Source: Raillietiella orientalis
Lineage: Eukaryota
NCBI GenBank assembly: GCA_036172245.1
Contig: JAYWIR010000008.1
Coordinates: 2,108,001 to 2,172,000, forward strand
DNA: 64,000 nucleotides
Direction: 5' to 3'
Below the pieces are notes generated by a model. The model did not search any database. It had not been told where the DNA came from and saw nothing but the letters and a program-made list of their open reading frames with translations. Both the position numbers and the translations under genes were made by a program. Shown here in pieces: positions 1-64,000 of the stretch (positions within the stretch are counted from its first letter, which is position 1; each line of letters starts with the position of its first letter).

Positions 1-1825
1 ACGAGGACGCCGATCCACGGATCGCTTCCTTGGACGCCTGGATCTACATCCGCAGGAGAGGGAGAGAATGGGAGAAATGAGGAAGGGAAGGGAAGCCGTC
101 TTCGCCTTGGATCCGGAGTGGTAGTGACAGCAGAAGGAGAGGGGAGGGGGAGCTCCTCGTCGGACGGCACCACCGAGCTCTCCCAGTGCACCTCCGTAGT
201 TCAGCGGGTGATCCAGGGAGCAATCGCGAGACCAAACGGCAGATTACGCCGCGTGGCAGCGGTGTGTGAGACCCTCCTCCCCCTTTCCATTTCCCTTCGG
301 GCGCTTGCCCCGCTCTCAGAGCGGAGGAGGGCCAGGGAGTTGCCGAGGGGGACGGCTCTGGGAGAGGCGGATACTCGGATCGCTCGACGGCGGGTAACCA
401 GGTTCTTCGCTTCCACCGGGAAGCGCACAGCCCTGGCGACACGGATTCTCCCCGGGTGATCACTGCGGACCCGCTGCGAGTAGAGAGAGGAGGAGATGAG
501 GAAGCAGGAGAAGAGAAGAGCGGTGGGAGTTCCGTTCGTGAACCACTAGGGTCTTCGCGACGGTGCCTCGGGACTCCCACGAAGAGCGACAGACCTCTTC
601 AGGAAAGCCTTCAGCAGCGCAGGGTGGAGAGGAAAGGGAAGGGGAGAGGAGGAGGGAGGGATCGGTCGGGAAGGGAGCTCGTGCCAGGCGTTCCCGACGC
701 AGGCGAAGGACGGCTCAAGGAGCGCTTGGTCAAGAAAGAGAAGGCTCTACCTCGGCCACCGACATTTCGAACCGCAGCACCTCCGCCATCTTTAGGGCAG
801 CCCGCGCCCGTGGGGCTCCCAGCAGCACGGCGACGTCCGTCATGAAGGTCAGGTACGCCTCTCGGAACTGTGAGTGGCGCTCCTTCAGAAAGTAGTCGCT
901 GGGCATGGAGAGGGACGCGTGGTCGATCTGGGAAGGGGTGAGGGGGAGGGCAGAGCACACCTGGCGTGACCCACCTCGATGATGTGGTGCAGGGAGTCGA
1001 GGCTGTCCGGTCCCACGCTGACCGCGATGAGGACGTCCTGGTTGAAGAGCCGCAGGCGGACCATCATCTCCATCCAGTCGAAGGCCCTTTCCTCCCAGTG
1101 CGGCTGGAGCACCGGCCAGCCACCGAGGTCCTGCAGCAGCGCCAGGAGCGGGGTCGGGCCTCTGAGCATCAAGACGTCTGCCGGAAGAACCGCACAGGCA
1201 AGTCAGGGAAGGAGTAGGTCCCTTGTTCTCCCCCCGCGACCTCCCCAGGGAACGTGCCTTCCCGCATGCACGAGGAGTACAGGGTGAGGAGCTTCCTGCG
1301 CGCGTTCCAGGCGCTTTCCTCCTGGTCGGACGTGAGGGAGCCGGAAGGAGACGGCCCCCAGCGGAAGACCGAGTCCAGCAGCACCCTGGAGACGTCCTCC
1401 GCTAAGGGACGCGCAGGCGAACTCTTCTCCATCATCCCGTGCAGCTTGTCGTCGATGTCGTCGCGCAGCTTGGAGAAGGCGTCGTACACGACCTTGTCAG
1501 ATGGGATGGGGTGGCGGCGCTCCCAGTTGCCGCAGGCGTACTGGAAAAAGTCGACGCAAGGGTCGGCGCCGGGGTCGAGGTAGCTGCTCATGAGGCGGGC
1601 CTGCGAATCGCACACGTCCGCGGCGGCTGGAGGAGACCGGAGGCAGGCGCACCGCCCGACGAGCGTCAGGGAGAGCGACGCCAGGGCCCAAGTCCACGTG
1701 ACCCGTGGGGAACGCCCTGCCCAAACCGCATGGGCGGCAGAGCGTACAGGAGGAGTCTGCCCTTGGAGAATCTCGCGTGGCCGCCGCCGTAGCGCCTGCG
1801 AGGGAAGTCCCGGTGAGGTGGGCAT
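1..1825 (-). CDS. Neprilysin/endothelin-converting-enzyme-like M13 metallopeptidase, 5' part (continues past left edge)
   Basis: Exons 1825-1258, 1177-975, 927-751 and 43-<1 join in phase. They give typical M13 N-terminal motifs: DPCVDFFQYACGNW, LYSSCM, LLQDLGGWPVL, FDW, IDHASLSMP, AYLTFMTDVAVLLGA, EVLRFE. Introns: 1257-1178 (GC-AG), 974-928 (47 nt), 750-44. The start codon at 1825 is tentative and the HExxH domain lies outside the window. Confidence 0.9.
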
Positions 1826-2540
1826 GAGGAGTGGTCGCAGGAGCTCCTTTTCGGGAGACGCTCCCCCTCTCCCGATGCGCTCGGGAGAAGCCGGAGAAAG
1901 GCGAATGGCAGGAGGCTACGCGGGGAAGGAAACAGGCACCGCGGGAACGGCAACCGGAAAAAGCAAGATGGCAGCGGCGCGCGCGCGCGCTAACGAAGGC
2001 GGTCCATTGTTGGAATGCGTTCTCGAAGCGGCCGGTTTGAGGAAGAGCCGCCGCGCGGCGCGTCCGTCGCGCGAGCTGCCCGGCAGCGGTGGCGCGCTAG
2101 CAGCCTCGAGAAGAAGCAAAAGCGCGGGGGTGACGCAATAGCAGGAAGAAGTTCTTCCGAACGGGCGCCTCCGGAGCTGCAGGGCGAGTAGCAAAAACAC
2201 CTCGCGCAATGGGAGAGCTCGACCCTGTCCCACCCCTCCCCCAGCACGAAAGCCTTTCTTTCTGTCTGGAGGGCTCTCTGCGCCCCTGGCGGGCGGGGGC
2301 ACGGCCTAAGGAAAGAAAGCATGATCTTCCCTCCCCCCCCCCCCCTTCTTTCTTTCCCTCCTCGGCTTCGCGAGCCGAGGGAACAGGGAGAGTGAATGGA
2401 GGAGAAAGATGTTCTCGTCCCAGCACGCCAAGCTGAACACTGGTCGTGCCACGAGTCAGAACTCTCGCGTCGCGATGGCAACAGAAGCTAGCCTGGTTCT
2501 GGGGTACAGCGTCTTCCTGGAGGCCTCCAGCCACCTAGGA

Positions 2541-3554
2541 TTCGGGAAGATACACGGAATGAGCAGAAGTACGGCCACCTACGGCACCTCGCTGGAGTGG
2601 ACGGTTTAGCGAGAGGAGCTCCTTTGCGATGGACTATGAGAGGATGCCAGCCCTGGTGGAACTGACCAGTATAGAAAGGATGGGGAAGAAACTCAAGGAG
2701 AGGCCCTCTCGCCTGTGCCGCTACATGGACGCTCGGCCTTTTGCTTAGCGTCGAGGACGCGGGAACAAATGACCTCATTCTAGGAGCGACTCCCACTGCT
2801 TAGGAACGTGCAAGCGGCAGAGCACGGAGAAACGCTGTCTCCTACGCAAGCGTGACGTGGAGGGGGAAGAAGGGAGAACGGAATTTCCTCTTTGGAACTT
2901 CTCCGAAAGCGGAAGCGAGCGCCCCCCTCGACATGCAGGAACAAGAACCGCTCCTGCGTGCTCAGAGAACGTCTTGGAGATCCCCAAGGAAGAACTGGTA
3001 GTCCACACCTTGCGAGTCTGCGCAGTTCCGTGCTCCCCCTCTCGGCGCGCGCTCTTGCTGCACATCGGACTCGCCCCCTGAAACAGGCGCTCGTCCCCAC
3101 CGCCTGACGATCAGGGGCACTTCCTCGTGGCCGTGCCACGAGGTGGCGGGACGGTCCAACTCGTCTTAAGCTCCTTTGCTGGACCGCGATGCCACTCTTC
3201 GCTTGCATCGAAAAGCGCTTGGCAAGCCCTCCTCTCTCTCACCCCCGGACGACATTCCACCCCCCTCTCGGACACAGTGCTTCGTCCTCTCCTCATCCTA
3301 GATGTGGCCTCGCTCTACCGCGGCGGTCGCGATCTTGTCCTCAAGACGAGGAGTCTTGCGGCGCAACTGCAGCAGCAACGAAAATCGTCCTCTCGACCAT
3401 CCTCAAGGCACGGAGAGCGAGCAGGTGGTCCCGCTTGACCCCGGCAGCAAGTCAGGACATCGCCATGCAAGTACTGAGGGATGGAAAGAGCTGCAGTGAC
3501 TCTCCCCCACCCCATCATTCAGTCACGCCTGCTCATTCCCTGTATCTTCCCGAA
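2541..3554. repeat. 26-nt inverted repeat pair about 1 kb apart
   Basis: 2541-2566 TTCGGGAAGATACACGGAATGAGCAG versus the reverse complement of 3529-3554 TTCGGGAAGATACAGGGAATGAGCAG: 25/26 identical. Confidence 0.85.
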
Positions 3555-6500
3555 CCCGAACGCGCGCCGGACAGCCAGCCAGAGGGCTCCCCCTTGCGGG
3601 AGCTGGAGATTGCTGTAGGAGCCCGTTCCCCACTCTGCATGTTCATTGGAACAACCGGATGAGAAGCGGCCTGAGTGGGCTAGACAGGCCGCCGCAAATT
3701 CGCGGCTCGCTCCAAGCACCCAGCTGCCCCCAACACACTGGTTCCCTTTTCGGTGGCGAGGGCATGAACCTGTCCCACGAGCACCAGCCCCCTGTTACGA
3801 AGCGAAACGCTCCTCGGAGGAGCGCGAGCCAGGAAGCGTCTGAGGGCAGGCGGAAAGAAGGGCGGAGCAGACGCCGAAAAGTATATGACGTCGCCGTGAG
3901 AGGCGATTCGCGGAAGAAACGAGACGGAGACGGGGAGGCGTCGTCATCCCCTACTTTCCCACTTGCGGAATGGCGCAGTGACCAGCCTCTACGCCCTCGA
4001 AAGTAACACAAGCTCGCAGAGACGCGGCGCGGACGGAAAAACCTGCTCGCCCAGTGACGAACGCATTCCGGTTCCCGGATCGAACGCAAAGAACCGGTCG
4101 CCTCCCCTCGGCGAACAGCAGCAGCAGCCATGCGGCTGCGCGAACGCCGGTCGCGCTAGCTCGCTTGGCGGCGGTAGCGGAGCGGACTGCGGAGGGACGT
4201 CATTCTTCTTCTGCACGAGAACCAAGTTCCTCATCTAAGCCTCTGTTTCCCTGCTCCCCGCTCCTCCTTCCTTCGTGTTCACCTCTGCTCCGGGCTGTCG
4301 AGTTTCCTTCCTACTTTTCCTTACTACCGTTTCCGTAGCGAAAGTTCTCCGATCCTTTCGTTTCTTTGTTCCTTCTTCTTCTCAAGAGCTTTGAAATGTC
4401 TTTTGCGTATTCTGGTGATTGTCCCCCTCCCATCAGAAGTCCGTAGCTGCAGACAACCCTCATGGCACTCGCAGATAGAGAATGCACACGTTGAAGAACC
4501 GCTGAAAATAGTAGGTCAAATGGTCAGCTCGAAAGAAAAGAATCATCCAATTCGTGGGTCATGGAGACGCATGTGGTTCCCGGGGTAAATAGCAGGCAGG
4601 GACATCGCAATCCGAGAGCTGCACGACGGAAACTATCTTAAGGGTCCGGGGTCCAGCCGTCCCCTCCACAATCCCGCGGCTTCGGATTGCAGGTGTTCAT
4701 GGACGAACGGAGGGTAAATCCGTCGGATCAGGGCAAGACAAAAGGATGTTTCGTCCCATCCCAGCTTTCTCCTTGAGCTGTCGTCATTTCCTCTTCCTCG
4801 TGGAAGCCCGGAACATCACCGAAGCCATCGAACTCGGCGATGACAGCAAAGGGTGTGGTATGCTCCTTGCGTGCGCCCGCATAGGGTAATCAAGCTGTTC
4901 GGAAAAGACTGAACAAAACCAAAGGAAAATGGGAAACTCTCAAGCAGCACGTGAAAACTTTCGAGGAGCACAAGGATCGACCAAATGAAAGCTTCAAAGC
5001 TTTCCTTAAAACCGTTGGGAAGGGGGAGGGGGAGAACGAGCTATCTTTAAAGAAAAGAAACAAAAATTTATTCCCTTCGCCCCTCCCCTTAGCAACAGTA
5101 CTTTCGGGTAAATCAGGCTCCGCACATTGATGCCTTCTGATGTTTCTTCAATGTGCCGGCTCACGCGACTGCCGCGACCCATCTTTTCCGAGCAAAAAAG
5201 ACTCTCTTGGGCTGTGGCCTGGCTGTAGTTCCGAACGACCATTTATTGGTGAGCCAGCGAGGAAGCAACGCTCATCTCATCGGAAGATTCCACACAGCCA
5301 ACCCCATTCGGTAGCCAGCGCGTGCTTGATGCTCTGCGGTCCAGTTTCTTCTTCACCCATTTTTGGTTGCTATCGCCCAGCACCTGGCTCCGTTCGTCGT
5401 CAGGGAGCACAGCCGCGAATCCGCCTTTTTCATCAGTAACCGGTCCATCCGCTTTCGAGTATCGCGTCATCTTATTTTTTATTTTGAGAGCACAGGAAAC
5501 ACGCCAGCCCCGACAGATGTCCATTTGCCGGCATACTCAGTAAAGGGAAATCGAAATCAGCAACTTCAGCTTTCTGATTTTCCGTAAAAACGAAAATCTT
5601 GCGGCGAACTTGATCATTTATTTGTTCCTGGTGAGCTCAAACCCGTCTAAAAGGCGACGCGAAAAAGCGAAAAGTTTTCTCCTTAAAAGAGCGCCCTTGT
5701 TCCATGGGAAAGGAGGAAAGCCACACGGACCATAATCGTCTCCTCGTTTAGAGGACACGGAAGAGTGGCTTTTGCGTGTGCCACCAGATTCCCAGGGAAG
5801 ATTTCGGCTCTCCTCCTCACGCGGCGACGGACCGAAAAGCCCCTTTGTCTTCATTGGCACTTGAACCAACCGAGGATGTTTCCAGATGGTAGACTGCAAA
5901 AAAGCATCGCCTTTTTCTCATGCTTGAACCTTCCTCCGGCTAAAGTGCATCCATCGGTGGTTCGCGGGGCTCCCCAGCCTTCCACTTTGCAAACTCCCTA
6001 AACAAACAGAGCTTTTTGTTTAATTCCGTAAAGGCATTCGCGGACTTCGCGGTGGAAGAGCGAGGAGGCGTTTTCTGCTTCCGATTGCTTTCACTCGCCA
6101 TCGCTGTAACTGCAATTTAAGAAAGGAAGAAAAATAGATGCCCGTCTCTGACAAGAGTCCACCACAGCAGTCAAAGTGGACTGTCTGCTTGGCACTTTTC
6201 ACCTGAAATCGAAAGTCTTTATGGGTATCAAAAATGACCAGCATGGAAACGAAACTCTGGGTAGCCCCTTCCTGGCAGAATTCGTTCCTGAAATTTCAGA
6301 ATCGTTATAAAGAGCTTGGAGAATCAGAAATGGACCAAAGACCAGTGTGAAAAACACGGAGGAGGGAAGAAATAATTCCTCCCTACGTAATACAGTCTAT
6401 TGGTTCGTTTTCCTTTAAGATCAAAGGTCATTCGTGTCACACGGAGTGTGGGACAGATGAGTTATAGAGAGAGATTGATCGCAAAGAGCACATAAAAAAA

Positions 6501-6697
6501 AAAACTACGGCAGTACTGGGTGGATGGAAAGCAGAAAATTCATTCCTTGTGATTTTCATACGTCCCAAAAGATTTCTGCGAAACAAATTCAAAATGTTTA
6601 TTATTAAAACTGCTGTTCTTGATTCACCGTACATAGCAACAGTGGCGAAAATCGGACCTCTGATGAGAATCCATCAGTCAGGATAGTGAACCACACT

Positions 6698-9600
6698 CTA
6701 CTTGATGGAGAGCATTGAATCCCTTATGTTGGCATCACTTTTGTCCGGGCTTCCTGGGTCCACAGCGACCTGAGCCAAAGTGTTGTTAACTTCCTCTTTC
6801 ACGAGATAAGAGACGTTGAGTTTCTCAAAGTCCATAGGAGATTTGACTAAAGGAGTCAGCGGCATTGCGTCTTCCGTTTCCCTCAGTTCCGAAGACAGCC
6901 TTTTTTTGCACTCCCTGTTAGTGCTGTGGAGATGCCTCACGTCTAAACCCAAGACGGCCGTACGGTTTCGCGCTACATAAATCCATTTTTCGTCAACTTC
7001 CGGTTCCCGACCAAAGATTCTCAGTATCTCTAGAGAGAGGGGAAAACAACGTTATTCTTCATGACCATCTCGTACTCCTCCGCTTCTGATTGCAGTTGCT
7101 ATGACCTCTTGTATAATTTTATTCCGGAAAAAGCTCGATCTCAAGTGCATCTTCGAAGAGTTTGTTACGGACTGAACTCAACTCCGACGTATCTCAAACG
7201 AGATGTTTGACGGATGGGAGGGCACTGAAGAAAGATCAGTGCTGGAAGGACGGCGGATCTAAGGACGCTCCTGGTTTTTTTTTAAGGGCGCTCTCCCACA
7301 GACGGATTCTGTCAAGTAAAACTAGAAAACTCGCCGACTGTGAGAGCGGGGACGCCATGGAGTCGGTTAGAACTTTTTAGAACTTTTCGCCGCTTTGTGC
7401 AACTCCGATTCCCTAAGCGGAATGCTATCGGTATTCTTTGGAATTTCGGATCTTTGAAGGAATTTTTTTGGTGCTTTTTTTCAACATTCTGTCGATTAAT
7501 CGTGAAGATTGCTCGCTGCTTCGGTGGCTCAGCGGTCACCTTCACAAAGCGATGGGTGTTGAGCACGAAACGAGATTGTCCAAGTGGAACCAAGACCTTC
7601 TCACCTCTCTTATTCGAAATGGAAAAGACTCATCTTCGCGAACAAGTAGTTACAGCGGTCCCCCTGCGTCCCGATCGGCATCGAAGGACGATCGCCAGAA
7701 TTTCCTTTCTTTCTTTCGTCTTTCCTAAAGAGAAACACGAAGCGCTTCGTCGGCGTCTGTTGCAAACTGCGAGTTGTCGAAACCGAGCGCGATTCGTTAC
7801 TGCCTGGTGTTCTGGTTGCTACGAAACTAGATGCAGGAGGACACTCCTGCTTTTTTTGTTTTTCCTCTCCAATTTTCATTTTTACCTCCGATGGAAGACG
7901 GCCCAAAACTTACCCCAGTGCCCCAGGAACGCTTCCGTGCACGTCCATTCGATGCTCCAATTGTCGTAATCGGTGTCCACCACTTGGAACGTATCCATAA
8001 ACACTGGAACAGAGAGTTACCGTCACTTAAGAAGGATGGAAACCATGATTCTGGTGGGAGCGGATTAAAATTTCCGACCGTCCAAAAACGATGTCCGACG
8101 GGGCACACGAATATGTTAGATACACCCTACTCTGCATCGACTTCAACTTGCAGGAACACGAACACGCTTGCCCCACAAGTTAGACGCACGCGGTGTATTG
8201 CGATTAAGCATAAAGTATGCGAATGTTTGCTCAATAAGCTCTGCTCTTCAGTTTGAGGCTCTTGAGGCTGCATAGAAGTGTTTCCAAGCAGGTTCTTGTC
8301 CATGCTTTGCCCAGTACTGCGTAGGGTTTGCGTGGACCCATCGCCTCGACCACTGACCTCGACCACCGGCTTTGAACCTCGCTCTTACGCTGCGTCCCTC
8401 ACTACAGTGCAAGGAGCGTCTGCGCCGCTGGAGGACATTCCTCCTTGGACCACGCCGGGTGCGAGGAAGTGGGATCGTTCCCGCGCCTGTCCCTTGCGCC
8501 ATGGTGCCCTTCGGCGCGCTAACGACGCCTGGAAACAGAGCCAGAACCGCTGCTTCATTGCCTCTCCATCGAGATGGGAGCTTCTCTCCTGCCGCGTGGT
8601 GGGCGTCCGCAAAAACGGGGCTCTTGGGCCGCTACTTTGCGCAGCTTTGCGCCAGTAACCCGGGAAAGCTTTCGGTGCCACCACAAACACTCCTGCGTAG
8701 GAGAGAAGCTCACCCCCTCTTCCTCCCCCTCACCTATTTATTCCATTCATCTTTCCTCCCCTTTGCTCCTACCAGCCCTGAGGTTTCCATAGAGATGGGA
8801 AATTCAGATGGCAGCAATCACAAGGTGGAAACAATTTCTTTCTTGCATACGCAGTGGGAAAACCACTTTTGTGGCGCAACACTGCAAACACAGCCCGGAA
8901 AAAGTCAGCAACAAGGAAAACGCAGTCCATTTCCGCAAGGCACTTTTTGCGATAATAGGGCTGAACTTGGGCCAGCGCCAAGCCTTGTAGCATGTGGCAA
9001 AACTATTATTATAGAAGTCAGAAGCATTGTGATCATATTTCTGTTACAGGCTTTCCCCTCTCCCGTAACAATTGGTACAGCTGATGTCCTCCTTGTGCTA
9101 AACAATCCCGAAATTCCACCTGGTGGCATTCTGATTTAAAGTGGGTGCTGTCCAGTTTTAAACAGATTTCATCCAAAAAAAGACCAGCAGCGGCCTCACG
9201 GGGAGATCGTCACTATTGGTCTAGGATGACGGAAATCCTTTGGGGGCGTTCTCCTGCTTCGCTGCTGTCCTTCCAGTTTTTTTTTTTTTTTTTTCCGGTT
9301 CTCTTTTTTTTTTTGGTTCGCTGAGTACAGAAAAACTGTTCTCGCTTAGGGGTTCAACACTGTTCCAGCCTCCCGAGGGTGCGTGCAACTCTTCAAGCTA
9401 GGCGGGTGACCCCGATGGGAACACCTTATGAATCCAGGAAGGCTCCGGAGGAAGGAATCACCTCCTTTTACGCTTGGGATAGAAGCTCGGATGGAACCCT
9501 CGCCCCGGTCGTAAGGGAACCTCTTCCTTATTCTCTCCAGAGGGACCTCCCGGTTTGTGGGGGAGCTCCTGGTTTCTTCTCCGAAGAGGAACCCGGAAAG

Positions 9601-12600
9601 GACGCTTCCCAATTTTCTCTGAAGGGCGCTTCCCGAAGGGGACAGCGCGCTTTTTATACTCTAGATAGGATATCCCCTCAGGGAGGTATCAACCAGCTTT
9701 ATGGTACGGCTCCATTTTCTCAGCCCGAATGGGAACCGGATCCTTAATTCCTGGAAGGATGACGAAGGGTCAACCAGCCCCGGCCAGTCAACGGAAGCAT
9801 CCGGTTTCTGGCTTCCACCAGCGCCGCACTTGAAGCTTATAAGGCCACCCAGCGTCATCTTGAGTTGGGGGCTCGGAATCCACGACGCACCCTCCATTCT
9901 CGGCGTCGGTCCTTCCCCGGATGGGATCGGAACCCGCAACGCTGGGTGCTACGCGCGGAGACCGTAGCCACACGGCCCGCCAACGTGGGCCGTGTGGCTA
10001 CGGTCTCCGCGCAGGGCAACGGATTTCTTCCAAATCGTTTTTCAGCGGAAAAGGATTCGAGAGACCCCGATTCCATCGGCAGCAGCAGCAGTTGCATCCG
10101 GAGACTAAATCTGCAAATCCATCCTCCGTGTGTCCGCAACCGCCTCTTCTGATGCAGTCGCAAAAGATCCCTCCAGTTGCCCTTCAGTTCTGAAGAGCGG
10201 AAGGTTTCGAGGACTTGCCTCGCTCGAATCTCTTCCTATGCTTATCGGAACTCCACCAACTTTCGGCGCTACCGCGGTCGCGGAGCACCTCGAGGATTTT
10301 ACGCTTCCTTCGTCTCGAACAGTTTGAGTTCGGATTGATGTTCTCGGCGGCTGCGTTGGCTGATGGGGCTCCAGAAGCTGCTCTCTTGGGTACTTGGAGC
10401 AGGAGGTCGACAACGGAACGGATAAACGACACTTTCGTATCTCTGCCTGTTCAAAAGAGTTGAGATGGGCAGCCGTCGGCTCTTTCGTGTCCATTTCATC
10501 TTTACCGGTTCCGTCTCAAAGCACCGTGGGCAAGTGCCCGTACCGAGAAAGTATGCGGGTTGGCCAAGTACACGAGATGCGGCAAAGATGTAACTGGAAA
10601 TTTTTCGTGATGCTTATTCAGCTCATCCGCGTTTCGCCCGCACGCAAGGATGTCACTGCGTGCGTTGCGTTTGAACTGTTGTCACTGACTGCTTCCGTTA
10701 GCTGCACGCGGTCTAATCGATGGCTCCATTGCATCGAAGCCGGAATGTTGGGCTGCCGCCTCGCCGTGCACCCACTTCCGGCGAGAATTGTGAAAGAAGT
10801 AAATGGAGGTTTTCCCTCTCTTCGATTCACCGGCATCTGCGGAGCATCTGGGGTTCATTCGTCGAAATTGTACGCTCTCCCATGGGCGACCAATCTTTTT
10901 TCAGATTCTAAAACTTCCTTTTGCCTTGCCGCGAACGGGTTGCTTCCTTCTTTCAAAACAATTCCGGGACTGTGGCTTTTCCCTTTTTTGTGTGCATCTC
11001 TCTCTCTTAGAATTGGCTTGCATCAATCCATCATGGTTCGGATTTTCACATGGAGACTGTGGCGCGCGCTGCCTGTTCGCAGAGCAGATCGTTGAGGCAG
11101 CAGCAAGGCGCTACATGAGAACAGCATAAAGTGGCAAATGAGCAATAAACCGTGGTCGGATGCCTCGAAATCTCGTACGCTGAACCGATCCATCAGTCCA
11201 TATGGCAACGGGAGGGAGTGATTATCCACGCGCATGACGTGCCCAGCCTTCCAGTTTTCCTGAAGAGTTTACTCGTGAGATCAGAGCCTTCGCGGATGCT
11301 ATCAGAGGCAAAGACTTCGCTCCAAGCCAGTGTCTCTCGAACTAAAGATCCTTTTGGGTATCGAGCAGGGGTGAGTTCCAGAGTGTCGAAGAGGAGATCG
11401 CGACGATAGGATGATCAAGATGTCACGGGGTATGTACTGTCTGAATGTTCACTGATACATCAGCAGGACTGATGAACTCCTCCAGTGAAGGTTGTTTTCG
11501 AAGATGTTGAATGCTGCGAAAGGTGCACCGCCAACCACACTCCTGACGGTGCTTCTGGACTCGCAAACAGCACGAAAAGGACCATGACTTTGGGTAAGGC
11601 AGCTTACGCGACCGGACTTCCGCATTTCGATCTCTCGTGAGCTCCAGGAAATTGAGTTCTGGCTGCCACGACGGCGGTGGCGATACCAAGTCAGATTTGC
11701 TCCCTGGCAGCGCTTTGTAGGTCGCTGCCTTCTGCTTCCTCGCTCGTAAACGAGACAAACAAAAACAAGGGTTCGTGGGGAACTTGCCATCAACAAGGTG
11801 GACCAGTGCTTCTTCTGCCCAGTAATCCTCGTGCATACTCCCGACTTGTGTGGTGTTACTATGGCTGCACCACACAAGTCAGGAGATTGCACAAAAGATT
11901 CATTAGCTGGAAAGCTCGATGGTAATTCTTCGCCGTAGCCGTTAATATGAACATCAGCTCCCACAGATGAGATCTCGAAAAGATCAGATCAAAACTTTTC
12001 ACATTTCCTATGAATTCCCAGGCAAAACGGATTCATCACTTCAGTAAATATCTTGGAAACGTTACATAGCTTCTCAGAAAAGCGAATAGCGAAGAATAAT
12101 GATGTAGCTGTGGATGTTTTTGTTTCCTATTCATGGGATGAATATTAGTCTGCAGGATGATGGAGAATCCTTATTCTTGGAGACAGAAGGAACTTTAATG
12201 AGGGAGATCCGGAATATGGGCATCGTTATGAATATGAGACATCAGAAATAATTCAAGAGGCAATGTGAATTGCAGACATGGTGAAGATCGCTCCGATGTC
12301 GTAATGCCAGCTGGGACCATTTCGACGTTTTCTCAAAGGAAGGCAGAAGTCATCTCCAACTATTGACGATAGTGACGATTTTTAATCAGAGCAAAACAAA
12401 AAAAAAAATCTGCAACGAAAAAAAGTTCCTTTGAAATGTTCTTTGGTAGCAGCCAGTGGACATATAAAAACGAAAGTGCTGACGAAGTCGGAATCCCATC
12501 TCCCCTCACAAAAAAAAAAAACGAAAAGTGGAGGGATGGAACTGCATTCTCTTCGCCCTCCTCCTCAACTTCACGGCTTCACATTCACAGATCATCGGCG

Positions 12601-15600
12601 TAACTCTTGCAGCACGTTTATAGAATTTTGTGGCGGTGCATGCAGCTTTGCCAGACATGAAGCTTCAGGAGAAATGACTTTGAACTTGTCTTCCCTGGGA
12701 ACTGATTTCTAGCATCCTCTCACCAATATGATGCACCTCTACCTCGGTGGATGTCAGAATCCCTGCTAAAAAAAAAAAACATGCCCACCTAAATGCTTCT
12801 TTCTTGACATGTCAGGTAAGCTGTGGCACAACGACTCCCTTTTCCAAAAACGTCTTGATCCAGTTTTCCTGTGGGACCCGTTTAGAAGCAAACGAAATAA
12901 CACGAAAACTCCCTGTCCTATCTGGGAACATCCTGGACCCATGGGAAAAAGGGAGCCAAGAAGTGGTCGTGTTTGCGTTATTTGGCGAGCTCGGCATTCT
13001 TTTTCGTTTTGTAGAAGTGCATTAGAAGGCGCAAAACGGAACGCACCGAAAAACGGTCTCTCCAAAATCAGTCCTTAATAACCCAGAGGGCTCTGTTTTC
13101 GAATGCCTCAAGGTTTTAAAATCTTCCTCACTCGATTTTTCCCGACTTCATGACCTTCTGAAGATGCACGGGACTCGAAACGCGAAAACGAATATGGAAC
13201 TCGATCACAGGGTTTGAATCGGAAAGATCGGCCATCCGAAAACACCATACTCCACGAATGAGAGGAAGTACATCTGTGTGATGGACGGTAATGGAATAAT
13301 CACCTAATCAACTGTTGTTGTTGTTGTTGTTGTCTTCGACCCCCATGTTGCACATCGCGTGGGATGTACAAACTGAGATTTCAATCGCATTCGGGTCATT
13401 TCCCGCCCTCTGGTCATGCGGCAAGGAAATTTTCCGAGTCGAAAGTGAGTTTTTTTTTTTGTACCTGAACATTCGCTCCCAGGGCAGAACACGTAATTCT
13501 GGATGCTGCAACGAAAGTGCTACTCGCGTGAACTTTACTCTTTATCGATTCAATTAGTCTGACATCGTCCGTACTATTCCTGTAGCACAACGGATGCAAT
13601 CTCGAAACCGAACCGAATAATTCGGTAATGGACTAGTCTGATTTGCCGGGAGTCGTACTATGGCTTAGGGTGTACACATGAAAATACAACTTACTGAGAA
13701 ATGGCCTCACTCGATAGCGTAACATGTTAGGTTTATCGGTTTTCTCAAGTTCAGCATCAAGTGTCACTCTCCGCATTGGACTGCATGGGAAACACAAATT
13801 AGACTTCTTCATTCAGACAAAGGTATTTTTCTTCTGAATCAAATCTCCTATTGCTTGCTTTAGTTGTTCCACAAATTGTCTGATTTTTCAAAAAGCCCAA
13901 CAACATTGTTCGTTACTTACAAGCGTGTGAGGAAGTCCACCATAACAGCAAAAGAGCCATCCAGATTTGTGATGTAATGAGATGCCCAGCAGCGTCCGAT
14001 GATCCCTTGGTGAAATACGAGAGTTCGCTGTTGTTCATACCATTTTCCCATGTACTATCACATATGTAAATGAGATTGAGAATTCACATTATGGAATCGG
14101 CTTATTCCTTCTACATTAAGAGCTATTAAGAATCCACAAAGGCACCCGCAAACAGAATTCTCTCCAAGAAGGAAGATGGACACTCTCTCAACGCCGAAAT
14201 CGATCGGAAGTACGAATCGAAACCATGAATGGATCTCAAGGAGACAGAAACGAGCAACGTGTAAGGAATTTTCCTGCTGGGGCCTGCCTGTAACGTTGCA
14301 GTCCTTCCCCGGTGAGCCTGGATCCTCCCAGCAGACAAAGGGATCGGAAAGTAGAAAGGGGTCACTGCATCCTGACCTGTGCAAAAATCCGGTTCGAAAT
14401 CAACGTGCCAACGCGTCCAAACACGTGTGTGCATGCGTGTGTTCAAGTATGTGTCCGCACAGTTAGGCAAACCTCGAACCTATTTCGGGCCACAGTGCAA
14501 ATACTGCCTTTCGAAGTGGCCGCAGATTAAAGAGTACAAAACCAGCTGCCAGAGGAATGCACCATGGAGTTTCGTGCTGGATGCGACCTCCTAATGAAAC
14601 CCAAACGCCCCACATTGCTTTGGGACGCGAAGAGCATCTGCGGAGAACCTGCAGGATGATAGTAGGTACCAAAGTAGCCTTTCGTTTTGATGATTGGAGC
14701 GTTGTTTCACCTGTATCAGATTATTTGCAACGTATTTTTTTTTTTTTTTCTATCACAAGGACCCTCTACACATTCCCTTCCAGGAGATAAATTCGTTGTC
14801 ATGGAGTAGGATGGAACCAAATTTTTTACGCAATCCCTAATCTGAATCGCAACCGTCGTTTTGCAGCTTTGCGCTGATAACTCTCTGTTACGGATGACAG
14901 TCGATCTTTGAAATTCCGTAACTGTGGAAACCATCCTCTTCCAAGAAGAAAAAACACGAGGCGTGGAGTGATCCTGAGAAATTCCGAGTTCCCTTTCGGT
15001 ATCAGTTTCATGCAAAGCTGAATTTTCGGGTTACCGAGAAATATGGTTTGGCATTCATGAAAGTTTGTCCAACCATTTCAAATTTTAAAGGAAACCACTT
15101 ATATGCAAGCATAGTAGATAAGTAATATAAAAATGAAGCGGCAAGAGCAATAACATGTATCTTCATAATTATATACAGATAACGGTTACATTTGTATGTG
15201 TTGCTGCGCTCACGAGTTTCGAACAAGCATGTACACTTCACATAACTACATACGTAGAATGTTAATAGGATAAGAGTCAGGACGTAATTTACAGAGAATT
15301 ATCGACAGGATACGGAGAACGATAGGTTCTGATAAGTCTCAGAAGCATTTGCTTAGTTTATGATAATTTATTTCAACCCAAACTGCCATTTTCAAAAAAG
15401 TCAATATGCAATGCAATGAATGTGTGTGTGTGTGTGTGTGTCTGTATTTAATGGAACGTAAGAATGTTTAATGTGTGCAATGAAATGTTTGAATATATAT
15501 ACATTTCTTTCATTTGTACACAGCAAATATACATAGGTATGATGTATGTGTACATTTACTTGTAACAAACATGCAGTTTTGCATAGCAAACCTAAATGGG

Positions 15601-18600
15601 TGGAATGTACTGTCACACAACCATCGTATTCCATATTGCAGTGATGAGAAAGCAGAGACAAAAAAATGAACTCAGTGGAATGCGAGGACATTTAATGTGT
15701 GAAAGTGACTCGTGGGACGTTTTTGATTTTTTTTTTTTTGATCCTTCTCGATTGACTTTTACCGTCTTTTCGCTTTGCTTTTGCGTGTCAGAGGTGACGT
15801 ACTGTCTTAAAAAGCTGCGTGGAATGGGCAATCGATAAATTAAGATGATCACAGTCTCCGTTCGACGAATACGAAGCAGTAAGTGAATGACCTCAGAAGT
15901 AAATGAATTTCGATCCCTTTTTGCGAATCGTCCTTTGGAAATTCCGAGGACTCCGTTTGTTTGCGTGGCTCCAACCAGTTGGAAACGTTGGAAACACAAA
16001 AACAGCTGTCCTTTTTCCCTTTGGCCACTTGCACTTGCCCTTCGCCATCCCACGTTCCAAGTAATCTTGAGCACCGAGTCGATCAAGGCAGATCAAAAGT
16101 CAAAGCAAGTTCAAAGCAAAGCATGGAGTGAACAGTTCCTTCTTTTTTTTTTTGTTTTTTTTATTCCTCACATGAAGCGCGGTAACGATTACGGAGGTCA
16201 TTTCCATTCAGATTAACTGCAATTCAAAATGCTGCTTTCGTGAAAGTATTCTTAATTTTGGAAATGATGAATGAATCCCAATCAAGTAATGAAATGGAAA
16301 TTTGGGTGTTGCAGAACGAACGGTGCATACAGTTCAATGCATATTTCCGATGAAAACGCTTGAAATCAGCATCAGTTCCATGCCGGTTTGAAATTTGCAG
16401 TCGTCCACCCAACTGCAGCTCAAATGGAATCCACCTGTCCCATTTAACGTGATTGAGAGATACGAACCGCTCGGAAAATTCGTCCCGCAAAGCACTGGGC
16501 TTGGCGGTGCTTTCACACTGGAGAGATGGCATCTTCCATGCACATGGAGCCTGGACCCAGAGAACCTCCCAGGCTTCCCGCGAGATTTTCAAAACCATGT
16601 TCACCTGACGTCCTCTCCCTTTTCTGCTCAGACGCTCTCGAATAAACAGCCCTTTTTTTTTTTTTTCTCTTTTTTTCAGAATCGTTTTTCTACTTCTAGA
16701 CCCTTGCGTTGCCGATAGAACCTCTCTGAAGAAGAACGGAACGCCATGCATCCGTGGTTCGGTCCGCTCGAAAGACATGACTTTGTGGCTGCTGAAGAGG
16801 AGCTCGAGGGATTCGAAGGACTGAAGTGCTGCGCCATGGCTTCGATGCAACGCGGGAAGAAAACACGAAAAAGCATTGAAAGTGCTCAGCACGTATGAGC
16901 TTGCAGCTCTCTCAGCATCGGCGTGCATCGGAATTCAAATGCAACGGCAACCGATGGCACTTTGATGGCACTTTTACCGTTAGGCGCATTGGCTCGCAGC
17001 ACTTTAGGAAAACATGGGAAAACACGCAGACGTCATGCAACACGTGTGTGAAACACAAAATAGTTGATTCTGTGTACCATGTTTGCAATAAACTAAAGCG
17101 AGCGTTTAGCAGCCGCTAAGGAACAAAGAATAAATTGCTTCTGGGCATAAAGAAAAGTACGGAAGGCGCGAAGGGATCCCTGAGAAACATCTTTCGGTTT
17201 TCATATTTCAAACACAGTGTTCGTATTTATAATTTCGAGGGTTGCCTCGTAGCACGAGGGGGGCTTCCTACTTCGGATTATAGAAACACAGAAATCAAGT
17301 CTCACGAGCACAGGTTATCAAAGTGCACATTCTATGCTTCAAATAGAACTCAGAAACGTTCAACATTATACTAAGCAGCAACGAAACAACAACGCATCCG
17401 ATTCACTTTAGGTTTTCTATTTATTTATTTATTTATTTATTTTTTTTTTAAAAAAAAGAAACGAATTTCTTTGAGCGCTGGTGCTGTACATCATTTATTC
17501 GAAAAATCTTCTTTGATGGTAACTGCAATGCACTGAGGAGGGTCGTGTCTGTTACGGAAGTTCCAAACACACTCTCTCTACTAGCAAAAAAATCTATCGG
17601 GAATTCTATATAGCTGTTGGAATCTCACGTAAACATCGACCTGGGAGCTCCTTAAGCACTTCGATCGGCCGGCAGTTGGTGCAAAGTACGAGATCGGAGC
17701 GGATGCGGCTGCACGAGAGAGCGTCCCCGGGCTTGGTCCAGCTCTTCCCAGGAAGATGCTTTCTAGAAGTATCGTCTTCACGACGGCGGCGCCGGAAATT
17801 ATTCCGTCCGAGTATGTAAATGAAAGCTCGCGTTGGGTTTGCCATTGCAAAGCATCTCGAGCTCCTCTCGTTCTTGCAGCCTGAGGCCACAGAACCCAAC
17901 GAAATGGAGCTGAGTCGCTGCAAGCCGAAGGAGGTCCGACGTGTCACCGGGATAGTCACTTAGAACAACAAGAGGAGCGCAGCAGCTGCTCCCGGAAATC
18001 TGCTCCCGTTTTTTCGAATGAGACTAAGGATGCCACACACGCAATGTTACTCCTAATCCCGTTCGTCAATCATTCTGGTTTGAAAGCATGCGGATGGATC
18101 AGAAACGCGCTTGAAAATTTTCTTAAGAGGAACCAGCAGCACATGCAGCTACCACAAAACAAGCCTGAATTAACAAAAGGTGAAAAGCAATACAAGGAGC
18201 CAACACTGTGGTCAGTTTTTCAATGTCTTCGAGCACGCAACACTTCAAAACACTTTTTCGTACCGATAAAACGGATGGCGAATGGAAAAATGAAAAGGTG
18301 ATTTTTTGTTGTTGTTTTTCCTTTGAAAATCCATGATTAATTCGCCCGAAGTTCTCGCGGGTGTAAGGAGCATCCACAGATCGAAATTAATAAGTATTTG
18401 GAGAACAATGAAATTATCTTCAACTTCCACATTGCAATCGGTGAATTGGTCACCAATACACATTAAGGTATAAATGACCAGTCGGCTAATTTTTGGGGGT
18501 CAAATGAAATTTTGATCTTTTATGGGGAGGGGAGTTGAAAAGAAAAAAAAAAAAAAAACGCTCTTTGTACTGACACTGGACACTGCAGGAGCAATTTCAT

Positions 18601-18753
18601 GATAAAAAGGGGGGGGAGAGAAAGAAAAAAACAGTTGTTTACCTTTTCTAAATCGAAATTTTCCAATGTATTCACAAAGGGACAGGGTCCAGCATGAAAA
18701 AGTTGCCCCAAAGATGCACTTATACATAACGAAACAAAAAAACATCTGTACAT
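6698..18753 (-). CDS. Apolipoprotein D-like lipocalin, 250 aa, with signal peptide and 69-aa C-terminal extension
   Basis: Five exons with GT-AG introns and matching phases: 18753-18643 (MYRCFFVSLCISASLGQLFHAGPCPFVNTLENFDLEK), 14054-13921 (YMGKWYEQQR...GRCWASHY), 13780-13695, 8003-7914 (FQVVDTDYDNWSIEWTC), 7029-6698 (ILRIFGREP...LGLDVRHLHSTNREC...stop). Lipocalin SCR1 (GxW), SCR2 (TDY) and SCR3 (R) motifs and four ApoD-type cysteines are present. Confidence 0.92.
9953..10012. ncRNA. Perfect 26-bp hairpin (candidate pre-miRNA/hairpin RNA) in lipocalin intron 3
   Basis: 9953-9978 GCGCGGAGACCGTAGCCACACGGCCC is the exact reverse complement of 9987-10012, with an 8-nt spacer GCCAACGT. The hairpin is certain; RNA-gene status is not. 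Confidence 0.4.
13313..13333. repeat. (TTG)n microsatellite
   Basis: tgttgttgttgttgttgttgt. Confidence 0.85.
15421..15440. repeat. (TG)10 microsatellite
   Basis: Ten consecutive TG units. Confidence 0.9.
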
Positions 18754-19623
18754 AATTGTCCTACGTTTTAAAAGCTATCTTCGTGAAATTATTTAAGAAT
18801 GGGGATCTATGTATTTTCTGTGCAATAGTAAAGGCGTCACTGACCTGGTCGGAGCTTATTCTGTGGTTTCAAACTTCTTTGCCTTTAAATAGGAATAACT
18901 ATCACTTCATTTTTTTTTCTCGCGAGAACAGCAAATTTCAAATCCAATAACTCTCATTACATCTTAGACGTTTCTCGAAATCTTTCGCCGATGATTGCTT
19001 GAACCCAGAGCAGAATAATCGTTTCATGCATTAGGGGCACTGCTTTTTTTTTTTTTTTTTTTTTTTTCTTTTTTCTTTTTTCCTCCCAGGAATATTCTGT
19101 CATCTTTGCCGTACAAGCTTTGCAAACGTACTTATCATTACTACAGTGGCAACGCAGAAAGGACGATAACCCTGCATATAAAATAAAAGTATAGCTGACT
19201 CATTACCGTCGCATTTTCTAAATTAGACGGTGGGCTTAGAGGACGTACGCTGCACAACCCCGCGAGATGCGGACCTCTTTCCTCTCTCTCTCTCCCTCTC
19301 TTTTTTTTTTTTTTTTTCGTGTTTCCTCAGCGTTGTACCAAATCGCCACAGGAAGGGTAAGCACGGCACACGCGTGCATTTTATTAGAGCTACAGTAATA
19401 CTGAGGACGGATATCAGTTCCCTCAAACGAACCACCACCACCACCTCGTTTTTTTTTTTTTTCTCTCTCCTTTTTGGATGGAAGGGGGGGGCGGGCGGGG
19501 GCGGGTATCGATAGGCAAACAGCGTTTCAGAGCAACACCTACTTTTTGGCAAGAGCGTGGTGGCGCTTTGTTCGCCACGGTGAAGTCGAAGATCGAACAG
19601 AATCGAGCATCAACTCATCTTCC

Positions 19624-19630
19624 TTTTATA
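19624..19630 (-). promoter_or_regulatory. Candidate TATA box for the lipocalin gene
   Basis: GCTATAAAAGG on the minus strand about 0.9 kb upstream of the ATG. An acceptor (…CGTAG|GACAATTATG) just before the ATG suggests a non-coding first exon, which could lie near 19540-19600. Confidence 0.35.
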
Positions 19631-20033
19631 GCACCACATTTGTTTTTATGGGAACTTTAATTTCCCCCGTTTCTAGGATGTTTGTTGCACGATCCGAGAA
19701 AGAACCGTTATCCCAATAGCTTTTGCTTTCCATTAGCATACTTGCGAATTTAGTGGCTGACCTTTGCTTTGAAGCCACATGTGTGTCAAGACGAATCCGC
19801 CGACTCTTCTCATCCGAGCATTCTTCTGGTCTCAATACGTTGGTGGCTGGCAACATCCGACCGAGGTGTCCTAACCTGCGTATCCTATCTAACAGAGAGG
19901 GTGTGTCCGTTGAGCCTTTAACATTTTCAAGCCCTTTTTCTTTTCTTTTCTTTTTCTTCTGTCGGAAAGCTACATCAACCTGCAAAAATATATGCTCGGC
20001 GAAATGAACGAGAAAAAAGGTTTATTGTCATGT

Positions 20034-20841
20034 TCAATCTTTCGTGGAAACGGCTTTCCTAGACGCTTCCAAGCCATTCATATGGGCTTTCCTTTTGTTT
20101 TGAATCTGAATTCTTAACAGGCGTTTCTCTTCTAATAACTGCTTGAGGAAGTTCAAATCGGAGTTCATCCTCAGGAGCTTTTCCTGGTGCTCTTGCTTCC
20201 TCGTTTGGCTCGGGATCTGCTTCCTAAGGGTACAGTCAGAGGGGGCGGATGAGAAAGAGAACATGAAGTTTGAGGGTGGAGCGTTTCGAGATTTCAAACA
20301 ACTTATGTACACATACATGTGATTTACTGTAAAGAGAAAAATAATCGTTTTTCCAATGTAAACAAAGTCGAACCATCAATCACCACACGAAAATGGAGTC
20401 CAGGGAACACTGGACGCAAAGGTCGTCTACACATGCGACGTAGCGATCAGCGTGGAAACCGTTCAGGAAGACAAGATTTGATAGATGATAGGAAGGAAAA
20501 CACATCACCTTGCTTTCACGAGGCCCTCCTTGAAGAACTTGACCGTTCTCCGCGCATCTTCGATCTTCTTGTCTCTGACTTCGTTTTTCTCCTGTATCTT
20601 CAGCTTCGCCTCTTCTTGGTCTTTGAAACCTTTGACCCGCAGATATGCTAGTCTTTCTTGCAGCTAATCAAAACACGTGATGCTCAATAAGATGACTGCA
20701 ACAGCTTTTTTTGCGATCTAACGTTTCCACGTTTATCCGCCACGGCTAGAATGGTTTCTCGCCAGCATGCGCATTTTGCTGCTTAGGAGCTAATGGTTCT
20801 GCATCTTATATATATACATATATATATATACATATACATAC

Positions 20842-20874
<33 letters not shown>

Positions 20875-23800
20875 AATAGGAATGAGGGCACGTAATTCCG
20901 ATGATTAGGAGAAACTATGAGATTCATGGATTGGCAAAATTCGGGGATATCGATTCTCTGGTGAATTGTCCGTCGGCTGAGTTCATCGAACGATCCTCGA
21001 AAATTTTTCGTACCAAACTTATCCGAAGAGGCAGATGTGATGATGATTCATTCAGTATATGTGTCTGTGCAATTCATGATGTGGATAACATGCTTGATGC
21101 TTTCATAGTTATATGTATCAATGATCATTTATTTTATGCATTGCTTTTCAAGCATCAGAACATGATCTTTTCCGTGTGTGTGTGTGTGTGTGTGCTTGAA
21201 GAATCCCGGGGCAAACAGGAATGCTCATATTTGCAGATGCAGTAGGAAAAACCTGATTTTCTGCTAATTTTGAACGGACCTAGCAGTGCAACGGCGAGGA
21301 GGAATCGTACCAAACCCATTTATGAAGAGACCCATTTCATCTGCAAACACCACTGAACCAACGCTTCGAGGAGAAGGAGTGGAAGAATATGAGCTCGAAA
21401 ATCTTTTCAGTTGAACTCTTATGGTGTCCGTCCGATGAATGTTCGAGCGTCATTGCTGGCAGCCACTAAGTGGAGCTGAAGCCTGGGGGGGAGGGGGACT
21501 TCACTTTTCGTTCCAGGCACGCAGGTCACTCATCGTCTTAAAAGGACACTATGAAACCGCCGTGTCAAGGTATGCTAAGAAGGTAGCCGACAAACTTTAT
21601 CCAGAAGCAACGACAACTGTTCAAACAAAGGCGCAGAATTCAAAGGACGAAGATTCTCAGAGTTCTCTTGGAATCCCTGGCAGCAACGTGCAATGCTGAA
21701 TATTTCTCTAGCACGGCTCTGGATTGGTGAGGTAGATATCGAGCTAGCATTCAGGTGGAGCCAAAAAGGTCTTTCGCACCCCGCAATTCAGGATAACACC
21801 GTTCTTTCGTATCTGCACACACGGGAAGAGGGTACAGTTATCTTTCGTTAGTCAGTGGAATTTTAGAGTATCCTGGAAAGTAAACGGAACGTTTCGTCAA
21901 CGATCGATCTGCAGCATGCAAATGATGAATAACAGAACCTTTCTTATCGTTCGAGCTCCTTCGGATGGATATGAAAATACAGGAGAAGAGGAGGCTTTGC
22001 GATTCTTTCGATCCAATGGAAACGCTATTAAACAACGAGAATGGAACCTCCACGCATAAATGGAAAGCGTGCATCGGGAAGTCTGGATGGCACCTGACAT
22101 GCAAGATAATCGCAACACGCAGTGTTTTGCCCAAGTTCGAGTCTTATCGTCCACTTTTCCGACTGTTCGGAAACGGGACGCCTGCTGCGTTCGCGTAAGT
22201 GATGTGGTTATTGTGCTCCTTCGCCTTTCGAAGATCCCGTCGGCAGGCGGATGTGGTTGAGGCGCACAGCGTGGCACAGCACGGTTCTTGGGAATCAAGC
22301 AAAGCAAGTGTGGACATGAATTAACACAGGTGACATCGAAAGGAACGTGAGGCGGTGGTTCCCTAAATTGGAGATTGAAGCCGCAAAATGTTCCGGGCGT
22401 GCACTCGATCGGGAAGTCTTTTGGATTCCATTTTTTTTCGTTCCAGCATCGTTCAGAAGGAAGTTTAGAACATTCGGGGGAAGGTGGATGGTGGGTGTCA
22501 GTCCTCAAGACAAGAACTGAAAGTGTCGTAACGGATTTTCAGAACGAAGGATCTTTGCTTCACACACGTAAGCTGACACCAATCCTCTGGAAAAGTCGTC
22601 CGCGAAGAATCGGAATTTCCTCAGATCCCGGAAGCGCAGAAGCCGATGCACATTCCGATCATTCAAATAATTAAGCTTATGCCAGAAACAAAGTACAGAT
22701 GAATGATGGCTACTTGTCCTAATCAGACGAAACTAGTCATCTGCATATTTTCTGTTTCTCCTTGTTGCTGTTGTTGTTGTTGTTTTGTGTGTCTGTGTGT
22801 TTTTGCTTCGGAAAATCAAAATCTCACCTCTATCAGTGACATTTCCGTGAGCAGCCCCACTCCCGAAGTTTCGGAAAAGTCGATCAGTTTTTCCTTGATC
22901 ACCGGCATACGCTCCAGCATCCTTATCTTTCCAAGAGCTTCCACTCTTTGTTTGTATTCTTGCTCCGTCTTAGCAGAAGCACCGCAGGAAGGTGCGCCTG
23001 TTAACCGGTTGTGACTGCTCGGCAGAAAAATACCTGTCTCAGTGCTTCCTCCAGGAGGGCCCGATGCTCGTGGGAGGCAGCTCGCACTAGGCAGATATCA
23101 CAGTCGGTTATTAGGATTTCAAATCACCTAAAGTGATCATCATTTAATTGAAGGCTTTCTACGGATAGGTGGACATTTTTTCCGGTTTTTTTTTTTTTCT
23201 TTTTAGAGGAAACGTTAGCGAAAGTAAAGCGGCCCGCTGTGTGCACATTGAAACTGCCAAGATGGAAAGGAGGGAAAAGGGGTGGGTCGCGCAGATTCCG
23301 TGATAAATTTGTGTGTGCTGAGTAGAGATTTCCTCGCAGAATGCCATTTTCTCTCTCTCTCTCTCAAGAGTGCTTCTAAACAAGTTCATCAGAACTTTCC
23401 ATTTGTAACTTTGAGATTTAAGGAGTTTCTATTGCAAAAACACTGATTTAACAAATTACCCAAATGCTGTTTGAATTCCTGCAATTCCAGAGCGGCCTTC
23501 TTCATGTGGATTCTTCCTTGCTGCACTTGATCTTTGAGCTCTTTCACGCGCATCGAATCTTCTTGCATTTTCATTGCTCTTTGTTCTTGGATCTCCTTGC
23601 TCTAATGGAAAAAAGAAAAAAAAAAACGTTATGTTTAGGGAATAGCCCTTTCCAACTAATTGCAAAGCGACTTTTTTTTTTTTTTTTACTTGTTCTTTCA
23701 TTTGAAGGACTATTCTTTTTCTCTCCTCTTCTGCAAGCTGCTGGGATAAAACTGCTTCTTCGTAGCTTAATCTTGCATCCAGAAGCAGTTGGTATTTCCG

Positions 23801-26800
23801 TTTTAACTCCAGAGTATTCGACTTTTCGTGCTCACTTTTTGACCACTTCTCGAAGGCGAATGAAGTCATCCCTCCTTCTTCTAACGATTTCAGTCTTTTT
23901 ATCCACATGAAATTAGAATTCGCGGTTATAAAAACCCATTAATTGTAAGAAGAAAATCATGAAATCACTACATGAAATTATAAATCATTTGCATACCTCT
24001 CCATTTCTTCGTCTTCTAATTTTTGAACCATTGCTGCTTCTCGAAGGATGGCTGCTTGAGTCATCTTAAATGAAATTTTTTTTTCCTGAATTCGGAAAAA
24101 TCAGTCAGTTTCACGTTGCGGTAAAGAAATTATGAGCGACAGCTGCAGAATTTGTCAGCAGAAAAACGATCTGCTTAAAATGCAACCCTATTTTAATTAC
24201 AATCAGATTGTTCGAGCTGATTAATGGAAATGAATTAATTCAGGCTACTTAATCAAAAACAACGTTCGAGATCCCTTCTAGTAACTTCGAAGCCTCAGTG
24301 AATAGCGGTCATTCAATCTCCAAATGGCAATGATACATATTGTTATGATGTATATGAGTTGCGTACATTGCATAGGAAACAAACACTTTGATTTTAAATA
24401 CAATTAATAATTATCACATTAAAGAATGAATGGATGACTACAAGGCTTACGAAAGGACAATTATAAATATCACACTCGACATATGGATTTTTTCATTTAT
24501 TTTCCAAGATCGTTTAAAAGTGAAGAATTTTCTTCGAAGACCTTTTGATTTTTCTTTCTCCAGTATGCTGCACTTGCCTAAAGTTATCAGAAGGCTTTGC
24601 ACCTTTTAGCAACACATGAAAAGTTGACCAGTGATTAGATTCGTCTATCTGAAACGAGTGGGAACTTCTTGCTTTCGTTCCAGGAAGCCACTCTCCAGTA
24701 GTCGGAACTGTGAATAAGGATATTGGGGGGCAGACCTTGATCAGTGTCTCCGATACATTTCCCTCCCTCCCCTGGGCATCAGCTTGGGAAAAAATCTCAA
24801 GTGCTGTAAGAAACTTTTGGAATTCTTCAGTTTCCACTTAAGGTTCAGGGCTTTATCGGTGTATAGCAGCTCATCGTAATCATGTGCCCGCTTTCAGCTA
24901 TCGGAGCAAGCAGATACTGCCAATGCAGGAGCTGGCCTGAAGAAACTACTCCATCCGGAAGTCGGGAGAAGGGATTTCACCCCACTGGGAGATTTAAAAA
25001 ATCTCCAAACTAGTTCATTTGGGGATAACGGTTCGGGTTTCCTTCCCTTCATTCCAGATGCCTTTAGCACAGTTCAACTGTTCTTGTGATGGCTGAACAT
25101 CTTCTAAAGATTCTCTTGAGCTGACCACACGTTTCTCCTAAGAGTATTTATCCTTTGATCTCCGGGAGAAGGAATCATGCTCACGCAATACCTCCGAAAG
25201 ATGTTTTCATCTCCGTTCAAGAACTGATTATAACGAAATTATCTCGAAACGGATCCGTTGCAGTCCCATTTGATTGCTTTTCCCATATTGCAGAGTGCGA
25301 ATGATTAGTTTTGGGGAGGAGAATGGTTCGCTCATGGCAAAAGCAATCGTAATGCTTCTTTCTTCTTTTTACGGGACGAGGGAGCGCAGTCTCTGGAGAC
25401 ACAGAAGATGAGAACGAGAGGAACACCCACGGCAACCACCGTTCGCCGCCGTTCTGTCCGCCCTCCCTGGAAATCCAGGGGCGTCTCCCGAAGCTTTGTC
25501 TCTCCATTCGTGGGAACAGTTTCCTTCCTTGGAAATCCAACCGCATTTTCAAAAATCAAGCTTTTAGGTGGCACAATGACGACAAACAAACATCGGTGCC
25601 CACAAACGATGCTTATGTCCATGCTTCATTTTGCTCTTCGGGATGCTGAAAACGCTTCCCCTCAAAGAACCTTTTTTTTTTTTTTTTTCTTGCCAGTTGA
25701 CTGAAGACATCTCCTGAGAATTTCGTGCATTTTATTATAACTGCCGGGGGACTGACACGCTATTAGCTTTTCCATAACACGAATAGTGAAACAAATGATC
25801 GAAATCTAAGTTTTAGAGGGTAAACTAGAATTGCAGTTTCTCTGTTTAGATGCCAAAACCACGTGCATTCTGATCATTTCGGTATTTTGTACATTTTTGT
25901 CTCTCTGAGCACATCGCTCAGGATTAAGTTAGAAAGAGAATTGTGAACTTCTTCGATAGTTCAGATTTATTCCTTTTTCAGATACATTATAACGGAGGGA
26001 TGGAACTGGCATTCAACCAGTAACATGCACATTCGGGAATCACATAAGACTGAAATGGTGAATGATGAATCCTCAACTATCCAAATTCAGTAATGTAATC
26101 AGCGGTAAATACACACGTAGTCTGTTCGATGTCCCTGGATATTTTGTCAGAGATGCATGAACACACTCAAGCAGATTGCAGCACCTCTGAGATCAGCATA
26201 CTCAAATGTAAAAAAGAGTACTGTCTATAAGTTGAAGGGACAAGCAATATGGGTAGAAACAGGATTAAAGGATAATACCAGTTTATGAACCGCTACTATG
26301 TATCCTCTACACCTGTTTCCGGGTTCCGAGTTTTTGATCCATTGCGTTGTTGTTTTGCGGTTTGATGATTACTGAGCTGAACTTTTAATTGATTAGTGCA
26401 TGAATGACTATCTAAAATACACGTAAGTCGGGAGTACTCGGCACGTGTGTAATAATTATGAGGGTGGCAACTACAATACCTCCGAAACATCGCAAAACCT
26501 AAAACAAAACCAAGCGAGTTCCTGGTAGATCTGGTAGAGCCTCATCAAAAATTCTGGATAAAAAAATCGGTTGACTATTATTTCCCTAAACTGTGGCACT
26601 GCTTTCACCATTGAAATCTCCCTCTTAAATCTTCGCCCTGAGCACCTTGTATCAGATGGAAAACCAAAAAAGGAATTTTCATGTGCCAATATAAAAGTCG
26701 TGTGCGAAGCTTCCGAGCATTAAGCACTTTTGAACTGAAAATTTGCCCGTTCCTTTTTGGTTCGTGCTGCAAGGTGAGTCTGCTGTGAATCCTTACTCTA

Positions 26801-29800
26801 CTCTTGGTGCAGCCGCAAATCAACGAAGTGCTATTAAGAGAACGCAAAGGCAAAATAAAATGAGATAAACTTTTGAGGTTTGGACACCGAGAGAGAGTTT
26901 CGAGAGACGGCAGCTGGTCCATAGTTTGAAACAGCTAACAGTATTCGATAGGAATCATGTCTAAGAACAAACCACCCCTTCAGCTAATAGAAAATCAGAT
27001 ATGGAATAATATCGCATTCTCTGCATGATATCGAAAAGGTGATCTCCGTCAGGATGCAAAAAATTGGCGACGCAAAACTTTACTTTGCTTTTGTGTTTGG
27101 GTTTTGAAAATTGCTTCGGGAGTCCCTCTCGCGTGATCTCAGTAGCTTCCTCTCCTTGACCAGCTTCGACTGCTTCGGGGGCTGCTCCCAGAACACAGCT
27201 TCCCTGCTGTTTGGATGCCAGGTCTTTCGGAACACGTGAGGGTTTCTTTTCCCTGTCGCATCGTGACAACTTGGTCAGAGATGGCTGGCATCTGTTGGAA
27301 CTCTTCCTGTTCGACGTCGTCGTGACTTGGTTCTGCAAGCCAAAAAATGTGGGAACGGTAAGCAAAGAGATGGGAAGCATACAAGACGGTGTCATATGAA
27401 AGCGAGAGCTTTGGCAATTCTACAGGCATTCGGATCTGAATTTTCAAGTTTGTCATTAGTTTCCAAAACACTTTGAAATCATTCTAATCGATGACGCGCA
27501 ACGAAAAAATGATTAACAGATAGCGAGTGTGAAACCAGAATTCTGACAGTTTGCAAAAAAAAAAAAAATGAGCACAGCATAATAGAATGCGAATAAGTGA
27601 TAAAGAATAGAGTGAGGAAATGGCATGTTTTTTTTTTTTTAAAGCATCGTTCGGACACTGAATTCGAATGCTCGAAAAGTGTTGGTTTCAGTACCTTATT
27701 CTTTCAACAAAAATACCTGAAATACATAAGAACAACCAAAGTCAAGAACGATGAAACGTAATGGCATCCCGAAATCATCTTTCCAAAAAAAAAAAAAAAA
27801 AAGCACACAAACAAAATTCCCTGTTTTTGCAAGAAAAAAGATAATGCATACTCACGTCTAGCATGCAATGTAGAGAACGATGCAGTTCTTCAGCTGAATC
27901 AGAAAACGACACTTTTACCTTTCAACTTGGGTGAATTTCAATTCACAGCCGAGCTGTGTGTGAAATCCGTGAATGACGAAAGCATTCCTCCGCGAGACTC
28001 ATTCGTTCGAAACTTGAAGAAAAAGAAGGAGCCACGGGATAGAGAGAGGGACAGGCCTAAACCTACGTTCATTAGAATCCTCAAGTTGCTCAACGCTCTT
28101 TACGTCATCATCTATCATTCTTGCTTATATAGAAGGGTTTTGCTCAAGGCTGAAGCGAATATTTGGATTTAGCTTGAGGTAGTATTTCGTTTTTCTATTT
28201 GCTTTTCTTTCTCTTCTAGCCCCTCAAGTAGCGAGCTTCCTTTCAGCTGAAGCTTATTCAAGCCAAGCCAAGCCAAGCCATAGGTGCCCGATATCAAGAG
28301 CTCAAAGGAGTTATCTTTATTGCTACAGCTGATGATTGAGAATACGGGATTCACAGTTCCGCAGAGTAGCAGTGGCTCAGATATGCGGATTGCATGTATA
28401 AGAAACCCAGCAGGTGGTTAATGGCTCACCGATGCTTCTGCATCGAACGTGTACTTCAAGCTGAAGGCAGTTTCATTAGCACTTGGGAGCAGCTGCCAAG
28501 AACGTTCCGTTTTGACCACTAGTAACTGTTCTATTTTGCCAAACGTCCGCTGATTAGGAAATCATTGTAGATGGAAATCTCCAGAACGTGAATAGGGAAT
28601 AGTTATAAGAAAAGTGCGTTCTGTAATTATCGATAGAGCGTGGCGAGATCGCAAAATGTGGTTCGTCGGAAGAATCACTCCCACGCAAAGCACATGTCGA
28701 ACAAACACATCACTCCGGTTAAACGTGAAAAGCATGATTCGGTATTTCTACGAAGCCTTTGCCACAGCAGCCATTCTCCTCAAAACGCAAATGCAACTCT
28801 CACGCGATCGTTGTGTATATTTTCTCGTTCGAACGTTTATCGAACATTTTGAAAATCACATGTACGTAAGATAACACAAACGCATGGGAAAATCACGAAA
28901 ATGCTTCTCGTCACTGCTCGGCTGTATCCTATATGCATCATTGCATCGATGAACAACAAGTTGACCGACTCTCTAAGTTGTTTACACGATGCGAACACCA
29001 AAATGGCGCCAAAAAATAAGTTCATAAGTTACCTCGAAGCAGCTCTGTGGCTTCCCATTATCTGCATTATCTTTCTTCAAGAATCTCTCGTCCTTCGTTG
29101 GTGGAATGGATTCCCTTTGATCATACTTCTCCAGAAGACTTTTCAGGACCTAAGATAAAAGGGAAACCCCTATACCTTGCCTGTTCATTGGATGAGAAAG
29201 AGACAAAGCGATTCCATCGGTAGCATGTACACAAAAGAACCGTACAGATCGTGCACATCGTGAAGGAAGCAACGAGCAATCTTCCGGTATAGGTTTGGGA
29301 CGTTTCTCTGAACCAACGTATCGTCGGAAAAAACGGTTAATGGGCAAAATATGGAAACGGATGCGGAACGAAACGAAGACCCATTTATGGACCGTGAAGG
29401 TCAGGAACGGGTGCTGAAGATAGAACTTTCTTGCGTAGGCATAGAATTGAACGGTCATTAAGCCAGTAACAAGAAAGAGGGTTTTATCAAGCTCTTCTTC
29501 CATCGAAACGTTTTCTGTACCAAATGAAAGACCGAAATGTCTCCTAAAGCTCTGTGCACGGATGGGGTGGTTTTCCCTCCCTTCTGCCACTACCAACAGA
29601 CATCCAACTGATATATCGAGTATTTCCGAATAAGGCTGTTGTTGAACTGCTAGTTGCTCTTTCAGTTCAAGATCTCGAGTCGAGAAGTTCTCACTTGGAG
29701 CCTAAGGGACAAACTCTTTAGAAGCGGACATGGTACATGCCTTCTTGAAGAGAGAAGTTACCGGTTTATTCCATTTCACGGAAGATTCTAGGTACTGCTC

Positions 29801-32800
29801 GCACAGGTGCACTCGAAGGCTTTTTTGATGTTTTCACACGAATGCTTGGGTGATTTCATATTGGAGCATATTTGTGGTTCCTTTCACTCAAACGTGGAAC
29901 GAAAGGAACCACCCCATAACTAAGTCTTGAGGCTCTCGATTGTAGATAATCTAAGATGTCAAAGATCCGATTGCGTCATCCGAGCCCTTCACCGATCTAA
30001 TTGGATGTGCGCTTTTTTCTCCCATAAGGATCGCATCCAAGATGGGATCAGCGAACAGCATCTTCCACACGAAGCATTCTGGTGGAGGATGCAACCTCAA
30101 ACACGATATTTCAGAGGACGCGAGTGAAGGTGGAACAGTAGCAACGGTATTCTGTGCACTACAGAAGGCGAGGGAATTGAAGTGGATCGAAAATGCCTCA
30201 AGTGACGAAAACTTGGAGGTGTACCTTCCATTGCTCACTGTGCTGCTGTACCGAAAGTATCAATTCTAATTTCAGTCATTTGATAGCTATGCTTATAGAT
30301 AGTTTTCATGACTCTTTGGTGGACGTTTCTTAGGAAATCGGAAACAAAACTGACGCAAATCACTTTGCCTATATAGTTCAAAATATGATTAAAAAAAAAA
30401 AAAATGATGATGAATAAAAGTCTCACGAAATGAATTCAGCAAATTTCCAGTGAAATTCTTACAAAAAATTTTGTGGAGGAATCGATGAAACTAGAACTTA
30501 GAGAATGCAATTAGCGATGTTAAAGCATGGAATTACGCGTATTTTCTTCTGGCTTTCTAGAAATGGTTTTGCAAAGTGGAGCGAGACGTAGTCTTCATCG
30601 TAACTTTTCCTCCATCTTTGGATCAGGAGATGCAGAACAGTGTCGTGCTGAGTTAAAAATTGGAAAAACTGCAAAACCTTCCACAGACTCTGCGAAGTCA
30701 GCAGTAACAACAGTTGATTCAGCGACAGTAAATTGGGTAGGTATATTACAACACAAGCTAACACTAAAACACACAGGATGTGTAGGCATTGTGTGCTTTC
30801 GGAAACTGCGGACTCACCTCGGAAATATACTCCCTCAGTACTACAGATCATCGCACCTTCCCTGTCGAAGAACTCCTCTTCAATACATTCCAAGACGTAA
30901 CGTATCTCACTGGTCCTCAAGAAAATTTTATGCAAAATTTTGCTGCTTTCTTTGCTGACCTGTCAACCGAATGCATTAATTTAACATAAAACCATTACTG
31001 AATACTCGTATGAAAGTTTGCGAGTTTGCAAGTCAGATTGGGGGGGAGGAAAAGGGGGGGGGAAACAGATTCCGGAATCTCAGTAACATTTTGATTCAAA
31101 GCTGAAGCATGAGAATTGAAATCGGATGCCCTTGCACTTTTGCCATACCCTGAACTTGCTCCCAAGACCTGCTGGGAACAAACGGTTGAAAAAATTGGCC
31201 ATTGTTTCATCAAATGTCATTTTATCATTCGTAGGGCGTGTACGTTTGGTTCCTCAGTTCACACCTTGGATGTGAACTGCTGATGTAAGAGTCGGCTTTC
31301 CTGTGGAAGAGCTGACGGATTCGATGTGAGTTCTTGTCCTGTGATCCCCAGATCAGTCAGTTGGAAACTGCTGCAACGTCGTAACAAGATGCTGCAAAAG
31401 CACTCCGATTCAAGAATTCCCGATCCCACGTGCGGATTCGTACGCTTCCTTTTACTTGTTTTTTCAAGGTAAATTGACTTGCTATAAAATTTGCCGCCTT
31501 TGTTCTTTTTCAATCTGAATCCTACCTCGTGTTGTAAGCCTTTTAGATTTCTCACGTTCGATTCGTGTTCGACTTCCTTTCGAAAATGTAAAAGGAATTA
31601 AACAAAAAGGGTTGTCTTCACAGCTCATAAAGTATGAATGAGTATCTTGAGATGAAAGCTCCTATTTCCTTAGTTTCTCGAAACCTCAAGTAAGATGCAG
31701 ATCAAAATCACTACAAGGATCATGAAAGATAGGAACCACGTAGAAAATTTGACCATCATGAATTCCGAGTTGAAAGAGCGCTTGATGACGGTTGCACAGA
31801 AACGACTGAATTCATCACACCGAAGCATCCGTGCTCTTCGTTCATCGCTTCAGGAACACTGGTGAAGAGCCACTCTTGGGAAGGCACATCTTTTTTTTGA
31901 AAAAAGTCTTCAGCGAAATGAATCTCGTTAATTGTGCGCATATCCAAAACGAAATGAGTTCCATGGAAATTTAGATCCGGTGGCGGGATACTGCGGGAAT
32001 ACTAAGAAAGCAGACTAAACATCGGATGTTTAGAATTACTTAATGCACGGAAAGTAATCCCTCCCGAAAACTGCAAAGTCACTGCTAGGAAGAAGGAAAA
32101 ACGAAAAATGCCAGTGGCAGCAAAGGTCAACCTCAAGTGGGATCGAATTAAGGTCGACTTTTACAGAATGACAACAGTATAGCAATTAGTCATCGCCCGT
32201 GACAGCCACGAATTGAAATGAAGGATATGGGACTAAAAACACATCCAATGTAACGTATTCTACAAACGTAGCAGTTTCAAGAGAACAGCCTTGTATTTGC
32301 AATGGCAAGACTACACTCATGCTGGTGGTTGTGACATTCTCTACCTACAAAACTTATTGCATTTCAGTCAGAAATTCCGTAGTCCTTATGATCGAGGGTC
32401 TTCAAAGGAAAGATTCATCCCACATAAAATAAATACATCTCGCAAATTATTTCCCATAAAATACCTTCCTATTGCTTTGCATGCCCGCTTTTCTTCGAGA
32501 TCCCTACATAAGGTATACATTTTCTTTTGAAAAATGTCGGATTTTGACAGGTTTGAATTACAAACTTTTCCTAATATTTGCAATTAATGACTGTTTAATG
32601 AGAATCCGGAATGATAGACGATGCCAAAAAATCTGCATCCCGTGTGCTTTGAGCATGACAGCAACAGGTCACGTGCGTTGGTCAGTCAGAAAACCCTAAT
32701 GAAACAGACACACACAAAATACTGAAAAGATTTCTTTGGCGAGCTAAAAAAAAAAAAAAAAAAAAGCATCATGAGATGTAAAAAACAAAAAACTATCGTT

Positions 32801-35383
32801 ATCAAATCTTTGCCGAATGAATCGGACCAGCTTTTTCGAGAACATTTTGTCTGACGAACTTCAGTCTACAGCATTCTGTCTCTGCTACCACTTAAACAAC
32901 CGCAAAGAATAAATAGAATGCAACGGAACAGTAATTTCCAAATGGTACTCCATGAACACTCCAACGAAGTCAAGCTGCTCGTGGAGTTCCGTTTGGAATG
33001 CAAATGGAGAAGCACAGGAGATTGAGAAAATGTGAAGATTCCAAAGATCTTCACGGGGCTTCCTGAGGTGGGATCGTAAGAAACTTTTGATTGGCATCTC
33101 ATCATTATCAGTCGTCCAGGTGCTCCACCGAAAAGGAAGCCCGGTGTACTTTTCCGTCTTGAGATGTGCTTTAGGGGTGTTCTCGGTTTTTTCATTTGGA
33201 AATCTGATCGAATCAGCACCCCACCATTCAACTGCTGCAATAGCATAATAACAATCAAATTACTCACTCCCTACTGTTCTTTCTAATTCGGTGCTTGCAT
33301 GCTTTGTACGCGAAGCATTTTGCTAATCCGGCTTAATTGAGGTTGCCGAATCTTTGTTTGCGATTCGAAATTCCGCCGTTAACTCGGTCTTCATATTAAT
33401 AACGTAAAGCAGATTAATTTTTTTCCTTCACGACGAACAGGTTCCCATTATGTGAATTCGCCATCTATCATTTCCTCCTACTGCTGAGAAGATTTTTACT
33501 GCATCTCCGTGACTACCGGAAATTTCTCATGGAATCAACAAAAAACGCGGGAAATACTTTTTCCATTGAAAAATTCATCTATCTTGTTTGCAGAAACGAG
33601 GCTTTCTTAGGGATCTCTTTTTTGTTTGAATCTCTGGGACTGCCTCAGCCGAGCACTTTGTTCTCCAAAGAATCACAAAACGACTTCGAAGTCACCTTTC
33701 AGACACTTCACGTTGCCGTGTACAACGTACTCATCCACACGAATCGTTGCCTTAAGGCATTTTTCCATATGCTTGAGAATTGCAAAGCAGAAAGATTGAT
33801 GCCACATTGGACATCTTAGCCATAATAAGAACCGCTGAAATCTATAGGATTTGTATATGCCACGACGGGTTTGACTAACATTTTTCATTTCTTTCACTTT
33901 TATAGCTAAAAGTCTTAATTCTTCCATATGGCTATGAAAAATTATTAAACATTATTCTGACTTGTGTTTACTGGGTATTTAATGCGTACAGTTGATAATG
34001 GGTTAATAAAGAAGCTAACAGTTCTTTCTTTCATTTATTAATTAATGATATAGTTGATTCAGCTATATTTACTATTGATAACATTGAGCAAAACCAAATG
34101 CCCTGCATTCGCATTTTTTAATTTAGGCAAATCCAGTGAACACGTATTAATATTGCTATGAGAACTTAAAAATTGAGTATGATGCATCATCCTGTACCTT
34201 TTCTATGTACCTTGTCTTTACAGTTATCTGGAAGGAGCACTATTTCCTATGAAAGTATCCATTAAACAAGTGTACAATCAACGATAATGATTAAAAGAAT
34301 TAAAAAATGATGCCCATTCCAATAAATGTGATGATGTAAATCATGAAAGCTTGTGTTGGTGGGGAATTCTGATATGAAGATTTAGTTTATCGAAAATACA
34401 ATAAAAACCTGTGTCACTGCCTATTTAAAAGCATAAAATGCTTTACAATGCTGCGTTTTTGTTTCATTTTTGTTCTAATTTTCCTTTATCCAAAAATGAA
34501 ATAACTGGGTCAGGAATACGACTGGCTGGAAAAATCAATTCCTCCTATTTACGAACTTTGGACTTGAGACTTGCAGCATAATGTCTTCATGTAATTACCT
34601 TTTGGGAATTTAGGGTGCAGAGATTTACGATTTACAATTTACTTTCAGATCTTTCTGACTGCTGCCAAGCATGGAAGACTAATTTGCAAACGTTACACAG
34701 AAATTAATCCTATCTTTTCTGATTTGATTAATCCAGCAGATTCAAGGTGCATGTCTTGCATTTAAAAACTCTCCTACACATTCTTTTTTTTTTCTTTATT
34801 TTATGGTGAAACTTTCTAATAAATGTTGTTTACATGGTCGTTGATATAATTTCTTATAGCATTTCAAAGCTTAATCAACAAACAATCAATCATTAATCAA
34901 CTATCTTTTAAAAGCTCATCAACTATCCAAGAATTCAAATGTTTATAACTTATGAGTTGTTGTACTTTTCCAGCAAAGATGAATTACCACATATAGGGTT
35001 CTCTGTCATTAACTCTCGTTAATCTTGAACCTTTAATTCAATTAGCCTTAATCTTAAATTCACATTCTTTAGTTTTAAGAACTTCAGAATTCTTCTAAAT
35101 GTATTGCACAATCTGTATTGAGTTAAAGAATTATAATTTCATGAGTAATTTTCATTAGTAATTTCATTTTCCGTGAAAAAATCGTCCGTCGCTCGACAAA
35201 TCATTACACATTTGTGTTTTTATAGTTAATAATGCTAATGACTAATATGCAATCACAAGTACATACTGAAAGAACTTTAAGCTTTTTCTCGATGAAATCA
35301 GTATCCAGAATCCCATACTGTTTCTGAACATATTGAAATTCCTTGATTAGAGAGACACAGCAGTCTAATAATTTATGATCCAT
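20034..35383 (-). CDS. CFAP99: Cilia- and flagella-associated protein 99 (divergent; middle exons unresolved)
   Basis: In-phase 5' exons: 35383-35267 (MDHKLLDCCVSLIKEF…), 30959-30818, 30763-30537 (…KVLQFFQFL…QRWRKSYDEDYV…). In-phase 3' exons: 24085-23997 (KMTQAAILREAA), 23894-23690 (LEEGG…FEKW…RLSYEEAVL), 23601-23460, 23086-23034, 22968-22828 (KLIDFSETSGVGLLTEMSLIE), 20663-20509 (LQERLAYL), 20223-20034 (stop). These match recalled CFAP99 motifs KLNTAAILRE, KLSHEEA and G.GL..EMSI.ELRERL. Exons between 30536 and 24086 could not be threaded with confidence. Confidence 0.82.
20807..20874. repeat. Compound (TA)n/(TACA)n microsatellite
   Basis: About 68 nt of tatata…catacatacata…tatata in a CFAP99 intron. 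Confidence 0.92.
21174..21194. repeat. (GT)n microsatellite
   Basis: About ten GT units. Confidence 0.85.
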
Positions 35384-37912
35384 ATACCAAAAAACACACT
35401 TAGTGTTTGTTTACAATTTGCCACTGGAATATCCAAGCAACAGCGCTCCATCCAACTGGTTTGTTGGGAGCTCTTTAGGCTTACCTCAGCAACCTGGAAT
35501 TCTGGGAAAATTTGTTTGTTTCCCCCGAATAAATAAGTAAAAGGCTATCAATGTTAGATTATGCCTTCGATTTGCTACTTGCAAGAGCTGTTGAGGTTAA
35601 CGAGAGAAAAATGAAATTTAAATAAACAGGTATTATCATGTTTGTTTGTTTTTTATTGTTTTGATGGATTGATTGGAAATGGTTTCATCTTCTATCATTC
35701 CATTACTTCCTAAGCATGCTTAATTCAACAAAAAGTTGAATCATTATATTTTTGAGAGAGCGCATTTTTCCTCATGTCAAAATAGTAGCTTGCAGAGTTT
35801 ATTCTTATTTTTTGTTCGATGGAATTTTGTTTGTAAGCCTCTTGTTGAAGATTTGCAATGAAGCAGGTATTTTATCAGCTTTCTGTATGAGCTAAAACAA
35901 TTAGATTCTTCACATTGAAATCCTGCAAACAGATTCGTGCCATAAAATCAAATTGAACGCTTAAGTGCTTTCATTTCGATTCGTTACCCACTGAAGCTTT
36001 TTGCATGATGTTATGGTTCTGAGTGTTCGGTTAGAGCACTACATTATTATAACGATGAAACTCAAGTATCTGAAGTTTCGTTTTCCATACAAGCTCATGG
36101 AAATCTTTAGCTTTTCCTGTAACATTCGCTTGCTCTCCCTGATTCTTATTAATTATGCTGTTTTATTAATGAATGTAATTCGCAAATCTGCCCACGCACA
36201 GGAAAAGCAGAAATGGAAAACCCAAATCGGGGGGTCCAGATGGAAAGGGAAGCCTAGAAACCAATGCAATTCCAAATCGATGCAGCAAACCTCTTTACTA
36301 GGAGTAGGAAATCATGTTATGAGCAATAAAATTCTTCTGTTAAACGATCAGGTCCTAACCAGAGATAGATAAGAGATTGACTGGAGGTTCTAGATTGACT
36401 GTTCAAGGAGTTCGTTCGTATTCTTGAAATAAAAGTGTACAATGATGGAAGAAAATTCTGAATTCAAGCTGTCAAGAAAATGAATAAAATGCATTCAATC
36501 GTTAATCGGTGTTGTTTGAAACTTGGAAAATACTTTGTGTTGAAAATATGCTATTAGCGAAAGGATCAAACTGGAAAGAGAAAAATTTCACGATTTTTCC
36601 TGGAATAATTAGAATGGATTAAATAAATGGTTTATCCTGTTAAGCGCCATAATGAAAGCATTGCTCCTGCGCACTGGTTGCCGAAAGTGATCTAAAATTA
36701 CTTTAAAAAAGCATATCAAGAATGAGGAAAACAGAAAAAAAAAGAAGGAAAGATAGCGAAAGATTCCATTAAAAAATCTAGACCAGTACATCTGATTGAA
36801 GAATGTCTAGCAACGAGGGAAGCATATGAAAAAAACGGTATCCGATTATTGGCATCAAATCTGTCATTTCAAGAGCCACTCCACAGACACTCAGGTCATA
36901 TGAGACGAATGCTAATTAAAGGAATTCCAAAGAATTTGTTTAAAAGAGTTATATAGAGTCAATAGTTAAAAAGAACTTGGTTTGCAAACGGTCCTCAGGT
37001 TTTGCACCAGGAATTAGGATTACTTGAAATAACAAGGAAATCAATGCTTTCGAACACAGATTCTGATAGTTTCATGCGTTGCTTTAAACTCCTTGGTTCT
37101 TTACATTTCTACTAGAGGTTAATGTTGGTTTGAAATGCTAGTTTGAAACACGAGTCTTCCCATTACAATTTTATTGTCACGAAAGTTTATGGAAACGGCA
37201 GATGTTGAACTACTACTGATGGCTCAAATGGATAATTTGATGTTTAGCTATATGCTCATGATGGTTTTTAAAATAATTTTGCAAAGGATCACGGATTTAA
37301 TTTCAGGTGTTATTTTTTAAAAAAATTCAAAATTGTGGGAAATCATATATTAAACGGTATACAAATCATATAATACACTGCATATAATAAACGGTTTCAT
37401 GGCTTCTGTTTTGTTTTCTGTGAAACCGCTTGAGATAGCCGTTGATAAGAGATCGCTTCGAAAAACATTTGTGTTGAGATTACAGTGCTGTGTGCATTTT
37501 TTTGATGTATGCATGTTTTTTCACGTTTTAGAACATAGTGAGAAATCACCAAAAGAATAAATCCATATGGAATACATAATTTTTGAAACCGGTATTTCTA
37601 ACTGAGATTAAATTCACGCATTCGAATACATCATAAAAGTGTAAGCAAAATAGCATTCCCCGAAAGTGCAACCGATCTTGGGATTCTGGCCAAGTAATTT
37701 TGAAACGCACTAATTCTGGTGTGCTTCATATATATATATATATTTTTTTTAATGAATGGCATTGTTTCATCGATAATTTTATTTACATAATGATTCGTTT
37801 TTGTAATAGATTTGATTAGTTGATATCAAACATTATTTCCAGGTATCTCTAGTACCAGTTTCATCCCAGAAGCATCACCATTGGAGTTAATGTCACTATT
37901 TATTCTGAAGTT

Positions 37913-42632
<4,720 letters not shown>

Positions 42633-42766
42633 TTGACTACACAGAAGTACTTTGCCGAAACTGAGAGTGAAAAAGGGAGTGTTCGATTTAAAATACATGT
42701 TAATAACAAAAGAACTGCGTTTTCCAAGTTGACAATTTATTTGGCTAATTGCGAACACAATATGTG

Positions 42767-42772
42767 AATAAA
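42767..42772 (+). terminator. Candidate polyadenylation signal of ALDH4A1
   Basis: AATAAA 135 nt after the stop codon. Confidence 0.55.
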
Positions 42773-45700
42773 ATGGGTCACTATAGACCTATATATATAG
42801 TGTTCAATTTTTTCTGCACATTTTGAGAAACAATGCAAGCACTTCATACGCAGAATACTCAGAAAATCAGTTTGCGGGTTGCCTACCTGAGCACACGTTG
42901 AAAAAGACAACACTGTGCCTCCGGAAGAGCTGCGTACTCGTCATGAAAATGACGAGATGACCGAAATGGATGGCATGCAGGCTTTCCAAGGCTTCGTGCC
43001 TTTGGCAAGCGTTTGCCTGTCTTTATGCAGCAAGTGTTGCAAAATCGAATCCAGAGCGTGTCATTCTTCAGGTCCCTCCCTGCAAATGAAAAGAGCGTCG
43101 TTCTGATATGATGTTAATTTCCTTTCTCACATTTTCTTTTGTTTTCACTTCCTCTTCCGTCTTCGTCATGATTAGACTGCTCGAATGAGGCAATCAACGC
43201 TTTAATGCTTCCAGGCTGCCTGCCAACGATAATTGACTTGAAGCTTCGGAACCCAGAAAGTTTCAGGAATGAAATGAAGGCACAGAGCTCTTCAACTCAT
43301 CATCAGGAGATGTAAGAAGACTTTTGGGGTGGCAACGCAAAAGATTCAGGCAGGTGCCCCCCTTGCAAGATGGCGAGCATGCCTCATCCAGAAAACCGAC
43401 TGGATGGAGCGAGCCCCCTATCACTACTTCCGGATGGGATGACGTGCCTTCTCCAAATAGAAGAAAAAAGGATAAGACACCAGTCTTTCTTACCGTCCAG
43501 TGGACGACAGATAGGAAGCGGCCCCGCGCAGTGTTCTTGAAGAACAGAGGCTACTTAATGATGTAGTGATACCGAGGCTCTGCCTAATCGAGAGAGGGGC
43601 AGACAGACACTCTGGGAACGGTTTTCTCTAACAAGAAGAGTTGGCAGACCCATGTGGGATACAGCCTTCGATGGTCGACCGGCAGACGAGGGAGGTCCCA
43701 AGAGGGGCACACAGATATACCTTGGTTCACTTGCTCGCTTCGTGAATGGTCTCAGCCTCCGTTCCGGAGGAAGCATCGAGACGAGCTCCGCTGCGGTCCC
43801 GCATCCAAGTGGGCTTGCTCGCACGGCTCACCCCAGAAGAGATCGTTCCTACGCGTGGGAGGGTGACTTTGGTCACGCTGGCATGCGGGCCGGACTTGAC
43901 TTCGTGAGAAGACGAGAAAATGGTGAGACGATGCTTCGAGCACTTTGAACTGCGGGTCTTGGCAAGTGGGTAGACCTGGTGATAAACTTCAAGGACCAGC
44001 GGACACCGAAGCACTGGGTGGGAATCCACAACCTCCGGTTCCGAAGGATCGTTTCCCAAGGAGAAAAGGGGAGAGTCAGAATGGGTAGCTCCCCAACCGA
44101 CTCACCTCCCTGCCCATCTCGACACCGAGGAATGATCCTGATGCAGGAAGTCATATTCTATTTCCCGAGGTTTCCTCGCTTTCGTGGAACGGGATAAGGG
44201 AAGTTACCCGGGACGCGAAACCTTCCGGAATGAAACTCGGGTAGCAGCCCGTCTCCCGGGACACGGAAGGACCTTGACCCTTTCCTGGAAATCTGTCTCC
44301 TCCGATTCCCTGGCGCAACCTGTGGTGCTCGTCTCGCGCCCTGTGCTTCCCCAGGGGAAGGGGGAGGACGATTAGATCCTCGGCAGCGGGGGACCCCTCT
44401 TTGAACTGGCTCTGGCAGGCAGCGTGTCGAAGGAACGCCGCAGGCGAAATGGACAGCGAAAGGCGTGCTGAAGGAGACGGCAAAAAGCTCAGAACGTCTC
44501 AGAAGCGCGCGGAAGAGGTAGAGGACCACCTGGAGAACCGTGCCTAAAGGCCTCATAGCTCGTGGAGTTCCCGGATATTGCCTTCCGGCTCCTTGCAACA
44601 GCGGGCGTCTCCCAAGTGTCAGAAGAACCTCTACTTCCAGTTGAGTCCGTCGGCGACCGGTCAGGGAAGGAAGAACGGCCTCTTCCCTCATACCTTCCTC
44701 AAGAACCGAAAAGTTGGGTCGAGAAGGCAGCTCCGCTGCAGCACCAGTAGCGGAACTGCCATAGGAAAGCCGCGTTAGAACACAGAAGAGAACACCACAA
44801 TAACGCCGCCGCTGCTGCTGCTGCGGCAGTGACGCTTGGCAAACGTTTTCAATGGAGCAGCTCCACCGCTACTCCCGTGATGATTGCTGGAGCGAAATCG
44901 CAGGGGATGCTGCGGCTTGGCAGACCGCTGTCTCAAGAGTTGAACGAGCACCTGAAGTTTTCCGGTGGCCTTAGAGGGTTTCGAAAAGAAACTAGGAGGA
45001 GGCGAGTTGCCTCCATTCACCCCAGCAAATCAAAAAAGGGGACTGGACCGCAAACTTTCCCTGTTGAAGAGGTAGGTCGTGACCTTCCTCTTCCCTCCTC
45101 CGACAGCATCATCAGGACGTGCGCGTGCTGCCCTCGGATGGTTGAAAGTGGCTGCCTCTCCGGACGCCGGGGGACGCGAACGTGCTCCGTCGCCAGGGAA
45201 ACGGGCTGGAGCTCGCCAGCTGCCAAGGAAGTGCGCCATCGGCCGTGCCGGACCGCACCCCCACCTACGGAGCGCTTGCTGACGACCGCAACTCCCAATG
45301 GATGTGAGGCGTCCCTTATCCACTGCGCAGCAGAGAAGCAGGTGCCCGTCTCCGCATGCGCATGCTGGATCCGAAAAGCGCCTCTCTCCTCCAGACAGGC
45401 GGAAGGGCTTGGGTGAACGCTTCGTGGCCCGCGGGCAAACAGGCTCGTCCAAGTGCGGTGGAGACAGGAGGCGGGGGACAGATCCGAGTTTCCAGCCAGC
45501 AGGGGCCTTTCCAGGTCGCGGATTTTACAAGGAAAGAGGTCGCCTCCATTTTTCCCTCCTTCCGTCCCGTCCTGGGAGACGTCTTCGCGCCAGGAGAGTC
45601 TTCCACTGCGAAGAAACGTGTTGGCAGAAGCAATGCCGCCCGTGCACACCCTGCAGGTCAGCAGCCTCATCTCTGGAAAAGGTACCAACAGGGAAACTCT

Positions 45701-48700
45701 GCTTCCGTGGTTTCCCCCCCCCCCCCGATCCATCCCCTCGCGCCTTCCTCAAATCGCGGTTTCTCCGAAGAAACCAGATGCTCCGGTCGTACAGCCGCGC
45801 TTCGCGTGCTCCCGGAAGCATCTGCTCTCTCGTTTCCGCCTGCTTTCGAACCCAACGTGAAGCGGTTCAGCCGTGACTTAGCCCCTCGGCGAATTTCTAT
45901 CTTTCCGTTCTCGGCGTTGCATCCCCTACACACACACGCACGCACACACACAAAAGGTTGGGGAGGGGGGAAATTCCCGGTTCGGATTGCACATCACGGT
46001 TTGCTGTCCCTGCGTCCGACCGCGCCGTCTGCAGCCATTGCTTACGTCATCCAGCAAGCCTTCCCTGCGCCGGCAGAGTCGAGCAGCGTATTGATTTCCT
46101 GCAACACAACTCACGGTGTTGTCAGCCAAGAATGGGGTAACGCGAAAGTGCACTCCAACCACACGAATGCGTGAGTACAGATGTTGGTGCGCGTGATGTG
46201 TTCGCGTCTACATACACAAGCAAACGCACGCACAAATACGTATTCGTTCGCATGTATACAAGCGTAAGCGTGCACGTTCAGCATGCAAGTTGCTTGTACA
46301 TAGGATGCAATGATCGTCTATCTCGAAGAAAGTACCGCGGAAATCTTGAGCTGGCGGATGCCTTTCTTTTGTTTCGTTAGAGAGAACCTTTGCTTCCCAC
46401 CGACAGGAGCGGGAACAGCAAACTGGGGTCCAACACCGCCGTGTTCCTTTTTTCCTCAACTTCGATCGGAGAAGTCTCTCGGATCTTTCCTCGTAACATT
46501 CCATGAGATTAACGAGTTACTTCCAAAGAACACAAGAACTGAAATACCAAGTGACCCCTATAGATCCTTAACTCATGAAGTTGGCGATTTCGAATGCACG
46601 CATACATCTTTTTTCTCAAAAAAAACACACACGGAAACGAAAAGGAATCGGGCACTCCCAGATCGGGCACGAGCTCCAAGACGAATTTTGGAAGTTCCAA
46701 ATTGTAAAGCTGACTGGTGAATTCACTCTTGAAGAACGAGAGGGGTTTCCGTTGCTAAGAAGCGTGCAGCTCTGAAAAGCGAGCAGAAAGATCTGGACCT
46801 CGCCAACAAGAGGGCATGCCATTGTTGCGACATTCCGTTACAATGTAATACATCCCTTGCCGCACAGATGAAAGCTGGCTGCACCCCTCCCTCTCCAGAG
46901 CTAGATGCAACCCCAGCCATCACGAAGTTTCCCAACCTTATTGACGCAAAAAGCAAATCCTACACGTGGAAGAATCGGCGGAAGTCGCGGCAAAACTGAC
47001 TTTTGCCCCGTGGATCAGGGATTGCCACAAACTGGTCACACGCTGATTGCCAGTGGAAAATCATGTCGAACGCTGCCTATTCACAGCTTCACCGTGATGG
47101 CATCATGCAGAAAGGGTGGTTGAACTCGGCTGCTAAATCATTCGTCCAAGGATTTCTTGCATATATTTCTGTATCGATATTCACGAAAAAGTTACATTGC
47201 ATACGTTCGTCAGCTGTGTGTGAAAAAAGCTCTTTCCAAGTCCTCACCGTGGCAAGTATGATGTGGAATTCAGTACCATGATTATGTATATATCAGAGTA
47301 TCAGTGTATCAAAAGGATAAGACAGAGTAAATGAACTCCAATGAGGCATGATTGACACGTAGGTTGAACCCTAAGTGGGTTGTTTATTGCTGCGCAGAAC
47401 CTACTCCCATTTTGCAACGCAAAAAAGCCCTTAACGCGTGTCGAAGCTCACAGTTCTTCTGATCCTATAAGGTTGTGGAACTGAACACCTTATTACTTAA
47501 GCACAGACGAGACACCATAGGCCAAGTTTCACATCACTTTGCTCATCATAGGAGCACAAAAAAGGCACTTTTATTTTTTGTTCTTGCTTCCTTTTTTCGT
47601 TTAACAAATAATTCGAAGTCTCTGGAAAGAAAAAAGAGGAAATTACATGCGGAAGACGAGCTCTGAGGGCATCAACTCCAAGTAATGATCTCGTGCTGAG
47701 ACTGCTTTGCACTGCATCTGCTCTGCACGTGTTCTTCTAAAGCATTTTATATTATAAGGGAATTTTCACAGTCGTTTGAGCTGACGAAGCTCTCCTACAA
47801 GGCGCATGTATCTTGGAATTTTTTCTCTTTTTATTTAAAACTCTGATTTCCCTCGAAAGAATTCAATGAATAAAGACACTGATGATAGTTTATCATTTTC
47901 AATGTCATTACTGTTAATATTCTAATTACATGTGTCATTATTTTAAAAAAAAAAACATCCGCTATCTCGTGCTAAATAATTTTTTTTATAATTTTGCACT
48001 TGTTGTTGCATAGCTAATTGCACAGTCATTATCTTTTCGAAAGCTTTTAAACTCCTATATGCAGTTATAGTTCAACCCAATCGATTCGACCACGCGAGAT
48101 GTTGTGACTCTATCGTGGAAAGTTAGCACGAAGACCAGAGTTAGGATTAGCAATCACTACTCAATAAACATTTAAAACGGTGTAGTAAGGCATCCTATCC
48201 CAATACCTGCTGTTTGAATGCTGCTTATCCTTATCGCCAACAGTCGGTCACCAAAGGACTTAGGTTCAGTTAGTTTCAAGGTGATTTGCATAAGATTCCT
48301 TCAAACAGAGATGAACATATCAACTTTTAGTGAAGTAGACTAAAATTTCTGTCGAAAAAAACAGCCTTTGGGAAACATATAATCCGATATTTGTAGGATT
48401 GTGTTGGTATTGCGGCTGTAGAACCATACATGCCCTACCCGCACGTTTTGGTTAGCATGCAGATCAACTGGGTTACGTCACTTCTAAAGCATACCATTCA
48501 ATGTTGAAATGATCGCTTGAGTGTGAAAGCAGATTCCAACAACGCTTCAAAAGATGACAATTGTAGAGATGAGAAGAGGAAAACAAACACATTGAATGAG
48601 ACTTAGGTAAGCTGGAGAAATGGTAAATTTCATAGGAACCAAAAGAGCAGATTCTATGAACACAAATCTGTTGATACCATTTCTATTCCATCTTCTTAAG

Positions 48701-50019
48701 TTACAGGAAATTTCATTTAAGAACAGGATGCAAGGAATTGTTTTCTCGACTATTTTCCTTTGGTAGACGCGTGAATGAAAGATTTTCCCCGTCAATTTCG
48801 GAATGATCATTCCGTTTTCACAGGAGTCTGCTGTTCGAATAACACTAGCTTTGGACTACACGTATCCCAAAGACATTCTAAATCAGAAATTCCATTCAGA
48901 TTCACATTGATTAAATGTGTGGTCTGAAGAACATCTCGATTGAAAACATGCATTGAACATTTCTGAAGGGATAACTGGGCAAAAAAGAATATGGCTTTTC
49001 TAGCGATAAGTCATTTCATCATCAAGTCCATTTTACCTGATGCATTCATTTATTTCTTCCAATCCTAAAAAAGATATAAATTTACCCCTTCGTTTGTTCA
49101 GATTACATATTTTGTACTATATTGACATCGAATTTAAACTGACTAAAAGATTTGAAAATTTAACAAAACCTTTTTTACTGTATTTAAACGTTATCAAAAT
49201 CATTTATTTCATTAAGATTCTTCTTTGATTGCAATGTTACCAACAAAATTCATTTTTGATATTTGGATGAATATTCCATTGATGTAAGGAATTGTAATCG
49301 GCTATCAGTAAAATTGCATTTCAGGCGGATGATTTTACACTTTCAAAAAAGAAATATTCCTTTTGAAAACATTACGGTGCAAAAAACTACAAGAGATATT
49401 AACAATTATTCCAATATGCCTAATGACTAGTAAAGTCATTCATATTTAAAAAAATAAATTAAAAATGCTAAAAAACTAAGTTTTGTCTTCATAAGTACTG
49501 ATCACAAGCATCGATTTAATGAAAAAAGAGTTTCTTTATCAAAAAGTGTGTATTTCTTTGTTTCTGCATCCATTCTAATCTCTGATGACATTTTTGTTAT
49601 TGGGTAAAATGTGCCATTCGAAATTAATTTTGTACAAACGCAATTCTATTAGTCCTAACACCAAATTTCAAATCATACGAATTACTTTGCATTATCTGAC
49701 GATCGATATAATTAATAACCTCCCAAAGTGATTAGTTGGAGATAATTGCCGAAGCTAGCTTCGGGTTGATCCATGTTTTTTTGTTAGCACGTGATGGGTA
49801 ATCCTGAGGTTCGCAGTTATGGTGTCGCAAAAAGCTTAGTGTAATCCATCTTCAAAATAAATTTGGTTTCGATTTAATGTCATTTCGATATTACTGTTTT
49901 TACCTAATTTCAAAGAATTGTTAAGACGCTAGTTTGAAGTTTTGAGAGGTTTTACTCTGCATTTTTTAAAAATATTGTAAATTCATTTCAGATATTAGTG
50001 ACGCATCTAGCTACACAAC

Positions 50020-53000
50020 ATGGCGGCGATTCCTATGACACATGAAGGTAAATAAGAATTTTAATAGTTTCAAGGGACTTTGAATAAATTTGACGATATT
50101 AGTTGGTGTACGTGTGTGTTAGTGGTTGCTGATAGTTGTTTTTATCAACCTGCTGTTAGCTCCATTAGTTTTCCATGTGCATTTTGGGTAAAATGCACAT
50201 GGGTCGTTAATTTGTGTGAACATTGCGATGCTTATGCCATTTCGTAATCGCACTCAGCAACCCTATAATTTTTAAACATTCGGTGATAATTATTAATTTT
50301 TAAATCTGATTGTTGGTATGAATGCATAACGGAAACAAATTATTGATCGAATATTGATAAGTAGTGCTGATTCGGATTCATTGTGTTATGGTTTTCTAAA
50401 GTAATATTCCTTTGGTCAGATATTGAATTACAAATACGAGAGATTCAAGCAAAAAAGCAAAAAGTTGCACAGGATGCATCCTTTGATAAAGAAAGAATTG
50501 GTTTGGGAGAAACAGGCTACTATGATCAGGATATATACGATGGGGGAAAGAATAAATTTGATGAATATGTTACCTCTATTGCACCAAATGAGGAAATGGA
50601 GGTTTGTGTCAAACTGAAATCCGGGAGAAATTATTTTAATGAAAAACAGGATGAGGACGATGATGCAGTTGTCATCCAAAGTAGAAAAAGTGTCAGTGCT
50701 CCAGTAGCTCTTCTGAATGACATCCCACAAGTAATTGACAAACTACAAAAGAATAAAATAAATAATGTTTACTCTAGGCTGAAAAGGATTATGATCCTTT
50801 TGCTGAATATAAAAGACCCACTATTGCTGATAGGGAGGATGAATACAGGGCACGGCGTCGTCAAATGATAATTTCGCCTGAACGAAATGATCCTTTTGCT
50901 GATGGTAAATATCAATTCCATTAAAATCCATTTGTTTGACTGCTGTAAAAGCATAGCATTTATATCATGTCTTTACTGTGATGATGTTTGTAGATAAAGT
51001 GTGAGTAAACAATATTTTTTGATCTTTTCAGAAGTGAATGTTCAAACTTTTTATATATTATACCCGTTAAAAAAATTGTAAAATATAATATGTTAAATTT
51101 GAAGTTATAGTTAGCTAGTTTAAGCTGTAGCTTAAGAGAATATAAAATGTGAAAACAGTGATTTGTATTGTATTGACACAACAACCTTTGTAAAAATGCC
51201 TGCAACATTAGACTAAGCACATCCACAAAGCACATACTAATTTTTTCTTTCCTCCTCTAAGAGCAACTACATTTTGAAGGTGAATTCTGCATTTTTGGAG
51301 ATGTGCAAATCATTGGATTATTTCTGAGAGTAAAAATTTTATGCTTTGTTTTTGAAAAAAAGTTCCCTTCACTATATCTATACTTTTATTAGCAGTTATT
51401 AAATAAACATCCCACGAATAGCATCACATAAGATTAATAAAAAAGACCTTATTAGAAATGTAACTTTTAAAAGGCCTTCTTAGTGCATTAAGACACGATT
51501 TGCATTTGTAATTTAACCTTAAATGCATTAATAAGATTCCTGACGTTTTTATTAATGATCATATGAAAAAGTAAATTTCTTCACATTCTTGTAATGAGGT
51601 AAGAATAAAAAACGTCCTGCCAAGGTTATTTCCATGTGGATGTTGCTTAGTAAAGGATTGCAGATGTTATTAATAAATAGATTATTTCCAGATATATCCA
51701 TGAGAGACAATGGATTAAACCCCTGATGACGAACTCTTGCAGCATGTACGTATTGCATTTAAGCACAAGACATGAGTTTTAATTTTCTTTTTGCTTCTAT
51801 TTTTTTATGATTGTTTAAAGTGTTAGTTTTGAATTATGAATGAAGGAAGTTGGACTCATGTCTTGTATGGTAATTATGGAATTTTCTTTAAATTGCATTC
51901 TCTGTTCAAGAGGCACAAACTTCTGTTTGAAGTTTGTCGTTTGAACTGGAGCAATTGAGAACATTTACTACGGTTGTTGAAAATCCCGTTTTTTCTAGGT
52001 GGAAAGACTCCTGATGTGAATTCGCGTACCTACACAACAATCATGAAGGAGCAGATTCTACGAGGTGAAGAAGTTGAGGTAACATTTCAGTTGCACTGAA
52101 TAGGTTTTTTTGAATAGTCACATCATTTAGAGTAGCTTACCCTTTATAAAATTTTCTTTTAAGGTACGCAAAAAACTGGCAGAAAAAATGAAAGATGGAA
52201 CTCTGAAACCAATTCAAAATGGAGATATGAAGCAGCTCAATAAGAAGAGAGGAAGGTGGGATATTACAGCAGAGGAATCGATACCCAAAAGCAAAAAATC
52301 TTCATGGGATCTAGCTGAGGTATAATACTAGGTGAAAAATTTTGATGTAATATTTTTCGTGTAGACACCATCTCATTCACGTTGGGATGAAACTCCAGGT
52401 AGGGCAAAGGGATCTGAAACTCCTGGTGCCACTCCTGGAGCAAGTACGAGAATATGGGATCCAACTCCTGGCCATGCTACACCTGGACACATGACTCCAG
52501 GACATATGACTCCAAGCCATGAAAAATCCACACCATCTGCCAGAAGAAACCGCTGGGATGAAACACCAAAAACTGAAAGAGGTGATATTATTTAGCATAA
52601 TTTTTGTGTTTCATATTTCAAAGGTGCCCTTTTCACTTTAAAGTGCTGAATATGTATTTTTCAACTTTCTAAGTGTTGCATAATTTCTTCACTCCATTAT
52701 TTGTATGCATGGCATGCACATTTAAAATATTAGAATGAGAATTATTGTAGTATCGGCAATTCTTATGTTATCGGAAAGATATATATATATATATATATAT
52801 ACATTTTTTGCCATCATTTACAGAAACTCCTTCACACAGTGGCTGGGCAGAAACTCCAAGAACAGATCGTGGCATAAATGATATTCAAGAAACCCCCACT
52901 CCAGGAGCTTCAAAGCGTCGAAGTCGATGGGATGAAACACCAGCTCAGACTCCTCTTGGAGGTGTAACACCATCCACTCCTGTTACTCCGGTCACACCAA

Positions 53001-56000
53001 CTACTCCTGGAACACCAATGTTTACTCCCAGTGGGATTACTCCTACAGGACCCAAAGCAATGGGCATGGTCACTCCTACTCCTGGTCATATTCTTCATAT
53101 GACACCTGAGCAACTACAAGCTTATAGATGGGAGAGAGAAATCGATGAACGAAACAGACCTCTTTCCGATGAAGAATTAGATGCAATGTTTCCTCCTGGA
53201 TACAAGATACTTCAACCTCCTGCTGGGTACATCCCTATAAGGACACCAGCCCGTAAACTTACAGCAACTCCTACACCTATGGGTACACCACAGGGATTCT
53301 ATATTCAAACTGAAGACAGATCAGCAAAGTTTGTTGATACACAGCCTAAAGGAGGCAATTTGCCATTTTTAAAACCTGAAGATGCTCAATACTTTGACAA
53401 ACTACTGGTAAGCAGATTTGGTGTGTAAAATGTTATTTTTGTAGTTAGCTCTGAATTTATTATTTTGTTTTCATGCCTTTTGAAAATTGGGCTTCACTGA
53501 ACTATTGTGGTTTTTTTGTTCATAGATATTTTTGAAAGTAATGTTGATTTGTTTCAATTTAGTTAGATGTGGATGAAGATGCTCTAAGTCCTGAAGAACA
53601 AAAGGAGAGAAAAATCATGAAGTTACTTTTAAAAATCAAGAATGGAACTCCTCCAATGAGGAAATCAGCTCTTAGACAAATAACTGATAAAGCCAGAGAA
53701 TTTGGTGCCGGGCCACTTTTTAACCAGATTCTTCCTCTTTTGATGTCACCAACTTTAGAAGATCAGGAACGACATTTACTTGTCAAAGTTATTGATAGAA
53801 TTTTATATAAGCTAGATGACTTAGTCAGACCATATGTTCACAAAATTTTAGTTGTTATTGAACCCTTGTTAATTGATGAAGATTATTATGCTCGTGTGGA
53901 AGGCAGGGAAATCATTTCAAATTTAGCTAAGGCTGCTGGCTTGGCAACCATGATATCTACCATGAGGCCAGATATTGACAACATTGATGAGTATGACCTG
54001 TTTATTTATGTAGTTTTAGAATTTTGTGTAAAGGTTGAGAATTTTGTTTTTTATATTTGTTTGGACGCTGGTGTTGAGAAAGAAAAAGAAAGTAATTTTG
54101 GATATGCATTCCGATTTTTTCAACATTACTTTTATGTTATTTAAAATGAGTCAACAAGCAAAAGTCAATGTTTGTTATGTGGTATTCTACTGTTGTGTGC
54201 TGTATTTATCAGGTTAATAGAAGGATATTAAATTTTTAGATACGTGAGGAACACAACTGCAAGAGCATTTGCAGTTGTTGCATCTGCCTTAGGTATTCCT
54301 TCCTTACTGCCATTTTTAAAAGCTGTATGCAGAAGCAAGAAGTCATGGCAAGCCAGACACACTGGTATAAAGATTGTACAACAAATTGCTATTCTGATGG
54401 GATGTGCTATTTTGCCTCATCTGAGAAATTTAGTAGAGATTATAGAGCATGGTATGCCCTCATAGCATTTTACTTTTAAAGCTTATAGCAGGAATTTTTA
54501 GGTTTGATTGATGAACAGCAGAAAGTTCGAACCATTACTGCATTGGCTTTGGCAGCACTGGCTGAAGCTGCCACACCTTATGGTATTGAAAGCTTTGATT
54601 CTGTCTTGAAGCCATTATGGAAAGGCATCAGAACACATAGAGGAAAGGTTGTGCAAATTACTTATAATTAGAGACCTTTTGCTTGCAATTTGTAATTTAT
54701 AGGGTTTAGCTGCCTTCCTAAAAGCTATTGGATATCTCATCCCTCTCATGGATGCAGAATATGCAAACTATTATACAAGAGAAGTCATGCTTATTTTAAT
54801 ACGAGAATTTCAATCTCCTGATGAAGAAATGAAGAAGATTGTATTAAAAGTAGTCAAACAGTGTTGTGCCACAGATGGTGTTGAGCCGCAGTACATTAAG
54901 GATGAGATACTTCCACATTTCTTTAAACATTTCTGGAATCATCGTATGGCCTTGGACAGAAGGAATTATCGACAGGTACGTGCATTAATTTTTTGCATAA
55001 TCTTCTCCATACGGTTTGCAGTTTATCTCTTGTTAAGCAGCATTAATTTGTACTGTATTAGCTAATTTAGTTGCACTGTCTGTTGTAGCATCAATAAAAT
55101 ATCTTTTGCTTTGGCTATTTGATGTTCAGTCATCAGTTTTGAAGTAATTGACTAATTTATTAATTTATTGTCAAAGTATTTTTTTTTTTATACTTTCTGC
55201 TGCTTATTCATTGTATTCCATAATTTAGCTTGTAGATACCACTGTTGAGATAGCTAACAAAGTTGGAGCTTCGGAGATTATTAATCGCATTGTAGATGAT
55301 CTCAAAGATGAAAATGAACAATATCGCAAAATGGTTATGGAGACTATTGAAAAGATCATGGGCAATTTAGGTTCTGCTGATATTGATTCTCGCTTAGAAG
55401 AGCAGCTCATTGATGGAATTTTGTATGCTTTCCAGGAACAAACAACAGAGGTTGGTAGAAAGTTTCATTTTAGTTTTGACAGTATCCCTTCTAATTTTCA
55501 CAGGATGTAGTTATGTTGAATGGCTTTGGAACTATAGTCAATGCTCTTGGTGAAAGAGTAAAGCCCTATTTGCCACAAATTTGTGGTACAATTCTTTGGC
55601 GATTGAATAATAAATCGGCTAAAGTTCGTCAGCAAGCTGCTGATCTTATATCACGTATTGCTGTGGTGATGAAGACTTGTCAAGAAGAAAAACTTATGGG
55701 ACATTTAGGAGTGGTACTTTATGAGTATCTTGGAGAAGAATACCCAGAGGTCCTTGGTAGCATTCTTGGTGCTTTAAAAGCTATTGTGAATGTCATTGGA
55801 ATGAATAAAATGACTCCACCTATCAAAGACCTTCTTCCTCGTCTTACTCCAATTTTGAAAAACAGACACGAAAAAGTCCAGGAAAATTGCATCGATTTGG
55901 TTGGACGTATTGCTGACCGTGCTCCCGAATATGTTTCTGCGAGAGAGTGGATGCGTATTTGTTTTGAACTTCTGGAATTATTGAAGGCACATAAAAAAGC

Positions 56001-56745
56001 TATCAGACGGGCAGCAGTAAACACTTTTGGTTACATTGCCAAAGCTATTGGTCCCCATGATGTTTTGGCAACTCTTTTGAATAATCTGAAAGTGCAAGAG
56101 CGTCAAAATCGAGTATGCACTACAGTGGCTGTAGCCATAGTTGCAGAGACTTGTTCACCATTCACTGTATTGCCAGCATTGATGAATGAATATCGTGTCC
56201 CAGAATTGAATGTTCAGAATGGTGTCCTTAAATCCTTATCTTTTATGTTTGAATATATTGGTGAAATGGGCAAGGATTATATTTATGCTGTTACACCACT
56301 GTTAGAAGATGCACTTATGGACAGGTAAATTATATTAACAATAGTGAAGTTAATTATCTTGCTTTGTAGAGATCTAGTTCACAGACAAACAGCTTGTGCT
56401 GCCATAAGGCATATGGCATTGGGTGTGTATGGCTTTGGCTGTGAGGATGCATTAATCCATCTCCTTAATCATGTGTGGCCCAACATATTTGAGACATCTC
56501 CTCATTTGGTGCAAGCTTTCATGGATGCCATTGAGGGAATGAGGGTTTCCTTAGGTCCGATCAAATTGCTTCAGTATACGCTGCAAGGTTTATTCCATCC
56601 AGCAAGGAAAGTGCGAGATGTGTATTGGAAAGTCTATAACACCCTTTATATTGGTAGCCAAGATGCACTGGTAGCTGGCTATGCAAGAGTTCCCAGTGAT
56701 CCTAAAAATCAGTACATACGATTCGAACTTGATTATATTTTGTGA
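50020..56745 (+). CDS. SF3B1: Splicing factor 3B subunit 1
   Basis: Fifteen exons: 50020-50047, 50420-50601, 50650-50730, 50778-50904, 51999-52078, 52164-52319, 52365-52581, 52824-53407, 53563-53990, 54240-54451, 54502-54647, 54703-54975, 55229-55450, 55504-56324, 56370-56745. N-terminus THEDIE.QIREIQ, RWDETP ULM repeats, TP-rich region, [16 protein letters not shown] and highly conserved HEAT repeats ending RFELDYIL. Confidence 0.99.
51692..51745 (+). other. Candidate poison (PTC) cassette exon in SF3B1 intron 4
   Basis: Acceptor ATTATTTCCAG| at 51691 and donor CAT|GTACGT at 51746. Spliced to exon 4 (phase 1) it reads [17 protein letters not shown]. Confidence 0.6.
52778..52801. repeat. (AT)n microsatellite near the 3' end of SF3B1 intron 7
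   Basis: About eleven AT units just upstream of the exon 8 acceptor. Confidence 0.85.
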
Positions 56746-56896
56746 GCATGGTAATCAAAATTTAAACTCTGTGGTATTTAATCATGCCAAAAGCGAGATA
56801 GTCTTACCAAAGTGTGATGTATCCATTTGAATGTATGGATTATGCAATATTTTGTCATGTTTATACCCCATCATTACAGAGATTTGGAAACACTCC

Positions 56897-57004
56897 AATA
56901 AAAAAGTGTCACTGTGTTTATGTTTCAAAAAATTGTAAGAAATTGTAATGTTTCAGCCACTCAATAATATTTAATGGTTATTTAGCACCACAGACTACAA
57001 TAAA
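56897..57004 (+). terminator. Two candidate polyadenylation signals of SF3B1
   Basis: AATAAA at 56897-56902 and 56999-57004, each followed by GT/T-rich sequence. Confidence 0.55.
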
Positions 57005-58918
57005 ATGCTCATTGGAGTAAATTTTTCAGTTTTGTTGTGTTCTTAATTATATTAAGAAATATAAAATCAAGGTTAGCAAATTTTTAGAATGCTGCGTCCA
57101 AACTATCATTATTGTTGCAAGTAAATGGCTAGGAAAATATTGTCACAAATGTAAAAAGTGCAAGCTTGATGCACCTATTGGTGTTTTCTGCCCCAAGTTT
57201 CAAATTACGTTGGTAGTCTTCCGAATGCTTTGTACGTTATTTCAGATTTTCAAGATTTTTGTCGGTAAGCGGCGCCCATCAAAATGCTCAGTGTGCGGAA
57301 TTTTGTACAACAACATTTTTGATTCAAGCAGCGTGTGATCATACTTCGAGTGTATGAGACAAAAAAGAAAAGTGGGTCTATCCAAAACAAGGGTTCGTTT
57401 CACCATTTCATTTAGCATGGTGTCGTTAATTTTGATAGCGGTTCTATGCAAGGGTGGAGTGCACAGATTGGGATGGCTCCTTGTAGCATTGGTTAAAGGT
57501 TCTACATTTCACGAGAGGTGCTAAACGGAAATCGAGTAAATGACTAGTGGGACCGAGTGGTCATTAATAGTATCAGGAAAAGTTTTTCCGTAGAACGAAC
57601 GCGGAATTTATTCCATTCTGGTTACTTCAGTGGCAAACTTACCTATGCAAGCTTTGCCCATGTCTTCGACGGGCAATAATTAAAGAGCCACTTTTGAAGA
57701 GGTACAAAACGTAGCGAAAATATGCATCTGTAATAGCGCTCCTGCTGTGGCATCAATAAATATGATGAAAAAAAAACCAGTTGATTTTGCATATTCATGA
57801 AGTTTATTTGCAAGGAATCTCTCCTTTTTTTGTAGCATAAGGATACTTGCATACATATTCATTAAAGCAGTCATCCTGATCGACACTCAGATAATGACAA
57901 TGGGATAATGCTTATACGTGTAGGGCATGGTAATAACCATTGTATAAAGTCGGTACCTTGAATTTGGTTAGGTTCCTTTAGACCAATTGGGTTTCACACC
58001 AAATCTCACTTAGTGTGGTCATCGTTTCAAGTTAGGGACTTAAATGCCAAGGAGAGATATTTTGTTTTAATAAACAGATCTTCCAGAGCCAGTCAATCAA
58101 TCAAGAAAAATCGGATCGAAGGAATCTGAACTTTCGGGTGAAATGAGATCTCTTTTGCATCTCTTAAAAATAACTTGATATCCTCTATAGTTATTCAAAG
58201 AAAACACATTCATTCGTGTTCTATTTACCTCCTTCAAATTAATACGATGAGATCAATCAACTTTTTAGAAACAATCTCGCATGGTGATAGAACTGATGAA
58301 ATCTATGCCAAAGCTAAAGATTAACGCTAGACTTGCTTTTATGTCGGAATTACAATTCATTCAATAATGGTACTTTCTTCACTTACAATAGTCAAGCAAA
58401 AAATACAACCTTGTAAACCAGATCTGTTAATGAGGTCTTTTTTCCAGGCTTTTAGTAAGTGTTTATGTAAACTGGGAGTAAATTGTAAAGGTGCGCGCTA
58501 AAGAGTTTGGTCCTTTGCAGTTGAATGTAGCAGGAGCAGATAAAAATTAAGAATTCTAGTTTTCTGAAAGAAAAATCATCACAAAGGGATGGATTATTGA
58601 TTCAGTTCGAAAATGTGCTTTGTAGTGTATCTATTGTGTACCAATACGGTTTATCTTGTGTAAAAAAATAAATTGCTGAACATTTTTCCGTTAATTGTCC
58701 TTTGCTGCATTTGGTACTTGGACTTCTGTTTTCTCCCCGTGTTGTGCCTTATTCGTGTTGTGCTGTTTGCGTTTCCCGTGACTCGTTGAGCCAAGTTGCC
58801 TTGTAATCAAAGGTACGAAACACCACAGACTCAGCAATCTCAAGTCCTTACCATTGCATTAGCACTTATTGTTAAGCAAAACATACAAGTTCCTAGTATC
58901 AACCAGATATTTTTAGAT

Positions 58919-61900
58919 ATGTTAAATCATTGTACGTTATATAAGTTTACAACACTGTCATGTAATTCCTCCATATTCAAAAATATTGTGAAAAAAGCAA
59001 GTATCCCAACATTGTTTGTTAATAAAGCTACTATAGTTAGTTCATATAGGAAACATCCTGACATTGACAAAAATAAACCTCCTCCTTGGCCCTATAAAGA
59101 AAAACCGTTTGGTTTGTTCCATTGGTGTTTTACTAGAGAGTCTTATAGATCAAGATTCGATGAGAATTCAAAGGTTGTTATAGTAGAAGGAAATGTTGCC
59201 GCCGGTAAAACCAAGTTTGCAAAAGAGTTTGCTGAAGAAACTGGTATGCTCTATTTACCCGAAGTCAACATGGATATGTTTTACATCAATAAATATGGAT
59301 ATGATATGAGAGATTATGATTATGATCTTCCAGAATCAATACAGTGCTTTGATTTGGATGATTTTTTCAAGAATCCTCATCATGTTAATGCAAGTGGATT
59401 TCAAATAACTATGTTATATTTGAGATTTAATCAGTACATTGATGCACTGAATCATCTTTTGAATACAGGTAATAGAATTTTATCTGAATGTTTATTTAGT
59501 CTTGAATGTTTTCTTTGTGTAAGAGTAAATAGATTATGAATATTATGTCATTTGTTTCTAATTCTTTATAGGGTAGTGTTTTAAAGATAACCCGTTAAAA
59601 GACGAAATTCTTCCGTTTCCATATCTACAAGTGAAAGTTTTTATTGTTTATACCACCAATTAATCGAAGATGTGTACTTCAATTTGTATATTTTAATACA
59701 GTATGACGCTATTTGAAAGTACACTCACAAATTGAATTTCCACTTGCAAAGCAAACGAAAAAGTGCAAACTTTGGAAATGAAAATATATAATTTGTAAAT
59801 TATTTTATTTCATTACAATTTATTACATCCAAGTTAAGTTTTTGTAGATTTACTATTATGTATGTTCATCTTCTGGAGAATCTTGTTTTAGTGGTATTCT
59901 GTTAAATTCCATTCAAACTGATAATCATTTTGTATGTTGATTTCATTTTAAATTCAATCCATCTAACATAACATCTTATTAGAAACAAATTGGAACTATT
60001 TGGAGATTGTTTCAGGATTTAAAATTAAGTTTCTTAGCTGTCAACCATTTTTTATTTCTTGGGACTGAATAATCGGTGTAACTTTACCAAACCTAACTTT
60101 TGACCTTATGTGCTGATTTCCATGGGTTGCAGTGGGTAATCTTCATGATTTGTTGAAATCAGCTCACCAGTACTCTACTTCCAATTTCATATTCACATGC
60201 TAATCATAATTCCTTAAAAAACAATGCGATTCTTTCAACATTTTTTAGATAAAGTAGAATTGTTTAAACGTACACAAGTGTAAGATTCAAGTAGTATGTA
60301 GTGTTTTTCTGTTCATTAGCTAATGAAATTGCATTTTTCTGTTCAAATAGCATTTTTGGTTTTCACATTTGATTTAAGCATGTCAAACATTTTGGAGTCA
60401 CTTTGCACAAATAAGGAAGAAAAATACTAACATAGAGGTCTGACAAAATAACTGCTCTTACCTGCTGAGATTATTGAAACCACATACCTCTGTAGTATTA
60501 CCTGTTCATGCTATCATTCATTGCTCCAACCCTAGCATTACTATCACATGCAAACACATTCTATTTTTACTTGATTTCTGTATTTTCCGTCCAATTTTGT
60601 CATTAATCATCTATAGTGTATTGTAGTTAGTATTTAGTGCACATATGAAAAGAGTGTTCTCTTGGAAAGATTTATGTGAAAGGTTAGCTTTTCTTTTATT
60701 TTTCTCCTTAATCTAACCATCTAAGTAATTTATTTTCTATGCTCTATTGATGTGCAAGTTATTATTATATGTTCTGAAATCATGCTCTTGTTTGATGAGC
60801 ATTAGATGAGATTTTTAACTAGGGATGGGTCAGTTTTCTAGAAGAAATTTTGTTTAAAAGATTCCATCAATTAATGCAGAAAGTAAGTTCTGTGAATGTG
60901 CAATCATGTTCATGATTCATTGCCGAGCATTAAATGCATAGTATGATGTACTGATATACACATCAAGTAAATGGCGTGAATTTCATTTTTTAAATAATGC
61001 TTGCCATGCAAGCTCTGTTGGTGTGTTTGCTAATTTTTTTTTTTGTTTCTAACCTTCCTATATTAGAGAATAATGTAAAAGCTTTTCTGATTTCTCAAAT
61101 TCAATTTTAGGGCAAGGAGTAGTTTTAGAAAGAAGTTTTTTTTCCGAGTGTGTGTTTATTGAAGCAATGTTTAATTCAGGCTTTGTGAATAGAAAAGGTA
61201 AGCCTCATTGTGAAATTAAATTATATATTAGTTAGTAAGACATTACAAAGACAAAACATTAGTGTACTTTTTGTTTGTTTGGTTTCAGAATAACATAGTT
61301 GAGCTATTAGTCTGAGTGTTCAGTTTATTCGGATTATTTTGTCATTTGCATTTAATGGTTTTCAGTGAAGGATTTTTATTACAAGGTAAGAAGGAATGGT
61401 CTTGCTGCCTTACTTCGCCCACATATAATTATTTATTTGGATGTACCTGTTCCTATCCTTCTTGAGAGGATAAAGAAACGTAATTTATCTGTAGACAAAG
61501 AATCCAAAGTTCTCACTAGTGATTACCTAACTACAATTGAGAACCACTACAAACAACAGTATTTGAAAGAATGCAGGTAAAATGCATTACTGTTCTGTTC
61601 ATTTGCAAATTTTTATATCTGAAGATGTTTAAGAAATGTCAAAAACATTGTCTTGATTGTTTTGATCAGTTTTCATTCTGAATGCTACCACACTTTGTAT
61701 GAGGAATATTTTATGCCTTAAGAAGAAGAAAAAAAAAAGTGGACATCTTTCTGCACAGTTCTTGAAATTACAGTGTAGCTACAACTTCATTTTAAATTAA
61801 TTTGCAGCCAGAGTGCCTTTTATTTTTATTTTTTATTCTTTTTTTTTAAAAAAAGACTCTGATTAAATAGAAAATTAATTTTTATTGAGTGAAAGAAAAA

Positions 61901-63219
61901 ATAGAATAACCTTCTTTTGTAAAGAGTTCCATAAAAATAGCTTTAAAAAGCCAAATTTTCTTCCAAGGACCAGCAAAGCTCCTTGAATTAATAGTAAATT
62001 TCCAAAGAACTGTGAGAACACAACCCTGCCTTGATGATATGATTGCTACCCTGACCACTGCTCTGATTGCTTGCTTGAAGAATTGAGTGATTTAAAGATG
62101 TCTTGTAGAAGTTATTAAATTCATTTTTGATGCCATAACTTCTGTTCCATTTTGTTTGTCTTTCTGTTAGTTGAAAAGCAATCCTTGAAGGCAAGAATCT
62201 TTACTACATGACTGTATTTCAAATTTGCTTCTTGACTTTGCTGTTATAACTTATTTTACTAGGTGAAGTTCGTTGAAATGATGTTTTCTTGTATGTTTTT
62301 AATTTCAAAACATGATGTAAGATCTGGAATGGCTTTGCAAACTTTTGCATCAGCGTGCACTGCTTTGCGTTTTTGTTTTCCACAGCGCAAGTGGAACCTC
62401 ATTTCTCTTCAGCATTTTTCTGTTGCTTTAAGAGATCATGTTCGACTTACCTGCGAGTTTGAAGGTTTGTGGATGTTCAAACTACAGCTATTCCTCTCTT
62501 ACCTCCAGTTGAACGCTTATGGTTTCTCGTATCAAGATAACGAGCGTATTGAATCTTTGGAAGTCTCTGTACAGAGGGACTGTGTTTGCTTCTTCCTTTT
62601 CTCGTCTCATCGTAAGATTCTGTTCATTATTTTGTAACGGATGTGAAGTGTCTTCCGTGTATTTTCCGTGTTTTCATTTCGGAAGTTCCGTTTCGTGAGC
62701 TTACAGAAAATCCGTGCCTCTGGTTTTGCGATGAATACCGTGATCTGCCTGATTCGATGATGACTGCATCATTTTGCTTTGGGTCGTTTTCATTCCTTCA
62801 TTGTGACTGATTTTATTCAGCGTTAATGGGTTGACCTGTATCGGCGTTGACTTCAGTGTTGATAAATGACATCGAAGAAACAGTTGAATCAGTAGAGTAT
62901 TGAGTAGAGTATCAGTAGAGTAGAGTGGTCACCTATTTGCGTATTATTGGTATTCGTGCTTATGTTGAATGTGTGTTTGTTATCCCAATTTCCGAGTTGC
63001 AGATGCCCAGAAAAATTGTTTTCGGAAAACCGTGTGTCTCAGGGTGTGTCTTTCCAGGCGGCATTCTGAATTGTACATTTTCGATTGGTCATCCTATGGT
63101 GATACGAGCGAAGTAGTTGAGGAACTGGAAAGACTAGGCTCAGAGCATCAGGAAAGTAACGATCCTCTGTATTTCGACTGGAAGAAGAAGGATTTCGTGA
63201 TAGAAAATCATCGAATGTG
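58919..63219 (+). CDS. NDUFA10: NADH dehydrogenase 1 alpha subcomplex subunit 10 (42 kDa, deoxynucleoside-kinase fold), 3'-partial
   Basis: Exons 58919-59468 (KPPPWPYKEK, RFDENSKVVIVEGNVAAGKT P-loop, YIDALNHLLNTG), 61111-61197 (QGVVLERS), 61366-61576 (LLRPHIIIYLDVP), 63058-63219 (HSELYIFDWS), GT-AG and in phase. The last donor is at 63220 and no further exon was seen in the window. A probable 5'UTR intron lies at 58812-58916. Confidence 0.93.
62891..62926. repeat. Short tandem AGTAGAGT(AT) repeat
   Basis: agtagagtattgagtagagtatcagtagagtagagt in NDUFA10 intron 3. Confidence 0.7.
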
Positions 63220-64000
63220 GTAAATTCCAGTTCCGTTCAGTCCTGCAAGATTATGTGCAGGGTCTTTTTTTTTTTTTTTTTTCCTTAAAACTCACCTTAA
63301 CCTTTCAAACTGATCCTCTTCTCCGAAAGTCGTATTCACGGATGCTGTAACGTACGATTTGTGGTTTGCAGGCGAGTCACTGCTTGTATCCGAAAATGTA
63401 ATCCCATCCCTCATTTCCGTTCCTCATTTCGAGGTTTTGTAGTATGGCTTGAATCCACTAAGTCGAGCAGTAAGTTTAAGATGATTTTTGGATGCATGTT
63501 GAATATTTCGTTCGCTGGAGTCATTCGCAAATCGGAAGAGTGGTGCCGTTCAGTCAGCCTCCGAAGATTATTCAATGTCTGCTCTCATCTTATTTAGAAT
63601 CGCAAGCGTTCCTCTAATCATTAAGAAAGAAAAATGCTTTTGCGTATTTTTTTTTTTTCTTCAAGCGGCGAAGTGCCATCAAATTTGCGGTAAAAAAAGG
63701 CCTCATGGTTTATAAGTGAATTATTAGACGATTCTAAATCATGGCACCTTCGGAATTCATGATAGATAATAGTGTAGATGAAATAGACGAAGTGGTGTGC
63801 CATCCCGCCTGATCAGAAGGTATTTTTGGCGATCTTGCAATTCTTTGCTTAACTTGGATAAAGCGTTTACAATTCTAATATAGCATATGCCAGAAGGTCA
63901 AAGATCACTTGTGCTTAGAAGGAAATGTGTGCTCTCGTACTTTAACTCTGAGAATGATTAATTCTATCATTTTGCACGTTTCTTTTTAGAATTTTATGTG

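Follow-up and report, generated by a model that had tools for sequence, protein, structure and literature searches.

Unproductive exons in splicing-factor genes, and pseudo-5' splice sites

Unproductive splicing (AS-NMD) is of a common kind in splicing-factor genes, as in the poison exons of SR proteins, for which feedback by the encoded protein is documented. SF3B1, a core protein of the U2 snRNP, is the splicing factor most often mutated in human blood cancers and a target of splicing-modulator drugs, and little is understood of the way in which its level is controlled. In human, intron 4 and the cryptic exons within it govern the amount of productive SF3B1 mRNA, an arrangement described, as far as the published account goes, in vertebrates only (Parra et al., 2018, RNA 24:1255, PMC6097662). 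According to that account, intron 4 holds six cryptic exons of 29-56 nt (E4a-E4f), all but one of which introduce a PTC, and these exons promote retention; their inclusion, U2AF binding and effect on retention were demonstrated, and their conservation is confined to vertebrates, with E4d and E4e reaching as far as zebrafish. The original prediction for the locus studied here had described human intron 4 as retained and as carrying PTC-bearing cryptic or decoy exons, which agrees with what Parra et al. report, in an account framed as developmental regulation and decoy function and not as SF3B1 autoregulation.

Another SF3b subunit gene, SF3B3, carries a poison exon at which a conserved stem-loop conceals branch sites in both human and Drosophila (Li et al., 2024, NAR 52:6002, PMC11162794). 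A different type of element is represented by ultraconserved pseudo-5' splice sites, described as 7-11-nt motifs in homologous introns across animals that act through U1 and affect retention of the host intron (Nat Commun 2026, PMC13100119). Our literature search found no description of an element of the SF3B1 intron 4 kind in an invertebrate SF3B1, and a mention of SF3B1 was not found in PMC6547761.

Here we describe a 54-nt candidate cassette in intron 4 of an SF3B1 gene within a 64-kb window, the whole stretch of DNA that was analysed; all coordinates refer to its + strand, and a slash marks a splice junction. This cassette is probably an invertebrate addition to the cases known from intron 4 of human SF3B1. 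It shares with the human E4 exons the gene, the intron position (a split Gly codon after ..DPFAD), the short length (54 nt against 29-56 nt), a PTC, a host intron exceeding 1 kb and a conservation well beyond that of the surrounding intron. The likeness is one of position, size and PTC, known here from sequence alone, and not one of aligned exon DNA, and the conserved part here is an 8-11-nt donor motif, unlike the 125-200-nt block of the human exons. At 1094 nt the intron also exceeds the 1 kb that the decoy model of Parra et al. sets as a length.

The locus can be compared with the other systems in a similar manner. As in SF3B3, a gene for an SF3b subunit would hold a non-productive cassette across distant animals, placed by a stable intronic hairpin; the gene is a different one, and the SF3B3 hairpin lies upstream of its exon and hides branch sites, as reported, whereas that of SF3B1 begins 19 nt downstream of the donor. 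With the sites of PMC13100119 it shares a short motif resembling a 5' splice site and kept in homologous introns of distant animals, although those sites are reportedly never used in splicing and follow an essential coding exon, in which they differ from a cassette. As in SR protein genes, the candidate is a PTC cassette in a gene for a splicing factor, more conserved than its intron, but feedback by SF3B1 is at this locus a conjecture only. If a counterpart of the human exons does occur in insects, water fleas, mites and other invertebrates, the brake on SF3B1 would be ancestral and not a vertebrate addition, its minimal conserved core would be an imperfect U1 site of 8-11 nt, and the mechanism could be tested in small genes (a Daphnia intron of ~550 nt or the 1.1-kb intron here) as against the multi-kilobase human intron.

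An SF3B1 orthologue with a long intron 4

The SF3B1 gene (50020..56742) has 15 exons, chained against homologue P0006, and a predicted product of 1310 aa. The product contains the SF3b1 domain (PF08920, Pfam E 5.3e-50), matches HEAT families as well and is 84-86% identical to insect SF3B1 proteins over its full 1310 aa. The gene is, as judged from the SF3b1 domain, the C-terminal HEAT repeats and the full-length identity, an orthologue of SF3B1. A protein search with exon 2 returned no match at E <= 1e-8, a cut-off that is over-strict for 60 aa. Introns 1-7 measure 372, 48, 47, 1094, 85, 45 and 242 nt, and introns 8-14 measure 155, 249, 50, 55, 253, 53 and 45 nt.

Intron 4 (50905..51998, phase 1, GC 0.29) is thus the longest of the 14, about three times the length of the next-longest, and re-measurement bears out the predicted boundaries and length. 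The predicted count of seven introns of 45-55 nt holds as well. Not all other introns are minimal, since the remaining six span 85-372 nt. The intron separates exon 4 (50778..50904), which ends in ..DPFAD plus the G that begins a split Gly codon, from exon 5 (51999..52078), which carries the first downstream Met, and so splits ..DPFAD-G/GKTPD in phase 1. A search for a repeat or transposon origin found no second copy of the intron within the window, and Rfam, with E up to 1, gave 0 matches over 49500-57500.

We further note that an intron at the same position and in the same phase (G/GT..AG/GN before GKTPD) is found in 11 metagenome loci, which comprise water-flea-, ant-, springtail-, mite- and mayfly-like genomes together with L015, whose affiliation is uncertain. 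Termite-like loci and L010 show the sense-strand start of an intron after exon 4. Intron 4 is also the longest in several independent compact genes. In the springtail-like gene it is 1130 nt long against 44-116 nt for the others, in the mayfly-like gene 1190 nt against 408 and 64 nt, and in Daphnia-like genes 545 and 565 nt against 37-67 nt; the mite-like genes have intron 4 lengths of 570 and 539 nt and retain hardly any other introns, and in the ant-like gene intron 4 is not the longest.

The correspondence with the human intron can be drawn indirectly, through vertebrate protein isoforms. Truncated vertebrate forms (X3/X4) diverge right after ..SPER.DPFAD, at the same split codon, as the original prediction of a shared intron position would have it, and continue into tails such as GFYSAA followed by a stop, or AVLLCQSC... 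These tails fit the cassettes between exons 4 and 5 described in PMC6097662. By this comparison, intron 4 of the window appears to be the orthologue of human SF3B1 intron 4. The vertebrate cassette itself was not found within the 1.3 kb of intron available from fish locus L018.

A 54-nt segment with ordinary splice sites

The candidate cassette (51692..51745) is bordered as ttatttccag/ATAT...GCAT/gtacgtat, and its inclusion places a TGA (51724-51726) and directly after it a second TGA (51727-51729) in frame. Inspection of the bases, directly and by script, shows the 54-nt segment with its TTTCCAG acceptor, GTACGT donor and tandem in-frame TGA to be present as predicted. Ten exon junctions lie downstream of the stops, the arrangement looked for in the PTC of a poison exon. 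The segment sits at the GC maximum of intron 4 in 54-nt windows (51698-51751, GC 0.46 against a mean of 0.29).

Splice-site strength was scored with a PWM built from 13 real sites of SF3B1, and hence a weak one. With this PWM, the cassette acceptor ranks 3rd of the 60 AGs in intron 4 and the donor 9th of the 60 GTs, and of the 654 AG..GT pairs spaced 20-250 nt, 17 equal or exceed the cassette in summed score. At least one such pair occurs in 83% of 300 dinucleotide shuffles, and a pair in which both sites score as high as those of the cassette in 33% of them. Several pseudo-exons outscore it, for example those ending at the donor at 51599. All of the top-scoring pseudo-exons of the intron (15/15) contain an in-frame stop, so the stops of the cassette are expected in an AT-rich intron. 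In addition, in none of the introns tested does the strongest internal 5' splice site surpass those of the shuffles, 22-297 of 300 being equal or better. On splice-site strength alone the cassette is not beyond chance; what exceeds chance, in the comparison of introns described below, is the conservation of its donor.

The donor motif is shared across animal lineages

The donor CAT/GTACGTATT (51743..51754, GT at 51746) is kept across lineages. We take it to pair with U1 at +1 to +3 and +5 to +8, with mismatches at -1 and +4. The k-mers of intron 4 in the window were compared with 17.9 kb of intron 4 sequence from 10 other lineage groups; the termite-like loci and L010 end before exon 5, and for these 'intron 4' denotes the sense strand downstream of exon 4. 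Among the 1024 8-mers, the most over-shared is GTACGTAT at 51746, the donor of the cassette. In sense orientation, intron 4 of four of the 10 other groups contains this 8-mer (the termite-like loci, L017, L015 and L010), where 0.1 groups would be expected (p 1.5e-6, Bonferroni ~1.5e-3). The motif had been spotted before the formal scan, and K = 8 was chosen post hoc; the scan took all k-mers, and the top k-mer begins at 51746 for K = 6, 7, 8 and 9. The best p among 18 control scans, covering the antisense strands and 8 other regions of the window on both strands, was 2e-4. Across 189 kb of loci, both strands included, GTACGTAT has 11 matches, six of which are sense and downstream of exon 4, and it has just 2 matches in the 64 kb of the window, again on both strands.

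Variants of the donor motif are found in the introns of water fleas (GTAKGTAT) and mites (GTAAGTAT). At the equivalent place, four water-flea loci have GTATGTATT, GTAGGTATT and GTAGGTATC, and two mite-like loci have GTAAGTATTGC and GTAAGTAC. The counterparts of the cassette sites are L001:722-786 for Daphnia, L008:7957-8038 for the termite and L017:2421-2469 for the mayfly. A degenerate motif defined post hoc, GTANGTAT, occurs in 6 of the 10 groups against 1.0 expected (p 6.5e-5). The distance from the donor to the 3' end of the intron is 176-379 nt in all complete introns (9/9), and the exons predicted in other lineages (37-88 nt) each shift the frame or contain a stop. The motif is absent from the springtail-like intron (1133 nt) and the ant-like one (167 nt), and the incomplete introns of fish (1.3 kb), L025 and L016 lack it too.

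Conservation extends further among water fleas, where the 10-mers common to three diverged species lie in AGGTGAGTAA and TATTAACCTAGA, none of 500 shuffles share any 10-mer, and TATAG/GT and the donor are likewise kept. By these matches, the whole module is kept in water fleas. For the window cassette, the donor is the one part that the comparisons demonstrate to be conserved, and the acceptor is not demonstrably so. No alignable similarity links the intron of the window to any other: when the intron 4 sequences were compared pairwise by blastn, that of the window had no match at E < 0.01, and in an nhmmer search with the water-flea core the window match is a T-rich stretch only (E 0.17). Termite-like loci, at 83-100% similarity within the intron, are too much alike to reveal conserved islands, and alignment of the mite-like pair yielded two short common motifs alone, which by a rough estimate are not beyond chance. 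The proposed antiquity of the element gains real support from the scan, in which the donor 8-mer is the most over-shared of the intron across lineages.

A probable mini-exon built on an imperfect U1 site

On balance, we lean towards the 54-nt segment being a genuine and old non-productive (poison or decoy) mini-exon, the arthropod counterpart of those in human intron 4. Its conserved core is most likely the imperfect 5' splice site CAY/GTAnGTAT, and the conservation of this motif across lineages argues for a functional donor. U1 snRNP would bind CAY/GTAnGTAT, U2AF and U2 would bind the branch point and AG upstream, and the segment could in this way be recognised as an exon within the long intron. 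If spliced in, it would add 11 residues and then TGA TGA, over 5 kb before the normal stop, and the transcript would be subject to nonsense-mediated decay or yield just a 150-residue stub. If the mini-exon instead engages the flanking exons with splicing left incomplete, intron 4 would be held in the transcript, the decoy outcome, and by either route the output of full-length SF3B1 would drop. Use of the 51692 acceptor, inclusion, decay or retention, and feedback through SF3B1 or U1/U2 activity are steps that we infer.

Homology between the mini-exon and a decoy exon of vertebrate intron 4 is possible and yet unlikely; a single module predating the arthropod-vertebrate split would in that case act as a sensor coupling SF3B1 output to U1/U2 snRNP activity. 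Such a sensor would be built round the weakened U1 site CAY/GTAnGTAT, followed by a hairpin in some lineages.

One alternative, which we regard as possible and yet unlikely, is that the donor is a conserved pseudo-5' splice site that binds U1 and is never, or almost never, joined to exon 5, the AG at 51692 being incidental. Such a site would slow or block the removal of intron 4, or shield a long intron from premature cleavage. U1-dependent silencers that raise retention are a described class (PMC13100119), and the SF3B1 donor has the conserved motif by which the ultraconserved pseudo-5' splice sites are recognised, although SF3B1 was found only in the reference list of that report, and not in its main text or the supplements searched. 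The mismatches kept at -1 and +4 would fit U1 binding with poor splicing, and the arthropod protein forms in databases resemble read-through of intron 4 and not cassette use. The donor alone is demonstrably conserved, and the acceptors are indistinguishable from background, as a uniform acceptor score does not discriminate: 20-86% of random GTs do as well at 9 of 10 loci, and in the window the uniform rule chose 51705, not 51692. The termite-like locus stands out, however, with an unusually strong acceptor that just 3% of random GTs equal, and in water fleas a branch-point/3' splice-site block (TATTAACCTAGA, TATAG/GT) is kept 64-88 nt ahead of the donor, a sign of a whole exon. That the segment is a chance pseudo-exon of an AT-rich intron, its 8-mer sharing coincidental, is improbable and already disfavoured by the scan; the ordinary site scores, the equally good pairs in most shuffles, the expected stops and the failure to find alignable conservation would all fit, but the best of the control scans falls short of the 8-mer sharing by a factor of more than 100, and this sharing is strand-specific and confined to intron 4.

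Neighbouring elements and the acceptor side

Several elements near the cassette bear on how its donor could be paired. A branch-point-like TTATTAAT (51667..51674) lies 17-24 nt upstream of the cassette AG and precedes the putative acceptor ttatttccAG (51682..51691); TTATTAAT..TTTCCAG makes a plausible candidate pair with little sequence conservation. The identical 8-mer, an AT-only motif of low information, occurs upstream of the acceptor in a termite-like locus, and water fleas have an invariant CTATTAAC. In the mayfly-like intron the acceptor has two equally good best matches, one of which overlaps the acceptor predicted there, and no further conservation of it was found across the introns compared.

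Further upstream, GAG/GTAAGAATA (51596..51606, GT at 51599), 147 nt before the cassette donor, has the top donor score of intron 4 (11.46) under the PWM of the gene itself. In water-flea loci an invariant GAG/GTGAGTAA precedes the donor by 161-180 nt; the likeness is in placement only, and its occurrence in the window could be due to chance. An AG/GT site (51623..51630) would start an exon at 51625, giving a 121-nt exon with the same donor. It ranks 4th as an acceptor and 3rd as a donor in intron 4 by the PWM, and may represent an alternative, recursive-splice-like acceptor for the cassette donor.

This AG/GT site, among the top-ranking acceptors and donors and 121 nt before the conserved donor, also raises the very improbable reading of a two-step removal of the intron by way of AG/GT. 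The downstream donor would then only define the site, and the mini-exon would normally be removed again, reaching the mRNA only through a failure of the second step. Predicted acceptors of the form YAG/GTG in water-flea-, termite- and mayfly-like loci and in L010 fit such recursive splicing, whereas the 51692 acceptor reads AG/AT and so cannot regenerate a donor. AGGT is, by a rough estimate, only marginally enriched within 130 nt upstream of the donor, and intron 4 in these animals is just 0.5-1.3 kb long. Introns known to use recursive splicing are far longer than that.

Downstream of the cassette, beginning 19 nt past the donor, lies a predicted hairpin (51765..51866) with a stem of ~26 bp, including a 13-nt perfect inverted repeat, and a loop of ~48 nt (fold z -3.35; none of 200 shuffles reached its stability). 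A hairpin also occurs at the equivalent relative location in water-flea loci, although RNAalifold did not recover it from a MAFFT alignment.

Protein forms disrupted at the exon 4/5 junction

Protein databases hold forms that are altered at this junction. Fifteen of 120 long homologues, mostly labelled 'isoform X2', have the exon-5 Met (M[KR]E[QH]) as their first residue, and two begin inside the 3' end of intron 4. These starts could reflect an alternative first (5' UTR) exon, with the long intron 4 serving as a promoter region rather than a brake and giving rise to an N-truncated 'isoform X2' with no need for an acceptor, a reading that we consider the least probable, as annotation pipelines would call the same proteins from cassette-containing or intron-retaining transcripts, and in water fleas the donor is preceded by a conserved branch point and 3' splice site.

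At the other end of the junction, many arthropod forms of 141-200 aa end shortly past exon 4, with tails that mostly open with G and a residue such as translation into the intron would give. Many of these are gene calls on contigs, so the short tails show at best read-through or retention, and not cassette use. Braconid-wasp tails (VT[VI][CN]TFGI..) were considered as a cassette product and set aside, as intron read-through fits them equally well. When tails were searched back against the loci the matches were mostly noise, and read-through tails were confirmed in L001, L007, L014 and L018.

The fourth intron of SF3B1

The exon chain built against a full-length homologue places a complete SF3B1 gene at 50020-56742 on the forward strand, with 15 exons encoding 1310 residues that include the SF3b1 domain of Pfam and HEAT repeats. 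SF3B1 proteins from many insect orders match it equally, at 84-86% identity, and those of springtails, Daphnia and chelicerates at 80-83%. The organism is accordingly an arthropod, probably a hexapod, without a close relative in the collections searched, where exon 8 finds 80% identity at best. The 14 introns measure 372, 48, 47, 1094, 85, 45, 242, 155, 249, 50, 55, 253, 53 and 45 nt. The seven introns of 45-55 nt are as originally described, but six others span 85-372 nt, so the gene is not composed exclusively of minimal introns. A (TA)n microsatellite lies within intron 7 (52775-52800). Intron 4 (50905-51998) is in phase 1 and interrupts ..DPFAD-G|GKTPD; a repeat search found no second copy elsewhere in the window, and an Rfam search gave no match.

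Scanning metagenome contigs with exon 4 yielded 39 loci, labelled according to the named proteins that they match best. These include water fleas (L001, L002, L003 and L007, at 93, 91, 78 and 82% to a Daphnia protein), ant-like (L004-L006), termite-like (L008 and kin), springtail-like (L027) and chelicerate- or mite-like (L031, L032) loci, a mayfly-like insect (L017, with L016), a fish (L018) and animals of uncertain affiliation (L010, L015). In 11 loci an intron has exactly the position and phase of the window's intron 4; L019-L022, L026 and L028 have no intron there. Three termite-like copies of exon 4 are probably pseudogenes, one with in-frame stops (L024:2048-2173) and two with substitutions and a truncated match (L029:662-757, L030:2921-3016). 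In the protein collection, vertebrate short isoforms have ..SPER.DPFAD in common and diverge beyond it, the first codon being split, with GFYSAA* and AVLLCQSC.. as recurrent tails. These tails are consistent with the human intron 4 cassettes, between exons 4 and 5, reported by Parra et al. (PMC6097662). The proposed identity of position with human intron 4 therefore holds, though indirectly.

Intron 4 is special in other compact SF3B1 genes too. It measures 1130 nt in the springtail-like locus, where other introns are 44-116 nt, and 545 and 565 nt in the Daphnia-like L001 and L002, where others are 37-67 nt. Few other introns are left beside the 570 and 539 nt of the mite-like L031 and L032: downstream, L032 has none and L031 has one of about 64 nt, and each has a 200-250-nt gap upstream. 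The mayfly-like L017 has an intron 4 of 1190 nt and others of 408 and 64 nt; that of the ant-like L004 is 167 nt, with several other introns longer. Introns near the 5' end tend to be longer and to resist intron loss, which may explain part of this pattern. We further note that the two mite-like genes, otherwise almost intron-free, keep a 540-570-nt intron 4 (L031:5122-5694, L032:4567-5108).

Site strength of the candidate cassette

The 54-nt candidate exon (51692-51745, forward strand) is flanked by ttatttccAG and GTACGTAT. Its anatomy, the phase-1 intron position and the tandem TGA TGA that inclusion places in frame were all found as originally described. By site strength alone, the segment is no more than chance would provide. 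A weak splice-site PWM, trained on the gene's 13 other introns and giving genuine acceptors scores from -5 to +7, ranks the candidate acceptor third of 60 AGs and the donor ninth of 60 GTs in intron 4. Its summed score is matched or exceeded by 17 of 654 AG..GT pairs 20-250 nt apart, several of them higher, including pseudo-exons ending at GAG|GTAAGAAT (GT at 51599) and one at 51032-51103. At least one equally good pair arises in 83% of 300 dinucleotide shuffles (33% if both sites must be equal), and in-frame stops, which an A+T content of 71% leads one to expect, are present in all 15 top pseudo-exons. Such pairs are more numerous in the intron than in its shuffles (17 against a mean of 2.9), but they share sites and are not independent. 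The cassette coincides with the intron's GC maximum (51698-51751), where GC is 0.46 and the intron's mean is 0.29.

A conserved donor at 51746

Listing the 5' splice-site-like motifs of intron 4 across loci revealed that the window's CAT|GTACGTAT recurs in other lineages, as CAC|GTACGTATT in L017, AAA|GTACGTATT in L015, CAC|GTACGTATC in three termite-like loci and ACA|GTACGTATA in L010. Water fleas carry the variants GTATGTATT, GTAGGTATT and GTAGGTATC, and mite-like loci carry GTAAGTATTGC and GTAAGTAC. Because the motif had been spotted beforehand, a motif-blind scan was run afterwards, counting each distinct k-mer of the window intron in intron 4 of the other lineage groups (sense strand, 17.9 kb in total) against a first-order Markov expectation. 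At K = 8, the top k-mer of 1024 is GTACGTAT at 51746, which occurs in 4 of 10 groups against 0.1 expected (p 1.5e-6); the runner-up is T-rich, at about 8e-4. The k-mer beginning at 51746 is likewise top for K = 6, 7 and 9. Across 18 control scans (antisense targets searched with the window intron, the antisense strand of that intron, and both strands of eight further 1.1-kb stretches of the window) the best p is 2e-4. The 8-mer occurs 11 times on both strands of 189 kb of loci, six of these in sense orientation and 3' of exon 4, and twice in the 64-kb window.

The motif lies 176-379 nt from the intron's 3' end in the nine complete introns, and was not found in springtail-like or ant-like introns or in three partial ones. 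It matches the 5' end of U1 snRNA at -3, -2, +1 to +3 and +5 to +8. No copy has G at -1, and only the mite-like loci have A at +4, which fits a site able to bind U1 yet deliberately suboptimal. Given its recurrence, the 51746 donor very probably functions as a conserved U1 site.

The acceptor, by this comparison, does not appear to be conserved across lineages. Visual inspection finds in each lineage a branch-point-like motif and, 37-88 nt ahead of the donor, a YAG, but under a uniform acceptor score 20-86% of random GTs taken from these introns are preceded by an acceptor that scores as high, a termite-like locus being the sole outlier (3%). In the window, the uniform rule picked 51705, not 51692. 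In L017 the closest match to the window's acceptor 22-mer falls on the predicted acceptor, level with one further site; the other lineages offer nothing comparable. No other intron 4 gives an extended alignment with that of the window. Across lineages, conservation is demonstrable for the donor alone.

The water-flea module and associated hairpins

Intron 4 can be aligned among the four water fleas (L001:418-962, L002:609-1173, L003:557-1142, L007:426-1039). The sole 10-mers common to three diverged water fleas lie within AGGTGAGTAA and TATTAACCTAGA, and none of 500 shuffles shares a 10-mer. These two blocks, TATAGGT and ACGTAKGTAT are invariant and in identical order in all four loci. First comes a motif like a perfect 5' splice site, followed after about 65 nt by a branch-point-like TATTAAC and then TATAG|GT, with a second donor, AC|GTA[TG]GTAT, 64-88 nt further on. 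Together they form a complete, conserved module of cassette-like build. An invariant GAG|GTGAGTAA lies 161-180 nt upstream of the water-flea donor, and in the window a strong donor-like GAG|GTAAGAATA precedes the donor of the cassette by 147 nt; this similar placement could be chance.

A stable hairpin (51765-51866; z -3.35, none of 200 shuffles equally stable) begins 19 nt past the cassette donor, with a 13-nt perfect inverted repeat, a stem of about 26 bp and no Rfam match. Hairpins also lie just past the intron 4 donor in water fleas (L001:787-880, L002:987-1080, L003:945-1040, L007:827-900). The first three have a common 3' arm, and their 5'-arm changes preserve pairing, including one U-A to C-G double change, in a comparison of three related sequences only; L007 has a different hairpin in the same relative place. 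RNAalifold on a MAFFT alignment did not recover the water-flea structure, and no significant hairpin was found in the remaining lineages.

Possible roles of the conserved donor

The conserved donor is best read as that of a putative mini-exon, since the full water-flea module is conserved, every predicted exon is non-productive and human cryptic exons lie in the same intron. The mini-exon, if spliced in, would lead to NMD; alternatively, it may serve as a decoy that holds intron 4. Its nearest competitor is a pseudo-5' splice site that never takes part in splicing, which would suit a donor conserved without its acceptor, less so the water-flea module, and would still act as a brake on intron 4 removal. 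Recursive splicing is possible and less well supported: AG|GTG, its signature, begins the predicted exon in several lineages, and in the window an AG|GT context is absent at the acceptor 51692 and present at 51625. An internal promoter is also possible and likewise less well supported. Two of 120 long homologues (P0001 and P0085) start within the 3' end of intron 4, and 15 of the 120, mostly NCBI 'isoform X2', begin with exon 5's first Met and lack about 150 residues (arthropod examples are P0007, P0014, P0019, P0029, P0040, P0051, P0061, P0071, P0080, P0084, P0089, P0116 and others). A chance origin would suit the cassette's site strength, sits poorly with the rank of its donor 8-mer, and is unlikely.

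Many proteins of 141-200 aa terminate just past exon 4. Arthropod tails mostly resemble read-through into the intron, and contig gene calls account for many of the entries. Taken with the late-starting forms above, these proteins are only a hint that arthropods, too, often make non-productive use of the exon 4/5 junction.

The nearest known systems are the decoy exons in intron 4 of human SF3B1, reported to be conserved only as far as fish (PMC6097662), the SF3B3 poison exon common to human and Drosophila (PMC11162794), and ultraconserved pseudo-5' splice sites (PMC13100119). Our literature search turned up no account of an intron 4 element in SF3B1 of an invertebrate. That SF3B1 regulates itself through such an element is conjecture, and the accessible text of Parra et al. 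(PMC6097662) does not claim it for the human gene.

Other features of the window

Just 3' of SF3B1, an open frame on the forward strand (58790-59536) matches the deoxynucleoside-kinase family (PF01712, E 4e-6, at cut-off). GC-rich islands at 1-12000 and 43000-47000 (GC up to 0.65, against 30-44% otherwise) contain long open frames that overlap on both strands.
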